From contig DATGDH010000139.1 in the NCBI GenBank assembly GCA_035310985.1, positions 95,214-159,213 on the forward strand: a DNA stretch of 64,000 nucleotides, in the 5' to 3' direction. The stretch comes from Burkholderiales bacterium. GTDB taxonomy: Bacteria > Pseudomonadota > Gammaproteobacteria > Burkholderiales > SG8-39. Within the stretch, counting starts at the first letter, position 1, and each line of letters begins with the position of its first letter. The notes beneath the pieces were generated by a model, which worked only from the letters and a program-made list of their open reading frames with translations, had not been told where the DNA came from and ran no database searches. This document shows, piece by piece, positions 1 to 64,000 of the stretch. A program made the position numbers and the translations under genes.

Positions 1-590
1 GCTTGAGCGAACTCGCTACCGTTCGGCTGCGTTGCGAAAGCGGCGGCTACGACGTGCTGCCGGCTAACCGCGAACTCGCGGGCGCCGAGGTCGAACTCGT
101 CGGCATCGAACGGCGCGAGTTACGCCTCAAGGAGGCGCTCGCTGGCATTAGCGCCGATTACGATTACATCCTGATCGATTGCCCACCTTCACTATCCCTG
201 CTGACCATCAACGGATTGGTGGCGGCGGACGCGGTGCTGATCCCGATGCAGTGCGAGTACTACGCGCTCGAGGGACTGTCCGACCTGGTCGGCACCATCA
301 AGCGGGTACGCGCCCATCTCAACCCAGGGCTCGAGATTGCGGGATTGCTGCGCACTATGTACGACCCGCGTAACACGCTCTCGCTACAGGTATCGCAGCA
401 ACTGGAATCGCACTTCGGGGACAAGGTCTATCAGACGCTCGTGCCCCGCAACGTGCGACTCGCCGAGGCGCCGAGCTACGGCGTGCCGGCCGTCGTTTGG
501 GACAAGACCTCGAAGGGCGCCCAGGCCTACATCGCGCTGGCAGAGGAAATTTTGACGCGCGGCAAAGGCGCATTGCCCGCTGCGGCATAG
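1..590 (+). CDS. parA: ParA/Soj chromosome-partitioning ATPase, 5'-truncated by the window edge (reading frame starts at nt 3)
   Basis: ORF runs off the left edge. It contains the ParA-type core ...YDYILIDCPPSLSLLTINGLVAADAVLIPMQCEYYALEGL... and lies directly upstream of parB. Confidence 0.9.
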   Translation, partial: LSELATVRLRCESGGYDVLPANRELAGAEVELVGIERRELRLKEALAGISADYDYILIDCPPSLSLLTINGLVAADAVLIPMQCEYYALEGLSDLVGTIKRVRAHLNPGLEIAGLLRTMYDPRNTLSLQVSQQLESHFGDKVYQTLVPRNVRLAEAPSYGVPAVVWDKTSKGAQAYIALAEEILTRGKGALPAAA

Positions 591-606
591 AGCGAATGGA
601 ATAGTC

Positions 607-1443
607 ATGATCAAGCAAAAGGGACTGGGACGTGGGCTCGACGCGCTGCTTGGCGGAGACGAGCCGCCGCGCGAGGCGCTCACGACACTGCCCGTGGGCC
701 GCATCCGGCCCGGAAAATACCAGCCGCGCACGAAGATGGACCAGGAAGCTCTTGCCGAGCTGGCCTCGTCCATAAAGTCTCAGGGCCTGATGCAGCCCCT
801 GCTGGTGCGCCCGGTAGCGCGCGACCGCTATGAGCTGATCGCCGGCGAGCGGCGCTGGCGCGCCGCGCAAATGGCCGGGCTGGACGAGGTCCCGGCACTG
901 GTGCGCGATGTACCGGACGAAGCTGCACTCGCGATGGCACTGATCGAAAATATCCAGCGCGAAAACCTGAACCCCATGGAGGAAGCATCGGGGCTGCAGC
1001 GGCTCATCGATGAGTTCAAGATGTCCCACGAGCAGGCGGCCGATGCCGTTGGACGCTCGCGCAGCGCCACGACCAACCTCTTGCGCTTGCTAAAGCTCAC
1101 AAAGCCGGTTCAGGCGATGGTCATGGAAGGCGTGCTGGATATGGGTCATGCGCGCGCCATCCTCGCGCTGGACGGAGCGCGCCAAGTGGAGGCTGCCAAG
1201 CGCATTGCGGCTCGCGGTCTTTCAGTGCGCGAGGCCGAAGCGCTGGTCGCCAGGATGTTGCGTGGCAACGCGTCCCATCAACGGCGGAAGCCTGACCGCG
1301 ATATGGCTCGACTCGAAGAAGAGGTCTCGGAGCGGCTCGGCACGACGGTCGAGATACGCCCTGGTAGAAAGGGGAGCGGCAAGCTGATCCTGCACTACTC
1401 CGGCCTTGATCACTTGGACCTGCTGCTGCGCAAGCTGCGCTGA
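607..1443 (+). CDS. parB: ParB/Spo0J chromosome-partitioning protein
   Basis: 278 aa with GLGRGLDALL, the ParB box LIAGERRWRAA and ENIQRENLNP, and an HTH region. Starts 17 nt after parA. Confidence 0.93.
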   Translation: MIKQKGLGRGLDALLGGDEPPREALTTLPVGRIRPGKYQPRTKMDQEALAELASSIKSQGLMQPLLVRPVARDRYELIAGERRWRAAQMAGLDEVPALVRDVPDEAALAMALIENIQRENLNPMEEASGLQRLIDEFKMSHEQAADAVGRSRSATTNLLRLLKLTKPVQAMVMEGVLDMGHARAILALDGARQVEAAKRIAARGLSVREAEALVARMLRGNASHQRRKPDRDMARLEEEVSERLGTTVEIRPGRKGSGKLILHYSGLDHLDLLLRKLR

Positions 1444-1484
1444 GGCGCAAGGCCTTGCGGTTGGTGCGTCGCAACACATTGACC

Positions 1485-1913
1485 ATGAAACACCTTGAAC
1501 GCTATACTCCGCGCGCTTTGCTGGGCGCGGGGGAATTCAAAGCCATGCTTCGCAGCCTGGGCAAGCCGATCCGTACGGTTCTGCGCTGGCAATTGGTGGT
1601 CACCGCAGCGCTGACTCTGGTCGCTGCGGTCACGGCGGGTACGCACGGCGCGTTCTCCGCCGCCCTCGGCGGCATGGTCAGTGTATGCGCTGGGCTCGCC
1701 TCCGGGACCGTTGCTTCGTTGGGGAAGACTGAGTCTGCAGGGGGAGTCCTGATCGGGGCGCTGCGCGCCGAAGGCATCAAGATAGGCCTGATCGTAATCC
1801 TCCTGTGGCTCGTGCTGGCGGCGTACAAGAATGTCGTAACGCTCGCCTTTCTCGGGACGTTCATGGTGACGGCCCTGATCTTCTCCCTGGCAGTAGTAGT
1901 ACGCGACCATTAG
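1485..1913 (+). CDS. atpI: ATP synthase protein I (AtpI), small hydrophobic protein
   Basis: Hydrophobic ~140 aa ORF immediately upstream of atpB. The ATG at 1485 is preferred over the TTG at 1455 listed in the ORF track. Confidence 0.7.
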   Translation: MKHLERYTPRALLGAGEFKAMLRSLGKPIRTVLRWQLVVTAALTLVAAVTAGTHGAFSAALGGMVSVCAGLASGTVASLGKTESAGGVLIGALRAEGIKIGLIVILLWLVLAAYKNVVTLAFLGTFMVTALIFSLAVVVRDH

Positions 1914-1948
1914 GTCGCACCGACTGGAAATTGGAACACCGTTAAGTC

Positions 1949-3072
<1,124 letters not shown>

Positions 3073-3112
3073 GGCGCGACGCGACCTATTCATCAGGAAG
3101 TGAGGGGCAGGC

Positions 3113-3583
3113 ATGAACATCAATCTGAGCTTGTTTACACAAGCCGCCGCCTTCGCGCTGTTCATCTGGTTCACGGTCCGGTTCGTGTGGCCGCCGTTGC
3201 TGCGCGCCATCGAGAATCGGCAGAAGCAGATCGCCGACGGCCTCGCGGCCGGCGAAGAGGGCAGGAAGTCGCTCGAAGTATCGACGCGGGAAGCCGGGCA
3301 GATGATCGACGAAGCGCGTGGACGCGCGGCCGACATCGTTGCCCAGGCGGAGAAGCGCGCCGCCCAGCTTGTCGAGGAAGCGAAGCTCGCGGCTCGAGAC
3401 GAGGGCGCGCGCGAGAAGGCCGCCGCCAAGGCTGACATTCAGCAAGAGGTTTCACGCGCCCGCGAGCAACTGCGCGAGCAGGTCGCGTCGCTTGCGGTCG
3501 CAGGCGCCGAGAAGATCCTCCGCCGCGAAGTCGACGCGAAGGCGCACGCACAGTTGCTCGAGTCGATCAAGGCGCAGCTCTGA
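3113..3583 (+). CDS. atpF: F0F1 ATP synthase subunit b
   Basis: 156 aa with an N-terminal TM helix followed by a long charged coiled-coil. Operon position fits. Confidence 0.9.
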
Positions 3584-3586
3584 TCC

Positions 3587-4123
3587 ATGGCCGAGCGCAG
3601 CACCATCGCAAGGCCCTACGCGGAAGCGGCATTCAGGATCGCCGACTCGTCGGGCAAGCTCCCTGAGTGGGCCACCATGCTCGCCGCGCTGGCAGAGGTC
3701 GCCGGTAACGAGAGGGTGAAAGCGGCCATTGCCGACCCGAACATGCCGGCGCCGAAAGTGGCGGGCGTGTTCATTTCAGTTCTGGCCGGAAAGCTGACTG
3801 GCGAGGCGGAAAACCTGGTGCGCGTGCTGGCGGAGAACAACCGTCTTGAGTTGCTCCCCGAGATCAGGGTCCAGTTCGAGGCGCTCAAGGACGAGCGCGA
3901 AGGCGTGGTCGAAGCCCGGATTATTTCTGCGTTCGAGCTCGACGCCGCGCAGCGATCTGAACTTACCAAGCTGCTCGAAAAGCACACAGGCCGTAAGGTC
4001 CGCACCCGCGTGGACCTGGACAAGGAGCTGATCGGCGGCGTACGTGTCGTGATCGGCGACAAGGTTATTGACGCTTCCGTGCGCGCGCAGCTCAGCACGC
4101 TCGAGAGCGCATTGAAGGTTTAG
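3587..4123 (+). CDS. atpH: F0F1 ATP synthase subunit delta
   Basis: 178 aa, [11 protein letters not shown]-terminus and ...[19 protein letters not shown]-terminus typical of OSCP/delta. Confidence 0.9.
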
Positions 4124-4139
4124 CAACCAAGGAATCCTC

Positions 4140-5687
4140 ATGCAACTCAATCCGTCCGAAATATCGGAACTGATCAAGAGCCGGATTCAGAAACTCGATA
4201 CCGGCGCGGAGATGCGCACGGAGGGCACCGTCGTGTCGGTGACCGATGGCATTTGCCGCGTTCACGGCCTGTCCGACGTCATGCAGGGCGAGATGCTCGC
4301 GTTCCCGAATGATACTTTCGGCCTGGCGCTCAACCTGGAACGCGACTCTGTCGGCGCGGTGATTCTCGGCGAATACGAGCACATCACCGAGGGCGACACG
4401 GTCAAGTGCACGAGCAACATCCTGTCCGTCCCGGTCGGTCCCGAGCTGCTCGGGCGGGTAGTGAACTCGCTCGGCCAGCCGATCGACGGCAAAGGCCCGG
4501 TCAACGCGAAGGAGACCGACGTCATCGAGAAGGTCGCGCCCGGTGTGATCTGGAGGAAGTCGGTGTCGCAACCGGTACAGACGGGACTCAAGGCGATCGA
4601 CGCCATGGTGCCGGTTGGCCGCGGGCAGCGCGAGCTGATCATCGGTGACCGCCAGACGGGCAAGACGGCGGTTGCGGTTGACACCATCATTAATCAGAAG
4701 GGCAAGGACCTGATCTGCGTATACGTCGCGATCGGCCAGAAGGCTTCGACAATCGCCAACGTGGTGCGCAAGCTGGAGGAGCACAGCGCGATGGACTACA
4801 CCATCGTGGTCGCCGCCTCCGCCTCGGAATCGGCGGCGATGCAGTACATTGCACCGTATTCCGGCTGCACCATGGGAGAGTACTTCCGCGATCGCGGCCA
4901 GGACGCGCTGATCATCTACGACGACCTGACCAAGCAGGCTTGGGCGTATCGCCAGGTGTCGCTGCTGTTGCGCCGCCCGCCAGGGCGCGAAGCCTACCCC
5001 GGCGACGTGTTCTACCTGCACAGCCGCCTGCTCGAGCGCGCCGCGCGCGTCAACGAAGAGTATGTCGAGCGCTTCACCCAGGGCAAGGTCAAGGGCAAGA
5101 CCGGCTCGCTTACTGCGCTGCCGATCATCGAGACGCAAGCGGGTGACGTGACGGCGTTCGTGCCGACGAACGTCATCTCGATCACCGACGGCCAGATCTT
5201 CCTCGAGTCGGATTTGTTCAACGCCGGCATCCGGCCCGCGATTAACGCCGGCATCTCGGTGTCGCGCGTGGGCGGCGCGGCGCAGACCAAGATCATGAAG
5301 CGACGCGACACCGGCGGCGGCGTGCGCCTGGCGCTCGCGCAGTACCGGGAGCTTGCGGCCTTCGCGCAGTTCGCCTCGGATCTGGACGAAGCCACGCGCA
5401 AGCAGCTCGAGCGCGGGCGCATGGTCACCGAGCTCATGAAGCAGCCGCAGTACTCCCCGCTTCAGGTCTGGGAGATGGCGCTGACGCTGTTCGGCGTGAA
5501 CAACGCGTATTTCGACGATATCGATGTGAAAAAGGCGCTGGCCGCCGAAAAGTCGATGCGCGACTACATCAAGGACAAATACGCGGATCTCGTCAAGCGT
5601 ATGGAGGACAAGAAGGACCTCTCGGCGGATGACGAGAAGGCACTCAAGGCCGCGATCGAGGACTGGAAGAAGAGCGGCTCGTTCTGA
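4140..5687 (+). CDS. atpA: F0F1 ATP synthase subunit alpha
   Basis: 515 aa with Walker A GDRQTGKT and conserved alpha-subunit blocks. Confidence 0.97.
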
Positions 5688-5702
5688 GCCGGGGTAAGCG
5701 CC

Positions 5703-6566
5703 ATGCCGGGCACCAAAGAGATCCGCAACAAGATCAAGAGTGTGCAGAACACTCGGAAGATCACGAAGGCGATGGAGATGGTTTCCGCCTCGAAGATGCG
5801 CAAGGCGCAGGAGCGCATGCGCGCGACGCGACCCTATGGCGAGAAGATCCGCAATGTGGCAGCGCACATCAGCCATGCCAATCCGGAATACCGCCACCCG
5901 TTCCTGGTGGACCGCGATTCGGTCAAGGGTGTTGGCCTGATCCTGATCACCACCGACAAGGGGCTTTGCGGTGGCCTGAACACGAACGTCCAGCGCATGG
6001 TGCTGAACAGCTACAAGGAATGGCAGGCGCAGGGCGAGCAGATCGAGGTCTGTTGCCTCGGGAACAAGGGGCTGGGGTTCATGCAGCGCCTGGGGGCCAA
6101 CGTCGTCTCGCAGGTCGTGCAGCTCGGCGACCGGCCTCAGCTCGACAAGCTGATCGGCGCGGTGCGGGTGATGCTCGAAGGCTTCGTCGAGAATCGCTTC
6201 GATAGGGTCATGATCGCGTACACGCGCTTCATAAACACCATGAAGCAGGAGCCGATCATGGAGCAGCTCCTGCCGCTTACTGGCGAGCGTATGGGCGCGC
6301 CCGAGGGCGCTTGGGACTACCTGTACGAGCCGGAGGCGCAGAGCGTCCTCGAGCAGGTGCTGACGCGCTATATCGAGTGGATCATCGTGCAGGCACTGGC
6401 GGAGAACATGGCCTCGGAGCAGTCGGCGCGTATGGTGGCGATGAAGGCCGCGTCCGACAACGCGGATACTCTGATCGACGAGCTCACGCTGATTTACAAC
6501 AAGAACCGGCAGGCCGGGATCACCAAGGAACTCTCGGAAATCGTCGGCGGCGCGGCCGCCGTATAA
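5703..6566 (+). CDS. atpG: F0F1 ATP synthase subunit gamma
   Basis: 287 aa, [33 protein letters not shown]-terminus and [16 protein letters not shown]-terminus. Confidence 0.95.
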
Positions 6567-6582
6567 CGGAATCTAGGTCTAG

Positions 6583-8022
<1,440 letters not shown>

Positions 8023-8033
8023 GGCGAGCCCAC

Positions 8034-8453
8034 ATGGCAACCACCATGCACGTCGACGTGGTCAGCGCGGAAGAATCCATCTTCTCGGGCGAGGCGGAGT
8101 TCGTCGTGCTGCCGGGCGAGGTCGGCGAGCTCGGCGTCTATCCGCGCCACACACCGCTCATCACCCGCATCCGTCCCGGCACGGTGCGCATCACTCCGGC
8201 GGGCGGTGGGGAGGAGCAGCTGATCTTCGTAGCCGGCGGCATTCTCGAGATCCAGCCGCAGGTCGTGACGGTGCTCGCCGACACCGCGATACGCGGCCAC
8301 GACCTGGACGAGGCCAAGGCGCTTGAAGCGCAGAAGCGCGCGGCCGAAGCGCGCGCGAAGGCGAAGGACAAGGAAGAAGTCGCGACCGTCGAAGCCGAGC
8401 TCTCGATGCTCGCGGCGCAGCTCGCGGCGATCCGCAAGCTGCGCAGGAAGTGA
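8034..8453 (+). CDS. atpC: F0F1 ATP synthase subunit epsilon
   Basis: 139 aa, [42 protein letters not shown]. The internal ATG at 8034 of track ORF 7941..8453 lies just after the atpD stop. Confidence 0.93.
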
Positions 8454-8456
8454 CGC

Positions 8457-10013
8457 TCAGGTGCGTGCGCGGGCCGCGGCGCCGCGGTAGCGCTCGCGCA
8501 GCAGGCGCTTGTACAGCTTTCCCGTAGGGTGGCGGGGCAGCTCGGGCTCGAAATCGACCGAGCGCGGGCACTTGATATGCGAGAGGTTGTCGCGGCAGTA
8601 GGCCATCAGTTCTGCCGCGAGCGCGGGACCGGCCTCGCGCCAGTCGGTCGGCTGCACGACCGCCTTTACCTCCTCGCCCAAGTCTTCGTTCGGCACGCCG
8701 AGCACGGCGACGTCCGCGACCTTCGGATGGGCGACGAGAAGATTCTCGACCTCCTGCGGGTAGACGTTCACCCCGCCGCTGATGATCATGTAGTCCTTGC
8801 GGTCCGTGAGGTAGAGGTAGCCTTCGGCGTCCAGGTGCCCGACGTCGCTAAGCGTCGACCAGCCCTCACGGCTGCGCGAGGCAGCGGTCTTCTTGGGGTC
8901 GTTGTGATACTCGAACGCGGGACCGTTCGCGAAATAAATGGTCCCCGTCTCGCCCGGCGGTAGCGGCCTGCCCTCGTCGTCAAGAATGCGCACTTCGCCC
9001 AGCAGCGCGCGACCGACCGTGCCCTTGTGCGCGAGCCACTCCTGCGAATTACAGGCAACGTAGCCGTTGCCCTCAGTGCCGGCGTAGTACTCGTACAGCA
9101 CGGGACCCCACCAGCGGATCATCTCCTCCTTCACCGGTACGGGACAGGGCGCGGCGGCGTGGATCGCGACTTTGAGCGAGCTTACGTCGTAGCGTGCTCG
9201 CACTTCGGCCGGAAGTTTCAGCATGCGCACGAACATGGTCGGCACCCACTGGCTGTGCGTGACGCGGTGCCGCTCGATGAGCGCCAGCGCTTCCTCGGCA
9301 TCGAAGTGCTCCATCAATACCGAGGTTCCTCCGCAACGCATGACCGTAATGTTGAAGCGCAGCGGCGCCGCGTGATAAAGGGGCGCGGGCGAGAGGTAGA
9401 CCGAGTCCGGGCCCAGGCCGTACAGCTTCCTGGCGAGCGCGAGTAGCGGCGTGGGGGCGTCGATCGCCTCGTCGAGAAGCTCGGTCTTGATGCCTTTGGG
9501 ACGACCCGTCGTGCCGGAAGAGTAAAGCATGTCGCGCCCCGCGCTTTGGTCGCCGATGCGAGCGCGCGGCTGCGCGCCCGCCGCCTCCTCCCAACGCCGG
9601 TAGCCGGGGAGCGCGCCGCCGACCGAAAGGCGCAGTGCGAGCTGCGGCACTCGCTCGACGAGCCCCGCCGCAGCTTCGGCGAGGCTCGCCGAGATAATGA
9701 ACGCCTTGGCACCGCAATCGCGCAGGATGTACTCGGCTTCCTGCAGCGCGAGCCGCGTGCTCATCGCGGTGAAGAGCAGGCCCGAACGCTGCGCGGCGAA
9801 GCAGATTTCGAAGTAGCGCGCATTGTTGTCCATCATGAGCGCGACGTGATCGCCGCGCGCCAGACCGCAGGCCCTGAACAACTGCGCACCCTGGTTGGAG
9901 CGCTCCTCGAGCTCGCGATAGGTGACCACCTCGCCGGAGCGCGCCATGACGTACGCCGGCTTGTCGGGCGTGCGTGCGGCGTGGTGGCAGGGATGGAGCA
10001 GGTCTGCGTCCAT
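8457..10013 (-). CDS. AMP-dependent acyl-CoA synthetase/ligase (ANL superfamily)
   Basis: AMP-binding motifs YSSGTTGRPKG, YYAGTEG, GDVG...DRKDYMIISGGVNVYP. The start at M17 (10013) of the track ORF is preferred because an upstream start would overlap the divergent gene. Its stop lies 3 nt from the atpC stop (convergent). Confidence 0.85.
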   Translation of the reverse strand: MDADLLHPCHHAARTPDKPAYVMARSGEVVTYRELEERSNQGAQLFRACGLARGDHVALMMDNNARYFEICFAAQRSGLLFTAMSTRLALQEAEYILRDCGAKAFIISASLAEAAAGLVERVPQLALRLSVGGALPGYRRWEEAAGAQPRARIGDQSAGRDMLYSSGTTGRPKGIKTELLDEAIDAPTPLLALARKLYGLGPDSVYLSPAPLYHAAPLRFNITVMRCGGTSVLMEHFDAEEALALIERHRVTHSQWVPTMFVRMLKLPAEVRARYDVSSLKVAIHAAAPCPVPVKEEMIRWWGPVLYEYYAGTEGNGYVACNSQEWLAHKGTVGRALLGEVRILDDEGRPLPPGETGTIYFANGPAFEYHNDPKKTAASRSREGWSTLSDVGHLDAEGYLYLTDRKDYMIISGGVNVYPQEVENLLVAHPKVADVAVLGVPNEDLGEEVKAVVQPTDWREAGPALAAELMAYCRDNLSHIKCPRSVDFEPELPRHPTGKLYKRLLRERYRGAAARART

Positions 10014-10050
10014 GGCTTGGCGTCGCGAGTGTTGCATAATCCCGGACACC

Positions 10051-11499
10051 ATGACGAACACTTTTGGAATTCTCTCCTACGGTGCCTACATCCCCCGGCG
10101 CCGGCTGCAACGCAAGGCGATCGCCGCGGCGAACACTTGGTTCAATCCGGCGCTGCGCGGGCTCGCCAAGGGCGAGCGCGCGATGGCCAACTGGGACGAG
10201 GACGCGGTCACCATGGCCGTCGAAGCGGCCCGCGACTGTCTCAGCGGCATGACAACCGTTACACCGGCCCAGCTGATGCTCGCCTCGACGACGCATCCCT
10301 ACGATGACAGGCAGAACGCAGGGATCGTGGCGACTGCGCTGCACTTGGGCTCCGCCCTGCGCGCCCTCGACGTGACCGGCAGCCAGCGCGCCGGCAGCTC
10401 GGCGCTTATGACCGCGCTTGCTACGGGCGCGAACGTCGTCGTCACGGCAGGCGAGCACCGGCTCGCCAAGGCGGCGAGCCCACAGGAAATGCATTACGGC
10501 GACGGCGCGGCGGCGCTGCTCGTCGGGCGCGGCGCGCCGATCGCGCGCCTGGTCGCCGCGCACAGCGAGACGGTGGACTTCGTGCACCAGTACCGGGGCC
10601 GCGACCGCGCGCACGACTACATGTGGGAGGAGCGGTGGATCCGCGACGAGGGCTACATGAAGATCGTGCCCGCGGCGCTCGCGACGCTTTTCAACGCGAG
10701 CGGCGCTTCCCCAGGGGCCGTGACGCACTTCTGCATGCCATGCACGCTATCGCGCGTTGCCGCCGGCGTCGCCAAGCGCGCCGGAATCGCCGAGAGCGCC
10801 CTGCGCGACAACCTCGCCGCGGTGTGCGGCGACACCGGCGCCGCGCATCCGCTGCTCATGCTCGCTCAGGCGCTCGAGGAGTCGAAGCCCGGCGACCGGA
10901 TCGTCGTCGCCGCGTTCGGCCAGGGCTGCGATGCGCTGCTGTTCGAGGTCACCGATGCCGTGCGCGAACTGCCCGCGCGCCGCGGGGTGCGGGGTGCGCT
11001 CGCCCGGCGCAAGGAAGAGACTAACTACGAGCGCTTTCTCGCGTTCAACGACCACATCGCGCTCGATCGCGGCATGCGCGCCGAGGTCGATCACGGCACG
11101 CCGCTCTCGACGCTGTACCGCAACCGCGAGATGGTCACCGGCCTCGTGGGCGGGCGCTGCCGCAACTGCGGCACGCTGCAATTCCCGCGCGGGCGCTACT
11201 GCGTCAACCCGAAGTGCAACGCGCTCGATTCGCAGGACGATCACCCGTTCTCCGAGGTGGGCGCGAAGGTGATGTCGTACACGGCCGACGCGCTCACCTA
11301 CAGTCCCGATCCGCCGGCCTACTACGGCATGATCCAGTTCGACGGAGGGGGACGCATGATGGCCGACTTCGCCGACGTCGACGATGGCAAGGTCGAGGTG
11401 GGCATGCCGATGCGCATGATGTTCCGCGTCAAGGAGCACGATGCTGCGCGCGGCTTCGTGCGATACTTTTGGAAGGCCGCACCCGCAGGTAACCAGTAG
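10051..11499 (+). CDS. Fusion protein: N-terminal HMG-CoA synthase/KAS-III-like thiolase-fold domain plus C-terminal DUF35 (Zn-ribbon plus OB-fold) domain
   Basis: 482 aa. The N-terminus, FGILSYGAYIPRRRL...DEDAVTMAVEAARDCL...STTHPY, resembles HMGCS. The C-terminus has the rubredoxin-like CRNCGTLQFPRGRYCVNPKC followed by an OB-fold-like region, as in DUF35 proteins. Internal ATG at 10051 of track ORF 9922..11499. Confidence 0.7.
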   Translation: MTNTFGILSYGAYIPRRRLQRKAIAAANTWFNPALRGLAKGERAMANWDEDAVTMAVEAARDCLSGMTTVTPAQLMLASTTHPYDDRQNAGIVATALHLGSALRALDVTGSQRAGSSALMTALATGANVVVTAGEHRLAKAASPQEMHYGDGAAALLVGRGAPIARLVAAHSETVDFVHQYRGRDRAHDYMWEERWIRDEGYMKIVPAALATLFNASGASPGAVTHFCMPCTLSRVAAGVAKRAGIAESALRDNLAAVCGDTGAAHPLLMLAQALEESKPGDRIVVAAFGQGCDALLFEVTDAVRELPARRGVRGALARRKEETNYERFLAFNDHIALDRGMRAEVDHGTPLSTLYRNREMVTGLVGGRCRNCGTLQFPRGRYCVNPKCNALDSQDDHPFSEVGAKVMSYTADALTYSPDPPAYYGMIQFDGGGRMMADFADVDDGKVEVGMPMRMMFRVKEHDAARGFVRYFWKAAPAGNQ

Positions 11500-11509
11500 G
11501 AGGTCCGAC

Positions 11510-12712
11510 ATGGCAATCGGAATCCGCGACAAGGTGGTGATCCTCGGCATGGGCTGCTCGAAGTTCGGAGAGCGCTGGGACCGCAATGCCGAGGACCTGA
11601 TGGTCGAAGCCTTCGAAGAAGGCTTGAAGGACGCCGGCATCGAGCGCAACCAGATCGAGGCGGCGTGGTTCGGCACCGCGATCGAGGAACAGCACGTCGG
11701 CAAGTCGGGCGTGCCTCTCGCGATGACGCTGCGCCTGCCCTATATCCCGGTGACGCGCGTCGAGAACTATTGCGCCACCGGCACCGAGGCATTCCGTGGC
11801 GCGGTGTATGCCGTGGCCTCCGGCGCGGTCGACATCGCGCTTGCGCTCGGCGTGGAAAAGCTCAAGGACACCGGCTACGGAGGCCTGCCGCAGCGCGGCC
11901 GCGGCGGCCTGAACAACTTCTTCTGGGCCAACATTTCGGCGCCCGGCTCGTTCGCCCAGCTCGCCGCGGCCTACCGCGCCAAGCACCGTGTCGACCCGAA
12001 AGACCTGAAACGCGCCATGGCGCACATCTCGGTGAAGAGTCACGACAACGGCGCGAAGAACCCGAAGGCGCACCTGAGGAATCGCATTACCGAGGAGGAC
12101 GTGCTGAACGCGCCGATGATCGCCGATCCGCTCGGGCTGTACGACTGCTGCGGCGTCTCGGACGGCTCGGCCTGCGCGATCGTCACCACGCCCGACATCG
12201 CGCGCGGCCTCGGCAAGAAAGACCTCGTTGCGGTGAAGGCGCTGCAGCTCGCGGTCTCGAACGGCCAGGAGGTGCAATACGACGAGTGGGACGGCTCGTA
12301 TTTCGCCACCACGCGCGTGGCCGCCAAGCGCGCTTACCGCGAGGCCGGCATCGACGACCCGAGAAAGCGCATCTCGATGTTCGACGTGCACGACTGCTTC
12401 TCGGTCACTGAGCTGGTGACCATGGAAGACCTCGGGATCTCCGACGAGGGCAAGGCGATCATGGACGTGCTGGACGGCTTCTACGACGCTTCCGGCAAGA
12501 TCCCGTGCCAGATCGATGGCGGGCTGAAATGCTTCGGCCATCCGATCGGCGCCTCGGGCCTGCGCATGCTCTACGAGATGTACCTGCAGCTTTCGGGCCG
12601 CGCCGGCGAGCGCCAGCGGTCCGAGCCGGTGCTCGGCATGACGCACAACCTCGGCGGCTTCCCGAGCCAAAACGTTTCATCGGTCACGATCGTCGGCAGC
12701 TACGGCGCCTGA
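11510..12712 (+). CDS. Thiolase-like protein, SCP-x / lipid-transfer (Ltp) type
   Basis: 400 aa, ILGMGCSKFGERW, nucleophile context VENYCATGTEAF, C-terminal GHPIGASG and NLGG. GGAGG SD upstream of the ATG at 11510. Confidence 0.85.
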   Translation: MAIGIRDKVVILGMGCSKFGERWDRNAEDLMVEAFEEGLKDAGIERNQIEAAWFGTAIEEQHVGKSGVPLAMTLRLPYIPVTRVENYCATGTEAFRGAVYAVASGAVDIALALGVEKLKDTGYGGLPQRGRGGLNNFFWANISAPGSFAQLAAAYRAKHRVDPKDLKRAMAHISVKSHDNGAKNPKAHLRNRITEEDVLNAPMIADPLGLYDCCGVSDGSACAIVTTPDIARGLGKKDLVAVKALQLAVSNGQEVQYDEWDGSYFATTRVAAKRAYREAGIDDPRKRISMFDVHDCFSVTELVTMEDLGISDEGKAIMDVLDGFYDASGKIPCQIDGGLKCFGHPIGASGLRMLYEMYLQLSGRAGERQRSEPVLGMTHNLGGFPSQNVSSVTIVGSYGA

Positions 12713-12745
12713 GCGCCTGCCGAAGCGCGCGAGCGGGGATCGGCC

Positions 12746-13414
12746 CTAGAGGAGGTGGCTAGTCCGATCCGCGCGCTCGCCGCCGCGGTCCTTGTGTTCG
12801 TCGATGGGGTAAGCCCACACCACGTAACGCCCGGGGCCGCCCGCGCGCAGCGCGTCGAAGGGAAAACAGGTCACGAGCGTCAGCCTGGCGGGGCCCTCCT
12901 GCGCTGCGACCCAGGCGTCGCTTCGGTCGAGTACGCGCATCCGGCGCACCGTATACGCGTGGCGCGCGCCGTCGGGCGTTTGGACGATGATCTTCGTTCC
13001 AAGCGCGAGCTTGCGCAGGAACGCGAAGTGCGTGTCGCGATGCCCGCTGATCACGCTGTTCCCGGACGCCCCGGGCAGCGCGGTTCCGGCGAGGTGCCCT
13101 GGGCCGAATGCCATCGCCACGCCGTCGGCACCCTCGAGGACGTAGCGCTCGATGCCGAGCGACGGTACCGACAGGCGCGCGACCGGCCAGGTGTCGGCCC
13201 AGGGCCAGGGCCTCGCGTGCGTCTCGCCCGCGAGCGTTCGCTGCCAGGCTTGCGCGATGAGTGCTTGAGCGATCCAGGCCTTGGCCTGGATCCACGCGCC
13301 GCGCGCGAACTGCCAGCCGCCCGTTGCGACGAGCAACGCGACGAGGACAAGACGCAGGCGCCCGACGCTTTTGCTGCGAGTCCCTGCATTCGATTCGGGC
13401 CAGGCACATTCCAC
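12746..13414 (-). CDS. Sortase of the proteobacterial dedicated sortase system type
   Basis: N-terminal TM (LRLVLVALLVATGGW), catalytic His context VISGHRDTHF, Cys TLVTCFP, Arg GRYVVWA. There is no in-frame ATG. The GTG at 13414 is the first plausible start downstream of the upstream gene's stop (13441). The start is uncertain. Confidence 0.8.
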   Translation of the reverse strand: MECAWPESNAGTRSKSVGRLRLVLVALLVATGGWQFARGAWIQAKAWIAQALIAQAWQRTLAGETHARPWPWADTWPVARLSVPSLGIERYVLEGADGVAMAFGPGHLAGTALPGASGNSVISGHRDTHFAFLRKLALGTKIIVQTPDGARHAYTVRRMRVLDRSDAWVAAQEGPARLTLVTCFPFDALRAGGPGRYVVWAYPIDEHKDRGGERADRTSHLL

Positions 13415-13440
13415 GCCCAGGCACAGCTCCTGGTCGCGTT

Positions 13441-15489
13441 TCACCCAAACCTCCGGCGCCAGCCGACCAAAATTGCGGCGAGCAGGAGAAACAGCATCCC
13501 GCTCAACAGCGCGAAACGGCTGTCGGTGCCGGTCTGCGGCAGTTCGCCGAACACCTTGTCGTACTCCCAGCCTTCCGGCAGGTTGGTCGGCAGATCGGCG
13601 CGCGCGAGCGGCGCGTCCGCGGGCCGCGCCGACGCGCGATCGACCGCGACGAAGCTCGTGTAGCGGGTCACCAGGCGGTGTGCGCGCGCGAGCGCGATCA
13701 CCTGCTCGCGCACCGCGTCGGGAGGCGCACCTTCGCGCAGTGAGTCCATGAGCGAGGCCACCTTGGCGCGCGCCCAGAGCGAATCGATGCCGCTGCCCTG
13801 CGCGCCAGCCGCGAGCGGCACACGCGCTTCCCACACCCGCCCCGCGCGCACTCCGCTCACGCGCAGCTCGCCTTCGAGGCGTTCGAGGGAAGCGCTCACT
13901 ACGAGCGGCTCGCCGGAATAGAGGTCGGGCACGCGCGCGGGCCAGGCTTCGACGTGCGCCGCCTCGGGCCATTGCAGCGTGATCCCCTTCAGCACGGGCG
14001 CTTCGAGCTTGGTGAAGAGCTCGGACATCCTCGCGCCGACCTCGTCGACGCGGCCGATATAGGTGAACGTGCCGCGCCCGAGCTCCGCCGCCTTGCGCAT
14101 GAAGTGGCTGTTTGGCGCCGAGCCGATTCCCACGGTAAAGAGGCGCGAGTCGCCCAGCCGCGCCTGGATCAGGCGAAACAGCTCCTCTTCGTTGCCGACC
14201 GCGCCGTCGGTGAGGAAGACCACCTGTCTCACGCCGGAGCCCGCATCGCCGCCGTTCAAGGCGAGCTTCAGGGCGGAGGCCATCTCGGTCCCGCCGCCGG
14301 CCTCGAGGCTTCGCACCCAGCCGATCGCGCGCCGCACTTGGGCGGTCGCGGCCGGGCGAGCCTCGGCGAACAGCGCCCTCGCGGTCGAGTTGAATTCGAT
14401 GACGTTGAAGCGGTCTTGCGGTTTCAGGCGTTCGAGCGCGAGCGCGAGCGCCTCGCGCGCCTGGCGGATCGACGCGCCGGCCATCGAGCCCGAGGTGTCG
14501 AGCACGAAGATCACTTCGCGCGGAAGCGGCGCCTCGTGCGCCGCCGCCGATGGCATCAGCATCAGCAGCGCGTAGTGGCGCCCGCCCTGCGACTGCGTGA
14601 ACCAGGCGAGCCGGGGCGCCGCGTCGGGGCGCGGCGCCCAGCGCAGCACGAAATCGCGATTGGCCGGAGTGCTGCCTTCGGCGAGCGTGATTTCGCGCTG
14701 CCCCTCGCCGAGCGTTTTGACGTCCACCTGGTGGTAGGGGCTCGAAACCTCGGCCAGGGGCATGCCTGCATCCAGCTCGACGCGGATCGAAACCGGGTTG
14801 GCGGGCGCAGGCCCCTCCTGCGGACGCAGCACGACGGGCGTGATGCGCGCCGCGTCCGTCACGCCGTGCGGGATATAGCGCGGTCCGACCACCATTGGAA
14901 AGCGCAGCGAAAAGCGGCCGTCCCGGTAGCGCAGTGTCTCCAGATATTCGAGTTCGACCACAACGGTATCGTGCGGACCGATGTTCGCCACGCTGGTGGT
15001 GAATATGTTGGGCCTTTCCTGGTCGAGCAGCGCCGCACGGCTGCCCTGCGCCCGCGCCGCTGCGTAGGTCTTCTGGGCGGCCGCGCGCTCTTGGATCTCT
15101 CCTTCTATGGTGCGCTCGCCGATGCGCAGGCGCAGGCGGTCGACGGCCGAGTTCTCGGGCAGCGGGAACACGTAGACGCCCTCGTACCAGCCCTCACCAG
15201 GATTGCGGAAGGTCTGCACCACGCGCGCGCGCACCACCATGCCCGAGACCTGGAACGCCACCGCAGTCGACTGCAGCGGCGCTTCGAGCGCATCGCCGCC
15301 GGCACGCGGGCGCAGGAGCAGTGTGCCCTCGCTCGGCGCATCGGCTGCCCGCGCCTGGCTCGCGAACAGCAGCGTCACGCCGGCGAGCGCAATGGCGGTC
15401 ACGATGCCCAAGGCGGCGGCGAGCGCCACTGAGGCGATGAGATCGAGCGCGATCCGACCGGCTAGGGTTCTTTTTGCGGGCTTGCTCAC
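13441..15489 (-). CDS. Sortase target: secreted VIT-domain plus von Willebrand factor A-domain protein with a C-terminal LPQTG sorting signal
   Basis: VIT-like N-terminal region, vWA MIDAS VIFVLDTSGSMAG, and C-terminus LPQTG-TDSRFALLSGMLFLLLAAILVGW-RRRFG. The GTG at 15489 is preceded by GGAGG (4-nt spacer) and is preferred over the ATG at 15588. Confidence 0.85.
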   Translation of the reverse strand: MSKPAKRTLAGRIALDLIASVALAAALGIVTAIALAGVTLLFASQARAADAPSEGTLLLRPRAGGDALEAPLQSTAVAFQVSGMVVRARVVQTFRNPGEGWYEGVYVFPLPENSAVDRLRLRIGERTIEGEIQERAAAQKTYAAARAQGSRAALLDQERPNIFTTSVANIGPHDTVVVELEYLETLRYRDGRFSLRFPMVVGPRYIPHGVTDAARITPVVLRPQEGPAPANPVSIRVELDAGMPLAEVSSPYHQVDVKTLGEGQREITLAEGSTPANRDFVLRWAPRPDAAPRLAWFTQSQGGRHYALLMLMPSAAAHEAPLPREVIFVLDTSGSMAGASIRQAREALALALERLKPQDRFNVIEFNSTARALFAEARPAATAQVRRAIGWVRSLEAGGGTEMASALKLALNGGDAGSGVRQVVFLTDGAVGNEEELFRLIQARLGDSRLFTVGIGSAPNSHFMRKAAELGRGTFTYIGRVDEVGARMSELFTKLEAPVLKGITLQWPEAAHVEAWPARVPDLYSGEPLVVSASLERLEGELRVSGVRAGRVWEARVPLAAGAQGSGIDSLWARAKVASLMDSLREGAPPDAVREQVIALARAHRLVTRYTSFVAVDRASARPADAPLARADLPTNLPEGWEYDKVFGELPQTGTDSRFALLSGMLFLLLAAILVGWRRRFG
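13444..13542 (-). other. C-terminal cell-wall-type sorting signal (LPQTG motif at 13528..13542, hydrophobic span, RRRFG tail)
   Basis: Direct translation of the last 33 codons of the vWA protein. Confidence 0.8.
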
Positions 15490-15580
15490 GGCGCCTCCAT
15501 CGTTGGTGCGTGCTGGAAGCCGATTACAGGCGCGCGTCGGGGCGGGCGCGCGGCGCGCAAAGGGCGCACCGCTGAGCAAT

Positions 15581-15598
15581 TGTGGCAATCCTGTGGCA
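15581..15598. promoter_or_regulatory. Tandem direct repeat TGTGGCA-N4-TGTGGCA (11-bp phasing) in the divergent promoter region; candidate OmpR-family response-regulator site
   Basis: TGTGGCA at 15581-15587 and 15592-15598. A TATATT -10-like hexamer lies at 15626-15631, 7 nt before the RR ATG. Confidence 0.35.
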
Positions 15599-15638
15599 GC
15601 GGGCGGAGAACGCGCAGCGATCGGCTATATTCGATGTC

Positions 15639-16328
15639 ATGTCACGCCGCATCGCCATCGTCGAGGACGACCCTGCCATACGCGCCAACTACGCCGCCGC
15701 GCTCGGCCGCTACGGCTACGAGGTGGCCACGTACGGCGGCCGCGCCGAGGCGCTCGCCGCGATGAAGTCGCGCCTACCCGACCTCGCCATCATCGACATT
15801 GGCCTGGGGGAGGACGCGGACGGCGGCTTCGCGCTGTGCCGCGAGTTGCGCGCGCTCTCTGCCGCGCTGCCGATCATCTTCCTGACCGCGCGCGACAGCG
15901 ACTTCGACGTGGTCGCCGGCCTGCGTCTGGGTGCCGACGACTATCTCACCAAGGACGTGAGCTTGCCGCACCTCATGGCGCGCATCGCGGCGCTGTTTCG
16001 CCGCGCCGATCTCGCGCGCGAGCCGCCTGCGGCCGAGGAGCGCTTCGAGCGCGGCGCGCTCGCGCTCGACCTGAAGCGCTTCAGCGTAAGCTGGCAGGGT
16101 CGACCCGTCGCGCTCACGCTGACGGAGTTCTGGATGGTGCACGCGCTCGCCAAGTTCCCGGGCCACGTCAAGAATCGCGACCAGCTGATGCGCGAAGCAA
16201 ACTTGGTCGTCGACGACGCCACGGTCACTTCGCACGTGAAGCGCATACGGCACAAGTTCCTCGCCGTCGATGCCGCGTTCGACCGAATCGACACGGTCTA
16301 CGGCATGGGCTACCGCTGGAAGGCCTGA
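15639..16328 (+). CDS. OmpR/PhoB-family response regulator (sortase-system associated)
   Basis: 229 aa with a receiver domain (RIAIVEDDP...DLAIIDIGL) and a winged-helix C-terminus (...RIDTVYGMGYRWK). Confidence 0.9.
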   Translation: MSRRIAIVEDDPAIRANYAAALGRYGYEVATYGGRAEALAAMKSRLPDLAIIDIGLGEDADGGFALCRELRALSAALPIIFLTARDSDFDVVAGLRLGADDYLTKDVSLPHLMARIAALFRRADLAREPPAAEERFERGALALDLKRFSVSWQGRPVALTLTEFWMVHALAKFPGHVKNRDQLMREANLVVDDATVTSHVKRIRHKFLAVDAAFDRIDTVYGMGYRWKA

Positions 16329-16335
16329 GGCTGCA

Positions 16336-17982
16336 ATGCGCGTGCGCATTACCCTGCGGGTCAAGCTCGCGCTGGTCTCGCTCGCCATGCTGGCGCTGCC
16401 CTGGGCAGGATGGCTCTACGTCGGCGAGATGGAGCGCTTCCTGCTCGAGGGACAGGAGCGTGCGCTGCTCGCCACCGCGCGGGCGGTCGCGACCGCGCTG
16501 CACGACCGCCCGCAGCTCCTTGCCGCGGTTCCGGAGCGCGACGATGCGCTGCGACGCGAGGCCGAGGCCGAGCTGCAGCGGCTGACGCAGCAAAGCGGGG
16601 GCGCCGGCGGCACCGAGGCGGACGTACCGCTGGCGCGCGAGGATGCGGTCGCGGCGGGCCCCGCGCGGGAAGAGATCGCCGCCATCCTGCGCGGAGTTGA
16701 GCGTGCCAGCTCGCGCATCTGGGTGGTGAACCGGCGCTACCAGGTGCTCGCGCTCGCCGGCAGTCTGAGGCAGCCCGTACTGCCGGGGCAGGACGGTCTA
16801 CTGCGCTCCTGGTGGCACCGGGCAATCGGCTGGCTGATCCCGGGGCCGACGGAGGACTTCGCCGAAGCTTTGCCCGACGACGTGCTCGCCACCAGTCGCG
16901 ACATCACGGCCGCCCTGCAGGGAACGCCGGGCACGCGCATGCGCCGCACCCCGGACGGCCGCGCCGTGGTCCTCTCCTCCGCCTATCCCATCTGGTCCGG
17001 CGACGAGGTCGCCGGCGCGGTGGTCGCCGAGGAGACGACCAACCCGATCGTCTCGCTGCGCAGCGCTGCGCTCGAGCGCCTGCTCGCGCTCACGCTGGCG
17101 GCGTTCGCGGGCGTCGGTGCGCTGCTGATCGCCTACGCGACGCGGCTGTCGCAGCGTATCCGCCGGCTGCGCGACGAAGCCGAGTCGGCGATCGACGCGC
17201 GCGGCCGCATTACGCGCCTCGCGGCCGGCTCCGATGCCGGCGACGAGATCGGCGACCTGTCGCGCAGCTTCTCGGCCATGCTGGCGCGGCTCGCGCAGCA
17301 CCATGCGTATCTCGAGAGCATGGCCGATCGTCTTTCGCACGAGCTGCGCACGCCGATCGCGGTGGTGCGCTCGTCGCTGGAGAACCTGCAGCTCGCCGCC
17401 GGGCCCGCCGAGCGGCGCCTGTACGTCGAGCGCGCCGAGCAAGGGCTCGCGCGGCTGAACACCATCCTGCAACGCATGACGGAAGCCTCGCGGCTGGAGC
17501 AGAGCCTGCGCGCGTCCGCGCGCGAGCGCTACGACCTGGTGCCGGTGGTACGCGGTTGCGTCGAGGGTTACCGCCTGGCGTACCCGCAGGCGCGCTTCGC
17601 GCTCGAGCTGCCCGAGGAGCGAATGGATGTCGAGGGCTCGCCGGACCTGGCCGCGCAGCTGCTCGACAAGCTGGTGGAGAACGCCGTGGATTTCGCGACC
17701 CCGGGCAGCCCGATCCACGTCTCGCTGGAAGAGGAACGGGGTATGGCGCTGCTCAAGGTGATCGACCGCGGACCCCTGCTGCCGCCCGAGACGCAGGGCC
17801 GGCTGTTCGATTCGATGATCTCGCTGCGCGGCGAGCGGCGCGGCGCCGTGCCGCACCTCGGCCTGGGGCTGTACGTGGCACGCCTGATCGCCGAGTTCCA
17901 CGGCGGCACGATCGCGGCGGACAACCTGCCCGCCGGCGACGGCGTCGCGATCACGGTGCGCCTGCCGATTGCGTGGCGCTAG
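16336..17982 (+). CDS. Sensor histidine kinase (sortase-system associated)
   Basis: 548 aa with an N-terminal TM, a periplasmic region, a second TM, H-box DRLSHELRTPIAVV, and N/G boxes (KLVENAVDF, GLGLYVA). Starts 7 nt after the RR stop. Confidence 0.88.
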   Translation: MRVRITLRVKLALVSLAMLALPWAGWLYVGEMERFLLEGQERALLATARAVATALHDRPQLLAAVPERDDALRREAEAELQRLTQQSGGAGGTEADVPLAREDAVAAGPAREEIAAILRGVERASSRIWVVNRRYQVLALAGSLRQPVLPGQDGLLRSWWHRAIGWLIPGPTEDFAEALPDDVLATSRDITAALQGTPGTRMRRTPDGRAVVLSSAYPIWSGDEVAGAVVAEETTNPIVSLRSAALERLLALTLAAFAGVGALLIAYATRLSQRIRRLRDEAESAIDARGRITRLAAGSDAGDEIGDLSRSFSAMLARLAQHHAYLESMADRLSHELRTPIAVVRSSLENLQLAAGPAERRLYVERAEQGLARLNTILQRMTEASRLEQSLRASARERYDLVPVVRGCVEGYRLAYPQARFALELPEERMDVEGSPDLAAQLLDKLVENAVDFATPGSPIHVSLEEERGMALLKVIDRGPLLPPETQGRLFDSMISLRGERRGAVPHLGLGLYVARLIAEFHGGTIAADNLPAGDGVAITVRLPIAWR

Positions 17983-18008
17983 AATCCGCGCTTTGCCCGA
18001 CCCCAGCG

Positions 18009-18797
18009 ATGAAGCCGCTCGCCGCGCTAAGCAATCCGCGTCGCCTCCGAGGACTGCTGTTCGATATCGACGACACGCTGACCACGGAAGGCCGGCTGAC
18101 CGCGGAAGCCTACGGCGCGCTGCAGGACCTGAAGCAGGCGGGACGCGTGGTCGTGCCGATCACCGGGCGCCCGGCCGGCTGGTGCGATCACATCGCGCGC
18201 ATGTGGCCGGTGGACGCCGTGGTCGGAGAGAACGGCGCGTTCTATTTCTGGTACGACGCTGCGGCCGGCAAGCTGCGGCGCCGCTACCGGGACGCTGAAG
18301 AGGTGCGCGTCGCGAACCGCGCGCGCTTCGACGCGATCGCACGGCGCATCGTCTCCGCCGTGCCGGGCTGCGCGCTCGCAGCGGACCAGAACTACCGCGA
18401 TACGGATCTGGCGATCGACTTCTGCGAGGACGTGCCCGCCTTGCCGCTCGAAGCTGCCGAACGCATCGTTGCGCTGATGCGCGAGGCGGGCCTGCGCGCC
18501 AAGATCAGCTCGATCCACGTGAACGGCTGGTTCGGCGACTACGACAAGCTCGCCACCACGCGAACACTGTTTGCCGAGCGCTTCGGCACCGACCTGGTCG
18601 CCGCCCAGAGCGAGTTCGCGTTTGCGGGCGACTCCCCCAACGACGCGCCGATGTTCGCGTTCTTCGAGCATTCGATCGGCGTGGCGAACGTCGCGCGCTT
18701 TGCCGGGCATCTCGCCGCGGCGCCGAAATTCGTGACGCGGGCCGCGGCCGGCGCAGGCTTTGTCGAGCTCGTCGCCCACCTGTTGGAGCGCAAGTGA
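18009..18797 (+). CDS. HAD-superfamily (IIB-like) phosphatase/hydrolase
   Basis: 262 aa with DxDxT motif LLFDIDDTLT, ITGRP, and C-terminal GDSPNDAPMF. Confidence 0.8.
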   Translation: MKPLAALSNPRRLRGLLFDIDDTLTTEGRLTAEAYGALQDLKQAGRVVVPITGRPAGWCDHIARMWPVDAVVGENGAFYFWYDAAAGKLRRRYRDAEEVRVANRARFDAIARRIVSAVPGCALAADQNYRDTDLAIDFCEDVPALPLEAAERIVALMREAGLRAKISSIHVNGWFGDYDKLATTRTLFAERFGTDLVAAQSEFAFAGDSPNDAPMFAFFEHSIGVANVARFAGHLAAAPKFVTRAAAGAGFVELVAHLLERK

Positions 18798-19591
18798 TCG
18801 AATGGTGGCCGGCGTACCTGGGAGTCGGCGCGGCGGTGGGCTTTCTCGCCGGGCTGCTGGGCGTCGGCGGGGGCATGATCACCGTGCCGATGCTGGTGTT
18901 CGTGTTCACTGCGAAGAATTTTCCGGCGAGTCACCTCATGCACCTGTCGCTCGCCACCGCGATGGCGACTATTCCGTTCACCTCGGCTTCCAGCGTGCGC
19001 GCGCACCACGTGCGCGGCGGCGTGGACTGGCGCGTCGTGCGCGGCATGCTGCCGGGCCTCGCGACCGGCGCCCTGCTCGGCGCGCTGGTGGCCGGCGGCG
19101 TTCCGTCGCGCCCGCTCGCCATCTTCTTCACGGCGTTCATCTTCTATGCGTCGGGAAACATGATGCTCGACGTGCGCCCCAAGCCGACCCGCCAGCTGCC
19201 GGGCAGGCTCGGCCTCGGCGTCACCGGGGGCGTCATGAGTTTCCTCGCCAGTTTCCTCGCCGCGGGCGCGGCGTTCATGAGCGTGCCGTTCATGACCTGG
19301 TGCAACGTCCCGCTCAAGCGCGCGATCGGCACTGCGGCGGCGATCGGCTTCCCCCTGTCGCTCGCCTCGAGCATCGGCTACGTCTACGCGGGCTGGAAAG
19401 TGGCCGGACTGCCGCGCGGCAGTCTGGGCTTCGTTTACGTCCCGGCGCTCGCGCTCATCGTGGCGACCAGCATCCTCACGGTGCCCCTCGGGGCGCGCGT
19501 CTCGCATCATCTGCCCGTGCGCAGGCTGCGCGTCGTCTTCGCGCTCCTGTTGTTCCTGCTCGCGCTGCACATGCTCCTAAGCCTCTGGTGA
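18794..19591 (+). CDS. TauE/SafE-family (sulfite exporter-like) membrane protein
   Basis: 265 aa polytopic protein, GFLAGLLGVGGGMITVPML signature. GTG start overlaps the HAD stop (GTGA). Confidence 0.8.
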   Translation: MIEWWPAYLGVGAAVGFLAGLLGVGGGMITVPMLVFVFTAKNFPASHLMHLSLATAMATIPFTSASSVRAHHVRGGVDWRVVRGMLPGLATGALLGALVAGGVPSRPLAIFFTAFIFYASGNMMLDVRPKPTRQLPGRLGLGVTGGVMSFLASFLAAGAAFMSVPFMTWCNVPLKRAIGTAAAIGFPLSLASSIGYVYAGWKVAGLPRGSLGFVYVPALALIVATSILTVPLGARVSHHLPVRRLRVVFALLLFLLALHMLLSLW

Positions 19592-19654
19592 CGCGCTGCG
19601 CGCGCGGCTCGCTCTGTGGTAATAAGATTCCTGCTTCCGTTTGAGGACAAATGA

Positions 19655-20878
19655 ATGGCAGGCCCCTTATCGCATATCCGTGTTCTCGACCTCTCGCGCG
19701 TGCTCGCGGCGCCATGGGCAGGACAGAACCTCGCCGATCTTGGCGCCGAAGTCATCAAGGTCGAACGTCCGCACAAAGGCGATGATTCCCGCGCTTTCGG
19801 CCCGCCGTGGCTGAAGGACTCCGCCGGCAAGGACACCGGGGAGTCCGCGTACTTCGCCTGCGCCAACCGCGGCAAGAAGTCGATTACCGTCAACCTGGCT
19901 GCTGCGGACGGTCAGCAGATAGTGCGCGAGCTGGCGGCAAAGTGCGACGTGCTGCTGGAGAACTACAAGCCCGGTGACCTCGGGCGCTACGGCCTGGGCT
20001 ACGACGATTTGAAGCACGTGAATCCGCGGCTGGTGTACTGCTCGGTTACCGGCTTCGGTCACACCGGCCCCTATCGGGATCGACCGGGCTACGACTTCAT
20101 GATCCAGGGCATGGGCGGGCTGATGAGCGTTACTGGCGAGCGCGACGAGCTACCGGGCGGCGGGCCGCAAAAAGCGGGCATCCCGATCGCCGACCTCATC
20201 ACCGGGATGTACGCGACGGTCGCCGTGTGCGCGGCGCTGGCACACCGCGCCGAGACCGGCGTTGGCCAGCACCTCGACCTGGCCCTGCTTGACTCGCAGG
20301 TGGCGGTGCTGGCGAACCAGGGCGCGAACTATCTCGCGACCGGAATCTCACCGCGTCGCCTGGGAAATGCGCACCCGAATATCGTGCCCTACCAGACCTT
20401 CAAGACCGCCGACGGAGACGTGATCCTCGCCTGCGGGAACGATAATCTGTTTCGCAAGTTCTGCGAGGTGGCGCAGTGCCAGCACCTCGCCACAGATGAG
20501 CGCTTCGCGACCAATGGCAAGCGGGTCGAGAATCGTGCCGCGCTGACGCAGATCCTGAGCGAAGTCTTCCGCGCGCGTACGACCCGTGACTGGACCGAGA
20601 CGCTGGAAATGGCAGGCGTACCGAACGGCCCGATCAATACGCTCGAGCAAGTATTCCGCGAGCCGCAAGCGGTCGCGCGGGGACTGAAGATCGAAATCCC
20701 GCATCCACTTGCCGGAAAGGTGGCACTGGTGCGAAGCCCGATGCGTTTCTCGCAAACGCCGCTCGAGCACAATGTCCCCCCGCCCCTTTTGGGGCAGCAT
20801 ACCGACGAAATTCTGCGCGGTCTGCTCCGCCGGAGCGACGTCGATATAGAGAAGCTGCGCGCCGACGGCGCGATCTGA
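19655..20878 (+). CDS. Family III CoA-transferase (CaiB/BaiF family)
   Basis: 407 aa, PLSHIRVLDLSRVLAAPWAGQNLADLGAEVIKVE...NYKPG...GYDFMIQGMGGLMS typical of the family. Confidence 0.88.
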   Translation: MAGPLSHIRVLDLSRVLAAPWAGQNLADLGAEVIKVERPHKGDDSRAFGPPWLKDSAGKDTGESAYFACANRGKKSITVNLAAADGQQIVRELAAKCDVLLENYKPGDLGRYGLGYDDLKHVNPRLVYCSVTGFGHTGPYRDRPGYDFMIQGMGGLMSVTGERDELPGGGPQKAGIPIADLITGMYATVAVCAALAHRAETGVGQHLDLALLDSQVAVLANQGANYLATGISPRRLGNAHPNIVPYQTFKTADGDVILACGNDNLFRKFCEVAQCQHLATDERFATNGKRVENRAALTQILSEVFRARTTRDWTETLEMAGVPNGPINTLEQVFREPQAVARGLKIEIPHPLAGKVALVRSPMRFSQTPLEHNVPPPLLGQHTDEILRGLLRRSDVDIEKLRADGAI

Positions 20879-20893
20879 GCTGCTGTCGGACGC

Positions 20894-22087
20894 TTATGCG
20901 GCCGCGCCCGAGGCGACCAGCGCCTCGATCTCGCCCGCGGAGAAGTCGAACTCGGCGAGCACCTCGCGCGTGTGCTGGCCGTAGGTAGGTGCCGGGCGCT
21001 TCACCGCGCCCGGCGTGGCGGAGAGTTTGATCGGCAGCCCGAGCGCCCGCGTCCTGCCCGCCTTCGGGTGCTCGAGCTCGACCACCATGTCGCGCGCCCC
21101 GGTCTGCGGGTCGGCGAGCATGTCGCCGATCGAATTGATCGGGCCGCAGGGCACGCCCTCTGCCTCGAGCATCTCGATCCACTCGCGCACCGTGCGCTGC
21201 TCGAGCTTGGCATTGACGAGCGGCACCAGCGCATCGAGATTATTCATGCGATCGCTGTTCGCGCGAAAGCGCTCGTCGGCAAGCCACTCGGGCGCCTCCA
21301 GCACGCGCGCCAGACGCTCCCAGTTCGGCTGGTTGGCGCCGCCGATGGTGAGCCAGCCGTCGCGCGCCCGGAAAGCCTGGTAGGGGGCCGAGAGCAGATG
21401 CGCCGAGCCGATCGGGCCGGGCGACTGCCCGGTGGCGAAGAAGATCGCCGATTGCCAGTAGGTCTGCTGGATGCCGGCCTCGTAGAGCGAGGTGTCCACC
21501 AGCTGGCCCTCGCCGCTCTTCAGGCGGTGCACATAGGCCGAAACGATGCCGAGCGCCGCGAGGATGCCGCCGTTGATGTCGCAGATCGGGTTGCCCGACT
21601 TGACCGGCGGGCGACCCGGTTCCCCCGTGATCGCCATCAGGCCGGACGCGCCTTGGGCGACGAGGTCGAAGCCGCCCTTGTCGGCGTAGGGCCCGGTGCG
21701 CCCGTATCCGGAGATCGAGCAGTAGATGAGCGCGGGATTGAGCGGCTTCAGCGCGTCGTAGCCCAGGCCGAGCTTCTCCATCGTGCCCTTGCGGTAGTTC
21801 TCGGTGAGGACGTCGACCCGCCCGACCATGCGCTTGAGCGCGTCGCGCGCTGCGGGCAGCTTGAGATTCAGCGCAATGCCGCGCTTGTTGCGGTTCATCG
21901 CCATGAAAGCGGCCGACTCGCCGTTCACCGAAGGCCGGTTCATGGCGCGCGTATCGTCGCCGCCCGGCATCTTCTCGACCTTGATGACGTCGGCGCCGAG
22001 ATCGGCGAGCAGCATGCCGCAGGTCGGCCCGGCCATGATCTGCGCGAGCTCGAGTACTTTGAGGCCGGCGAGCGGACCCGCACTCAT
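20894..22087 (-). CDS. Family III CoA-transferase (CaiB/BaiF family), second copy
   Basis: 397 aa, GPLAGLKVLELAQIMAGPTCGMLLADLGADVIKVE...GGFDLVAQGASGLM. Confidence 0.88.
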   Translation of the reverse strand: MSAGPLAGLKVLELAQIMAGPTCGMLLADLGADVIKVEKMPGGDDTRAMNRPSVNGESAAFMAMNRNKRGIALNLKLPAARDALKRMVGRVDVLTENYRKGTMEKLGLGYDALKPLNPALIYCSISGYGRTGPYADKGGFDLVAQGASGLMAITGEPGRPPVKSGNPICDINGGILAALGIVSAYVHRLKSGEGQLVDTSLYEAGIQQTYWQSAIFFATGQSPGPIGSAHLLSAPYQAFRARDGWLTIGGANQPNWERLARVLEAPEWLADERFRANSDRMNNLDALVPLVNAKLEQRTVREWIEMLEAEGVPCGPINSIGDMLADPQTGARDMVVELEHPKAGRTRALGLPIKLSATPGAVKRPAPTYGQHTREVLAEFDFSAGEIEALVASGAAA

Positions 22088-23280
22088 GCGGCGGCGCGCA
22101 CCCGGTCCCGGTGTGCCGACTCGAGGTATTGGATCGCCGCCTGCACGCCCTCCCTTTTCACCGGGCAGCCGGCGAGCGCGAGCCCCATCTCGACTCCGGC
22201 GAGCGTGCCGACGAGCGTGAGGTCGTTGAAATCGCCCAGGTGACCGATGCGGAACACCTTGCCGGCGAGCTTGCCGAGTCCCGTGCCGAGGGACATGTCG
22301 AAGTGCTCGAGCACCGTCTGGCGCACCCTGTCGGCGTCATGCCCGGGCGGCATCAGCGCGGCGGTAAGCGACGCGGAGTATTCCGACGGATCCAGTGCCA
22401 GTACTTCGAGCCCCCACGCGCGCACCGCGCGGCGCGTCGCCTCGGCGTGGCGCTGGTGGCGCGCGAACACGTTCGCGAGCCCCTCCTCCTCGAGCATTGC
22501 GATCGCCTCGCGTAGCCCGTAGAGCAGGTTGGTCGACGGCGTATACGGGAAGAAGCCGTTCTTGCCGCTGGCGAGCATTTCGTCCCACGCCCAGTAGCTG
22601 CGCGGCAGCGACGCGCTGCGCGAGGCCGTCAGCGCCTTGGCCGACACGCAATTGAACGACAGCCCCGGCGGCAGCATCAACCCCTTCTGCGAGCCGGCCA
22701 CGGTGACGTCTACACCCCATTCGTCATGACGATAATCGATCGACGCGAGCGACGAGATCGTATCGACCATGAAAAGCGCGGGGTGCGCGGAAGAATCGAT
22801 GGCGCGCCGCACCTCCCCGATGCGCGAGGTGACCCCGGTAGAAGTTTCGTTGTGTACGACGCATACCGCCTTGATGTGCCGCTCAGCGTCGCTTCGCAGC
22901 CGCTGCTCGATCGCAGCGGGATCCGCGCCGTGGCGCCAATCGCCCGGCAGGAACTCGGGCTTCAGGCCGAGGCGCTCGGCGAGCTTGCGCCACAGCACGG
23001 CGAACTGACCCGTCTCCGCCATGAGCACGACGTCGCCGGGCGAAAGCGTGTTCACCAGGGCTGCTTCCCAGGCTCCCGTGCCGGAGGCGGGATAGATGAC
23101 GACCTCTCCGGAGGCGCTCTTGAAGATGCGCCTCATGCCGGCGAGCACCGCCTTGCCGAGTTCGGCGAACTCGGGCCCGCGGTGATCTATGGTCGGCCGA
23201 TCGATCGCTCGCAGGACGCGGTCGGGCACATTGGTCGGTCCAGGAATCTGCAGGAAATGGCGTCCGGCGGTCCGTGCCAT
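22084..23280 (-). CDS. Class V aminotransferase, serine--glyoxylate / alanine--glyoxylate aminotransferase-like
   Basis: RHFLQIPGPTNVPDRVL...HNETSTGV...SQKGLMLPPG (PLP-Lys context). The start at 23280 (MARTAG...) is preferred over 23325. Its stop overlaps the downstream CoA-transferase start (ATGA). Confidence 0.88.
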   Translation of the reverse strand: MARTAGRHFLQIPGPTNVPDRVLRAIDRPTIDHRGPEFAELGKAVLAGMRRIFKSASGEVVIYPASGTGAWEAALVNTLSPGDVVLMAETGQFAVLWRKLAERLGLKPEFLPGDWRHGADPAAIEQRLRSDAERHIKAVCVVHNETSTGVTSRIGEVRRAIDSSAHPALFMVDTISSLASIDYRHDEWGVDVTVAGSQKGLMLPPGLSFNCVSAKALTASRSASLPRSYWAWDEMLASGKNGFFPYTPSTNLLYGLREAIAMLEEEGLANVFARHQRHAEATRRAVRAWGLEVLALDPSEYSASLTAALMPPGHDADRVRQTVLEHFDMSLGTGLGKLAGKVFRIGHLGDFNDLTLVGTLAGVEMGLALAGCPVKREGVQAAIQYLESAHRDRVRAAA

Positions 23281-23338
23281 ATTGGCTCCTCGATTGAATG
23301 CAAAAGCGCCCATATTGCGCAACATTACGGGCGGGCCC

Positions 23339-23368
23339 TTGCGCTTTGCGTGGCACTTTTTGTATTAT
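23339..23368 (+). promoter_or_regulatory. Candidate sigma70-type promoter for the GntR gene: TTGCGC-N18-TATTAT
   Basis: Hexamers read at 23339-23344 and 23363-23368. The predicted TSS is ~20 nt before the ATG at 23396, which has a GGAGAGG SD. Confidence 0.3.
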
Positions 23369-23395
23369 GCATGCGATATGGGAGAGGCGCAAGCC

Positions 23396-24082
23396 ATGGG
23401 ATCGATCGAAGAGCTATCCGCCCCGAAAATCTCGCGCCGTCCCCTGCACGAGGAGGTGGTCGACCAGCTGCGCGATCTGATCGTGCAAGGGCGGCTGGCG
23501 CCGGGCACGCGCCTGAATGAGCGGGTGCTTACCGGTCAGCTCGGGATTTCGCGCACGCCGCTGCGCGAGGCGATCAAGCTGTTGGCGGCAGAAGGCCTGG
23601 TCGAGCTCCTGCCGAACCGCGGCGCGATTGTGGCGCCGCTCGATGCAGCGCGCGTGACGCAGACGCTGCAAGTGATAGGTGCGCTGGAGGGCTTGTCCGG
23701 CGAGCTCGCGTGCGCGCACGCGAGCGACGAGCAGCTTTCCGAGGTACGCGCGCTGCACTACGAGATGCTTGCGATGCACGCGCGCGGCGACCTCGCCGGC
23801 TACTTCAGATGCAACCAGGCGATTCACCTGAAAATCGTCGAGGCGGCGGGCAACGCGGTGCTGGCAAATACCTACCGCCAACTGAACGACTACGCGCGCC
23901 GGGTGCGCTACATGGCGAACCTGTCCAAGGAGCGCTGGGACGCCGCGGTGCGCGAGCACGAGGAGATTCTCCGCGCGCTCGCCGAGCGGGATGCACCGCG
24001 CCTCAAGGCGCTGCTGCGCGACCACCTGGACGGCAAGCTCGGGGCGGCGCTCGGCGCGCTCTCAGAACGACAGGCGGCATGA
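23396..24082 (+). CDS. GntR-family transcriptional regulator (FadR/FCD subfamily)
   Basis: Winged HTH LNERVLTGQLGISRTPLREAIKLLAAEGLV followed by an all-helical FCD-like C-terminus. An alternative start is at 23378. Confidence 0.85.
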   Translation: MGSIEELSAPKISRRPLHEEVVDQLRDLIVQGRLAPGTRLNERVLTGQLGISRTPLREAIKLLAAEGLVELLPNRGAIVAPLDAARVTQTLQVIGALEGLSGELACAHASDEQLSEVRALHYEMLAMHARGDLAGYFRCNQAIHLKIVEAAGNAVLANTYRQLNDYARRVRYMANLSKERWDAAVREHEEILRALAERDAPRLKALLRDHLDGKLGAALGALSERQAA

Positions 24083-26910
24083 GCCACGCAGCGCTTGCCG
24101 CGCGCCTGGCGAAAGAGGTAGACGGCGAGATTCTGTTCGACCGTGCGAGCCGCGCACGCTACGCGACCGACGCCTCGATCTATCAGATCGAGCCGATCGG
24201 CGTGGTCGTGCCGCGCAATGAAGAGGCGGCGCGCGCCGCGGTGGAAATCGCCGTCGGGGAAGGTGTACCGATCCTGCCGCGGGGCGCCGGCAGCTCGCAA
24301 TGCGGGCAAACGGTGGGCGCGGCGCTGGTCATCGACCATTCCAAGTACCTGAACGGCCTCGTCGAGCTGGACGTCGAGCGGCGCAGCGCGCTCGTGCAGC
24401 CCGGCATCGTGCTCGACCGGCTAAACGCACAGCTGCGCAAGCACGGGCTGTGGTTCCCGGTCGACGTCTCGACCAGCGCGCAGGCCACGCTCGGCGGCAT
24501 GGCTGGCAACAATTCCTGCGGCTCGCGCTCGATCGCCTACGGCAACATGGTGCACAACGTGCACGCCATCGACGCGCTGCTCGCCGACGGACAGCGCTGG
24601 CGCTTTGCGCCGCTCGCGGAGGCCTCCGGTCCGGCCGGCTACCGCGACTTCGTCGGCAAGCTGCACGCCTTGTACGAGCGTGAGAAGGACGAAATCGCCG
24701 CGCGCCTGCCGAAGGTGCTGCGCAGGGTCGCCGGCTACAACCTGGATCATCTCGGTCCGCCGCACGCGAACGCGGCGCACCTGCTGGTCGGATCCGAGGG
24801 CACGCTCGCATTCTTCGAGCGCCTGCTGCTCAAGCTCAGCCCGCTGCCGCGCGCACGCGCACTGGGCGTCGTGCACTTCCCGAAGTTCTACGTCGCGATG
24901 GACTGCGCTCAGAATATCGTCAAGCTCGCGCCCTCCGCCGTCGAGCTCGTCGATCGCACTATGATCGAGCTGGCGCGCGAAATCGGCGCCTTCAAGACCA
25001 CGGTCGACACGTACATTCGCGGCGGCCCCGACGCCATCCTGCTGGTCGAGTTCTCGGGCGAGGAGCAGGCCAGGCAGCGCGCGAAGCTCGCCGAGCTCGT
25101 CGCGCTCATGGCCGACCTGGGTCTGCCGGGCAGCGTGGTCGAAGTCACCGACGCTCAGGCGCAGAAGGATATCTGGGAGGTCAGGAAGGCGGGCCTGAAC
25201 ATCATGATGTCGATGAAAGGCGACGGCAAGCCGGTGTCGTTCATCGAGGACTGCGCGGTGCCGCTCGAGCACCTCGCCGAGTACACCGACCGACTGACGC
25301 AGGTGTTCGCGAAGCACGGGACGCGCGGTACCTGGTACGCGCACGCTTCGGTCGGCTGCCTGCACGTGCGCCCGGTGCTCGACATGCGGCGCGATGGCGC
25401 GGAGAAGATGCGCGCCATCGCCGAAGAGGCCAGCGCGCTGGTCAAGCAGTACAAAGGCGCGTACTCGGGCGAGCACGGTGACGGGCTGGTGCGCTCGGAA
25501 TGGATCGCGCCGTTCCTCGGCCCCCGGCTGACGGCATGCCTTGCCGAGATCAAGTCGTGGCTCGATCCAAAGGGGCTCATGAATCCGGGCAAGATCGTCC
25601 AGCCGCCGCGCATGGACGAAAAGCGCCTGTTCCGCTTTCCGCCTGGCTACGCTACCAAGGTTCCTTACACGGAGCTCGACTGGAACGAATGGGGCGGCTG
25701 GGACAAGGCCGTCGAGATGTGCAACAACAACGGCCATTGCCGCAAGTTCGACGCAGGCACCATGTGCCCCTCGTACCGCGTTACGCAGGACGAGGCGCAT
25801 GTCACCCGGGGGCGCGCGAACACGCTGCGCCTCGCGCTCGCGGGGCAGCTCGAATTCGACGACGTCGGCGAGGCGCTCGAGCTGTGCGTGTCGTGCAAGG
25901 GCTGCAAGCGCGAGTGTCCGACCGGCGTCGACATGGCGCGCATGAAAATCGAATACCTTGCGCAACACCGCACGCGTCACGGCCTCGCGCTGCGCGAGCG
26001 CATGGTTGCGTACTTGCCGCGCTACGCTCCTCTCGCCGCGCGCCTGGCGCCGCTAGCCAATCTGCTGCAGTCGCTCCCCGGGCGCGAGCGCATCGCGGGC
26101 ATCTCGGCGAAGCGCTCACTGCCGAAATGGCGCCGCGACCCGTTCGTCGACCGCGTGCGCACCGTATCGGGACGACGCGAGGTGGTGCTGTTCGTCGACA
26201 CGTTCAGCCGCTGGTTCGAGCCCGAGAACGCGCGCGCCGCGCTGCGCGTGCTGGATGCGGCAGGCTACCGCGTGCACGTCGCGCAGCCCCCTGAGGGTGA
26301 GCGGCCGCTGTGCTGCGGCAGGACGTTTCTCTATGCGGGCCTGGTCGGCGAGGCGCGCGAAGAGGCGCGCCGCATGCTCGACGCGCTGGCGCCCTGGCGC
26401 GAGCGCCGCGTGCCGATCGTCGGGCTGGAGCCCTCTTGCCTGTACACGCTGCGCGACGAGTTCAAGGCGATGATCCCCGGCCACGAGACGAGCGAGCTTG
26501 CCTCGCAGGCGATGCTGTTCGAGGAGTTCATCGCGCGCGAAGCGGATTCCGGAAGACTGTCCCTGGTGATGCGCTCGGTGCCGCGCACGGCGCTGCTGCA
26601 CGGCCACTGCCACCAGAAGGCATTTGGGGCGATGCCTGCCACCGAACGCGCGCTCGCGCTGGTGCCCGATCTCAAGGTGACGACCATCGAGTCGAGCTGC
26701 TGCGGCATGGCGGGCGCTTTCGGCTACGAGGCCGAGCACTACGAGATGTCGCTCAAGATGGGCGAAGCCGGGCTGCTGCCGGCCGTGCGCGCTGCGCCCG
26801 CGGACGCCCTGCTGGTGGCGGACGGGACGAGTTGCCGGCACCAGATCGCCGACGGCACCGGGCGCCGCGCGGTTCACGCCGCGCGCATGCTCGCAGCGGC
26901 CCTCCCCTAG
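24079..26910 (+). CDS. Fused FAD-linked oxidase (GlcD-like) / 4Fe-4S / CCG-domain (GlcF/GlpC-like) dehydrogenase, YdiJ-like
   Basis: 943 aa with FAD-binding PCMH region ([11 protein letters not shown]), ferredoxin-type Cys clusters ([18 protein letters not shown]; [12 protein letters not shown]), and two CCG-type repeats ([15 protein letters not shown]). The ATG at 24079 overlaps the GntR stop. Confidence 0.88.
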
Positions 26911-27683
26911 CCTCGGTGCCGGGTCCAGGCGAACAGCGCGAGGCCCGCGACGATCATCGGCAGGCTGAGCCACTGGCCCATGGTGAGGTGCAGCGCAAGG
27001 TAGCCGAGAAAGTCGTCCGGCTCGCGCGCGAACTCGGCGAGGAAGCGGAACGTGCCGTAGCCGATTAGGAACAGCGCCGACACCTGGCCGCGCGGGCGCG
27101 GCTTGGACGAGAACCACCACAGGATCGCGAACAGGGTAACGCCCTCGAGCGCGAATTCGTACAGCTCGGAAGGGTGCCGCGGCAGGGGGCCTGCGCCGGG
27201 AAACACCATGCCCCAGGGCAGCGTGGTGACGCGGCCCCACAGTTCGCCATTGATGAAGTTGCCGAGCCGTCCGGCCGCAAGTCCGATTGGACACAGCGGA
27301 GCGACGAAGTCCATCAGTGCCCACCAGCTGACGTGGTACTTGCGCGCGGCGAACGCCATCGCAGCGAGCACGCCGAGGAAGCCCCCGTGGAAGGACATGC
27401 CGCCGTGCCACACGGCGAAGATCTCCAGCGGGTGGGAAAAGTAATAAGCCGGCTTGTAGAACAGCACGTAGCCCAGCCGTCCGCCGAGGATCACGCCCAG
27501 TACCGCAAAGAACAGCAGGTCGTCGAACTGGGCGCGCGTGACCGGTGCGGCTCCGGCCTTGATGCGCCGCCCTCCAAGCCACCAGCCGGCGGCGAAGCCG
27601 GCGAGATACATAAGGCCGTACCAGCGCACGGCCAGCGGGCCGAGCCTGAATGCGACCGGATTGATGTCGGGATGAACCAGCAC
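26907..27683 (-). CDS. lgt: Prolipoprotein diacylglyceryl transferase
   Basis: 258 aa from the GTG at 27683: [30 protein letters not shown]...[11 protein letters not shown]...HGGMSFHGG...[13 protein letters not shown]. The upstream part of track ORF 26907..28142 is not Lgt-like. Confidence 0.88.
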
Positions 27684-27717
27684 GGTAGAATCGAATTCTA
27701 TCGTCGGGAGGAAAGTC

Positions 27718-29394
27718 ATGTCTGACAACCGCAGGAGCCGGCTCATCACGCAGGGCGTCGTGCGCTCGCCGAACCGGGCGATGCTGCGCGCCGTGGGCTT
27801 CAAGGACGGGGACTTCGACAAACCGATCGTCGGCGTCGCAAACGGCCACTCGACCATGAACCCCTGCAACGCCGGCATCCAGCCGCTGGTCGACCGCGCG
27901 ATCGCCGCGCTCGAGGCAGCGGGCGCGAAGCCGCAGGTCTTCGGATTTCCCACGGTGACCGACGGCATCGGCATGGGCACCGAGGGGATGAAGTTTTCGC
28001 TCGTATCGCGCGAGGTGATCGCCGATTCGATCGAGGTGGCGGTGAACGGCCAGCTGATGGACGGTGTAGTGTGCGTCGGCGGCTGCGACAAGAACATGCC
28101 GGGCAGCATGATGGCGATGGCGCGCATCAACGTTCCCGGCATCTTCGTCTACGCAGGGACCATCAAGCCCGGATTCTGGAAAGGCCAGAAGCTCACGATC
28201 GTCAGCCCATTCGAGGCGGTCGGCGCGTTTACCGCGGGCAAGATGTCGCAGGAGGACTTCGACGGCATCGAGCGCAACGCCTGTCCGAGCGTGGGCGCCT
28301 GCGGCGGCCAGTACACGGCAAATACCATGAGCTCGTCTTTCGAGGCACTCGGCATGAGCCTGCTCGGCTCATCTCAGATGGCTTCGCCGGACGCGGAGAA
28401 GGCCGATTCGGCTGCCGAGTCGGCGCGCGTGCTCGCGCGCGCGGTGCACGCGAACCTGCGGCCGCGCGACATCATCACCAAGAAGTCGATCGAGAACGCC
28501 ATCACGCTCGTCATGGCGACTGGGGGCTCGACCAACGCGGTGCTGCACTATCTGGCGATCGCGGCCGCCGCGGGCGTGCGCTGGACGATCGACGACTTCG
28601 AGCGCGTGCGGCGCAAGGTGCCGGTGCTGTGCGAGCTCAAGCCGTCCGGGCGCTTCGTCGCAACCGACTTCCACGCCGCAGGCGGCGTGCCGCAGGTGCT
28701 CAAGATCCTGCTCGAGCACGGCCTGCTGCACGGCGAGTGCATGACGATCCACGGCAGGACCATGGCGGAGATGCTGAAGGACGTGCCCTCCGAGCCGCGC
28801 GCCGATCAGGAAGTCATCCGGCCGTGGTCGAACCCGATGTACAAGCAGGGCCACCTCGCGATCCTCAAGGGCAACCTCGCCACCGAGGGCTGCGTGGCGA
28901 AGATCACCGGCCTTAAGAAGACCTCGATCACCGGCCCGGCACGAGTATTCGACTCCGAGCCCGCGGCGATGAAGGCGATCATGGCGAAGAGAATCAAGCC
29001 CGGCGACGTGATTGTGATCCGCTACGAGGGGCCGAAAGGCGGTCCAGGCATGCAGGAGATGTTGGCACCCACTTCGGCGCTTATCGGCCAGGGACTAGGC
29101 GAATCGGTTGGCCTGCTCACCGACGGGCGTTTCTCGGGCGGTACCTGGGGCATGGTGGTCGGCCACGTGGCGCCGGAGGCCTACGTCGGCGGCACGATCG
29201 CGCTGGTGAAGGACGGCGATTCGGTCACCATCGATGCAGGAAAGCGCCTTATTCAGCTAAACGTCCCGGCCAAGGAACTCGCCGCACGCAGGAAAAAGTG
29301 GAAGGCGCCTAAGCCACGCTACACGCGCGGCGTGCTCGCTAAGTACATGAAGTTGGTGTCGACAGCCTCCAAGGGCGCGATCACCGACGATTCC

Positions 29395-29403
<9 letters not shown>
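27718..29403 (+). CDS. ilvD: Dihydroxy-acid dehydratase
   Basis: 561 aa with conserved IlvD/Edd blocks (CDKNMPG, ...TDGRFSGGT...). Confidence 0.96.
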
Positions 29404-30882
<1,479 letters not shown>

Positions 30883-30929
30883 GCGGCGCGAAATTGTATC
30901 AACCGCGACGCGCGTGCCAGAATTCCGGC

Positions 30930-32066
30930 ATGAATCCGCTCCTTTTCGCGCCGATCACCCTTCGCAGAGTAACCGCGCGCAACAGGGCCGTCATCTCACC
31001 GATGTGCACCTATTCGGCGGCGGACGGCATGGCGCAGGACTGGCACCTGGTGCACCTGGGCAAGTTCGCCCTGGGCGGCGCCGGCATCGTGTTCGTCGAG
31101 GCGACCGCAGTCGAGGCGCGCGGCCGCATCACGCACGGCTGCCTCGGCATCTGGTCCGATGCGCACGCGCGCGCGCTCGGGCGTATCGCGCCGTTTCTCA
31201 AGGCGCACGGCGCGCTGCCCGCGATCCAGCTCGCGCACGCGGGACGAAAGGCGAGCATGCAGCGTCCCTGGTTTGGCAACGGCCCCCTCGGACCCGAGGA
31301 CGCGGCGCGCGGCGACCGGTCCTGGCAGATCGTCGGCCCGACCGCCGAGCCCGCGGCGGAAGGCTGGCTCGCGCCGCACGCCATGACGCGCGTCGACATC
31401 GACGAGGTCGTCGGCGCCTTCGCCGCCGCGGCGCGGCGCGCGCACGCAGCGGGCTTCGATATCGTCGAGCTGCACGGCGCGCACGGTTACCTGATCCACA
31501 GCTTCCTTTCGCCGTTGTCCAACACCCGCAGCGACGGCTACGGCGGCGCGCTCGGCGGGCGAATGCGCCTCGCGCTCGAGGTGGTCGACGCGGTGCGCGC
31601 GGCCTGGCCGGCGGACAAGCCCCTCTTCTTTCGCATCTCGTCGGTCGACGGCGTCGGCGGCCCCGGCTGGAAGATCGAGGACTCGATCGAGCTCGCGCGC
31701 GCGCTGAAGGCGCATGGCGTCGACGTGATCGACTGTTCCTCGGGCGGTATCTCGGGCCCGGTGACTTCGGCCATGGTGCCGCGCGAGCTCGGCTTTCAGG
31801 TGCCGTATGCGGCCGCCGTGCGCCGCGAGGCGGCCATCGCCACGCAGGCGGTCGGGCTGATCCTCGATGGGCCGCAGGCCGAGGCGATCCTGCAATCCGG
31901 AGCGGCTGACCTCGTCGCGGTGGCGCGCGAGGCGCTGGTCGATCCGTTTTGGGCGCATCACGCGGCGCGCGCGCTCGGCGTCGACGCCGATTTCGGCGGC
32001 TGGCCGGAACAGTACGGCTGGTGGCTGAAACGCCGTGCGAAGCTGCTCGCGGCCATCGGCCGCTAG
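30930..32066 (+). CDS. NADH:flavin oxidoreductase, Old Yellow Enzyme family (YqjM/NamA-like)
   Basis: 378 aa, LFAPITLRRVTARNRAVISPMCTYSA...HLGKFALGGAG...IQLAHAGRKAS...ELHGAHGYLIHSFLSP. Confidence 0.9.
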   Translation: MNPLLFAPITLRRVTARNRAVISPMCTYSAADGMAQDWHLVHLGKFALGGAGIVFVEATAVEARGRITHGCLGIWSDAHARALGRIAPFLKAHGALPAIQLAHAGRKASMQRPWFGNGPLGPEDAARGDRSWQIVGPTAEPAAEGWLAPHAMTRVDIDEVVGAFAAAARRAHAAGFDIVELHGAHGYLIHSFLSPLSNTRSDGYGGALGGRMRLALEVVDAVRAAWPADKPLFFRISSVDGVGGPGWKIEDSIELARALKAHGVDVIDCSSGGISGPVTSAMVPRELGFQVPYAAAVRREAAIATQAVGLILDGPQAEAILQSGAADLVAVAREALVDPFWAHHAARALGVDADFGGWPEQYGWWLKRRAKLLAAIGR

Positions 32067-32151
32067 CTACGAACCAAAGTCTTCGGTTCACTCTGCATCG
32101 TTATCGGTCTCATACAATAAGCGGATTTAAGTACTCCCTGATCAACTTTGT

Positions 32152-32484
32152 ATGAGCTGGGCAGAATTTGTTCTTTGGCTAACCTACGGTTTTTCGTTCG
32201 GCGCAGTAATACTTGTAAATCTGATTCTCTATTCGACGATTCTTCGTCCGCCGGTTAAAGGCGCGTCGCCGACGGAGCAAATACGCACCTTTGTATTGCG
32301 CCTTCCATTCGCTGTGGTTGGTATCGTCAGTCTTATGCCTCTACGGCCTCTTCGTCTTGCTTATGACCAGCATGAATTGGCGGGAGCCATCATTTTCCTT
32401 TGCTTCGTGGTGTTGACGGTTGTTATTGGTCTGAAAGTCTTGCTTCCGCGCTTCGTTACCATCAAGACAATGACCGACGACTAA
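32152..32484 (+). CDS. Hypothetical small membrane protein (3 predicted TM helices) in the low-GC islet
   Basis: 110-aa ORF with three hydrophobic ~20-aa spans and AT-rich codon usage unlike the flanks. I recognise no family. Confidence 0.45.
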   Translation: MSWAEFVLWLTYGFSFGAVILVNLILYSTILRPPVKGASPTEQIRTFVLRLPFAVVGIVSLMPLRPLRLAYDQHELAGAIIFLCFVVLTVVIGLKVLLPRFVTIKTMTDD

Positions 32485-32513
32485 CGCACCCTCATCTGCG
32501 CGAGAAACTGTAC

Positions 32514-32801
32514 TTGGAGCAATTGCTATTGGCTGTTGGTTATGGCTGGATGACTGGTAGCGCGCTTTTCTTGTTGAGTCTCTTCGTAAGGTTTCCTCGG
32601 GTGAATGGTCGGAGTGGATGGTTGTACCGACTGGTTCTTCTGATACCAGTCCCCGTCGTCCTCGTTGGGCTGGCTTTTATCGGAGACATCCTGTTCAAGT
32701 ACAAACGGATGGGAGTGGGCACTACCTATGTAGAAGCGGGTCTCGCTGCGGTTGTTGTATTCGCGCTTTGTTCGCGTGCACTACGAAATCGACAAAGGTG
32801 A
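32514..32801 (+). CDS. Hypothetical small membrane protein (3 predicted TM helices) in the low-GC islet
   Basis: The 3' part of track ORF 32400..32801 lies downstream of the preceding ORF's stop. The TTG at 32514 keeps the first hydrophobic helix intact (alternative ATG at 32550). The start is uncertain. Confidence 0.35.
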   Translation: MEQLLLAVGYGWMTGSALFLLSLFVRFPRVNGRSGWLYRLVLLIPVPVVLVGLAFIGDILFKYKRMGVGTTYVEAGLAAVVVFALCSRALRNRQR

Positions 32802-32976
32802 ATATTTGCTTCATTCGGGGAGCCATCTCGTTCGTTGAATTGCGGCACGCCTGCGTAGCCAACTCGTAGCCTCGCAGGATTTGGCAACGCTGCCATTCGA
32901 ATTTGCATCGCTACATCGAGAGATGGCAGGCGTCGCACGTCGTTAACTTGACAAGCAGCAACTCTCACTTCCGCGC

Positions 32977-33561
32977 CTAAAAGCCCGAGCCGGGCTGCTT
33001 CAGGAACTCGAGCTCTTCGGGCGTGCTCCGTCGCCCGAGTGCTTCGTTGCGGTGGGGAAAGCGGCCGAAGCGCGCGATGATCTCGTGGTGCCGCGCTGCG
33101 TACTGGTACACGTCATTCGTTTCCTCGAATTCCTCGAGCGGCCGCATCAGGCCGAGGCACAGCAACTGGTCCTCCAGCGCCTCGCTGTGCTCGAACGGCA
33201 GGTAGGTGAACATCCGCTCGACAGGCAGCATTTCCCGGTCGTAGCCCATTGCGAGCGCGTGGCGCGCCGCGTCGAGCGCGCGACCATCGCTCGCGAAGGC
33301 GCGTGCGCTGCCGCGAAACATGTTGCGCGGAAACTGGTCGAGCAGCACGATGAGCGCGAGGCAGTCGCCGGACTCGTCCTGCCAGCGCGCTAGGTCTCCG
33401 TGCGCGGCTGCCTCGTACAATGCGAGGAAGCGCTCGCGGATCGCGGCGTCGAACGCCGCGTCCTTGCTGAACCATTCCTTGCGCCGCTTGCCGTACTCGC
33501 TTTTGTTGCCGAACCAGAAGCTCAAGACCTGGCCGGTGCGAGGGTCTTTTGTGGGTCGCAT
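32977..33561 (-). CDS. DUF924-family protein
   Basis: [11 protein letters not shown] and [15 protein letters not shown] signatures. The start at 33561 is preferred because 33609 would overlap the divergent gene's start. Confidence 0.8.
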
Positions 33562-33601
33562 CGTCGAATGCTGCAATAATTCGCCGCCCGGAGCATATGC
33601 C

Positions 33602-35623
<2,022 letters not shown>

Positions 35624-35656
35624 GATTAATTCACATTCGTTCAAGAGGAGTCGTTG

Positions 35657-35965
35657 ATGAAGCGCATTGCAGTTCCCTTACTGCTCGTCGGCCTGGCAGC
35701 CGCTTTGCCGGCCAAGGCGGACGAGGCAATGGCCAGGAAGTACAACTGCCTGGCCTGCCACGCGGTGGACCATAAAGTCGTCGGGCCCGCATACAAGGAC
35801 GTCGCCAAGAAGTACGCCGGGCAGAAAGATGCCGAAGCCAAGCTGATCGAGAAGGTCAAGAAAGGCGGCTCGGGCGTCTGGGGCAACATCCCCATGCCGC
35901 CGAATTCCGCCGTGCCCGATGCAGACATCAAGAAGCTGGTGGAGTGGGTCTTGTCGCTCAAGTAG
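35657..35965 (+). CDS. Monoheme class I cytochrome c (c551/c552-like)
   Basis: Signal peptide, haem motif CLACH, distal Met context WGNIPMPPN. GAGGAG SD 6 nt upstream of the ATG. Confidence 0.88.
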   Translation: MKRIAVPLLLVGLAAALPAKADEAMARKYNCLACHAVDHKVVGPAYKDVAKKYAGQKDAEAKLIEKVKKGGSGVWGNIPMPPNSAVPDADIKKLVEWVLSLK

Positions 35966-35986
35966 CCGAACGAAGCGGATTGCGAT

Positions 35987-36019
35987 GAAGGCCGGGCTTG
36001 CCCGGCCTTCTTCATTTTT
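35987..36019 (+). terminator. Rho-independent terminator after the cytochrome c gene
   Basis: 10-bp GC-rich stem GAAGGCCGGG/CCCGGCCTTC, loop CTTG, then TTCATTTTT. Confidence 0.75.
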
Positions 36020-36070
36020 GCCGGTGCTATCATGCCTTCCCTCGTAGATTCCCAATCTTGCGGAGGTTCC

Positions 36071-37303
36071 ATGCGGCAGCCCAAGTTCGGTATTTCGTTG
36101 CTGGTCGCGGCCGGCGCGCTGTCCCTTGCGGGCTGCGGTGAGGAGAAGAAGCCGGAACCGGCGAAGACGCAGGCGCAGGCGCCCGCGGTGCCCACGATCG
36201 AGATCAAGATCGGGCACGTCGCGCCGCTCACCGGAGGCATCGCGCACCTCGGCAAGGACAACGAGAACGGCGCGCGTCTCGCGATCGACCAGGCGAACGC
36301 GGCGAAGATCATGATCGGCGGGAAGCTCGCGCACTTCGAGCTGCTGGCCGAGGACGACCAGGCGGACCCGAAAGTTGCCACGACCGTGGCGCAGAAGCTC
36401 GTCGACGCGAAGGTCGCGGGCGTAGACGGGCACCTGAACTCCGGCACGACGATTCCTGCCTCGGCGATTTACCACCAGGCGGGCATTCCGATGATCACCG
36501 GCTCGGCGACTAACCCGATGCTCACCGAGCAGGGCTTCGACAACGTGTTCCGCGTGGTCGGCCGCGACGATCAGCAGGGCCCTGCGATCGCCAGCTATCT
36601 CGCCGCCACGGACAAGCCGAAGGTCGTCGCCGTCATCGACGATGCGACGGCCTACGGCCAGGGTCTGGCCGACGAAGTCGCCAAGACGCTCAAGGCCGCC
36701 GGGATCAAGGTGCTCGCGCGGGAGAAGGGCACCGACAAGACCACGGACTGGAAGGCGGTGCTCACCAAGATAAAAGGCGAGAAGCCAGACGCGGTGTTCT
36801 ATGGAGGGATGGACGCAACGGGCGGCCCGCTGATCAAGCAAGGCAAGGAGCTCGGGCTCGACGCGGTGTACGCCTTCGGCGACGGCGCGTGCACCGACAA
36901 GATGGCCGAGCTCGCGGGACAGGCCGCAGAGGGCATGCTGTGCTCGCAGGCAGGCATCCCGCCGCAGGCGGCGTCGAGGTCCTTCCTCGACGCGTACAAG
37001 GCGAAATTCAACACCGATCCGATCCTGTACGCACCGTTCACCTACGACGCGGCGAACCTGCTGATCGAGGCGATGCGAGAAGCCGGCTCCGCCGATCCGG
37101 CGAAGTATCTGCCGGCGCTGCACAAGATCAGCTACATGGGCGCGACGGGCCGCATCGAGTTCGACGCCAAGGGCGACCGCAAGGACGCCGAGATCACGAT
37201 CTTTTCCATGAAGAACGGCAAGATCGCTCCGATCGCCGTGGTGAAGAGCGGCAAGACCATGACCTACGATGAGTTCCTGAAGGGCATGGGCGGCGCCAAG
37301 TAG
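36071..37303 (+). CDS. Branched-chain amino acid ABC transporter substrate-binding lipoprotein (LivK/LivJ family)
   Basis: 410 aa with lipobox LSLAGCG and type I periplasmic-binding fold motifs. GGAGG SD before the ATG at 36071. Confidence 0.88.
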   Translation: MRQPKFGISLLVAAGALSLAGCGEEKKPEPAKTQAQAPAVPTIEIKIGHVAPLTGGIAHLGKDNENGARLAIDQANAAKIMIGGKLAHFELLAEDDQADPKVATTVAQKLVDAKVAGVDGHLNSGTTIPASAIYHQAGIPMITGSATNPMLTEQGFDNVFRVVGRDDQQGPAIASYLAATDKPKVVAVIDDATAYGQGLADEVAKTLKAAGIKVLAREKGTDKTTDWKAVLTKIKGEKPDAVFYGGMDATGGPLIKQGKELGLDAVYAFGDGACTDKMAELAGQAAEGMLCSQAGIPPQAASRSFLDAYKAKFNTDPILYAPFTYDAANLLIEAMREAGSADPAKYLPALHKISYMGATGRIEFDAKGDRKDAEITIFSMKNGKIAPIAVVKSGKTMTYDEFLKGMGGAK

Positions 37304-37328
37304 TCCACTGCGCGTCTTGCGATGAGGC

Positions 37329-37360
37329 AAGCGGCACCTTCGGGTGCCGTTTGCATTTTT
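37329..37360 (+). terminator. Rho-independent terminator/attenuator between the binding-protein gene and livHMGF
   Basis: Stem AAGCGGCACC/GGTGCCGTTT (one G.U pair), loop TTCG, then GCATTTTT. Confidence 0.65.
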
Positions 37361-37396
37361 GGCGCCGGTCGCGGCGTTTGCTAGGCTTCGGCCGCG

Positions 37397-38383
37397 ATGG
37401 ACATCTTCCTGCAGCAGGTTGTCAACGGCCTGACGCTGGGTGCCGTGTACGCCATCGTCGCGCTCGGCTACACGATGGTCTACGGGATCATCCAGCTCAT
37501 CAACTTCGCGCACGGCGAAGTGGTCATGATCGGAGCGATGGTGGCCCTGAGCGTGATCAACCTGCTTGCGGATGCGGGCCTGCCGCCGCTCGTCGTCGTG
37601 CTGACGGGCGCGGCGTGCGCCATTCCGGTGTGCATGGTCGTCGCCTACGCAATGGAGCGTCTGGCTTACCGGCCGCTGCGCCGCGCTCCGCGCCTTGCGC
37701 CGCTGATCACCGCGATCGGCGTGTCGATCATCCTGCAGCATCTGGCCATGCTGGTGTGGAGCCGCAACGTGCTCGCGTTCCCCCAGATCATCGACATGCG
37801 GGTCTACACGGTCGCGGGCGCGGTGATCACCAATGTGCAGATAGCGATCCTCGCTTCTTGCGTGGCGCTCATGGCCGCGCTGGCCTGGCTCGTCTACCGG
37901 ACCCGCCTGGGTACCGCGATGCGCGCCACGGCGCAGAATCCCCAAGTCGCAGGCTTGATGGGCATCGATGCGAACCGCGTCATCGCGACGACCTTCCTCA
38001 TCGGTGCCGCACTCGCCGCGATCGCCGGAGTCATGGTCGGCACCTATTACGGCGTGGCGCAGTACACCATGGGCTCGATCCTCGGCCTGAAGGCCTTTTC
38101 CGCCGCAGTGCTCGGCGGCATCGGAAACATTCCCGGCGCGATGCTGGGCGGTGTGCTGCTCGGCGTCGTCGAGGCGCTCGGCGCGGGATACATCGGCAAC
38201 CTTACCGACCTTTGCAGCTATCCCGTGATCTCCGGCTGGATTGGAGCGCGTTGTGCGGGCGGCGGGCACTTCGTGCTGTTCGGCTCAAACTACCAGGACG
38301 TGTTCGCCTTTGCGGTGCTGATCCTGGTGCTCGTATTGCGGCCTTCCGGGCTGCTCGGCGAGCGCGTGGGTGACCGGGCGTGA
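37397..38383 (+). CDS. livH: Branched-chain amino acid ABC transporter permease
   Basis: 328 aa, MDIFLQQVVNGLTLGAVYAIVALGYTMVYGIIQLINFAHGE. Confidence 0.9.
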   Translation: MDIFLQQVVNGLTLGAVYAIVALGYTMVYGIIQLINFAHGEVVMIGAMVALSVINLLADAGLPPLVVVLTGAACAIPVCMVVAYAMERLAYRPLRRAPRLAPLITAIGVSIILQHLAMLVWSRNVLAFPQIIDMRVYTVAGAVITNVQIAILASCVALMAALAWLVYRTRLGTAMRATAQNPQVAGLMGIDANRVIATTFLIGAALAAIAGVMVGTYYGVAQYTMGSILGLKAFSAAVLGGIGNIPGAMLGGVLLGVVEALGAGYIGNLTDLCSYPVISGWIGARCAGGGHFVLFGSNYQDVFAFAVLILVLVLRPSGLLGERVGDRA

Positions 38384-39447
38384 GGGCGCGGGCGCACCGC
38401 AGCCGAGTATGGTTCTGGAGCGGATTGGCACTCGTCGCCGCAATCCTCATGGTATTGCCATTCGCCGTGACGCAGATCGGCACCGCGTGGGTGCGGGTCA
38501 CCAATCTGGCGCTGCTGTACATAATGCTCGCGCTCGGCCTGAACATCGTGGTCGGCTTCGCCGGGCTGCTCGATCTGGGCTACATCGCTTTCTACGGCGT
38601 CGGCGCCTACACCTACGCGCTGCTCGCGAGCCCGCAGTTCGGGCTGCATCTGCCGTTCTGGGTCATCCTGCCGATCGGTGCAGCGATCGCCGCGCTGTTC
38701 GGCGTCCTGCTCGGTGCCCCCACCCTCAAGTTGCGCGGCGACTATCTCGCCATCGTGACGCTCGGCTTCGGCGAGATTATCCGGATATTCCTCAACAACC
38801 TCGCGCAGCCGGTGAATATCACTAACGGTCCGCAGGGCGTGTACCGCATCGACCCGTTCCGCATCGACGGCCTCAACTTCGCCACCAACCAGAAGATCCT
38901 CGGGCTGGAATTCTCCGGGCCGATCAAGTACTACTACCTCCTGATCGTGTTCGTCGCGGTGATCATCGGGCTCAATCTGAGGCTGCAGAACTCGCGCATC
39001 GGCCGTGCCTGGGAGGCCATCCGCGAGGACGAAATCGCGGCGCGGGCGATGGGCATCAACACCACGAATCTCAAGCTGCTCGCCTACGCGATGGGCGCGA
39101 CGTTCGGCGGGCTTGCCGGCGGTGTGTTCGCGGCGATCCAGGAGTTCGTCTCGCCCGAGAGCTTCGTCCTCGTCGAGTCGATCCTGGTCGTATCGATGGT
39201 CGTGCTGGGCGGCATGGGCAACATCTGGGGCGTGGTGCTGGGTGCGGTGCTGCTCTCGTTCGTGCCGGAAATCCTGCGCTTCTCGGTGGCGCCGGTGCAG
39301 CAGGCGCTGTTCGGCCGCATGCTCATCGAACCCGAGGTGATCCGCATGCTGCTGTTCGGCTTTGCGATGGTGCTGGTGATGCTGTTCCGCCCCGCCGGCC
39401 TGCTGCCCTCGGCGGTGCGCAAGCGCGAGCTGACGGAACGCACGTGA
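38380..39447 (+). CDS. livM: Branched-chain amino acid ABC transporter permease
   Basis: 355 aa polytopic protein, LALGLNIVVGFAGLLDLGYIAFYGVGAY. Start overlaps the livH stop. Confidence 0.88.
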   Translation: MRARAHRSRVWFWSGLALVAAILMVLPFAVTQIGTAWVRVTNLALLYIMLALGLNIVVGFAGLLDLGYIAFYGVGAYTYALLASPQFGLHLPFWVILPIGAAIAALFGVLLGAPTLKLRGDYLAIVTLGFGEIIRIFLNNLAQPVNITNGPQGVYRIDPFRIDGLNFATNQKILGLEFSGPIKYYYLLIVFVAVIIGLNLRLQNSRIGRAWEAIREDEIAARAMGINTTNLKLLAYAMGATFGGLAGGVFAAIQEFVSPESFVLVESILVVSMVVLGGMGNIWGVVLGAVLLSFVPEILRFSVAPVQQALFGRMLIEPEVIRMLLFGFAMVLVMLFRPAGLLPSAVRKRELTERT

Positions 39448-40214
39448 GCGAGCTCCTGGTCGCGCGCAACGTGGGCAAGCGCTTTGGCGGCGTGCAGGCG
39501 CTGTCGGAGATCTCGTTCTCCATGCGCCGCGGCGAGATCTACGGCCTGATCGGCCCGAACGGCGCCGGCAAGACGACGTTCTTCAACGTGCTCACGGGCA
39601 TCTACGCGCCCGATGCGGGTTCGGTGTCGTTCGACGGCACGCCCCTCGCTGGGCTGAAAGCGCACCAGGTGGCCGCGCGCGGCATCGCGCGCACCTTTCA
39701 GAACATTCGCCTGTTCGGCAATCTGTCGGCGCTCGAGAACGTGATGATCGGCCGCCACGTGCGCACGCGCGCCGGAGTGCTCGGCGCCATCGTGCGCGAT
39801 TCCGGCACGCTGGCCGAGGAGCGCGCCATCGAGCGGCGCGCGCTCGAGCTGCTCGAGTATGTCGGGATCCGCGCTCGCGCCAACGATCAGGCCGGCAGCC
39901 TGCCGTACGGGGATCAGCGCCGGCTCGAGATCGCGCGCGCGCTCGCGACCGACCCCAAGCTGCTGGCGCTCGACGAGCCCGCCGCCGGGATGAACCCGTC
40001 GGAGCGGCTCGCGCTCGGCCGACTGATCGAGCGCATCCGCGACGGCGGGCTCACGGTGCTGCTGATCGAGCACGACATGCGCCTGGTGATGAAGGTTTGC
40101 GATCGCGTGCTGGTGCTCGACTACGGCGAGCGCATCGCCGAAGGCGTCCCGGCCGAGGTGCAGCAGGATCCCAAGGTCATCGAGGCCTATCTCGGAGCGC
40201 CTGCGACGCCATGA
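39444..40214 (+). CDS. livG: Branched-chain amino acid ABC transporter ATP-binding protein
   Basis: Walker A GPNGAGKTT, signature sequence YGDQRRLEIARAL, Walker B LLALDEPAAG. Confidence 0.92.
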   Translation: MSELLVARNVGKRFGGVQALSEISFSMRRGEIYGLIGPNGAGKTTFFNVLTGIYAPDAGSVSFDGTPLAGLKAHQVAARGIARTFQNIRLFGNLSALENVMIGRHVRTRAGVLGAIVRDSGTLAEERAIERRALELLEYVGIRARANDQAGSLPYGDQRRLEIARALATDPKLLALDEPAAGMNPSERLALGRLIERIRDGGLTVLLIEHDMRLVMKVCDRVLVLDYGERIAEGVPAEVQQDPKVIEAYLGAPATP

Positions 40215-40927
40215 GCCTGCTCGAGGTCGCGGCCCTCGAAGTGCGCTACGGCGGGATCCGCGCCGTAAAGGGCGTCGACTTCGACGTGAACGAAGGCGAG
40301 CTGGTCTGCCTGATCGGCGCGAATGGCGCCGGCAAGTCCTCCACCCTGAAAGCGATCTGCGGGCTGGTGCCGACCCGCGTCGGGAGCGTGCGCTATGCCG
40401 GCGAGGAGCTCTCCGGACTGCCGGTGCACGAGCTGCCCCGCCGCGGGCTGGCGCTCGTGCCCGAGGGCCGCGGCATCTTCCCACAGCTCACCGTCGCTGA
40501 GAACCTCGCCATGGGCGCCTATACGCGCCGCGACGCGGCCGTTTCCGACGATCTCGAGCGCATGCACGGCCTGTTCCCGCGGCTGCTCGAGCGCCGCAGC
40601 CAGACCGCGGGAACGCTTTCTGGCGGCGAGCAGCAGATGCTCGCCATCGCGCGCGCGCTGATGAGCCGGCCGCGGCTGCTGCTGCTCGACGAGCCCTCGA
40701 TGGGGCTCGCACCGCTGCTGGTCGCCAAGATTCTCGAGGTGGTGCGCGAAATCGCGCGCCAGGGCGTCACCGTGCTGCTCGTCGAGCAGAACGCCAGGCT
40801 GGCGCTCGAGATCTCCAGCCGAGGCTACGTGATGGAATCGGGCGCGATCACGCTCGCAGCCGATGCGTGCAGCCTGCTCGCGGACGCGCGCGTGCGCGAG
40901 GCCTACTTGGGCGAAGGCGCCGGCTGA
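40211..40927 (+). CDS. livF: Branched-chain amino acid ABC transporter ATP-binding protein
   Basis: Walker A GANGAGKSS, LSGGEQQMLAIARAL, LLLLDEPSMGL. The ATG at 40211 overlaps the livG stop. Confidence 0.92.
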   Translation: MSLLEVAALEVRYGGIRAVKGVDFDVNEGELVCLIGANGAGKSSTLKAICGLVPTRVGSVRYAGEELSGLPVHELPRRGLALVPEGRGIFPQLTVAENLAMGAYTRRDAAVSDDLERMHGLFPRLLERRSQTAGTLSGGEQQMLAIARALMSRPRLLLLDEPSMGLAPLLVAKILEVVREIARQGVTVLLVEQNARLALEISSRGYVMESGAITLAADACSLLADARVREAYLGEGAG

Positions 40928-41949
40928 GCCAGGTCCGCCTGAGTGGTGAACGAGTCGGCGAAGAACTCCTCCTCGGGCAGGCCGCACTGCTGGACGAAGT
41001 CGCGCCGGGCCGAGTCCACCATCACCGGAACGCCGCAGGCGTACACCTGGTGGCCGGAGAGGTCGGGCAAGTCCTGCATCACGGCGCGATGCACGAATCC
41101 GGTTCGCCCCTGCCACGCATCCTCTGGCAGCGCATCCGAGATCACGGGAACGTACCTGAAGTTGGCGTGTTCGGCGGACCACTTCTCGGGTAGCGCGCTC
41201 ATGTACAGATCCTTGGGCCGGCGCCCGCCCCAGTAGAGCGTCATCGGCCGCTCGATGCCCTCGTAGAAGGCGTGCTCGATCACCGACTTGATCGGCGCGA
41301 AGCCCGTGCCCGAGGCGACGAGCACGATCGGCTTCGCGGAATCCTCGCGCAGGAAGAAGGTGCCGTGCGGTCCCTCGAAGCGCAGGATGTCGCGCTCCTT
41401 CATCTTGCCGAAAACGTGATCAGTGAACTGTCCTCCCCGGACGTGCCGCACGTGCAGCTGGATGAGTTCGTCGTCGTGCGGCGCGTTGGCCATCGAAAAG
41501 CTGCGGCGCGACCCGTCACGCAGCAGGAACTCGATGTACTGACCCGCGAGGAAGAGCAGCCGCTCGTTTGCGGGCAGCTTAAGAAAAAGCACCATCACGT
41601 CGTCGGCGAGGCGCTCGATCTTCTGTACGCGGCAGGGCAGCGTCTTGATGGGGATGTCCTTCACCGCGCCGACCGTGCGCGCCTCGAGTACGACGTCGCT
41701 CAACGGCCTGGCCTGGCAAAAGAGCGCCTTGCCATCCTTTTTCTCCATCTCCGGCAGGGCTTTCAGCTGATAGGTGCCGTAGTCGACGCTGCCTGAAAGG
41801 ATCTTGCCTTTGCAGCTTCCGCAGGCACCGTTACGGCAGCCATAGGGCAGCACGAAGCCGTGGCGCAAGGCGGCCGTGAGGATGGACTCGCCCTCTTCGA
41901 CCTCGAACTGGTGCCCGCTCGGCTGCAGGGTGACCTTGAAATTGCTCAC
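40903..41949 (-). CDS. 2Fe-2S ferredoxin / FAD / NAD(P)H oxidoreductase (FNR-like; annotated in relatives as CDP-6-deoxy-delta-3,4-glucoseen reductase-type)
   Basis: 348 aa with plant-type ferredoxin CRNGACGSCKGK, FAD site RSFSMAN, NAD site ASGTGFAPI. Its 3' end overlaps livF by 25 nt (convergent). Confidence 0.85.
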   Translation of the reverse strand: MSNFKVTLQPSGHQFEVEEGESILTAALRHGFVLPYGCRNGACGSCKGKILSGSVDYGTYQLKALPEMEKKDGKALFCQARPLSDVVLEARTVGAVKDIPIKTLPCRVQKIERLADDVMVLFLKLPANERLLFLAGQYIEFLLRDGSRRSFSMANAPHDDELIQLHVRHVRGGQFTDHVFGKMKERDILRFEGPHGTFFLREDSAKPIVLVASGTGFAPIKSVIEHAFYEGIERPMTLYWGGRRPKDLYMSALPEKWSAEHANFRYVPVISDALPEDAWQGRTGFVHRAVMQDLPDLSGHQVYACGVPVMVDSARRDFVQQCGLPEEEFFADSFTTQADLAQPAPSPK

Positions 41950-41974
41950 AGTGAAGGCTGGCTACAATGGCTGC

Positions 41975-42805
41975 ATGAAGCGCTTGCTGATCGTCGGTTT
42001 CGGAGACGTGGCGCGCCGTCTGCTGCCGCTGCTTCCGCCCGGAGTGGCGCTGCGGCGCGCGTCACGCAGCGAGGGATACGACCTCGACCGGCCGGAAACG
42101 CTCGCAGGTCTCGCCGACTGGGCCGACGCCGTGCTGCACTGTGCGCCGCCTCCGAACACCGGCGATCACGACCCACGAACGGCGCACCTTGTCACGATCC
42201 TGGAGCGCGGCATTCTACCAGCGCGCCTGGTGTATATCAGCACCAGTGGCGTGTATGGCGACTGCGGCGGCGCACTGGTGGACGAGACGCGCGCGCCCGC
42301 GCCGCAGTCGGACCGGGCGCGGCGCCGCGCCGCGGCCGAGGCGCTGCTCGGCGCATGGTGCGCCGCGCGCGGGGTTGCGCTCGTCGTGCTGCGCGTGCCT
42401 GGAATCTACGCCGCGAATCGCCTTCCGATCGATCGCCTGCGCGCCGGCACGCCGGTGCTGTGCGACGAGGACGACGTCTACACCAACCACGTGCACGCCG
42501 ACGACCTCGCCGCGATTGCGCTGCGCGCCCTGCGCTCCGATGCGCCGCCGGGCGCGTACAACGCTTCGGACGACAGCCAGCTGAAGATGGGGCAATGGCT
42601 CGATCTCGTCGCCGATCACTTCGGGTTGCCGCGTCCGCCGCGTGTCGCACGACGCGATGCCGCGGGTAGAATTCCGGCTGCGCTGCTTTCGTTCATGAGC
42701 GAGTCGCGGCGTCTGGACAACCGTAAGATGAAGGGACTGCTCGGCGTGCGATTGCGCTATCCAACGGTATACGACGGCCTGCGCGCCGCCACGCAAGCCG
42801 CATGA
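41975..42805 (+). CDS. NAD(P)-binding Rossmann-fold protein, atypical SDR/epimerase family (YeeZ-like)
   Basis: 276 aa, KRLLIVGFGDVARRL, YISTSGVYGD. The canonical YxxxK is not obvious. Confidence 0.7.
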   Translation: MKRLLIVGFGDVARRLLPLLPPGVALRRASRSEGYDLDRPETLAGLADWADAVLHCAPPPNTGDHDPRTAHLVTILERGILPARLVYISTSGVYGDCGGALVDETRAPAPQSDRARRRAAAEALLGAWCAARGVALVVLRVPGIYAANRLPIDRLRAGTPVLCDEDDVYTNHVHADDLAAIALRALRSDAPPGAYNASDDSQLKMGQWLDLVADHFGLPRPPRVARRDAAGRIPAALLSFMSESRRLDNRKMKGLLGVRLRYPTVYDGLRAATQAA

Positions 42806-43122
42806 GCGCGCTGCTCGTGCTGACCAATCTGCCAGACCGAGCGGCAGCTGAGAGGCTCGCGGAGCACCTGGTCGCCGAGCGCGTCGCCGCGTGCGTGAAC
42901 ATCCTGGCACCCTGCCGCTCGGTGTACCGCTGGCAGGGCGCGCTCGAGCGCGCGGAAGAGCATCCGCTGCTCATCAAGACCACTGCCGAGCGCTACGGCG
43001 CGCTCGAGCAGGCGATCCGCGCGGCCCACCCTTACGAACTTCCGGAAGTCGTCGCGGTCCCAATCGAGCGCGGGCTGGCCTCGTACCTCGATTGGGTGGA
43101 AAGCGAGACGCGCCCCGCATGA
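42802..43122 (+). CDS. cutA: Divalent-cation tolerance protein CutA
   Basis: 106 aa, ...LVAERVAACVNILAPCRSVYRWQG...LLIKTT...HPYELPEVVAVPI. Confidence 0.88.
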   Translation: MSALLVLTNLPDRAAAERLAEHLVAERVAACVNILAPCRSVYRWQGALERAEEHPLLIKTTAERYGALEQAIRAAHPYELPEVVAVPIERGLASYLDWVESETRPA

Positions 43123-44942
43123 AAGCCTGGATCCGCCTATTCCCGCTCGTGCTGTGCCTTGTGGTCGCGCCGGCGCTCGCGCAGCTCAAGCTCGGCCCTT
43201 CCTCCGACGATCTGCTCGAGCCCGAAAAGGCGTTCCAGTTCTCAGCGCGCGCGCTCGACGCGCAGGCGATCGAGGTGAGCTTCGCGATTGCCGACGGCTA
43301 CTATCTGTATCGCGACAAGTTCAACTTCAAGGTCGACGCGCCCCCCGGCGTCACGCTCGGCACGCCGGAGTTCCCGCCGGCGATCCGCAAGAAAGACGAG
43401 TTTTTCGGCGAGATGGATACCTACCGCAAGCAGGTGGACATCCGCATCCCGGTGCAGGCGGGTACGGCGCGCACGCTCCAGCTGAGCGTCCGGTCGCAGG
43501 GCTGTGCCGATATCGGCGTGTGCTACGTGCCGATGGACTCCAAGGCGACTATCCAGCTCGCCGCGCTCGGCGGCGGCGCCGCGGACGCGGGCACGCCGGC
43601 GCTCTCGCAAGGCGCGCGCGCGGTCGCGCCGGCGCCGCGCTTTTCCCTGTTCGCAAGCGACCGCGACATTGCCGCGCTGTTCGAGGGCAGCATGTGGCTG
43701 GTGATCCTGAGCTTCCTCGGGTTCGGAGTGCTACTGACGTTTACGCCGTGCGTATTGCCAATGGTACCGATTCTCTCGGGCATTATCGCTGGCGAAGGGA
43801 ATAGCCTGAACAAGCCGCGTGCGCTCGTGCTGTCGCTTTCGTACGTGCTTGGCATGGCGGTGACCTACACGGCCGCCGGAATCGCCGCTGCCTACTCGGG
43901 CTCAATCGTCGCAGCAGCGCTGCAGAATCCCTGGGCGCTGGGCGCCTTCGCGCTCGTGTTCGTATGGCTGGCGCTGTCGATGTTTGGCTTCCATGACCTG
44001 CAGCTGCCCGCGCTCCTTCATCATCATGTGTCGCGCGCGCATCAGAAGCTGCGCGGCGGTCACATTGCGTCGGTCGCTGCAATGGGCGTTTTGTCGGCGC
44101 TGGTCGTAAGCCCCTGCGTCACCCCTCCCTTAGCCGGAGCGTTACTCGTCATTTCGCAGACGCAGGACGCGGCGCGCGGCGGTATCGCGCTGTTCTCGAT
44201 GGCGATTGGCATGGGTATACCTTTGGTGGCAGTCGGCGTGTCCGAGGGTGCGCTGCTGCCCAAGGCGGGCCCGTGGATGAACGGCGTCAAAAAGTTCTTC
44301 GGCACGCTGCTTCTCGCGGTGGCCATCTGGATCGTCTCGCCGGTGATCCCTGCGGAGGCGCAGATGCTGCTCTGGGCCGCGCTCCTGGTCGGATCGGCGA
44401 TGTTCCTGCGTGCCATCGATCCGCTCGCGCCCGATGCTTCCGGCTATTCCAGGCTCTGGAAGGGCGCCGGGGTGATCGCGCTGGTCGCGGGGCTCGCGCT
44501 GCTTGTGGGCGTGCTTGCCGGCAACCGCAATCCGCTGCGTCCGCTCGCCGGCTTTGCTGCCGGCGGCGCGCCGGCCGCCGCACCGCTCAGGTGGGTGCCG
44601 GTGGGCTCGCTAAGCGATCTCGACGGTGCGCTGCGCGCCGGGGGCCGGCCCGCGATGCTGGATTTCTACGCGGACTGGTGCGTGTCGTGCAAGGAGATGG
44701 AAAGCTTCACTTTCAGCGATCCTCGCGTGCGCGCGCGGATGGACGGGATGCTGTTGCTGCGCGCGGACGTCACGGCGGGCACCGAGCGGCACAAGCTCCT
44801 ACTCAAGCGCTTTTCGCTTGTCGGGCCTCCCGGCATCATTTTCTTCGACGCGCAGGGTCGCGAAATCCGGGGACTGCGCGTGATCGGCTACCAGAACGCG
44901 GAACGCTTCCTGAAGACGCTGGATGTCGCGGCGGCGCCCTGA
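43119..44942 (+). CDS. dsbD: Thiol:disulfide interchange protein DsbD
   Basis: 607 aa with a signal peptide, N-terminal domain (QGCADIGVCY), TM core with TPCVLPM / SPCVTPP, and C-terminal thioredoxin DFYADWCVSCKEME. Confidence 0.9.
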   Translation: MKAWIRLFPLVLCLVVAPALAQLKLGPSSDDLLEPEKAFQFSARALDAQAIEVSFAIADGYYLYRDKFNFKVDAPPGVTLGTPEFPPAIRKKDEFFGEMDTYRKQVDIRIPVQAGTARTLQLSVRSQGCADIGVCYVPMDSKATIQLAALGGGAADAGTPALSQGARAVAPAPRFSLFASDRDIAALFEGSMWLVILSFLGFGVLLTFTPCVLPMVPILSGIIAGEGNSLNKPRALVLSLSYVLGMAVTYTAAGIAAAYSGSIVAAALQNPWALGAFALVFVWLALSMFGFHDLQLPALLHHHVSRAHQKLRGGHIASVAAMGVLSALVVSPCVTPPLAGALLVISQTQDAARGGIALFSMAIGMGIPLVAVGVSEGALLPKAGPWMNGVKKFFGTLLLAVAIWIVSPVIPAEAQMLLWAALLVGSAMFLRAIDPLAPDASGYSRLWKGAGVIALVAGLALLVGVLAGNRNPLRPLAGFAAGGAPAAAPLRWVPVGSLSDLDGALRAGGRPAMLDFYADWCVSCKEMESFTFSDPRVRARMDGMLLLRADVTAGTERHKLLLKRFSLVGPPGIIFFDAQGREIRGLRVIGYQNAERFLKTLDVAAAP

Positions 44943-44943
44943 G

Positions 44944-46883
<1,940 letters not shown>

Positions 46884-46936
46884 TTACCGTTAGACGATGT
46901 TAATCGTCTCCCGCTTCTCCTCCCTGAGCGGGTGCC

Positions 46937-47608
46937 TTAATTCTGATTAAGGCGTTTTCGCCCCCGGTTTATATCCCCTTTACCGGGGGCTTTTTTATTT
47001 TCGGCCCGGCGACCGGCGTCGCGCAGCCAGCCCTCGAGCAGGGCGCGCACTTCGGCGACGCCTTCGCGGGTAAGACTGGACAGGAGGCGCAGCTCGCCTT
47101 TGGGCACGCAGGCCTCGAGCTGGCGCTGTCCCGAACGTAGCGCGGCGATTCGCTGGGCGCGTGAGAGCTTGTCGCACTTGGACAGCAACACGAGCAGCCG
47201 TAGGCCGAGCGGTGCGAGCCAATTCAGCAAAGCGATATCCTGGGGAGTGAAGGGATGGCGCGCGTCCATGACGACCACTGCCGCCGCGAGCGACGCGCGC
47301 TTGCTCAAGTAACCGCCGACCAACGCGTCCCACTGCGTGCGCACGGCCTGGGGCACGCGCGCGTAGCCGTAACCGGGCAGGTCGACCAGCCGCCCGACCG
47401 CGCCCAGGTCGAAGAAGTTGATGGTCTGTGTACGGCCAGGGGTCTTGCTGACAAAGGCCAGTCGCCGACGTCCCGCAAGCGCGTTGAGCGCGCTGGATTT
47501 GCCAACGTTGGATCGGCCGGCGAAGACGACCTCGGGCGGACCCTCCGGCGGGAGCTGGTCGAGGCTACCCACGGATGCGGCGAACATGGCCTGTGAAAAC
47601 GCGCTCAT
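46937..47608 (-). CDS. engB: Ribosome-biogenesis GTPase EngB/YihA
   Basis: 223 aa from the ATG at 47608: G1 GRSNVGKSS, DLPGYGY, SKCDK. The basic C-terminal tail (ENKKAPGKGDINRGRKRLNQN) is encoded by a hairpin/T-run sequence on the opposite strand. Confidence 0.88.
   Translation of the reverse strand: MSAFSQAMFAASVGSLDQLPPEGPPEVVFAGRSNVGKSSALNALAGRRRLAFVSKTPGRTQTINFFDLGAVGRLVDLPGYGYARVPQAVRTQWDALVGGYLSKRASLAAAVVVMDARHPFTPQDIALLNWLAPLGLRLLVLLSKCDKLSRAQRIAALRSGQRQLEACVPKGELRLLSSLTREGVAEVRALLEGWLRDAGRRAENKKAPGKGDINRGRKRLNQN
46960..47001 (+). terminator. Orphan plus-strand rho-independent terminator embedded antisense in the engB 3' end
   Basis: 9-bp stem GCCCCCGGT/ACCGGGGGC (46960-46968 / 46982-46990), 13-nt loop, then TTTTTTATTTT. 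On the minus strand the hairpin is followed by CGAAAACGCC, with no U-run. Confidence 0.6.
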
Positions 47609-47677
47609 ATGCAGGCGTAAGAGTCGGGAATTGTAATAAAATTGCCCGCTTTGACCGGGAACCGAAGGAGTAGCCGA

Positions 47678-48313
47678 ATGATTCGAGTACTGGCGGCGGG
47701 CGTTGGCGTGGCCGTGCTTTCTGCGGGCGCGGCGTTCGCCCAAGACGGCGCAAAGGCCGATCTCGCCAAGGGCCAGCAGATCGCCACGCAGGTATGCGCG
47801 GCGTGCCACGGACCCGACGGCAACAGTGTTGCGCCCGCCAACCCGAAGCTCGCTGGGCAGTTCCCGGAATACCTGTACAAGCAGCTGAGTAATTTCAAAT
47901 CACAGGACGGCAAAAAGGCGCTGCGCGAGAACGCGATCATGAACGGTATGGTCGCCAATCTATCGGATGCCGACATGCACTCCGTCGCGGCCTACTTCGC
48001 GAGCCAGACACTGCGCCCCGATTGGGCGCACGACAAGGACCTTGCGGCGCTCGGGCAGACGCTCTACCGCGGCGGAAATCTGCAGAGCGGCGTGCCGGCC
48101 TGCGCGGGCTGTCATGGGCCGACGGGCGCCGGAAATCCCGTACAGTATCCCCGCATCGCCGGCCAGTACACCGACTACGTCGAGGCTCAGCTCAAGGCGT
48201 TCCGCGCGGGAACGCGCGCCAATGACCCCAACGGCATGATGCGGGGAGTCGCTGCGCACCTGACCGACGAGGAGATCAAGGGCCTCGCGCAGTACGCCGC
48301 AGGCCTGCGCTAG
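47678..48313 (+). CDS. Dihaem cytochrome c4
   Basis: 211 aa with a signal peptide and two haem motifs, CAACH and CAGCH, each with a downstream Met. AAGGAG SD. Confidence 0.88.
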   Translation: MIRVLAAGVGVAVLSAGAAFAQDGAKADLAKGQQIATQVCAACHGPDGNSVAPANPKLAGQFPEYLYKQLSNFKSQDGKKALRENAIMNGMVANLSDADMHSVAAYFASQTLRPDWAHDKDLAALGQTLYRGGNLQSGVPACAGCHGPTGAGNPVQYPRIAGQYTDYVEAQLKAFRAGTRANDPNGMMRGVAAHLTDEEIKGLAQYAAGLR

Positions 48314-48361
48314 CCGGGGCCCGCGCTCCTCGGGCGGGCGAGGCCTCGCACTTCGCAGCCC

Positions 48362-49735
48362 ATGCTCGACCTGCTGGTCATCGGTTCAGGCCCCGGCGGC
48401 TACCGCGCCGCGGTGCTGGCCGCGCAGCGGGGACTGTCGGTCGCGATCGCCGAGAAGGACACCTGGGGCGGTGCCTGCCTGAACCGCGGTTGCGTGCCGA
48501 AAAGGGACTGGTATCACACCGCGCGCATCGCGCTAGCGGCCGAGAGCTTCGCCGCGCGCGGCTTGCGTGCGACGCTCGAGCCGGACCCCGCGGCAGCCTG
48601 GCGTCACCAGCGCGTCGTGGTCGAAACCGTGCGCGCGAGCTACCTCGACTACCTCGCCCGCCTCGGTGTGGAGCGCTTCGCGGGCGCCGCGCGTTTCGTA
48701 GACCCAGAGCGCGTCGCACTCGGCGACGAGGTCGTCACTGCGCGCAACTTCGTGCTCGCCACCGGCTCGCGCCCTCACTTGCCCGAGATGCTGCGCGGGG
48801 TGCCGCGCGTGCTTACTACGGACGAGCTGTTCGAAGCGCCGCTACCAGCAGGAAGGCGCATCGCGCTCCTCGGCAGCGGCACAGTCGGCACGGAGATGGC
48901 CTTCATATTGCCGCGACTCGGTTTCGAGGTAGTTTGGCTGACGGGTCATGCGCCGCTCTCGCGCGCGCGTTTCAGCGCCACCGCGAGAAAGCGGCTGCGC
49001 GATGCGCTCGCCGCGCAGGGAATGCGTGCGCGCACGGATAGCCGGCCGGAGCGCGTGCACGCGGACAGCGACGGCGTGGTGCTCCAGCTGCCCGGCGGCC
49101 TGCGCGAGCGCGTCGACTGGGTGCTGGCGGGCACGGGGCGGCGGCCCAACACGGATACGCTCGGACTCGAGCTCGCTGGCGTGCACACGACGTCCGACGG
49201 ATTCGTCGTTGTCGACGACGAGCAGCGCACCTCGGTGAGCAACATCTTCGCAATCGGCGACTGCGCAAACCAAGCGATGACCGCGAATCACGCGCTCGCC
49301 GAGGCGACCGTCGCAGTGGCGAACATCGTCCTCGCGGGAGCGCGGCGCAGCGAGCGCGCCTGGGTGCCGGAAGTGATCTACTCGGCGCTCGAACTCGCGC
49401 GCGCGGGTGCAAGTGAGGACGAGCTAGACGATGCGGACGCGGAGTACGCGGTCGGCTTCTCGGCGTTCACTGTCAATCCGGCGGCGCTCGGGGAGGATGC
49501 GGCCGAGGGCTACGTGCGCTTGCTCGTCGCCCGAGACGCCGGCTCGCTGCTGGGCTGCGAGATCGTCGGCGCGCAGGCTGGCGAGCTCATTCATCTCGCC
49601 GGCCAGGGAAGCGCGCAGGTTCCGTTGCTCGAGCGCCTGGCGCGAGTCTCCTTCAATCACCCAAGCCGCAGCGAAGAGTTCCTGAACGCGGCAGAAACGC
49701 TGATCGCGTCCTGGGGCATGCCGGCGCCGCTCTGA
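48362..49735 (+). CDS. FAD-dependent pyridine nucleotide-disulfide oxidoreductase (dihydrolipoyl dehydrogenase/glutathione reductase family)
   Basis: 457 aa, GSGPGGY, redox-active GGACLNRGCVPK, C-terminal HPSRSEE (His-Glu dyad context). Confidence 0.8.
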   Translation: MLDLLVIGSGPGGYRAAVLAAQRGLSVAIAEKDTWGGACLNRGCVPKRDWYHTARIALAAESFAARGLRATLEPDPAAAWRHQRVVVETVRASYLDYLARLGVERFAGAARFVDPERVALGDEVVTARNFVLATGSRPHLPEMLRGVPRVLTTDELFEAPLPAGRRIALLGSGTVGTEMAFILPRLGFEVVWLTGHAPLSRARFSATARKRLRDALAAQGMRARTDSRPERVHADSDGVVLQLPGGLRERVDWVLAGTGRRPNTDTLGLELAGVHTTSDGFVVVDDEQRTSVSNIFAIGDCANQAMTANHALAEATVAVANIVLAGARRSERAWVPEVIYSALELARAGASEDELDDADAEYAVGFSAFTVNPAALGEDAAEGYVRLLVARDAGSLLGCEIVGAQAGELIHLAGQGSAQVPLLERLARVSFNHPSRSEEFLNAAETLIASWGMPAPL

Positions 49736-49802
49736 GCCGGGCGGAATAGTTTGTCTCGCTCGCTTGTTTACGGGTTAGTTGCACAAACCCAGGGAGAATA
49801 CG

Positions 49803-50186
49803 ATGAACAGGCGTTACAAAGTCACCATTGCAGCGGCGCTGATCGCACTCGCGGCGGGCTGTGCAAGCATGGGGGATCCGACCGGCGTGCGTGTCGCCGA
49901 CGGAATGCTGACCGACAAAGCCGGGATGACGCTCTATACCTTCGATAACGATCCGACCGGCGGAGGCAAGAGCATGTGCAACGGCCCTTGCGCGCAGAAC
50001 TGGCCGCCGCTCGCGGCCGGCGCCGGCGAGTCCGCGGGCGGCGACTGGAGTATCGTCATGCGCCAGGACGGCAGCCTGCAATGGGCGTACAAAGGCAAGC
50101 CGCTCTATCGCTGGATAAAGGATCAGAAACCGGGCGACAAGACGGGAGACGGGTTCCGCGGCATCTGGCACGTGGCGCGGACGTAG
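49803..50186 (+). CDS. Predicted lipoprotein with Yx(FWY)xxD repeats (COG4315 / Lipoprotein_15-like)
   Basis: 127 aa with lipobox LAAGCA and motifs LYTFDND and LYRWIKD, plus CNGPCAQNWPP. Confidence 0.75.
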   Translation: MNRRYKVTIAAALIALAAGCASMGDPTGVRVADGMLTDKAGMTLYTFDNDPTGGGKSMCNGPCAQNWPPLAAGAGESAGGDWSIVMRQDGSLQWAYKGKPLYRWIKDQKPGDKTGDGFRGIWHVART

Positions 50187-50232
50187 CCGCGGGAGCCGCT
50201 GCCGGAAGACACGCGCGCGGGATAATGGCTGC

Positions 50233-50733
50233 ATGGCGGAACGGCGCGCAATCGTCGAGTTGATCCCGCGCCTGCGGCGCTACGCGCGGGCCCTCGTCGG
50301 CGACCGCGCTGCAGCCGATGATCTGGTGCAGGATACGCTCGAGCGTGCGTGGATCAAGTTTCATTTGTACCGCGACGGCACGGACTTGCGCGCGTGGCTG
50401 TTTACGGTGATGCACAACGTGCACGTCAATCGCGTGCGCGCAGCGCGCAACGCCGATCCGCTCGACGAGGAAATGCCGGAGATGGCGCAGCGCGGCACCC
50501 AGGGCGACGCGCTCGTGCTGCGCGATCTGGAGCGGGCCATCGTGCGACTGCCGGACGAGCAGCGCGAGGTTCTTCTGCTCGTGGCACTGGAGGACATGAG
50601 CTACGATGAGGTCGCGCGCACCTTGGGCATCCCGATCGGCACGGTCATGTCGCGCCTGTCGCGCGCGCGCGAGAAGTTGCGTGTGATGATGCTCGAGCTG
50701 CCGGCAACTGCGAAGCTGAAGCTCGTCAAATGA
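50233..50733 (+). CDS. ECF-type RNA polymerase sigma-70 factor
   Basis: 166 aa with region 2 (DDLVQDTLERAW...RAWLFTVMHN) and region 4 (LPDEQREVLLLVALEDMSYDEVARTLGIPIGTVMSRLSRAR). Confidence 0.9.
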   Translation: MAERRAIVELIPRLRRYARALVGDRAAADDLVQDTLERAWIKFHLYRDGTDLRAWLFTVMHNVHVNRVRAARNADPLDEEMPEMAQRGTQGDALVLRDLERAIVRLPDEQREVLLLVALEDMSYDEVARTLGIPIGTVMSRLSRAREKLRVMMLELPATAKLKLVK

Positions 50734-50742
50734 GGCGAGGCG

Positions 50743-51546
50743 ATGACGTCCGAACAACCCGTCACTGAACCCGATCTGCAAGCGTACGCCGACGGTCGGC
50801 TCGCCGACGCGCGCCGTGCGGAAGTCGAGGCGTGGCTGGCTGCGCGTCCCGACGAGGCCGAGCGTGTCGAGGACTATCGCGCACAAGGTGAGATGCTGCG
50901 CGCCTTGTACGATCCGGTGCTCGGCGAGCCAGTGCCGGAGCGGCTGCGCGCGGCCGCCCGGGGCGGGGTACGCTCTGGCGCCTTCGCTCGCGCGGCGGGC
51001 TGGGTCGCGCTCGGTGCAGCACTCGGGATTTTGGCGGGCTGGCAACTGCGCGCTCTGCAGGCGCCGGCGCGAGTGGCGCAGAGCGAGGGCCTGTCGATGG
51101 CGCGCCTCGCCGCCGTCGCGCACGTGACGTATTCGCCTGAAGTGCGGCACCCCGTGGAGGTCGGCGCCGACCAGGAAGCACATCTGGTCGCCTGGCTGTC
51201 GAAGCGCCTTGGCGCACCGTTACACGTGCCGGCGCTGGACCGGGCCGGCTTGACGCTCGTCGGGGGGCGGCTCCTGCCCGGCAACGGTGATCCGGCGAAG
51301 GGCGTCAATCTCGCGCCGGTGGCGCAGTTCATGTACCAGGGCGCGAAGGGACAGCGCGTGACGCTCTACGTGCGCACCGAGCCGGAAGGCCATCACGACA
51401 CGGCATTTCGCTTCGCGCGCGAGGGCGGCGTGCGCGTGTTCTACTGGATCGACCGCAACTTCGGCTACGCGCTGTCCACGTCCGACTTGGATCGCGCCGA
51501 GTTGCTGAACGTCGCAAACCTGGTCTACAAGCAGTTGAATCCCTGA
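50743..51546 (+). CDS. Anti-sigma factor (single-pass membrane protein)
   Basis: 267 aa. N-terminal anti-sigma domain (LQAYADGRLADARRAEVEAWLAARPDE), one TM (WVALGAALGILAGW) and a periplasmic C-terminus. Starts 10 nt after the sigma gene. Confidence 0.7.
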   Translation: MTSEQPVTEPDLQAYADGRLADARRAEVEAWLAARPDEAERVEDYRAQGEMLRALYDPVLGEPVPERLRAAARGGVRSGAFARAAGWVALGAALGILAGWQLRALQAPARVAQSEGLSMARLAAVAHVTYSPEVRHPVEVGADQEAHLVAWLSKRLGAPLHVPALDRAGLTLVGGRLLPGNGDPAKGVNLAPVAQFMYQGAKGQRVTLYVRTEPEGHHDTAFRFAREGGVRVFYWIDRNFGYALSTSDLDRAELLNVANLVYKQLNP

Positions 51547-51642
51547 CGCGGGCCTGTAGGCCGCTGCGCGCCCACCGCGCGTATCATCGGCCTGTAAGTT
51601 GGCGACCATCTCGTGCGACCCAACGCCGAAAGGAGATTGCAC

Positions 51643-52605
51643 ATGCTGATCCGCAAGCCGTCGGATATCGCCCCTTCGGACATCACGCCGCAGTCGGTGT
51701 ACGTGCGCCGCAGAGAGTTCCTCAGGCAGGCCGTAGCGCTCGGCCTGATCGCGCCGCTGCTGCCGGAAGAAGCGCAGGCCAGCGCGGCTGCCAAGCTGCC
51801 CGGGCGGCCAGGCCCGTTCAGTACCAGCGAAAAGCCTACGCCCTACAAGGACGTGACCTCCTACAACAACTTCTACGAGTTCGGCACGAGCAAGAGCGAC
51901 CCTGCCGAATACGCAGGCACGTTGCGCACGCGGCCATGGACGATCGCGGTCGAAGGCGAGGCGCTCAAGCCGCGCAGCTTCGACATCGACGAGCTGCTGA
52001 AGCTCGCGCCGATGGAGGAGCGCACCTACCGGCACCGCTGCGTCGAAGGCTGGTCGATGGTGATCCCTTGGGTGGGCTACCCGCTGTCGAATCTGCTGCG
52101 GGCGGTGCAGCCCACTGGCAAGGCGAAGTACGTGGAATTCGTCACCCTGCTCGACCCCGCGCAGATGCCGGGGCAGAACAACTCGGTGCTGGAATGGCCC
52201 TATCGGGAAGGGCTGCGCATGGACGAGGCCATGCACCCGCTCACGCTGCTGACTTTCGGCCTGTACGGAGAAGTGTTGCCGAACCAGGACGGCGCGCCCC
52301 TGCGCATGGTCGTCCCCTGGAAATACGGCTTCAAGGGCGCGAAGTCGATCGTGCGCATTCGCCTGGTCGAGCAGCAGCCCGTCACGTCATGGATGCGCGC
52401 GGTGCCCGACTGGTACGGGTTCTACTCGAACGTTAATCCCAAGGTCAGCCCGCAGAACTGGAGCCAGGCGACCGAGCGGCGCATCGGGCAGGAAGGTGCC
52501 TTCGGTGGACTGTTCGCGCCGCGCATTCCCACGCAGTTGTTCAACGGCTACGGCGACCAGGTGGCCCAACTGTATGCGGGAATGGATCTCACCAAGTACA
52601 TTTGA
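51643..52605 (+). CDS. msrP: Protein-methionine-sulfoxide reductase catalytic subunit MsrP (YedY; molybdopterin)
   Basis: 320 aa with a Tat-like RRREFLRQA signal, YNNFYEFG, and [18 protein letters not shown]. Confidence 0.92.
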
Positions 52606-52630
52606 GCGCGTGCCGCGAGGACCTGCCTCC

Positions 52631-53338
52631 GTGCGTCAGCCCGCAGCGAGCGTGATCGCTCCGCCGAGCCTGCGCGTGGCCGCGGCGAGCGGCACGCTGC
52701 GCCTGCGCCGTGCGACCTTGCAGGCGTACTGGTTCAAGCCAGCGCTATTCGTACTCTGCCTGGTGCCGCTCGCGTCGCTCGTGTGGCGCGCATTCGCGGT
52801 GCAACTCGGGCCGAACCCCGAGCAGACGCTGATCTGGACCATGGGGCTCTGGACGCTGCGCTTCCTGCTGTTCACGCTGGCCGTTACGCCGCTGCGCCAA
52901 TTGACCGGGTGGGCCGAGCTCGCGCGCTTCCGGCGCATGCTGGGCCTATTCGCATTCTGCTACGCGGCGCTGCACTTCACCTGTTACCTGTGGCTGGTCA
53001 ACGACTTCAGTCTCAGCGCCGTGGCGAAAGACGTGGTCAAGCACCCCTTCGTGCTCGCGGGCATGACCGCGCTCGCCCTCATGCTGCCGCTCGCCGCTAC
53101 CTCAACGAACCGCATGGTGAAGCGCCTCGGCGCCAGGCGCTGGCAGGCGCTGCACAAGCTGGTGTACCTGGTAGCCGTGGTGGCGGTGTTCCACTTCTGG
53201 TGGCTCAAGCTGGCCAAGAACAACACGGCCGAGCCGAAGCTGTACGCCCTGCTGTTCGGGCTGCTGCTCGGCTACCGACTGGTCAAGGCGCTGCGGGCAC
53301 GCACGGACCGCGCCCGCGCGCTCACGCGCGGCGGATGA
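52631..53338 (+). CDS. msrQ: Protein-methionine-sulfoxide reductase haem-binding subunit MsrQ (YedZ)
   Basis: Ferric-reductase-like TM protein (TPLRQLTGW...RRMLGLFAFCYAALHF...HKLVYLVAVVAVFHFWW). There is no in-frame ATG near the N-terminus. The GTG at 52631 (GAGGA ~10 nt upstream) was chosen; 52610, 52652 and 52676 are alternatives. Confidence 0.85.
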   Translation: MRQPAASVIAPPSLRVAAASGTLRLRRATLQAYWFKPALFVLCLVPLASLVWRAFAVQLGPNPEQTLIWTMGLWTLRFLLFTLAVTPLRQLTGWAELARFRRMLGLFAFCYAALHFTCYLWLVNDFSLSAVAKDVVKHPFVLAGMTALALMLPLAATSTNRMVKRLGARRWQALHKLVYLVAVVAVFHFWWLKLAKNNTAEPKLYALLFGLLLGYRLVKALRARTDRARALTRGG

Positions 53339-54125
53339 CGTAGCCGCCAGACTTCTCGTCGCGCTCGAGCGCGACGAGCTTGCGCTTCTCGGCTTCCTCG
53401 AGCAGGTCGGAAAAGGCGCGAAAGCCGTAGTAGGACTCGTTGAAGCCGGGCTTCCTGCGCTTGAGCGTCTGCTTGACCATCGAGCCCCAGATCTTCTCGC
53501 CCTCGCCGCGCTCTGCGATCAGCGCGTCGACCGTTTCGAGCAACAGCTCCATCGCCTCCTGCTGCTTCTCGTCGGCTTCCGGAGGTCCCTTGACGGTTGC
53601 CGCGGGCCGCGCCTCCTTCCTCTTGCGCGCTGCGCGCCGCTTCGCCTCCTCCTCGCGCACGAGGTCGTCGTAGTAGATGAATTCGTCGCAGTTGGCGATC
53701 AGCAGGTCGGAGGTCGAATTCTTCACCCCGACGCCGATAACCACCTTGGCGTTTTCGCGCAATTTGGAAACGAGCGGCGAGAAGTCCGAATCGCCGCTGA
53801 TGATCACGAACGTGTCGACGTGGGATTTCGTATAGCACAAGTCGAGCGCGTCTACGACCATGCGTATGTCCGCCGAGTTCTTCCCGGATTGGCGCACGTG
53901 AGGAATCTCGATCAGCTCGAACGAGGCGCCGTGCATAACCGACTTGAATTCCTTGTAGCGCTCCCAGTCGCAGTACGCCTTCTTCACCACGATGCTGCCC
54001 TTGAGCAGCAAGCGCTCGAGCACGCGGTTGATGTCGAACTGCGCGTACTTGGCATCGCGCACGCCGAGGGCGATGTTCTCGAAGTCGCAGAACAAAGCCA
54101 TGTTGCGGGTTTCCTGGGTGGCCAT
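53322..54125 (-). CDS. NYN (LabA-like, PIN-related) nuclease-fold domain protein with a C-terminal OST-HTH/LOTUS domain
   Basis: 267 aa. NYN core ALFCDFENI...GKNSADIRMVVDA...VIISGDSDFSPLV, a charged linker, then a LOTUS-like region (...WGSMVKQTLKRRKPGFNESYYGFRAFSDLLEEA...). Its 3' end overlaps msrQ by 17 nt. Confidence 0.8.
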   Translation of the reverse strand: MATQETRNMALFCDFENIALGVRDAKYAQFDINRVLERLLLKGSIVVKKAYCDWERYKEFKSVMHGASFELIEIPHVRQSGKNSADIRMVVDALDLCYTKSHVDTFVIISGDSDFSPLVSKLRENAKVVIGVGVKNSTSDLLIANCDEFIYYDDLVREEEAKRRAARKRKEARPAATVKGPPEADEKQQEAMELLLETVDALIAERGEGEKIWGSMVKQTLKRRKPGFNESYYGFRAFSDLLEEAEKRKLVALERDEKSGGYVIRRA

Positions 54126-54129
54126 TTTT

Positions 54130-57100
54130 TTAGTCCGACTCCTTAGGGGCGAGGGTCACGGTGGGCGCGGCGACGCCGGCGGTAGCGGCGCTACCGCGCC
54201 CGTACAGCCATCCCTGCAGCCGCTCGAAGTAGAGGTAGATCACCGGGGTGATGTACAGCGTGAGAATCTGGGAAAACACCAGGCCGCCGACGACCGCGAG
54301 TCCGAGGGGCCGGCGGGCTTCGCCGCCGATGCCGATCGAAAGCGCGATCGGAAGGCTGCCCATCAACGCGGCCATCGTGGTCATCATGATCGGGCGGAAG
54401 CGGACCACGCAGGCTTCGAAGATCGCCTCCTGCGGAGACTTGCCGCGCTGCCGCTGCGCCTCGATCGCGAAGTCGATCATCATGATCGCGTTCTTCTTGA
54501 CGATGCCCACGAGCATGATGATGCCCACGAAGGCGTACATGTTCAAATCTATGCCGAAGGCCCACAGCGTGACCAGCGCACCGAGCCCCGCGGTCGGCAG
54601 GCCGGAGAGGATCGTGAGCGGATGGATGTAGCTCTCGTAGAGAATGCCGAGCACGAGGTAGATCACCACGATCGACAGCAGCAGCAGCAGGCCCATTCCC
54701 TGTATGGACGCCTCGAAGGCCTGTGCAGTCCCCGAGAAGCTGCCGCTGAGCGTGGGCGGCACTTGCAATTCGAGTGTCAGCGCCCGCACGGTGTCGATCG
54801 CCTGAGAAAGCGAAACCCCCGGCGCGAGATCGAATGAGATGGTGACCGACGGCAGCTGACCGAGATGGCTTACCGAAAGCGGGCCGACGCCGTAGGAGAG
54901 CCTGGTGACGGCGGTGAGCGGCACCAGCGCACCAGACTTTGAACGGATATATAAGAGCGGCAACGCCGACGGGTCGGCTTGAAAGCGGGGTTCGACTTCG
55001 AGGATGACCCAGTACTGGTCTGTGGCCGTATAGATCGTCGACACCTGCTGCGACCCGTACGCGGTGCCGAGCGCTGACTCGATCTGCTGAACCGTGACGC
55101 CGAGCGCGGCTGCCTTTTCCCGGTCGAATTCGATCAACACCTGAGGTTGGCGTATCTGCAGGTCGCTGGTCACGTCGACCAGGCTGGGCAAGGTCTTCAG
55201 CTTCTCCTCGATTATCGGAACCCAGTGGTAGAGCTCCTCAGTGCTCGTGCTGCGGAGCACGAACTGGTAGGGGCTCTTCGTGAGCAGGCCGACGCGGATT
55301 GTCGGAATGTTCTGCAGATAAGCTTTCATCCCGATGAGATTCGCCAGCTTGGGACGCAGCTGCTGAATGACTTCGTCCGCCGACACGCGCTCGGAGCGCG
55401 GCTTGAGCGTGATGAACATGCGTCCGAGATTGAGCGAGGAATTGAGTCCCGCGGCACCTATGAACGACATGACCGCCTCGACGTTCGGATTGACGCGGAT
55501 GATGTCGGAGACTTGCTGCTGCAGCTTCGCCATCGCGTCGAAGGAGATGTCCTGCGGTGCCTCGGTAAAACAGAATATTTGTCCGGTGTCCTCCGCAGGG
55601 AGAAATCCCTTGGGCATATTCACGAAAATGATTACGGTCGCGCCGGTGATTGCGAAGAACACGACCAGAACGAGTAGAGCGTGGTGCAACGACCACGCAA
55701 GCGTCTCGCGGTACGCGTCGCGCAGGGCGTCGAATCCACGCTCGAATGCCCGGTAAAGCCTGCCGTGTTCGCGCTCGTGCTCGGGACGCAAGATCCGGGC
55801 GCACATCATCGGCGTAAGCGTGAGCGATACGAACCCGGAGATCAGCACGGCGGCAATGATGGTCACCGCGAACTCGTGCAGCAGCCTGCCGAGTATGCCG
55901 CCCATGAACAGTACGGGAAGGAACACGGCAGCGAGCGACAGGGTCATCGACAGGATGGTGAAGGCGATTTCCTTCGAGGCGTCGAGCGTCGCCTGCATGC
56001 GGGTCTTGCCCGCCTCCATGTGACGTGTGATGTTCTCGAGCATCACGATCGCGTCGTCCACGACGAACCCCACGCATAGCGTGAGCGCCATCAAGGAAAT
56101 ATTGTCCAGGCTGTAGCCGAGCGCATACATGACCGCAAAAGTGCCGACGATCGACATCGGCAGCGCGACGCTCGGTATGAGCGTCGCCGAGAGATTGCGC
56201 AGGAACAGGAAGATCACCATGACCACCAGCGCAAGCGCCAGCAACAGCGTGAACTGCACCTCCTCGACCGACTGGCGGATCGTCACGGAGCGGTCGAACA
56301 GCACCTCCATGCTGATTCCAGCAGGTACCTCGGCGCGAAAAGTCGGTAGCAGCTTGCGGATCGAGTCGACGACTTCAATCGTATTGGTGCCGGGCTGCCG
56401 GAAGATCGCGAGCACGATTCCGCGCTTGTCCTTGAACCAGGCCGCCACCTTGTCGCTCTGTACGCCGTCGATCACACGCCCGAGTTGACTGAGCCTGATC
56501 GGAGCGCCGTTGCGGTAGGTGACAATGATCGGACGATAGGCCGCCGCATCGTAGAGCTGGCCGCTCGCCTGCACTGCAAAGAGGCGGTCGCGCCCGTACA
56601 GAGTGCCGGTCGGTAGGTTGACGTTCGCATTGGCGATCGCCTGCTGGACTTCGTCTATGCCGACGCCGCGCGAAGCAAGCGCGTTCGGATCGACTTGGAC
56701 GCGCACGGCGTACTTCTGCTGGCCGAACACCTGCACCTGGGCAACCCCGCTGATCGTCGAGATTCGCTGTGCGAGAAAGGTTTCGGCGTACTCGTCTACG
56801 GTCGACAGCGGCAGGGTGTCGGAGGTCAGCGCGAGGTAGAAGACGGCGAAGTCGCCGGGATTGACCTTGCGGAAAGACGGTGGCGTGGTCATGGTCGGAG
56901 GCAGTTGCCGTGCCGCCGTGGCGATCGCCGCGCTCACGTCCTGGGCCGCCGCGTCGATGTCGCGGTCGAGCGCGAACTGGATGGTGATCTGCGTGATGCC
57001 CTGGCCGCTCACCGAATTCATCGAATCGATTCCGGCGATCGTGGAAAACTGCTTCTCGAGCGGCGTCGCGACCGCCGAGGCCATGGTTTCCGGACTCGCC

Positions 57101-57258
57101 CCTGGCAACTCGGCGCTGACCTGGATCGTGGGGAAATCCACGTTCGGCAGCGAGCTCACCGGCAGCAGCCGGTACGCCGCGATCCCAAAAATCAGGATGC
57201 CGACCATGACCAGCACCGTCATCACCGGCCGGCGCACGAAGAGCGCGGACAGGTTCAC
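54130..57258 (-). CDS. RND efflux transporter permease subunit (HAE1, MdtB/MdtC/AcrB-like)
   Basis: 1042 aa from the GTG at 57258 ([17 protein letters not shown]...), forming a GTGA overlap with the MFP stop. 12-TM RND architecture. The upstream 92 codons of the track ORF are not RND-like. Confidence 0.93.
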
Positions 57259-58403
57259 GATGCGTCTGGCCGCACGATGACCTTGGAATTCGGCTGCAGC
57301 CGCAGCTGCCCGCGCGTGACAACCTTTTCTCTCGGGGTCACGCCCTTGGCGATGATCGTTTCTTCGCCTTCGGTACGCGCCACGGTCACGCGACGTACTT
57401 CGATGGTCGAGTCGGCCGTGAGCACGTAAACGTACTCTCCCTGCGGGCCTGTCTGGACCGCGGCGGATGGCACGACGACCGCATCCTTCTGATCGTAGAG
57501 CTTGACCTTGACGGCGATGAATTGCCCCGGCCACAGCGCCAGATCGGTATTGTCGAATTGCGCGCGCAGCTTGATCGTTCCGGTGCTCGTATCGACGGCG
57601 TTGTCGATGAATACCAGGCGGCCGCGCGCAATCGGTGCGCTCGCGGCGTCCGAGCTGCTCGCGTCGACTTCGAGCGGGCCTTTGGCCATATGCTGGCGCA
57701 GTTGAGCGAGACCCTGCTCCGGAACGGCGAATGTGACATAGACCGGCTTAACCTGGTTAATCACCACCAGCGGATTCGTGTCGTTCGCTTTCACCAAGTT
57801 TCCCAGCTGCAGCATGATGCGGCCCACGAAGCCGTCGATGGGTGACCGAATCGTGCAGTATTCGAAATTCAGGCGCGCCGTCTCGAGGGCCGCCTGGCTC
57901 GCCTTGAGCTGCGCTTCGGCGGTCTCGGCGTTAGTGCGGAATTGCGCGTACGCCTCCTTGGAGACGAAGTTTTTCTCGAGCAGGTCGAGATAGCGCCGTT
58001 CCTGCGAGCGCGCCTGATCGCGGCTCGCCGTGTCGCGCGCGACGTTCGCCTCGGCCTGGCGCAGTGCCGCGACGAACGGCCTTGCGTCCAGGCGGAAGAG
58101 CACCTCGTCGCGGCGCACCGCCTGCCCCTCGCGAAAACCCACCTCGACGATCTGGCCGTCGACCCGTGCCTTGACTGCCACCGAGGAGTAGGCATCGACG
58201 TTGCCAATAGCCCGCAAGTAAACTGGGACTGTTCGGCCGGTCGCGACGGCCACTGATACAGGCACCGGTGGTGCGCCGGCCGGACGCTTCTTTTCGGTGG
58301 GGCGAATGGCGCCGCCGATGTATACGAGCGCCGCGGCCGCTGCGACGACGAGCAGACCGCCGAGTGCCAGCAGCGGCGCGCGGCGTTGCACTTTGAGATT
58401 CAT
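57255..58403 (-). CDS. RND efflux periplasmic adaptor (membrane fusion protein)
   Basis: 382 aa with an N-terminal anchor, then coiled-coil hairpin, lipoyl and beta-barrel regions typical of the HlyD_D23/MFP family. Confidence 0.9.
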
Positions 58404-58482
58404 CTAAAGCGCCGGGGACGGGCAGGTCCAAACGTTCATGAGTGCGCCTCCACCCGGTCTTCACATGCGCCGGGCGATGAAT

Positions 58483-59730
58483 CTACGGCAATGTCCGCTC
58501 CAAGGCAAAGAGATTCTCGATCGTTTCGCGGCTACGCACGAGATGCGCCTGACCGCCCTCGACAAGCACCTCGGCGGCGCGCGGGCGGGAGTTGTAGTTT
58601 GAGCTCATGCTCATGCCGTAGGCCCCGGCGGACATCACCGCGAGGAGGTCGCCTTCGCGTGCCGTCAGCCGTCGTTCGCGCGCGAGAAAATCGCCGCTTT
58701 CGCAAACCGGGCCGACCACATCGTAGAGCTCTGCGGAAGTGCCCGCTCGCGATTCACGCACCGGCCGTATCTCGTGCCAAGCGTCGTACAGCGCCGGACG
58801 CAGCAGATCGTTCATCGCCGCGTCCACTACCAGGAAGTTCTTGGCGGGCCCGGGCTTCACGTACTCGACGCGGGTCAGCAGCACGCCGGCGTTACCGACG
58901 ATGGAACGTCCGGGGTCGAAGATCAGCGTCTCGCGCCGGCCGCGAAGGGCAGCAACTGCCCCGGCGACGAAATCCGCGATCGGCTGTGGATTCTCGTCCC
59001 GGTACCTGATGCCGATGCCTCCCCCTACGTCGATGTGACCCAAGCGCACGCCGGCGGCCTCGATGCGAGCGGCAAGCGCCACGAGGCGTTCTACCGCGGC
59101 GACGAACGGCGCCCGGTCGGTTAGCTGCGACCCGACATGGCAGCCGATGCCACGCACCTCGATCGCGCTAAGGCGTGAGGCGCTAGCGTACAAGCGCTCG
59201 GCCTCCTCGTAGGGCACTCCGAATTTGTTGCGCCGCAGACCGGTCGAAATATAGGGATGCGTCTTCGGGTCGACGTCGGGATTTACGCGAAAGGCGACAG
59301 GCGCGCGCCTGCCAAGGCGTCGGGCGACCGCGTCGACCCGCGCGAGCTCGGCCTCGGATTCGAGGTTCAGGCAAAGAACCCCTGCTAGTAGCGCCTGCTC
59401 GATCTCGCGCTCGCTCTTCCCCACACCCGAGAACAGTGTCCTGCCCGCGTCGCCGCCGGCCGCCAATACGCGGGCCAGCTCGCCTCCCGAGACGATGTCG
59501 AAGCCGGCGCCGAGCCGCGCCATGAGCGAGAGCACAGCGAGATTGGAGTTTGCCTTGACCGAGTAGCAAATAAGCGCGTCGCGCGCCGCCAGCGCGCGGG
59601 AGAATTCCGAGTAGGCGACCTCGATCGCGGCGCGCGAGTAGACGTAGCACGGGGTCCCGAAGCGCTCCGCAATGCCTTCGAGCGGCAGCTGTTCGGCGCA
59701 GAGAACGCCGTCGCGGTATGCAAAAGCCAT
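58483..59730 (-). CDS. lysA: Diaminopimelate decarboxylase
   Basis: 415 aa, GTPCYVYS, YSVKANSN (PLP Lys), GGGIGIRY, CESGD. Confidence 0.94.
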   Translation of the reverse strand: MAFAYRDGVLCAEQLPLEGIAERFGTPCYVYSRAAIEVAYSEFSRALAARDALICYSVKANSNLAVLSLMARLGAGFDIVSGGELARVLAAGGDAGRTLFSGVGKSEREIEQALLAGVLCLNLESEAELARVDAVARRLGRRAPVAFRVNPDVDPKTHPYISTGLRRNKFGVPYEEAERLYASASRLSAIEVRGIGCHVGSQLTDRAPFVAAVERLVALAARIEAAGVRLGHIDVGGGIGIRYRDENPQPIADFVAGAVAALRGRRETLIFDPGRSIVGNAGVLLTRVEYVKPGPAKNFLVVDAAMNDLLRPALYDAWHEIRPVRESRAGTSAELYDVVGPVCESGDFLARERRLTAREGDLLAVMSAGAYGMSMSSNYNSRPRAAEVLVEGGQAHLVRSRETIENLFALERTLP

Positions 59731-59734
59731 GGTG

Positions 59735-59920
59735 CTAGTGCTGGTCGGAGCTGGCGCCGTCTGGCGCCGGGCGCTCCGGATATGGAACGGACTGGTACGG
59801 CTCCGGCTTTTTCGGCTTCATGCCTGGCGGCGGATTGTCGCGCAGGTAGAGCGGTCCTTTCTGGCCGCAGCCGGCGACGGCGAGCGCGGCGCTCAGAACG
59901 AGGAAAAGTGCAGTACGCAT
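59735..59920 (-). CDS. lptM: Small lipoprotein of the YifL/LptM family
   Basis: 61 aa with lipobox LAVAGCGQKGPLYL and a Pro-rich tail. It has the conserved position upstream of lysA/dapF and divergent from cyaY. Confidence 0.7.
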   Translation of the reverse strand: MRTALFLVLSAALAVAGCGQKGPLYLRDNPPPGMKPKKPEPYQSVPYPERPAPDGASSDQH

Positions 59921-59970
59921 CGCGCTGCAGCCGCTAAAATTATTATGCTATCACGCGTATTTCACCCGAC

Positions 59971-60291
59971 ATGACCGATTCCGAGTTTGAAGCACTCACC
60001 GCTGCCGCACTTGGGCGGGTCGAGCAGGCGCTGGAGGATAGCGGCGTGGATGCGGATGTGCAGAGCAAGTCCGGCGGAGTACTGGAGATCGAGTTCGACA
60101 ACGGCTCGAAGATGGTCATCAACCGGCAGGCCGCCGCGCGCGAACTGTGGGTCGCGGCGAAGAGCGGCGGATTTCACTTTCGCTGGGACGGCGCCGTGTG
60201 GCGCGATACGCGTGATGGCAGCGAGCTGTTCGCCGTACTATCGAGGCTCGTGTCGGCGCAGAGCGGCAGGGGCGTGGTACTGCGCGGCTGA
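59971..60291 (+). CDS. cyaY: Iron donor protein CyaY (bacterial frataxin)
   Basis: 106 aa, SEFEAL...GVLEIEFDNGSKMVINRQAAARELWVAAKSGGFHF. Confidence 0.88.
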   Translation: MTDSEFEALTAAALGRVEQALEDSGVDADVQSKSGGVLEIEFDNGSKMVINRQAAARELWVAAKSGGFHFRWDGAVWRDTRDGSELFAVLSRLVSAQSGRGVVLRG

Positions 60292-60303
60292 GGCCGAGAC
60301 GTC

Positions 60304-62613
60304 CTAATTGCCAGAGGAAGGTGTCACGTAATCGTCCATCGGCGTGAACGAAGGCTGCGGAGCGCGCGGCACATTCTCCTCGTAGAAATACTCCAGTATC
60401 GGAGCTGAATCATTCGGGATCGTCGGATCTGGCCCGGTTTCCACGCGGACCACGCCTGGCGGCATCACGCGCGGCATCTCCGGGACGCCGTTGAGCACCT
60501 GCTCCATATATCCCATCCAGATCGGTAACGCGACCGCGGCTCCGGTCTGATTACGTCCCAGCGATTTCGGCTGATCGAAGCCAACCCAGGCGATACCCAC
60601 GACGGTCGGCTGATAGCCGCAAAACCACGCGTCTACGAAGTCGTTCGTCGTGCCGGTCTTGCCGGCGATATCGTGCCGGCCAAGGCGCGCGGCGCGCGCC
60701 GCCGTACCGTACGTAACCACGTCCTGCATCATGCTGTCGATAATAAAGGCATTACGGGCGTCGATGACTCGTTGCGTACCTTCTGCGGCACGCTGCGGAT
60801 GCGCAACGGCCACCGGCTCTCCGCGATCGTCGACCACCTTCTGGATGTAGTAGGGCTGCACGAGGTAGCCGCCGTTTGCAAATACCGAGTAGGCGCGTGC
60901 CATCTGCAACGGCGTCACCGATCCGGCACCGAGCGCCATCGTCAAATACGGCGGGTGCTTGTCGGCGTCGAACCCGAAGCGAGTGATGTAGTCCTGGGCG
61001 TATTTCGGGCCGATCGCCTGCAAGATTCGGATCGACACCATGTTCTTCGATTTCGCCAGGGCTGTGCGCAGGCGCATTGGCCCATCGAACGTACCGTCGT
61101 AATTGCTCGGCTCCCAAACCTGGCCCCCGGTTACTTCAGGCTCGATTACGAGCGGTTCGTCGGGCACCACAGTGGCCGGCGTAAAGCCCTTTTCCAGCGC
61201 CGCGGAATAGATGAATGGCTTGAACGATGACCCGGGCTGGCGCCAAGCTTGGATGACGTGGTTGTACTTGTTTCGATCAAAATCGAACCCGCCTACCAAT
61301 GCGCGGATCGCGCCGTCCTGCGGATCGAGGGCGACGAATGCCGATTCGGCATCCGGCAGTTGCACGATCTGCCAGTGCTTCCCGTCTGCAAGTTGCACGC
61401 GCACGATCGCCCCGCGTCGGATGCGCTTTTGCGGCGCAGCCTTCGGGCTAAGCGACGCAGCCGCGAACTTGAGCCCGTCGCCCGAGATCTTGATCGTCTC
61501 GCCGCTGTGCAACACGGCCGATACCGCTTTGGGGTTTTCCTCGATCACCACTGCGGCAAGCAGCTCGTCGTTGTCCGGATAGTCCGCAAGAGCATCCTCG
61601 TAGTCTTCCTCGTGCGCGTCGTCGGGCAGCTTGGCGAAGCCCTCCGGCCCGCGATACCCGTGCCGCCTGTCGTAGTCCATGAGGCCCCTGCGTAGCGATT
61701 CGTAGGCTGCCTCCTGGTCTGATTTGCGGATAGTGGTGTATACGCGGAAGCCTCGCGTGTATGCGTCCTGACCATACTGCTCGTACATCGCCTGACGTAC
61801 CATCTCCGCCAGATAGTCGGCGTGTACCGCATACTCTGAGGCAGTTCGAGGCGCGCGCCGCAATGGCGCTTTGAGTGCTTCTTCTTGCTGCGCCTCGGTG
61901 ATGTAGCCCAGCGCTCTCATGCGACGCAAGACGTAACGCTGGCGCTGTCGTGCGCGCTGTGGGCTGGTGATCGGGTTGTAACTCGAAGGTGCCTTGGGTA
62001 AGCCCGCCAACATCGCGGCCTCACCCAAGGTCAGTTTGTCGAGCGACTTGCCGAAATAAGTCTGTGCCGCCGCTGCGAAGCCATAGGCACGCTGTCCAAG
62101 ATAGATCTGATTGATATACAGCTCGAGAATCTGGTCCTTCGTGAGGCTGTGCTCGATTTTGAAGGCCAGTAGGGCCTCATACAGCTTGCGCGTCAGCGTC
62201 TTCTCGGACGAAAGAAAGAAGTTGCGCGCGACCTGCATGGTGATCGTGCTTGCGCCTTGCCTGCGTCCGCCGGCGAGCAGATTGGAGTAGGCGGCACGTA
62301 GCACGCCGGCATAGTCAATGCCCGTGTGCTGATAAAAGCGCTCGTCCTCCGCGGCGATGATCGCGCTCTTGAGTGTCTGCGGTACCTCGGCAATCGAGAT
62401 TACGGAGCGGCGCTCCTCGCCGAATTCGCCGATCAGTTCCCCGTCCGCCGTATACACGCGCAGCGGGACTTTTGGCTGGTAATCGGTGAGCGAGTCGAGT
62501 GACGGAAGGTTCGGGTAGGCGAGCAACAGCACGAGCGCGGCAATGCCGGCGCCGACCACGAATAATCCCGCGAGTAGAGCCAGCGGGAACAGCAAAAAAC
62601 GACGCCACATCAA
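60304..62613 (-). CDS. mrcA: Penicillin-binding protein 1A (bifunctional glycosyltransferase/transpeptidase)
   Basis: 769 aa with GT51 motifs (EDERFYQHTGID, RKLYEALLAFKIE) and transpeptidase motifs SSFKP and KTGTT. Confidence 0.93.
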   Translation of the reverse strand: MMWRRFLLFPLALLAGLFVVGAGIAALVLLLAYPNLPSLDSLTDYQPKVPLRVYTADGELIGEFGEERRSVISIAEVPQTLKSAIIAAEDERFYQHTGIDYAGVLRAAYSNLLAGGRRQGASTITMQVARNFFLSSEKTLTRKLYEALLAFKIEHSLTKDQILELYINQIYLGQRAYGFAAAAQTYFGKSLDKLTLGEAAMLAGLPKAPSSYNPITSPQRARQRQRYVLRRMRALGYITEAQQEEALKAPLRRAPRTASEYAVHADYLAEMVRQAMYEQYGQDAYTRGFRVYTTIRKSDQEAAYESLRRGLMDYDRRHGYRGPEGFAKLPDDAHEEDYEDALADYPDNDELLAAVVIEENPKAVSAVLHSGETIKISGDGLKFAAASLSPKAAPQKRIRRGAIVRVQLADGKHWQIVQLPDAESAFVALDPQDGAIRALVGGFDFDRNKYNHVIQAWRQPGSSFKPFIYSAALEKGFTPATVVPDEPLVIEPEVTGGQVWEPSNYDGTFDGPMRLRTALAKSKNMVSIRILQAIGPKYAQDYITRFGFDADKHPPYLTMALGAGSVTPLQMARAYSVFANGGYLVQPYYIQKVVDDRGEPVAVAHPQRAAEGTQRVIDARNAFIIDSMMQDVVTYGTAARAARLGRHDIAGKTGTTNDFVDAWFCGYQPTVVGIAWVGFDQPKSLGRNQTGAAVALPIWMGYMEQVLNGVPEMPRVMPPGVVRVETGPDPTIPNDSAPILEYFYEENVPRAPQPSFTPMDDYVTPSSGN

Positions 62614-62782
62614 GGGAGTTAGCCCGAAATCGCGGGCCTAGGCACCGGACGCGAGAGAGAGGGCATTATAGGGGTTCTGGCCCTGTGGAAAATTCACTAG
62701 ACACTAGCTAGGCTTGTTGCTAGCATTTAACGCAATTTCTACGTATTGCGCCTAACACGCCGGAGCGCAAGGGAAAATAACG

Positions 62783-63859
62783 ATGGAACTGGACATTTTC
62801 AAGCCGAAGACGCCGCCGTTGTTCGGGCTGGATATCAGTTCGTCGTCGGTCAAGATGCTGGAAATTGTGGAAGCGGGAAAGGGGGCCTATCGCGTCGAGC
62901 GCTACGCAATAGAGCCATTGCCGCGCGAAGCTGTCGTCGACGGCAACATCAATAACTTGGAGACCGTAGCCGAAGCGGTAAAGCGCGCGCACAAGCGGCT
63001 TGCGACGCGCACCAAGCACGTCGCCATGGCAGTCCCATCCGGTGCCGTGATTACGAAGAAAATCATCGTACAAGCTGGGTTGCGTGAAGAAGAGCTCGAG
63101 GTACAGGTCGAAACCGAGGCCAATCAGTACATTCCGTTCGCTCTGGATGAAGTGAATCTTGACTTCCAGCGGATCGGGCCCGCGCCTTCGAGTCCTGACG
63201 AGGAGGAAGTGCTAATCGCCGCAACCCGCAAAGAGAAGGTTGAGGACCGCGTTGCGGTGGCCGAGTCCGCGGGACTCAAGGCTCTGGTCATGGACGTCGA
63301 GTCCTATGCGCAGCAAAGCGCCCTCTCGCTCGTGGTCCAACAACTGCCGGGCGGAGGCAAGGATCAGAACATCGCGGTTGTGGATATTGGCGCCAACGTG
63401 ATGAACGTTACCGTGCTGCGCAACGAGCAGTCGGTCTACACCAGAGAGCAGGCATTCGGTGGAAACCAGCTCACGCAGGATATCGTTAGTCGCTACGGCA
63501 TGAGTGTGGATGAGGCCGAGAACGCGAAGCGTTCGGGCGGCTTGCCGGACGATTTTGAAGCCGAAGTGTTGCGTCCGTTCATGGACAACCTTTCTATGGA
63601 GGTCCAACGCGCGCTGCAGTTCTTCTTCACTTCTACGCAATACAGCAGCGTCGACCAGATTCTCCTTGCGGGCGGATCCGCTGTTATTCCAGGCCTGGAC
63701 GAAGCGGTGCATACGCGCACGCAGGTTTCGTGCATGGTCGCCAATCCATTCGCGGCGATGCAAACGTCGCCTCGTATCCAGCTGAAACGTCTGATTGTTG
63801 ACGCACCTTCGCTGATCATCACCTGCGGGCTGGCTATGCGGAGGTTCGATCCGTTATGA
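62783..63859 (+). CDS. pilM: Type IV pilus assembly protein PilM (actin-like ATPase fold)
   Basis: 358 aa, LFGLDISSSSVKMLEI...VVDIGANVMNVTVL...ILLAGGSA. Divergent from mrcA, as in many proteobacteria. Confidence 0.92.
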   Translation: MELDIFKPKTPPLFGLDISSSSVKMLEIVEAGKGAYRVERYAIEPLPREAVVDGNINNLETVAEAVKRAHKRLATRTKHVAMAVPSGAVITKKIIVQAGLREEELEVQVETEANQYIPFALDEVNLDFQRIGPAPSSPDEEEVLIAATRKEKVEDRVAVAESAGLKALVMDVESYAQQSALSLVVQQLPGGGKDQNIAVVDIGANVMNVTVLRNEQSVYTREQAFGGNQLTQDIVSRYGMSVDEAENAKRSGGLPDDFEAEVLRPFMDNLSMEVQRALQFFFTSTQYSSVDQILLAGGSAVIPGLDEAVHTRTQVSCMVANPFAAMQTSPRIQLKRLIVDAPSLIITCGLAMRRFDPL

Positions 63860-64000
63860 GCTCGATTCGCATCAACCTGCTCCCGCACCGCGACGAGCGA
63901 CGCAAGCGCGCGCGCACCCATTTCGCGGTGCTCGGCGCGATGACGTTTGTGCTCGGCCTGGTCATTGTCGGAGCCGTGCATATCGTGAACGCGCAGCGCA
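63856..64000 (+). CDS. pilN: Type IV pilus assembly protein PilN, 3'-truncated by the window edge
   Basis: The ATG at 63856 overlaps the pilM stop (ATGA). Translation MSSIRINLLPHRDERRKRARTHFAVLGAMTFVLGLVIVGAVH matches the PilN N-terminus (INLLP motif plus TM). Confidence 0.8.
   Translation, partial: MSSIRINLLPHRDERRKRARTHFAVLGAMTFVLGLVIVGAVHIVNAQR

Follow-up and report, generated by a model that had tools for sequence, protein, structure and literature searches.

The window analyzed here, a 64,000-nucleotide stretch of genomic DNA, carries on its forward strand a gene (10051..11499) for a 482-aa protein in which a pseudo-HMG-CoA-synthase (PhlA-like) domain is fused to DUF35. This ORF is followed by the gene for an SCP2/archaeal-type thiolase of 400 aa (11510..12712), which starts 11 nt downstream of the fusion gene. 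At the junction (11497..11509; ...CAG TAG GAGG TCCGAC ATG...), the TAG stop codon of the fusion shares bases with AGGAGG, the ribosome-binding site that serves the thiolase gene, an arrangement that is consistent with a tightly coupled operon. The reverse strand encodes an ANL-family, FadD-like acyl-CoA synthetase (8457..10013, with an ORF that remains open to 10061), and the start codons of the ligase and the fusion are separated by a divergent intergenic region of 37 bp (10014..10050), wherein a promoter scan found no consensus sigma-70 site. Neighbors in the window are an ATP synthase operon, the ligase, a sortase system, and CoA-transferases, and of these the ligase is the only metabolically related neighbor of the fusion-thiolase pair. 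No PKS or NRPS genes were found among the window neighbors, and a look through 24 kb of the window turned up none for the mevalonate pathway.

The single 482-aa fusion polypeptide carries the Pfam domains PF08541 (ACP_syn_III_C), PF12172 (zf-ChsH2; 1.1e-5, aa 365-389), and PF01796 (OB_ChsH2_C; 9.5e-11). Its HMGCS/PhlA-like thiolase-fold domain spans approximately aa 1-335 (10051..11055), as recognized by phmmer searches of the PDB, by NCBIfam models, and by Foldseek, whose best matches for this domain are PhlA, CsATase, HMGCS, and MucA. The DUF35 portion includes a rubredoxin-like zinc ribbon (approximately aa 365-391; 11143..11223) and an OB-fold (approximately aa 395-478; 11233..11484) that is identified both by Pfam and by DUF35 chains in the PDB. 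The codons confirm zinc-ribbon cysteines at C370, C373, C384, and C389, and a near-invariant Y472-x-W474-K475 motif closes the OB-fold. An AlphaFold model is of moderate quality, with a mean pLDDT of 63.6.

When compared with solved structures by phmmer, the N-terminal half of the fusion is closer to the PhlA-type dead subunits (9skh_A, 3.8e-26; 5m3k_A, 9.4e-25) than to the active archaeal HMGCS (6esq_I, 3.7e-17), whereas the C-terminal part matches the DUF35 chains 6esq_E (4.1e-8), PhlB (5m3k_B, 4.3e-5), and ChsH2 (6ok1_B, 0.0023). All three HMGCS models in NCBIfam score under their cutoffs, including the archaeal model PRK04262 (159.5 versus 244 bits; 1.1e-46), TIGR00748 (101.1 versus 353.35), and TIGR01835 (29 versus 360.35).

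Homologs of 479-484 aa share the N-terminus MxNxxGILSYGAY, 564 representatives of 50%-identity clusters are related to the fusion at E<1e-30, and the family numbers thousands of member proteins. The fact that full-length relatives of 465-495 aa extend to approximately 32% identity, and that 448 genomic stretches encode a relative, leads us to reject an assembly or frameshift artifact, which a preliminary description of this DNA had named as a concern. Indeed, the HMGCS-like/DUF35 fusion reported there is real and widely conserved, and its ORF coordinates are as given there.

Alignment of the fusion to solved structures by phmmer reveals that the entire catalytic tetrad of HMGCS is replaced. 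The positions of Glu82 and Cys114 of the archaeal enzyme (6esq_I) are occupied by T80 (ACG, 10288-10290) and Q112 (CAG, 10384-10386), and those of His238 and Asn270 by P230 (10738-10740) and D261 (10831-10833). The first two replacements had been proposed from the sequence by the preliminary description, and both the codons and the alignment to solved structures now bear them out. That description also allowed for a catalytic triad located elsewhere in the domain, against which the replacement of all four residues speaks. T80 and Q112 align in turn with Cys83 and Gly115 of PhlA, which are the published structure-based replacements of the Glu and Cys residues (PMC6392133). Because the PhlA residue numbers agree with this published assignment, the phmmer alignment is cross-validated.

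To describe conservation, we used 109 diverse full-length relatives of the fusion with 32-92% identity. The Glu-equivalent position is never E and the Cys-equivalent position is never C in this set, the His-equivalent position is H in one relative, and residues vary widely at both the Cys- and the His-equivalent positions. The same alignment has 35 columns that are at least 90% conserved, each of the four zinc-ribbon cysteines is kept in 94-102 of the 109 proteins, and median identity is similar in the HMGS-like (40%) and DUF35 (41%) parts. From these conserved columns, retained zinc ligands, and matching identities, we conclude at the level of sequence that the pseudoenzyme is under continuing selection.

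The partner protein has Pfam Thiolase_N/C domains and retains an intact set of thiolase catalytic residues: Cys88 (11771-11773), His294-Asp-Cys296-Phe (12389-12400), and Gly-His344-Pro (His344, 12539-12541). These residues extend the earlier report of an intact thiolase adjoining the fusion, and all three motifs are invariant in 53 of 53 partner thiolases. Over residues 1-398 of 400, the protein exceeds the cutoff of the NCBIfam model NF004810/PRK06157 'acetyl-CoA acetyltransferase' (690.7 versus 403 bits), whereas it falls well below that of the BbsB equivalog (132 bits; cutoff 750). Its matches in the PDB include 7yvy_A (3.4e-54), the archaeal thiolase 6esq_A (6.7e-51), and BbsB (7pxp_C, 8.8e-39), with PhlC (3.9e-17) and Ltp2 (6ok1_A, 6.9e-17) as distant matches.

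We compared gene neighborhoods among the best 80 of the 448 genomic stretches that encode a fusion relative, a survey that had been suggested in the preliminary description. In nearly every one of these loci with room for it, the thiolase gene lies directly downstream of the fusion gene. The thiolase is more conserved than the fusion in every case (72-98% versus 56-93% identity), and its 72-98% range spans alpha-, beta-, and gammaproteobacterial loci. At least one beta-oxidation-type neighbor, counted as an acyl-CoA dehydrogenase, enoyl-CoA hydratase, SDR, MaoC hydratase, ANL ligase, or CoA-transferase, is present at 52 of 70 related loci, an enrichment that carries no formal background control; the 80 loci are not phylogenetically independent. 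Many loci surround the pair with complete beta-oxidation gene sets, and an annotated Variovorax operon has the order SDR-MaoC-fusion-thiolase-ACAD-CoA-transferase. The pathway context is not fixed from locus to locus.

The divergent ligase was correctly recognized from the start as an ANL acyl-CoA synthetase, with Pfam AMP-binding (1.7e-67) and AMP-binding_C domains on the reverse strand. Judged from the N-termini of six orthologs and a codon check, its likely true start is the ATG at 10011-10013 (MDADLLHP...), and the ORF itself can be read back as far as GTG 10061. Among NCBIfam models, FadD4 (628 bits against a cutoff of 850) and PRK13390 score best but under cutoff, and FadD13, FadD8, and FadD5 are its closest counterparts of solved structure. 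An orthologous divergent ligase with at least 76% identity occurs in only six of the best 80 of the 448 loci (L001, L002, L014, L017, L020, and L026). These six are among the closest relatives, and other relatives at approximately 85% identity lack the ligase. Because the ortholog is limited to six of the closest relatives, the link between ligase and thiolase is weak, and the synthetase-thiolase unit once proposed for this locus is not a conserved one.

A complex of this type has been characterized. Liao et al. (Nat Commun 2026; PMC12960953) expressed the P. fluorescens ACAT/HMGS-DUF35 complex and assayed it in vitro, where it cleaves acetoacetyl-CoA thiolytically, forms neither acetoacetyl-CoA nor HMG-CoA, and loses its activity upon an H294Y change in the HDxF motif. 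Acetoacetyl-CoA is a generic substrate whose cleavage says little about physiological role. Our locus fits the mining criteria of these authors, namely colocalized PF08541, PF00108, and PF01796, by which 1,001 of 1,030 loci were of the uncharacterized type (PMC12960953). As in P. fluorescens, a tetrad-less HMGS-like domain is fused to DUF35, the adjacent ACAT-type thiolase keeps the Cys, HDxF, and GHx motifs, and PKS/NRPS neighbors are absent, a likeness that is drawn from architecture and motifs alone. The mutated histidine is residue 294 in both thiolases, which is weak evidence because Ltp2 likewise has residue 294 at this position. Unlike the published system, the present locus derives from a Burkholderiales-like betaproteobacterium rather than Pseudomonas, a genus that is absent from the best 80 of the 448 related loci, and it has a divergent FadD-like ligase. 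Thus, the early statement that no characterized member of this fusion was known is out of date and the family is an already described one, such that the original observation is correct but not new: the arrangement is widespread in bacteria, and one member was characterized in vitro in 2026. Earlier still, Krishna et al. (2010) pointed out that DUF35 occurs fused to domains of the thiolase superfamily and termed PhlA an inactive member. Beyond membership of the PfACAT/HMGS-DUF35-type family, nothing unusual is left for this window.

Other known systems share some of the same modules. All three parts are homologous to those of the archaeal thiolase/HMGCS/DUF35 complex (thiolase, 6.7e-51; HMGCS, 3.7e-17; DUF35, 4.1e-8), whose thiolase also carries the Cys, HDxF, and GH motifs. 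However, the archaeal HMGCS is active and acetoacetyl-CoA is channeled into HMG-CoA, whereas the corresponding residues are T/Q/P/D here, and DUF35 is a separate subunit there but is fused here. The best matches to the N-terminal half come from PhlACB (PpATase, 5M3K/5MG5), CsATase (9SKH), and MucABC (SmaATase, 9VBO/9VBT), which likewise include a dead HMGS-like part, as solved for PhlA and MucA. In these systems DUF35 serves as a clamp and the chemistry lies wholly in the thiolase-like subunit, but they consist of three separate polypeptides from type III PKS or NRPS-PKS clusters, and PhlC and MucB acylate small-molecule acceptors. BbsAB (7PXP), Ltp2-ChsH2(DUF35), and Sal-Shy(DUF35) resemble the present pair in that an SCP2-type thiolase-fold enzyme relies on a Zn-ribbon/OB-fold DUF35 in CoA-ester catabolism, and BbsB keeps the HDxF chemistry as well. 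These three lack an HMGS-like module; DUF35 stands alone as BbsA, and in ChsH2 and Shy it is joined to a MaoC hydratase.

Considered together, these comparisons make it probable (roughly 0.75) that the fusion and thiolase genes make up a two-gene operon whose products assemble into a heteromeric thiolase that degrades 3-ketoacyl-CoA, one partner being a pseudoenzyme. Catalysis would lie solely with the 400-aa thiolase, in which Cys88 would accept the acyl group as nucleophile and His294 (HDCF) and His344 (GHP) complete the set. Its 482-aa partner would be the pseudoenzyme, in which an HMG-CoA-synthase-derived domain that lacks the Glu, Cys, His, and Asn residues is covalently joined to DUF35. 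In the archaeal, Phl, and Muc complexes, a separate DUF35 subunit clamps the HMGS-like dimer onto the thiolase dimer. The dead HMGS-like subunit is needed for an active complex in PhlACB and MucABC, and MucB alone forms insoluble aggregates that are inactive after solubilization. By analogy with these complexes, we infer that the two proteins associate and that the fusion acts as a scaffold, which the thiolase may need in order to fold, stay soluble, and assemble, and which may help to wall an interfacial CoA-binding chamber while performing no chemistry. The noncatalytic scaffold that was suggested earlier gains support from the dead HMGS-like parts of PhlACB, MucABC, and PfACAT/HMGS-DUF35. 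The complex presumably cleaves 3-ketoacyl-CoA with CoA in the final step of a beta-oxidation-type route, and the FadD-like ligase might supply the acyl-CoA in the source organism.

Three other assignments would give the pair a different chemistry. Clear homology to archaeal HMGCS (PRK04262, 6esq_I), and a partner thiolase nearest to archaeal-type acetoacetyl-CoA thiolases, could be taken to mean that the HMGS-like domain is competent through residues elsewhere and that the pair makes acetoacetyl-CoA and HMG-CoA in the manner of the archaeal mevalonate complex. The scores far under the HMGCS cutoffs, the fully substituted tetrad, positions that are never E or C among the 109 relatives, and an alignment that recovers the published PhlA residues make this hardly credible. 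Moreover, HMG-CoA is no longer formed once the tetrad of the archaeal enzyme is changed to PhlA-like residues, the fused P. fluorescens complex makes neither product (PMC12960953), and the examined 24 kb lacks mevalonate genes. It is very unlikely that the pair is instead a Friedel-Crafts C-acyltransferase of the PhlACB/MucABC type, either CoA-independent or acetyl-CoA-dependent, with a small-molecule acceptor. The N-terminal half is most like PhlA-type subunits, which, like the fusion, carry D in place of the Asn and have a GDTGAA-like motif, but PhlC and MucB have lost the HDxF motif through replacement of its His and have remodeled acceptor pockets, whereas the HDCF motif is intact here and invariant across partners. 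The PhlC match is also far weaker than the values of approximately 1e-51 to 1e-54 for archaeal-type thiolases, PKS/NRPS genes were not found nearby, and the activity of the P. fluorescens fused-type complex was that of a thiolase, which sets it apart from the Phl and Muc enzymes (PMC12960953). A retro-aldolase of the Ltp2/Sal type, which would cleave a 3-hydroxyacyl-CoA side chain with the help of DUF35, is highly improbable: Ltp2 has Tyr-based Y294-DHF plus Tyr344 and Sal has Y302-DCY (PMC12329534), as opposed to Cys88, H294-DCF, and G-H344-P. This assignment is favored by the resemblance of the DUF35 part to that of ChsH2 (Pfam names; 6ok1_B) and by the MaoC hydratases and SDRs that adjoin some family members, and is opposed by the distant Ltp2 match and by the fusion of DUF35 in those systems to a MaoC hydratase rather than an HMGS-like domain.

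A different kind of explanation is that of Liao et al., who suggested that the P. fluorescens complex is an evolutionary intermediate lacking any defined role in physiology (PMC12960953). Applied here, the pair would be a decaying intermediate, with which the varying pathway context and the lack of beta-oxidation neighbors other than the ligase in the window are compatible. We regard this as unlikely. Neither gene is disrupted and the two are tightly coupled, the thiolase and its catalytic motifs are conserved across alpha-, beta-, and gammaproteobacterial loci, the fusion retains many invariant residues along with its zinc ligands, the family has thousands of members, and complete beta-oxidation gene sets surround the pair in many loci. 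Together, these features indicate long-term purifying selection for a function of the pair. The strong thiolase conservation and the usual beta-oxidation setting favor a genuine catabolic function over an idle intermediate.

If the pair is such a degradative thiolase, the locus would exemplify a pseudoenzyme kept as the obligatory structural partner of an active paralog-like enzyme. The thiolase/HMGS/DUF35 chassis serves mevalonate precursor formation in archaea and antibiotic acylation in Pseudomonas and Streptococcus, and in bacteria its most common version by a wide margin is the fused one without the tetrad. One speculative extension, for which we hold only modest expectations, is that the family provides a dedicated thiolase to at least one beta-oxidation route for acids that are bulky or methyl-branched (isoprenoid-, alicyclic-, or steroid-like), which would make it a bacterial counterpart of peroxisomal MFE-2/SCPx. 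The emptied HMGS-like pocket and DUF35 might then form a specificity-setting acyl-/CoA-binding chamber, and the ligase might define the entry substrate at this locus. Proteins of the fusion type are commonly misannotated as 'HMG-CoA synthase' or '3-oxoacyl-ACP synthase III'.

The 482-aa fusion protein, in which an HMG-CoA synthase (HMGS)-like domain is joined to a DUF35 region, is encoded at 10051..11499 (+) and is followed by the gene for the 400-aa thiolase at 11510..12712 (+). The TAG stop codon of the fusion gene overlaps the AGGAGG ribosome-binding site of the thiolase gene. The divergent ANL-family acyl-CoA synthetase (ligase) occupies an ORF at 8457..10061 (-), for which a comparison with six orthologues indicates that the real start is the ATG at 10013. 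This three-gene region lies between an ATP synthase operon upstream and a sortase system on the opposite strand downstream, and thus any functional unit would include three genes at most. A promoter and terminator scan of window positions 8300-12900 yielded nothing exceeding chance, and no paralogues of the fusion or the thiolase were found elsewhere in the window. A second ANL-family ligase is encoded at 29455-30822 (-) and is 33% identical to the ligase adjoining the fusion gene.

The GC-rich DNA also gives rise to spurious long antisense ORFs, including one of 551 aa at 9073-10728 (-), across the boundary between the ligase and fusion genes, and two more, of 318 and 413 aa, opposite the fusion and thiolase genes; these ORFs exceed some real genes in length. 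Because such ORFs mislead selection by length, ORFs for the synteny analysis were chosen by a codon-position GC score, which settled most cases. An antisense ORF cluster (c18) still displaced some thiolases in ORF-based calls, and the presence of a thiolase was taken from tblastn.

Pfam searches identify ACP_syn_III_C, a ChsH2-type zinc ribbon and a ChsH2-type OB fold in the fusion. Among solved structures, its N-terminal 310-335 residues are matched by PhlA-type subunits from Friedel-Crafts acyltransferases (9skh_A, 3.8e-26; 5m3k_A, 9.4e-25), by the archaeal HMG-CoA synthase (HMGCS) of the thiolase/HMGCS/DUF35 complex (6esq_I, 3.7e-17) and by MucA (9vbo_A, 2.6e-11), whereas residues 360-478 match the DUF35 subunits belonging to these complexes (6esq_E, 4.1e-8; PhlB, 4.3e-5) and also the ChsH2 DUF35. 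The fusion scores far under the cutoffs of the NCBIfam HMGCS models (159.5 versus 244). At the catalytic positions, Glu82, Cys114, His238 and Asn270 of the archaeal HMGCS are replaced by T80, Q112, P230 and D261, respectively, and the corresponding residues of PhlA are Cys83, Gly115, Gln and Asp. This alignment is independently anchored, since it reproduces both the assignment of PhlA Cys83 and Gly115 to the former Glu and Cys positions by crystal structure (PMC6392133) and the tetrad E82/C114/H238/N270 mutated by Liao et al. (PMC12960953). An AlphaFold2 model of moderate quality (mean pLDDT 63.6, built from a shallow alignment of 73-92% identity) served for fold ranking rather than for residue-level claims; in Foldseek searches, PhlA, CsATase, archaeal HMGCS and MucA ranked at the top, above FabH enzymes. 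Thus, the domain matches, structure matches and substitutions bear out the preliminary description of a fusion with a dead HMGS-like domain, the residue and codon coordinates of T80 and Q112 proved exact, and the suspected loss of the triad held up in sequence alignment to the solved structures. A catalytic triad located elsewhere in the domain was rejected, because the alignment returns the published PhlA assignments and because Glu and Cys are lacking at their positions in 109 relatives as well.

The conservation pattern across the family points in the same direction. In 109 full-length relatives, Glu never occupies the Glu position (Thr in 88), nor Cys the Cys position, which varies widely (Leu in 49, Gln in 17, Arg in 9, and others). 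The His position retains His in a single relative, and the Asn position is Asp in 45 and Asn in 23. Conservation reaches 90% or more in 35 other columns, among them R18, R182, R195, Y326 and R357, the D49-E50-D51 motif common to HMGCS and PhlA, and Y472-x-W474-K475 at the C-terminus; each of the four zinc ligands is kept in 94-102 of the 109. Median identity to the window fusion is 40% in the HMGS-like part, 41% in the DUF35 part and 31% in the linker. Loss or variability at active-site positions combined with conservation of other columns and of the zinc ligands fits a pseudoenzyme under selection for a non-catalytic role.

A word-indexed search returned 6,309 relatives of the fusion at E<=1e-5. 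The nearest, which carry the names 'OB-fold domain-containing protein' or 'hydroxymethylglutaryl-CoA synthase family protein', belong to metagenome-assembled genomes of Burkholderiales. When representatives clustered at 50% identity were searched exhaustively with HMMER, 3,176 matched at E<=1e-3, of which 564 reached E<=1e-30; full-length proteins (465-495 aa) were numerous down to ~32% identity. The possibility that the fusion is an assembly or frameshift artefact was discarded, given that hundreds of diverse representatives share its architecture and length. Loci of this kind are present in Beta-, Alpha- and Gammaproteobacteria (Aromatoleum, Variovorax, Sneathiella, Camelimonas, Rhodoblastus and Nitratireductor) and, by tblastn, on large plasmids of Sphingobium, Novosphingobium, Rhodococcus, Mycobacterium avium, Azoarcus and Paraburkholderia. 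No Pseudomonas carriers appeared in the plasmid tblastn search or among the cluster-member names of 10 representatives.

The partner contains Thiolase_N and Thiolase_C domains (Pfam) and exceeds the cutoff of NCBIfam NF004810/PRK06157 (690.7 bits versus 403). Its closest structures are archaeal-type acetoacetyl-CoA thiolases (7yvy, 3.4e-54; 6esq_A, 6.7e-51), followed by SCP2-type thiolases and BbsB, whereas the matches to PhlC (3.9e-17) and the aldolase Ltp2 (6.9e-17) are much weaker. None of the 53 aligned partner thiolases departs from Cys88, H294-D-C296-F or G-H344-P. At the equivalent motifs, the DUF35-associated aldolases carry tyrosines (Y294-DHF and Tyr344 in Ltp2, Y302-DCY in Sal; PMC12329534), and HDxF is absent from the Friedel-Crafts acyltransferase subunits PhlC and MucB (PMC12960953). 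By these intact motifs, the 400-aa protein is thus a thiolase proper, neither an aldolase nor a Friedel-Crafts acylase.

Related assemblies have been described previously. Krishna et al. (2010) reported DUF35 proteins fused to thiolase-superfamily domains and noted that the phlABC operon combines one active and one inactive member of that superfamily. Pavkov-Keller et al. (2018) showed PhlA to be devoid of both the Cys and the Glu, found substrate contacts exclusively from residues of PhlC, and identified PhlB as the clamp between the PhlA and PhlC dimers (PMC6392133). More recently, Liao et al. (2026) determined the structure of MucABC and collected, by mining, 1,030 HMGS/ACAT/DUF35 loci of bacteria, 1,001 of which are without PKS or NRPS genes; by Pfam, the window locus has the domain content for which this mining selected. 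They also characterised a Pseudomonas fluorescens complex in which an HMGS lacking the catalytic tetrad is fused to DUF35 and ACAT keeps Cys, HDxF and GHx. With acetyl-CoA this complex formed neither acetoacetyl-CoA nor HMG-CoA; it cleaved acetoacetyl-CoA thiolytically, and H294Y nearly abolished this activity (PMC12960953). The window locus shares every architectural and motif feature with it, a likeness of architecture and motifs rather than of aligned sequence, and the common numbering of His294 adds little, as Ltp2 is numbered alike. By these features, the arrangement belongs to a family already described and partly characterised, and the preliminary remark that no characterised member was known no longer holds. 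What retains interest is the physiological substrate of this very widespread, commonly mis-annotated pseudoenzyme-thiolase pair.

Gene neighbourhoods were compared at the best 80 loci from 448 genomic stretches encoding a fusion relative. By tblastn, a thiolase gene directly follows the fusion gene in nearly all loci with sufficient downstream sequence, and the thiolase invariably shows higher identity to its window counterpart (72-98%) than the fusion does (56-93%). Five Rhizomicrobium/Hyphomicrobiaceae contigs (L067, L068, L075, L076, L079) carry the fusion gene with no thiolase in the available flank at E<=1e-20 and alignment >250 aa, and are possible exceptions to this near-universal pairing. 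The ligase, which has AMP-binding domains (Pfam), resembles FadD13, FadD8 and FadD5 most closely, and its scores stay under the cutoff of every specific NCBIfam model. Orthologues (76% identity or more) adjoin the fusion gene at six loci only (L001, L002, L014, L017, L020 and L026), and at four other loci (L003, L006, L007, L030) with a fusion ~85% identical, other genes take its place. The proposed coupling to the ligase is confined to a few close relatives, and the synthetase-thiolase unit suggested in the preliminary description is not conserved across the related loci.

At least one beta-oxidation-type gene is present at 52 of the 70 loci with a called fusion ORF. By gene type, ANL ligases occur at 30 loci, acyl-CoA dehydrogenases at 26, SDRs and enoyl-CoA hydratases at 19 each, family III CoA-transferases at 11, acyl-CoA carboxylase subunits at nine (Sneathiella), FadH-like reductases at eight and MaoC hydratases at six. 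These counts come from phylogenetically non-independent loci with no background control, and are suggestive rather than statistical. Annotated examples include SDR-MaoC-fusion-thiolase-ACAD-CoA-transferase adjoining a TTT binding protein in Variovorax paradoxus, and fusion-thiolase-acetyl-CoA hydrolase/transferase in Azoarcus KH32C. Recurring sets of SDR, MaoC and SCP2-type thiolase resemble MFE-2/SCPx logic, which handles methyl-branched and bulky substrates; we regard this resemblance as a lead and not a result. In Sneathiella (L036, L039, L043, L048, L051, L052, L058, L062; ~5 kb upstream of the fusion gene), the pair has as neighbours genes for both subunits (alpha and beta) of an acyl-CoA carboxylase, a FadH-like dienoyl-CoA reductase, a DinB/MDMPI-like protein, a ligase, an acyl-CoA dehydrogenase and an enoyl-CoA hydratase, a set that recalls the breakdown of acyclic terpenes or branched-chain acids.

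The catalytic apparatus of the thiolase is complete, its conserved partner is a pseudo-HMGS fused to DUF35, and the pairing of their genes is near-constant. The product of the operon is most likely a heteromeric 3-ketoacyl-CoA thiolase that works degradatively. By analogy with homologous solved or characterised complexes, the fusion would bind the thiolase dimer, would be needed for its solubility and activity, and would help to form an interfacial CoA-binding chamber. The scaffold role anticipated for the HMGS-like domain is probably right, as judged from these complexes and the non-catalytic conservation pattern. The P. fluorescens assay and the gene contexts suggest that the enzyme would act thiolytically, as the last step of a beta-oxidation-type pathway, and in the source organism the FadD-like ligase may feed the thiolase.

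Directly downstream of the thiolase, 12746-17982 holds a complete proteobacterial dedicated sortase system, with a class GN sortase (TIGR03784, 215.8 bits versus 158), a VIT/vWA 'marine proteobacterial sortase target protein' with an LPQTG signal (TIGR03788, 751 versus 552) and a dedicated response regulator (TIGR03787, 374 versus 336). The histidine kinase falls under its cutoff (TIGR03785, 518 versus 612) and covers model positions 259-703 only; its ORF may start upstream, or its N-terminus may be shorter than usual. A convergent pair of family III CoA-transferases (19655-20878, +; 20894-22087, -) is most like succinate--glutarate CoA-transferase, with both under the cutoff (492 and 351 bits versus 750). 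Only in the closest relatives does a homologue of the 19655-20878 gene recur at ~7 kb downstream of the fusion gene, which probably reflects shared synteny rather than a functional link. G+C content is markedly lower at 32001-34000 and 62001-64000 (0.586, versus ~0.63-0.72 in the rest of the window). The sole Rfam match in the window, the Burkholderia sRNA anti-hemB (RF02837) at 46907-46998 (+), has a score of 80.1 bits (gathering score 49.5), in keeping with an origin in Burkholderiales.

Follow-up and report, generated by a model that had tools for sequence, protein, structure and literature searches.

A complete class GN sortase locus in a Burkholderiales genome and the possible fate of its single VIT-vWA substrate

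The role of sortases in bacteria with an outer membrane is a question that dates from the early 2000s, when the genes were noticed, and a 2023 preprint on Shewanella still states that the roles of Gram-negative sortases 'remain unknown'. The question is raised by a locus at positions 12746..17982 of a 64-kb stretch of Burkholderiales DNA (hereinafter, the window), in which a preliminary description had noted a sortase, a putative sortase target and a two-component system. All four open reading frames (ORFs) are present, with lengths of 232, 682, 229 and 548 amino acids, and their coordinates agree with the gene calls of a public record (GCA_050264335.1, contig JBLNGB010000075.1, a Burkholderiales MAG). 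The comparison of the four proteins with NCBIfam and with the Pfam VIT, VWA and Sortase models that had been suggested in the preliminary description yielded matches to all three of these Pfam domains. The proposed correspondence to the dedicated sortase system of TIGRFAMs holds at the level of equivalog cut-offs for the sortase (TIGR03784), the target (TIGR03788) and the regulator (TIGR03787), whereas for the kinase, the best model, TIGR03785, gives a score below the cut-off. These matches to curated models are specific and far beyond chance, and the window encompasses a single sortase, a single VIT-vWA target and a single ORF with a C-terminal signal of this kind. It is therefore essentially certain that the locus is a real, complete copy of the catalogued one-sortase/one-target system of Gram-negative bacteria ('class GN'). 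The system is already known, the GenBank annotation already names the class GN sortase, and the find as such is ordinary. The claim that the anchoring chemistry and the role of the cargo are undescribed stands: in the literature searched, there is no paper that defines the acceptor, the anchoring chemistry, the cleavage of the cargo, its role or its final location. To what, then, is the cargo likely to be attached, and under which conditions?

The sortase gene (12746..13444, minus strand) encodes a protein that aligns with positions 2-174 of the 174 positions of TIGR03784 (215.8 bits, cut-off 158.25), matches Pfam Sortase with E = 3.4e-30 and, at 232 amino acids, is identical over its full length to an NCBI protein named 'class GN sortase' (P0121). 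The most likely start is the GTG at 13444, which overlaps the TGA of the target gene (GTGA), with GGAGG located 5 nt upstream; relatives align from residues 1-4 onward. The GGAGG, the full-length identity and the alignment of the relatives make the alternative start at the in-frame GTG at 13414 (∼222 amino acids) less likely. The preliminary description, which had the sortase begin 26 nt downstream of the target, correctly recognized the sequence contexts GHRDTHF (residue 134), VTCFP (residue 191) and GRYVVW (residue 205) but probably not the start. The two genes overlap by 4 nt and, as read from the GTGA, would be translationally coupled. A membrane-anchor helix at the N-terminus of the protein is followed by the family motif PWPWADTWP (residues 79-87) and by the catalytic residues H135, C193 and R206; among 103 diverse homologues, R206 does not vary, and the conservation of H135 and C193 is at least 90%. 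Given the match to TIGR03784 and the presence of C193, the concern that the small ORF might not be a sortase, or might lack the catalytic cysteine, can be set aside.

The affinity of this enzyme within the sortases bears directly on what it might do. An AlphaFold2 prediction from the single sequence was unusable (mean pLDDT 46.8), and a model built with an alignment of 103 sequences (mean pLDDT 89.8) was used instead. A Foldseek search with this model retrieved exclusively sortases, with pilus-type class C enzymes among the top matches. In the profile search of the PDB, the best match is Bacillus anthracis SrtD (2LN7; E = 8.9e-24), well ahead of class C, and the second-best NCBIfam models are those of class D, with scores under their cut-offs (NF033746, 87.3 bits versus 165; NF058671, 94 bits versus 140). 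Judging from these profiles, class D is the nearest characterised class, yet the sortase here is not a class D member. SortPred likewise puts proteobacterial sortases in class D. The class D enzymes of Firmicutes (B. anthracis SrtD/SrtC, 2LN7; Clostridium perfringens SrtD, 4D70), which attach LPxTA[ST] substrates to the diaminopimelate cross-bridge, share with the present sortase the GHRDT-F and TCYPFD active-site contexts and a similar substrate motif. Class GN differs in its own PWPWADTWP motif, diderm hosts, a single adjacent substrate and, in the clade considered here, often a glycine at P1.

The target gene (13441..15489, minus strand) starts with GTG, with GGAGG 4 nt upstream, and encodes a protein of 682 amino acids that scores 751.7 bits with TIGR03788 (cut-off 551.65) and matches Pfam VIT and VWA_3/VWA/VWA_2. 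In the protein, an N-terminal signal or anchor (hydrophobic residues 8-46, followed by ARA/AD) precedes the VIT domain (72-182) and the vWA domain (325-475), and the sorting signal is at the C-terminus, so that every element previously attributed to it (VIT, vWA with DTSGS at residue 331, LPQTG, a hydrophobic span and RRRFG) is indeed found. The MIDAS metal-binding motif DTSGS (residues 331-335; 14485..14499, minus strand) is complemented by T401 and D428, and in all of the 60 full-length targets compared, which come from different species, the five metal-binding positions (D331, S333, S335, T401 and D428) are the same (100%), which implies that ligand binding by the cargo is under selection. 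The nearest solved relatives are the VIT-vWA region of PARP4 (E = 3e-38), ITIH4 (E = 1.6e-28) and ITIH1, eukaryotic proteins in which, as in the target, VIT is followed by a vWA domain with a MIDAS. In the ITI family, an ester formed by transesterification covalently links the C-terminus of the heavy chains to chondroitin sulphate or hyaluronan, both glycan polymers. This attachment is a functional parallel to the target that is suggestive only: in contrast to the thioacyl transpeptidation expected of class GN, the ITI reaction is a transesterification that takes place in another cellular context and involves no sortase.

The C-terminal sorting signal (13444..13542, minus strand), delineated from the sequence and a hydropathy scan, includes LPQTGT (residues 650-655), a hydrophobic helix (656-679) and the basic tail RRRFG, and the protein ends with ...ELPQTGTDSRFALLSGMLFLLLAAILVGWRRRFG. 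The preliminary description regarded this as a classical LPQTG sorting signal. The three-part organization and the pattern P-x-x-[A/G]-T are, indeed, conserved among the homologues; the pentapeptide itself is rare, being present in 7 of the 117 close homologues (∼6%) and in 4 of the 69 species-level loci, so that, taken literally, the LPQTG terminus is not conserved in orthologues. The family motif derived from the 69 loci is [L/F]PxTAT, of which LPQTGT is a variant: the proline is found in 100%, the fourth position is T in 51, G in 15 and S in three loci, the fifth position is A in 61 and G in seven, and the sixth position is T in 66. The LPxTAT form resembles the class D substrate motif LPxTA[ST]. 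Most of the close relatives have LPQGAT or LPRGAT, that is, glycine rather than threonine at the presumed P1, which is unusual for a sortase and makes the position of the scissile bond uncertain.

By homology with other sortases, the first steps can be outlined with the usual caution. After Sec-dependent export, the C-terminal helix and basic tail of the VIT-vWA protein would hold it in the inner membrane, and the membrane-anchored sortase (Cys193, His135 and Arg206) would cut within LPQT|GT, with the formation of a thioacyl intermediate. In the absence of a nucleophile, sortases show slow hydrolysis, and conceivably, the enzyme acts simply as a protease that frees the cargo to the periplasm or the medium; or else, as the pilus-type class C enzymes among the structural matches might imply, it polymerises the cargo in a pilus-like manner. 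Either outcome is compatible with the pairing of one enzyme with one substrate, but we consider both, even jointly, distinctly improbable. A dedicated cysteine transpeptidase whose substrates have a conserved A-T at P1'-P2' appears elaborate for mere release, and the sequence profile places the enzyme next to class D rather than class C. Pilus-like polymerisation was dropped as a leading idea because no lysine is invariant among the 60 targets (the best candidate, K494, is conserved in 87%), and nothing in them resembles a pilin motif.

Class GN systems are represented in at least 595 species-level genomes, and the label 'proteobacterial' is too narrow because loci are also found in Nitrospirota, Acidobacteriota (both represented among these genomes) and Gemmatimonadota. 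In nearly all of the 80 species-level loci, the target gene is followed by the sortase gene, whereas an adjacent two-component system is missing in 22 of the 57 loci that could be assessed. The architecture observed here, with the two-component system divergent from the target-sortase operon and without PdsO, is the commonest form in the sampled loci. Four genes are indeed what the locus contains, but the described system has a fifth one, pdsO, which is missing in the window: there is no gene between the regulator and the target and no OmpA-like gene within 10 kb on either side, and a tblastn search of the 64-kb window with eight PdsO proteins gave nothing significant. The best match in that search (E = 0.005, positions 56854-56961) is spurious and lies within a 1134-amino acid ORF for an RND transporter. 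A PdsO-type gene, confirmed with TIGR03789, precedes the target in eight loci; it is thus present in 8 and absent in 27 of the 35 loci linked to a two-component system, and is absent from all loci without one. Neither PdsO nor the two-component system is an obligatory part of the class GN system.

These observations weigh on the idea that the cargo is joined to an envelope protein, either the OmpA-like PdsO or a Braun-type lipoprotein, and so forms a covalent bridge between the outer membrane and peptidoglycan. Shewanella pdsO shares a transcript with the target and sortase genes and shows the strongest induction, and the eight loci with a confirmed PdsO-type gene ahead of the target are in line with this idea. 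With PdsO lacking in most of the two-component-linked loci and in all others, it cannot be the general acceptor, and in the window, the sole OmpA-like match is the weak one at 56.8 kb inside the transporter gene; we therefore hold this bridge to be very improbable, the least probable of the outcomes considered. The absence of PdsO here and in 27 of the 35 two-component-linked loci implies, moreover, that the acceptor must be something universal.

The two-component system is encoded on the plus strand, divergently from the target and sortase genes on the minus strand, and the Pfam domains agree with the earlier assignment of an OmpR-type regulator and a histidine kinase. The regulator (15639..16328; 229 amino acids; Response_reg and Trans_reg_C) is an OmpR/PhoB-type orthologue of PdsR/PghR that scores 374.5 bits with TIGR03787 (cut-off 335.7); its phospho-acceptor D53, within LAIIDIG, corresponds to D52 of PghR. 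The sensor kinase (16336..17982, plus strand; 548 amino acids; HAMP, HisKA with H335, and HATPase_c) is of a short PdsS/PghK type. TIGR03785 is its best model by far, with 518.8 bits (cut-off 612.2), its gene is in the syntenic position, and the best-matching stretch covers profile positions 259-703 of 703 because a CBM9-like module is missing; a full-length kinase from another locus (L053) is also under the cut-off, with 539.8 bits. Predicted transmembrane segments at residues ∼3-29 and ∼245-269 leave a periplasmic domain of just ∼215 amino acids. MAFFT alignment with the long kinases of three loci (L033, L049 and L080) shows a charged, alanine-rich linker of ∼55 residues (∼68-122; 16537..16701, plus strand) at the site of the ∼200-residue CBM9-like beta-sandwich module of the long forms. 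The CBM9_1 model gives a weak match in the kinase of L049, none in that of L053 and none in two short kinases, including the one in the window. According to the Shewanella preprint, most of the beta-proteobacterial PghK homologues lack CBM9, and residues R177 and Y178 of the module are required for signalling by PghK, so that the stimulus may be different for the kinase analysed here.

The statement that the signal sensed by the kinase had not been shown experimentally has to be corrected with regard to Shewanella. There, both peptidoglycan-targeting antibiotics and the loss of PBP1a elicit a response of PghKR (SO2192/3), which raises the expression of the sortase operon by a factor of more than 17; with a point mutation in pdsS of S. 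algae, the increase for the operon is 126- to 799-fold. By extension, the short kinase would sense periplasmic envelope or cell-wall stress and phosphorylate PdsR at D53.

Under the explanation that we consider the best, and to which we would give roughly an even chance, the locus responds to stress by joining the cargo, through transpeptidation, to meso-diaminopimelate of peptidoglycan. Sortases of classes D and E, the nearest characterised ones, use peptidoglycan cross-bridge amines as acceptors; by the same token, the amine that resolves the thioacyl intermediate would most likely be that of the meso-diaminopimelate side chain, in lipid II or in peptidoglycan. The result would be a MIDAS-bearing vWA protein that is covalently bound to the sacculus in the periplasm, as a part of a cell-wall stress response. 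The 22 of the 57 loci without an adjacent two-component system, the glycine at the presumed P1 in most of the close relatives and the lack of the CBM9-like module in the kinase count against this mechanism. Ampicillin resistance of S. oneidensis did not change when SO2194-SO2196 were deleted, so that a protective function in the cell wall is hypothetical.

The intermediate could instead be resolved by phosphatidylethanolamine or by an amine of LPS or another glycolipid, and the lipidated VIT-vWA adhesin would then be displayed on the surface. No sortase is known to take a lipid amine as an acceptor, which, like the acceptors of classes D and E, counts against this route. The analogy comes from other sorting systems: depending on the genome, bacterial VIT-vWA proteins bear a GlyGly-CTERM, a PEP-CTERM or a sortase signal (Haft 2011). 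The rhombosortase/GlyGly-CTERM and exosortase/PEP-CTERM systems with VIT-vWA ('vault-like') proteins share with class GN the cargo family, the motif-helix-basic tail organization and many one-to-one enzyme-target pairs, although the processing is carried out by an intramembrane serine protease or an exosortase, neither of which is related to the cysteine transpeptidase of class GN. The sole characterised GlyGly-CTERM product, the protease VesB, is cleaved, joined to a moiety that contains glycerophosphoethanolamine and delivered by type II secretion to the cell surface, where it is displayed in a lipid-linked form. By analogy, these homologues and VesB point to a surface rather than a periplasmic destination of the cargo, and an adhesin-like vWA domain with a fully conserved MIDAS seems to make more sense outside the cell. 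There are, however, no secretion genes within 10 kb on either side of the locus, and the regulation by peptidoglycan damage in Shewanella better fits a role in the cell wall. On balance, lipid anchoring appears unlikely, albeit less so than release, polymerisation or the protein bridge.

A more unusual reading, which combines several of these possibilities, we deem unlikely. In it, the class GN sortase would do what no characterised sortase does, namely, repair or brace damaged peptidoglycan by covalently patching it with a metal-dependent vWA protein, or else pass the cargo on to an amine of a lipid or glycolipid so that it is displayed on the surface. In the Burkholderiales clade, this would involve a non-canonical P1 (LPxG|AT) and the control by a kinase that, having lost the glycan-binding CBM9 module, reads a signal other than that of the Shewanella PghK.

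The closest known systems are those of S. oneidensis (SO2192-SO2196: PghK/PghR, pdsO, an ITI-family target and the 'marine sortase' SrtA) and S. algae (pdsS/pdsR/pdsO). They share with the present locus the NCBIfam families of the sortase, target, regulator and kinase, the divergent arrangement and the three-part sorting signal. The differences are the presence of pdsO (none here), the length of the kinase (719 versus 548 amino acids), the CBM9-like module (none here) and the size of the intergenic region (232 versus 149 bp); furthermore, no blaA or relV regulon members are evident in the window, and the host is an uncultured Burkholderiales MAG, which adds no tractability beyond the cultured Shewanella model. 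The class GN family is large, and in Shewanella, its regulator is tied to beta-lactam responses. The gains from the present analysis are comparative: the family motif [L/F]PxTAT with its frequent glycine at P1, the optional nature of PdsO and the two-component system, and the beta-proteobacterial kinases without the sensing module.

Comparison of the loci also yielded a candidate for the regulatory site. The 149-bp region between the regulator and target genes contains a direct repeat with an 11-bp period, TGCCACA-GGAT-TGCCACA (15581..15598, minus strand), 92-109 nt upstream of the GTG of the target and 41-58 nt upstream of the ATG of the regulator, which is the sole exact match to this pattern in the window. 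The exact pattern is found in the three closest loci only, and a degenerate half-site pattern, GCCA[CT]-N5-6-GCCA[CT], was therefore used. In the orientation of the target, it occurs in 22 of the 36 regulator-target intergenic regions, with a density of 2.46 per kb, whereas the remainder of these loci has 0.014 per kb (a ∼170-fold enrichment). In PdsO-type loci, the repeat is located upstream of pdsO (a related direct repeat, in loci of gammaproteobacteria other than Shewanella itself), and it is present in only 3 of the 22 loci without an adjacent two-component system. From this conservation, we infer that the repeat in the divergent promoter, which is new here, is the operator of the regulator. 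Comparative footprinting and the Shewanella data together suggest that phosphorylated PdsR would bind TGCCACA-N4-TGCCACA and activate the target-sortase operon and, probably, its own. The candidate operator could be used for defining the regulon. A scan of positions 12500-18300 for sigma-70 promoters found nothing. A generic repeat finder run on the intergenic region reported no more than two inverted pairs of 7 nt; the 11-bp direct repeat escaped it and emerged only from the comparison of the loci.

The locus is an ordinary copy of a dedicated sortase system that is known but biochemically unsolved, here in an uncultured organism. The sortase gene (12746..13444, 232 aa) and the gene of its target, the VIT-vWA cargo protein (13441..15489, 682 aa), lie on the minus strand, and those of the response regulator (15639..16328, 229 aa) and histidine kinase (16336..17982, 548 aa) on the plus strand; public gene calls for a Burkholderiales metagenome-assembled genome in which this DNA is found (GCA_050264335.1, contig JBLNGB010000075.1) have identical coordinates and product lengths for all four. 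The four-gene region and all the motifs quoted in the preliminary description are present in the translated ORFs, namely, DTSGS at residue 331, LPQTG at 650, a hydrophobic span at 656-679 and the C-terminal RRRFG in the target, and GHRDTHF at 134, VTCFP at 191 and GRYVVW at 205 in the sortase. The sortase start, previously placed 26 nt past the target stop (in-frame GTG 13414, ∼222 aa), is most likely a GTG at position 13444 that shares bases with the TGA of the target (GTGA), is preceded by GGAGG 5 nt upstream and yields a 232-aa protein with full-length identity to an NCBI entry bearing the name ‘class GN sortase'.

The system has already been defined in TIGRFAMs/NCBIfam, GenBank annotates the locus with these family names, and the NCBIfam and Pfam matches bear out the assignment to it made in the preliminary description. 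The comparison with these models proposed there gave scores above the NCBIfam equivalog cut-offs for the sortase (TIGR03784, 215.8 bits, cut-off 158.25), the target (TIGR03788, 751.7 bits, cut-off 551.65) and the regulator (TIGR03787, 374.5 bits, cut-off 335.7) but not for the kinase, which reaches 518.8 bits with its top model, TIGR03785 (cut-off 612.2), the best stretch covering profile positions 259-703 only. The Pfam domains are Sortase in the sortase, VIT and VWA in the target, Response_reg and Trans_reg_C in the regulator, and HAMP, HisKA and HATPase_c in the kinase. In an alignment of 103 diverse sortase homologues, R206 is invariant, H135 and the catalytic C193 are kept in at least 90% and a family-specific block, PWPWADTWP, just ahead of the first strand is at least 90% conserved. 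The AlphaFold2 model built from this alignment is of high confidence (pLDDT 89.8) and shows the sortase barrel preceded by a long helix at the N-terminus, and a Foldseek search with it retrieves sortases only. In profile comparisons, the B. anthracis class D sortase (2LN7, E = 8.9e-24) is the closest enzyme with a solved structure, with class C well behind, and an independent predictor groups proteobacterial sortases with class D, although the window sortase is far under the class D family cut-offs. Two cluster representatives, P0345 (805 aa) and P0362 (860 aa), are much longer and have the class GN sortase domain at their C-terminal end (matches 613-803 and 676-855), so that they may represent either fusions of target and sortase or read-throughs in gene calling.

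With one genome scanned for each species, at least 595 loci encode a relative of the sortase; the best 80 of these include Beta-, Gamma- and Alphaproteobacteria, Nitrospirota, Acidobacteriota and Gemmatimonadota, and in nearly all of the 80 the target gene directly precedes the sortase gene. Among the 57 loci with sufficient flanking DNA, 27 have the architecture of the window (two-component system, target, sortase), eight combine these genes with pdsO, which encodes the OmpA-like fifth member of the system, and 22, including all sampled Nitrospirota and Alphaproteobacteria, have no adjacent two-component system. In one surveyed locus from a Betaproteobacteria MAG (L008, 8959-10606), the sortase gene directly adjoins the response regulator and kinase genes, and a VIT-vWA target was detected neither between the sortase and two-component genes nor elsewhere in the 16-kb locus.

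Unlike the Shewanella system, the window locus is without pdsO. The gap between regulator and target is 149 bp, no OmpA-like gene is found within 10 kb on either side of the locus, and a search of the window with eight PdsO proteins of other loci matched nothing real (three of the eight queries were checked and have TIGR03789, the PdsO family model, as their best model). One weak match is spurious and falls inside the ORF of a large RND-type efflux transporter (54130-57534, minus strand, up to 1134 aa). No feature of the locus lies beyond the known range of the family, except for its variant of the sorting motif.

The family motif in 69 species-level loci is [L/F]-P-x-T-A-T, with FPATAT, LPQTAT and LPKTAT the most frequent forms; the Pro occurs in 100%, and the residue counts are 51 T, 15 G and 3 S at position 4, 61 A and 7 G at position 5, and 66 T at position 6. 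The 117 closest homologues with a motif-bearing tail have LPQGAT (47), LPRGAT (41), LPQGST (14) and LPQTGT (7), so that the LPQTGT of the window is, judged by these counts, a minority variant that coincides by chance with the Gram-positive class A consensus. Of the LPQTG sorting signal described originally, the three-part architecture is conserved but the pentapeptide is not; also conserved are the Pro, a small residue at position 5, Thr at position 6 and a GW..(K)VFG block upstream of the motif. Most relatives have Gly at the presumed P1, which is unusual for a sortase and makes the exact scissile bond uncertain.

In the best-supported reading, envelope or cell-wall stress would activate the two-component system, the regulator would switch on the translationally coupled target-sortase pair, the cargo would be exported and anchored in the inner membrane via its C-terminal helix, and the sortase would then cut the motif and pass the cargo to an amine. 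The acceptor is most likely meso-diaminopimelate of lipid II or peptidoglycan, because the enzyme and its motif most resemble those of class D sortases, organisms that have no PdsO must also possess the acceptor, and the Shewanella regulators answer peptidoglycan damage. In the main alternative, a lipid or glycolipid amine would receive the cargo, which would then be displayed on the surface; this is suggested by the GlyGly-CTERM or PEP-CTERM signals that the same cargo family bears elsewhere and by the GlyGly-CTERM protein VesB, which is lipid-linked and surface-exposed. Attachment of the cargo to PdsO and its release only are less likely, and so is polymerisation: no lysine is invariant in 60 full-length targets, K494 coming closest at 87%, whereas the MIDAS residues D331, S333, S335, T401 and D428 are 100% conserved, a pattern that favours a conserved function in metal-dependent binding over pilus-like polymerisation. 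Among solved structures, PARP4, ITIH4 and ITIH1 come nearest to the target, in their VIT-vWA regions. A literature search found no paper defining the sortase acceptor or the cargo function, so that the preliminary description of both as undescribed holds.

The statement that the kinase signal is experimentally untouched is out of date because two studies of the regulators in Shewanella exist. In S. oneidensis, both antibiotics that target peptidoglycan and the loss of PBP1a activate SO2192/SO2193, renamed PghK/PghR, which induce blaA, relV and, >17-fold, the divergently transcribed sortase operon SO2194-SO2196 (pdsO, target, srtA); deletion of this operon leaves ampicillin resistance unchanged, and according to the authors, the role of sortases in Gram-negatives remains unknown. 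In S. algae, a recurrent pdsS mutation, G547W, raises the sortase, target and pdsO transcripts 126-, 388- and 799-fold. Sensing by PghK requires residues of a CBM9-like periplasmic module that, as the S. oneidensis study notes, is missing from most beta-proteobacterial homologues. Locus-adjacent kinases are ∼530-600 aa long in beta-proteobacteria and ∼675-750 aa in Gammaproteobacteria. The window kinase is a short form, in which residues ∼68-122 align as a charged, alanine-rich linker in place of ∼200 aa of beta-rich sequence in the long kinases, and its periplasmic domain comprises ∼215 aa, compared with 393 aa in PghK. The CBM9_1 model weakly matches the long kinase of locus L049 but neither that of L053 nor either of two short kinases. 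Given the short linker and the smaller periplasmic domain, the element needed for sensing in Shewanella is absent here, and the stimulus is uncertain.

Comparison of the regulator-target intergenic regions reveals a direct repeat whose period is 11 bp, or in some cases 10 bp. In the window, the candidate operator TGCCACAGGATTGCCACA (15581..15598, minus strand, as the target) is the sole exact match in 64 kb. The pattern GCCA[CT]-N5-6-GCCA[CT] is found in 22 of 36 regulator-target regions, always in target orientation, and the density of the degenerate repeat is 2.46 per kb in these regions versus 0.014 per kb in the remainder of the same loci; in pdsO-type loci, the repeat lies upstream of pdsO. 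OmpR/PhoB-type regulators bind direct repeats at helical periodicity, and the repeat is a putative binding site of the window regulator. It also occurs in three of the 22 loci without an adjacent two-component system, all beta-proteobacterial (L005, L007 and L010, with GCCATC(C/T)T(C/G)T(T/C)GCCAC upstream of the target), and this persistence suggests control in trans by a regulator encoded elsewhere.

A -10-like TATATT (15626-15631, plus strand) ends 7 nt before the regulator ATG (15639) and there is no Shine-Dalgarno sequence, which suggests that the regulator mRNA is leaderless. GCTATA(T/G)T is found at an equal distance from the regulator start in beta-proteobacterial L002, L003, L006, L012, L015 and L022, whereas gammaproteobacterial loci have GGAG in its place. 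TGTAAT (15523-15528, minus strand), ∼34 nt upstream of the target GTG, is a possible -10 element of the target-sortase operon; similar CTGTAAT elements are present in L002, L003, L033 and L053.

The neighbours of the sortase system are housekeeping genes: to one side, an F-type ATP synthase operon (window ∼1-8400; 14992-20699 in L001, the window's own locus in the survey) beside genes of acyl-CoA synthetase and thiolase-like type, and to the other, CoA-transferase, TauE and HAD-hydrolase genes; no signs of mobile elements are found within 10 kb. No tRNA genes were found in the window, and the sole Rfam RNA family match is RF02837, anti-hemB (Burkholderia RNA 7), at 46907-46998 on the plus strand (80.1 bits versus a gathering score of 49.5). 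The G+C content is mostly 0.65-0.72 across the window and ∼0.62-0.64 near both ends, falling to 0.586 in the 2-kb windows 32001-34000 and 62001-64000; the former dip spans a 210-aa ORF (32977-33609, minus strand) and the start of a 767-aa ORF.

Follow-up and report, generated by a model that had tools for sequence, protein, structure and literature searches.

The low-GC islet at positions 32067-32976 of the window, i.e. of the 64-kb stretch of Burkholderiales DNA analysed here, is best read as an orphan two-gene inner-membrane immunity cassette, which would stem from a locus for a polymorphic toxin of the Rhs type and was acquired horizontally. We give this reading a probability of about 0.7. 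It is based on the finding that homologues of the two genes of the islet, ORF1 and ORF2 (Table 1), sit directly after an Rhs-linked toxin tail in seven to eight unrelated contigs. In polymorphic toxin loci (Rhs, CDI or T6SS effector loci), the position directly after the toxin belongs to the cognate immunity gene. When the 64-kb window was searched by tblastn with Rhs and toxin-tail queries, the best match had an E value of 0.18 and none was convincing. Since no Rhs or tail sequence was found, the cassette is read as an orphan, a status which refers to this locus as judged from the 64-kb window.

Table 1. Features of the islet and its two boundary genes (positions in the 64-kb window).
Feature	Position	Strand	Remarks
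Left boundary gene, NADH:flavin oxidoreductase (OYE family)	30930..32066	+	Pfam Oxidored_FMN, E 5.9e-65
AT-rich spacer 5' of ORF1	32067..32151	.	85 nt, 42% GC (base composition)
ORF1, putative immunity component 1	32152..32484	+	110 aa; three membrane helices at ~7-31, 44-64 and 78-98
ORF2, putative immunity component 2	32514..32801	+	95 aa; likely start TTG 32514, alternative ATG 32550
Non-coding 3' part	32802..32976	.	175 nt, 54% GC; ends at the convergent DUF924 stop
Right boundary gene, DUF924 protein	32977..33561	-	Pfam DUF924, E 4.3e-67; native composition; synteny with a DsbH-like thioredoxin gene

Composition and boundaries of the islet

The G+C content of 32067-32976 is 50.3%, compared to a window mean of 66.0% with a standard deviation of 3.5% for 910-nt windows. 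With approximately 4.5 standard deviations below the mean, the islet is the GC minimum among all 910-nt stretches of the 64-kb window. A 200-nt profile falls sharply directly after the OYE stop codon (32066) and rises again at the DUF924 stop codon (32977), so that the low-GC islet which a preliminary description of this DNA had placed between these two stops was borne out. The hand counts given there (24, 24, 32 and 39 G+C of 60) were right, except that 32001-32060 contains 41 and not 42 G+C. The deviation is also seen at the third codon position: GC3 is 0.51 in both ORF1 and ORF2 and 0.86-0.89 in four neighbouring genes. The OYE gene, which is called with 378 aa in the NCBI MAG, has a native-like composition (72% GC, GC3 0.89).

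The non-coding parts of the islet contain few recognizable signals. The search for promoter and terminator consensus sequences was negative for the whole islet, including the spacer 32067-32151, and there is no terminator between OYE and ORF1. By eye, no Shine-Dalgarno sequence was seen in the bases preceding ORF1. The spacer also shows no homology to the toxin 3' ends which precede ORF1 homologues elsewhere, and no remnant of a toxin gene was detected in it. The approximately 175 nt after the second ORF had been described as non-coding, and in agreement with this no relevant ORF was found in 32802-32976, Rfam gave no match and the RNA fold is not significant (z-score -0.83); the region has no homology to the corresponding regions of other loci with the pair. 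Neither here nor in the spacer was a toxin-gene remnant or a flank shared with these loci detected. Likewise, the earlier statement that integrase, tRNA and clear flanking repeats are missing held in our checks of the window: the tRNA search of the 64 kb gave no result, and target-site duplications, inverted repeats or flanking repeats at the islet were not found beyond chance size.

ORF1 and ORF2 are protein-coding genes under purifying selection

The islet had been described as harbouring two tandem small ORFs with three hydrophobic helices each, and three hydrophobic segments were indeed found in both proteins; in ORF2 the predicted membrane helices comprise residues ~4-25, 38-59 and 68-88. 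AF2 models show three long helices for ORF1 (pLDDT 72.7) and also for ORF2, the latter with low confidence (pLDDT 59.9). A protein identical to ORF1 is annotated as 'hypothetical' in Burkholderiales MAGs. The gene for ORF2, located in an open frame spanning 32400-32801, is not annotated in the NCBI MAG, i.e. it was missed in the public annotation.

Several lines of evidence show that both ORFs are genuine genes. A direct comparison is possible with a 900-nt JGI contig (L001), which encodes a homologue with 66% identity to ORF1. Over 110 codons without an indel, dN/dS between the two ORF1 genes is 0.155, and mismatches amount to 0.23, 0.18 and 0.51 at the three codon positions. When all sufficiently close pairs of homologues are considered, dN/dS ranges from 0.15 to 0.34 for ORF1. 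For ORF2 it is 0.20-0.31 among close homologues, with 0.20-0.27 for the sufficiently close pairs in an extended set of homologues, and approximately 0.3 between the window and L001 outside of the overlap with ORF1. The off-frames gave ratios of approximately 1-1.5, and the flanks of the window and L001 cannot be aligned. Neither indels nor frame-breaking changes were found in close homologues, and in the window both ORFs are intact at full length, with neither stop codon nor frameshift. The only polymorphism seen, T/C at 32421 in L003, is synonymous in ORF1. Since dN/dS is low in the called frames only and no frame is broken, ORF1 and ORF2 are protein-coding genes under purifying selection; a spacer with unconserved or interrupted ORFs, considered previously, is not what was found.

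The ORF1 family is rare. An exhaustive HMMER profile scan of 1.84 billion representatives yielded 7 proteins only, and a scan of metagenomes with the ORF1 profile yielded no match. An alignment of ten ORF1 sequences was too divergent for deriving search patterns, and the protein P0008 was not traced to any contig. A word-indexed protein search using the 133-aa ORF2 frame as a single query revealed nothing, and the ORF2 homologues P0003 and P0004 were found with a two-sequence profile. ORF2 is conserved directly after ORF1 homologues on nine contigs (L001, L084, L086, L087, L089, L090, L091, L092 and L093), with a conserved E-x(8)-GW motif near its start. The two proteins are not paralogues, as the hhalign probability is 0.3%.

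Neither ORF1 nor ORF2 has a match above noise in Pfam, NCBIfam, PADLOC or PHROGs; the best match to PHROGs had an E value of 0.098, and there was none to PADLOC. A Foldseek comparison, which had been proposed as a check, was run with the ORF1 model against the PDB and matched no solved structure: only generic helical bundles with E >= 3 were returned, and none with E <= 0.001. Thus far, similarity of ORF1 or ORF2 to a characterised immunity protein or toxin, either in sequence or in fold, was not found in the family and PDB searches.

The pair is absent from the corresponding junction in relatives

Relatives were collected by a scan of species-representative genomes for DUF924 proteins, which reached up to 70% identity. 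The gene order in the window is lgt, ilvD, AMP-ligase, OYE, ORF1, ORF2, DUF924, DsbH-like. The closest relative, L004, has the order DsbH-like, DUF924, AMP-ligase, ilvD, lgt. In L006, L007, L008, L036, L040 and L041 the order is DsbH-like, DUF924, convergent ilvD, lgt, with the DUF924 stop abutting ilvD. The DsbH-DUF924 pair is conserved in each of these genomes, and ORF1 and ORF2 are missing at the 3' junction of DUF924 in all seven of them. The comparison with close relatives, suggested as a test of insertion, therefore revealed a junction without the pair throughout, and the same ORFs at normal GC were not encountered there.

The OYE gene is missing from this junction in 7/7 syntenic relatives, too. 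Of the earlier view that the islet is wedged between convergent core genes, the convergent orientation of OYE and DUF924 stands, but OYE is not a conserved neighbour. As both OYE and the pair are missing in the relatives, the junction next to DUF924 must have gained genes repeatedly, and since OYE is native in composition (GC3 0.89), a separate arrival of OYE and of the islet is probable.

Homologous cassettes elsewhere also have a low GC content of 51-59%, and that of L084 adjoins a flank with 69% GC. Low GC is therefore a property of the cassette. The GC content of the variable tips of Rhs genes, and of the associated immunity genes, is classically below that of the Rhs core. The deviating GC and GC3, together with the seven syntenic relatives which do not carry the pair, support the conclusion that the islet DNA is foreign and was acquired horizontally. 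The small horizontally acquired insertion postulated before is consequently supported by the GC3 contrast, the junction without the pair in relatives and the low-GC cassettes at other sites.

The same data decide against the view that the two genes are simply a native pair, or that the islet is a spacer without coding function in which ORFs arose by chance. One could think of either because no database family matches the ORFs and ORF2 is unannotated in the MAG. However, only the called frames have a dN/dS well below 1, the reading frames are conserved over approximately 10 loci, GC3 is 0.51 instead of 0.87, and seven syntenic relatives do not have the pair. We regard this explanation as effectively refuted.

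Homologous pairs follow an Rhs-linked toxin tail

The related contigs, approximately 10 in number, are short (0.7-2.4 kb) and of metagenomic origin. In seven of them (L084, L086, L087, L089, L090, L091 and L092) and tentatively in an eighth (L001), an ORF1-ORF2 pair directly follows one and the same conserved toxin tail. In these seven, the ORF1 homologue begins within approximately 20 nt of the tail stop or overlaps it, lies on the same strand and is followed by the ORF2 homologue. L084, a contig from ENA, contains a partial upstream gene ending in a Gly/Ala-rich domain, and homologues of ORF1 and ORF2 start 10 nt later. In L086, which was found in Logan, the pair is preceded by a 239-aa gene encoding an RHS repeat-associated core (TIGR03696, E 4.4e-23, 81.6 bits at a cutoff of 32.5) and the Gly-rich tail. 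L090 carries a 470-aa fragment with seven RHS repeats (RHS_repeat, E 3.3e-25), a core junction reading ...DPIGIDGG...DPEGE, and the same tail, followed by homologues of ORF1 and ORF2, the latter of which is not called as a gene. The JGI contigs L091 and L092 were found with the tail profile and contain the same end of the RHS core, the tail and both homologues. In L089, the pair is preceded by the end of the conserved tail, and L087 comprises the end of the tail, an ORF1 homologue and the first part of an ORF2 homologue. In L001, the 27 nt upstream encode the sequence ...TSTNLRGYAR*, similar to the C-terminus of the tail; this assignment is tentative.

Altogether, 4/4 contigs which reach far enough upstream (L086, L090, L091 and L092) show a fusion of the tail to an RHS core. 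Two further contigs have no toxin tail: L093 harbours an intact ORF1-ORF2 pair with no tail within 211 nt upstream and is a second orphan pair, and in L088 an ORF1 homologue is located behind a different small membrane-anchored protein. Wherever a locus is long enough to show both, ORF1 and ORF2 occur together, and this also applies to the two loci without a toxin (the window and L093). Because the genes travel together even where the toxin is missing, we suggest that their products work as a unit. Between L091 and L092 the identity is 85% for the CT, 81% for the ORF1 homologue and 70% for the ORF2 homologue. Such a pattern is expected when toxin and immunity genes diverge together, but linkage alone would give it as well.

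The tails are homologous to each other, with E values of 1e-15 (L090 vs L084), 1e-10 (L087 vs L084) and 2e-7 (L086 vs L084). They match no model in Pfam or NCBIfam. The tail consists of approximately 19% Gly and 27% Ala, contains neither Asp nor Glu, and harbours approximately twenty glycine-zipper motifs of the type [GAS]xxx[GAS]xxx[GAS] and two hydrophobic stretches. Due to this richness in Gly and Ala, the lack of acidic residues, the glycine-zipper motifs and the hydrophobic segments, insertion into a membrane is predicted, and the tail most likely is a membrane-inserting, depolarising toxin. We also considered that it could be a homologue of Tse5-CT. Searches with the tail (phmmer) and with the tail profile against all PDB chain sequences yielded chance-level matches only and no Rhs protein, and this idea was dropped on the assumption that the PDB entries of Tse5 contain the toxin tail.

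Immunity, toxin and phage exclusion had all been named as possible functions of the islet, of which the Rhs-tail context favours the first and the others are left with no supporting match to phages, plasmids or defence systems. In particular, it is very improbable that the pair has nothing to do with Rhs immunity and itself constitutes a small membrane toxin, a holin-like module or a phage-exclusion module. Functions of this kind can be exerted by small polytopic membrane proteins encoded in low-GC islets. However, tblastn searches with ORF1, ORF2 and the toxin tail against plasmid records and with ORF1 against phage records were negative, there are no phage genes near the islet, and elsewhere the pair is consistently found right after the Rhs toxin tail.

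A proposed mechanism of immunity

Starting from the reading as an orphan immunity pair, and by analogy with three systems, among them Tse5/Tsi5 and the ionophoric CdiA-CT/CdiI, we infer the following scheme, which covers the pore-forming activity of the toxin, the way in which it is delivered and neutralised, the formation of a heteromer, and the expression of the pair in this host. ORF1 and ORF2 would be two unrelated small inner-membrane proteins with a predicted N-out/C-in topology, which was assigned from the charges according to the positive-inside rule. The bacteria producing the toxin encode their homologues directly after the Rhs C-terminal toxin domain. Both proteins, probably joined in a heteromer, would cooperate in the cytoplasmic membrane and may bind the glycine-zipper helices of the toxin inside the bilayer. 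Such binding would stop the assembly of a conducting pore and hence depolarisation. The lone pair in this Burkholderiales genome could then protect against neighbours which deliver the toxin, presumably via a type VI secretion system.

It is tempting to speculate further that ORF1 and ORF2 represent an obligate two-component inner-membrane immunity of a type not described before, directed against glycine-zipper pore formers which would make up a new family of Rhs toxins. The pair would then be a Gram-negative counterpart of ExiCD and would circulate as a mobile 'shield' of approximately 0.65 kb, which inserts between housekeeping genes with no recognisable mobility gene. We consider this extended version tentative, with odds somewhat below even.

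Alternatively, only one of the proteins could be the immunity protein. The other would then be an accessory, e.g. one that assists in inserting into the membrane or in handling the toxin, or a second immunity protein, which is directed against another toxin or works in another compartment. In line with this, ORF1 and ORF2 belong to unrelated families, as indicated by the hhalign result above, and most known immunity proteins against membrane toxins are single proteins, e.g. Tsi5 (PMC9637101). On the other hand, the genes were together in all contexts seen, including the window and L093, where a toxin accessory would be useless, and ExiC and ExiD are a precedent for an obligate pair (PMC12744356). 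Such a division of labour therefore seems quite improbable to us.

In the toxin loci ORF1 appears to be translationally coupled to the toxin gene, and its expression in the window is therefore uncertain. The copy in the window may be expressed by read-through from OYE, or it may be silent. This leads to the idea that the islet is a decaying remnant of a former immunity module, which after loss of the toxin or after a partial transfer is silent or non-functional here. The missing promoter consensus and Shine-Dalgarno sequence before ORF1, the missing upstream toxin gene that would provide the coupling, and the fact that ORF2 is not called in the NCBI annotation are compatible with decay. However, both ORFs are intact and of full length with a single, synonymous polymorphism (32421 T/C in L003), the second toxin-less pair in L093 is intact as well, and read-through transcription is possible since there is no terminator between OYE and ORF1. 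Based on these observations, we regard a decaying remnant as unlikely, and prefer an orphan pair capable of conferring immunity.

Comparison with known systems

The closest analogues are Tse5/Tsi5 and, as regards a paired polytopic immunity which is also found as orphans, a Gram-positive system. ExiC and ExiD confer immunity to the glycine-zipper toxin EsxX of the Staphylococcus aureus T7SS, and it was shown experimentally that both proteins are needed for protection (PMC12744356). Like in our case, a glycine-zipper-rich toxin is combined with two small polytopic membrane proteins whose genes belong to the toxin locus, and the two genes are also found side by side as orphans, in the case of ExiC and ExiD in genomes that lack the toxin (PMC12744356). 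There are also differences. EsxX is a Gram-positive LXG protein of a T7SS, whereas the tail described here is fused to an RHS core and was found on Proteobacteria-like contigs, and a soluble cytoplasmic immunity of the ExiAB type was seen in none of our loci. Further, the joint need for both proteins was shown for ExiCD and is presumed here for ORF1 and ORF2, and no sequence relationship between the two systems was detected.

In Pseudomonas aeruginosa, the Rhs C-terminal domain of Tse5 (RhsP1) produces ion pores and leads to depolarisation of the inner membrane (PMC9637101, PMC10684867), and the immunity protein Tsi5, a small integral inner-membrane protein, is encoded beside Tse5 (PMC9637101). 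Common to this system and ours are an Rhs-fused toxin and small membrane protein(s) encoded next to it. Tsi5 is a single polypeptide for which two membrane helices are predicted, whereas in our case the immunity would consist of two proteins, with three helices in each of them.

The immunity proteins against pore formers of the colicin E1/Ia type are small inner-membrane proteins of approximately 110 aa with 3-4 helices. In size and number of helices, ORF1 and ORF2 resemble these and the immunities to CdiA-CT toxins, which block the membrane-inserted toxin by helix-helix contacts in the bilayer; another likeness is that those immunities are highly polymorphic and toxin-specific. In contrast to ORF1 and ORF2, they are encoded by single genes, and the delivery of their toxins is different (Tol/Ton import or CDI). 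Neither ORF1 nor ORF2 matched the colicin-immunity families in Pfam. For ionophoric CdiA-CT toxins, the CdiI immunity proteins were described as hydrophobic membrane proteins (PMC11630599).

Orphan immunity genes in bacteria targeted by a T6SS have no toxin, are horizontally acquired and are thought to protect against competitors (PMC12247911, PMC10470768, PMC5361080). The islet shares with them the absence of the toxin and the horizontal acquisition. It differs from acquired interbacterial defence islands, including those of the Bacteroidales type, which usually are many-gene arrays, often with recombinases or at auxiliary T6SS clusters: here, a single two-gene module is flanked by housekeeping genes, and neither an integrase nor a repeat or tRNA accompanies it. 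A classification as a Bacteroidales-type defence island was not adopted, as there is one two-gene module only.

Significance

Orphan immunity genes for polymorphic toxins are already a known kind of gene (PMC12247911, PMC10470768, PMC5361080). Novel aspects are three families lacking any annotation, and two polytopic membrane proteins which are, apparently obligately, paired with an Rhs toxin. If our reading is true, the toxin tail and the two families of membrane proteins gain a function that can be tested, and a two-protein membrane immunity to an Rhs toxin would parallel ExiCD in Gram-positive bacteria. The pair would moreover be a compact model in which to study the blocking of glycine-zipper pore formers within the bilayer. 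Last but not least, low-GC mini-islets between housekeeping genes can be made readable by metagenomic context, and the islet described here would be a further case in which bacteria collect immunity to weapons that they do not carry themselves.

ORF2 as an overlooked gene

NCBI's annotation of the MAG GCA_050264335.1, which contains the same locus (L002), has no entry for the second of the two tandem islet genes, ORF2; its homologue in the metagenomic contig L090 also lacks a gene call. Its conservation and the signature of purifying selection indicate that ORF2 is a missed gene call. In the ORF2 frame, 38 open codons precede the likely start and run into the end of ORF1 (window 32400-32513; positions 297-404 in the homologous contig L001), so that the whole open frame amounts to 133 aa in both sequences. 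When the window was compared to L001, dS in this overlap stretch was only 0.10 in the ORF2 frame, and 0.85 with a dN/dS of 0.16 in the ORF1 frame. Judged by these rates, the upstream openness looks like a by-product of the constraint on ORF1 rather than part of a longer ORF2.

Gene content beside DUF924 and other low-GC regions

Comparison of window 29395-33561 with syntenic relatives (L004, L006, L007, L008, L036, L040 and L041) revealed variable gene content at the DUF924 junction. In most of them DUF924 abuts ilvD, and an AMP-ligase gene is inserted at the junction in L004 and in the window. The preliminary description regarded OYE, the left neighbour of the islet, as a core gene. However, OYE, the GC content of which is native, is present at this junction in the window only, so this neighbour does not belong to a conserved core.

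Three further GC dips with minima of about 54-59% were found in the window (see the table). All of them occupy ordinary locations, and none compares with the islet. The gene immediately downstream of that for the RND pump encodes an NYN-domain protein.

Coordinates of features in the window and in the contigs
Sequence	Positions	Strand	Feature
Window	1871-2900		GC dip; ATP synthase a-subunit gene (ATP-synt_A, E 6e-55)
Window	54751-55500		GC dip; AcrB-family RND pump (E 0)
Window	61691-63081		GC dip; around 5' end of 769-aa minus-strand ORF and spacer before pilM (PilM_2, E 3.9e-148)
Window	53322-54125	-	NYN-domain protein (E 2.4e-37)
Window (L002)	32514-32801 (6363-6650)	+	ORF2
L090	about 1780-2094		ORF2 homologue
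L084	1-50		Illumina adapter
L085	about 610-675		Illumina adapter
L084	1139-1489	-	Fragment downstream of cassette
L093	1-1169		ORF1-ORF2 homologue pair with 211 nt upstream
L088	311-1156		110-aa protein and ORF1 homologue P0007
L091	2-500		End of RHS core and preceding Ser/Thr-rich stretch

Homologues with and without the toxin tail

The ends of contigs L084 and L085 carry Illumina adapter sequence, the translation of which (AGATCGGAAGAGC...) reads '...HHRDLHS.PTRRSSDL'; residues 1-17 of the partial gene in L084 are therefore an assembly artefact. Downstream of the cassette in L084, the fragment with 69% GC weakly matched HTH_7, a resolvase-type model (E 1.2e-4, under the cutoff of Pfam), which hints at a mobile-element neighbour in this genome.

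A second ORF1-ORF2 homologue pair without the toxin, the Gly/Ala-rich Rhs C-terminal domain, was found in L093 (Logan SRR18906541): toxin-tail sequence is absent from the 211 nt upstream of the pair, which contain stops in all three frames. In L088 (Logan SRR10083321), the ORF1 homologue P0007, whose gene call includes 50 N-terminal residues that are probably spurious, comes after a different, signal-anchored protein of 110 aa, for which there was no Pfam match; this contig stops short of where an ORF2 homologue could be visible. L088 may represent an array of immunity-like genes.

In L091, a Ser/Thr-rich stretch (…SGYTFTPPSRSQSNVTTNLTGQDFTA…) instead of YD repeats precedes the end of the RHS core. 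Thus, the toxin tail may be carried by more than one type of N-terminal scaffold.
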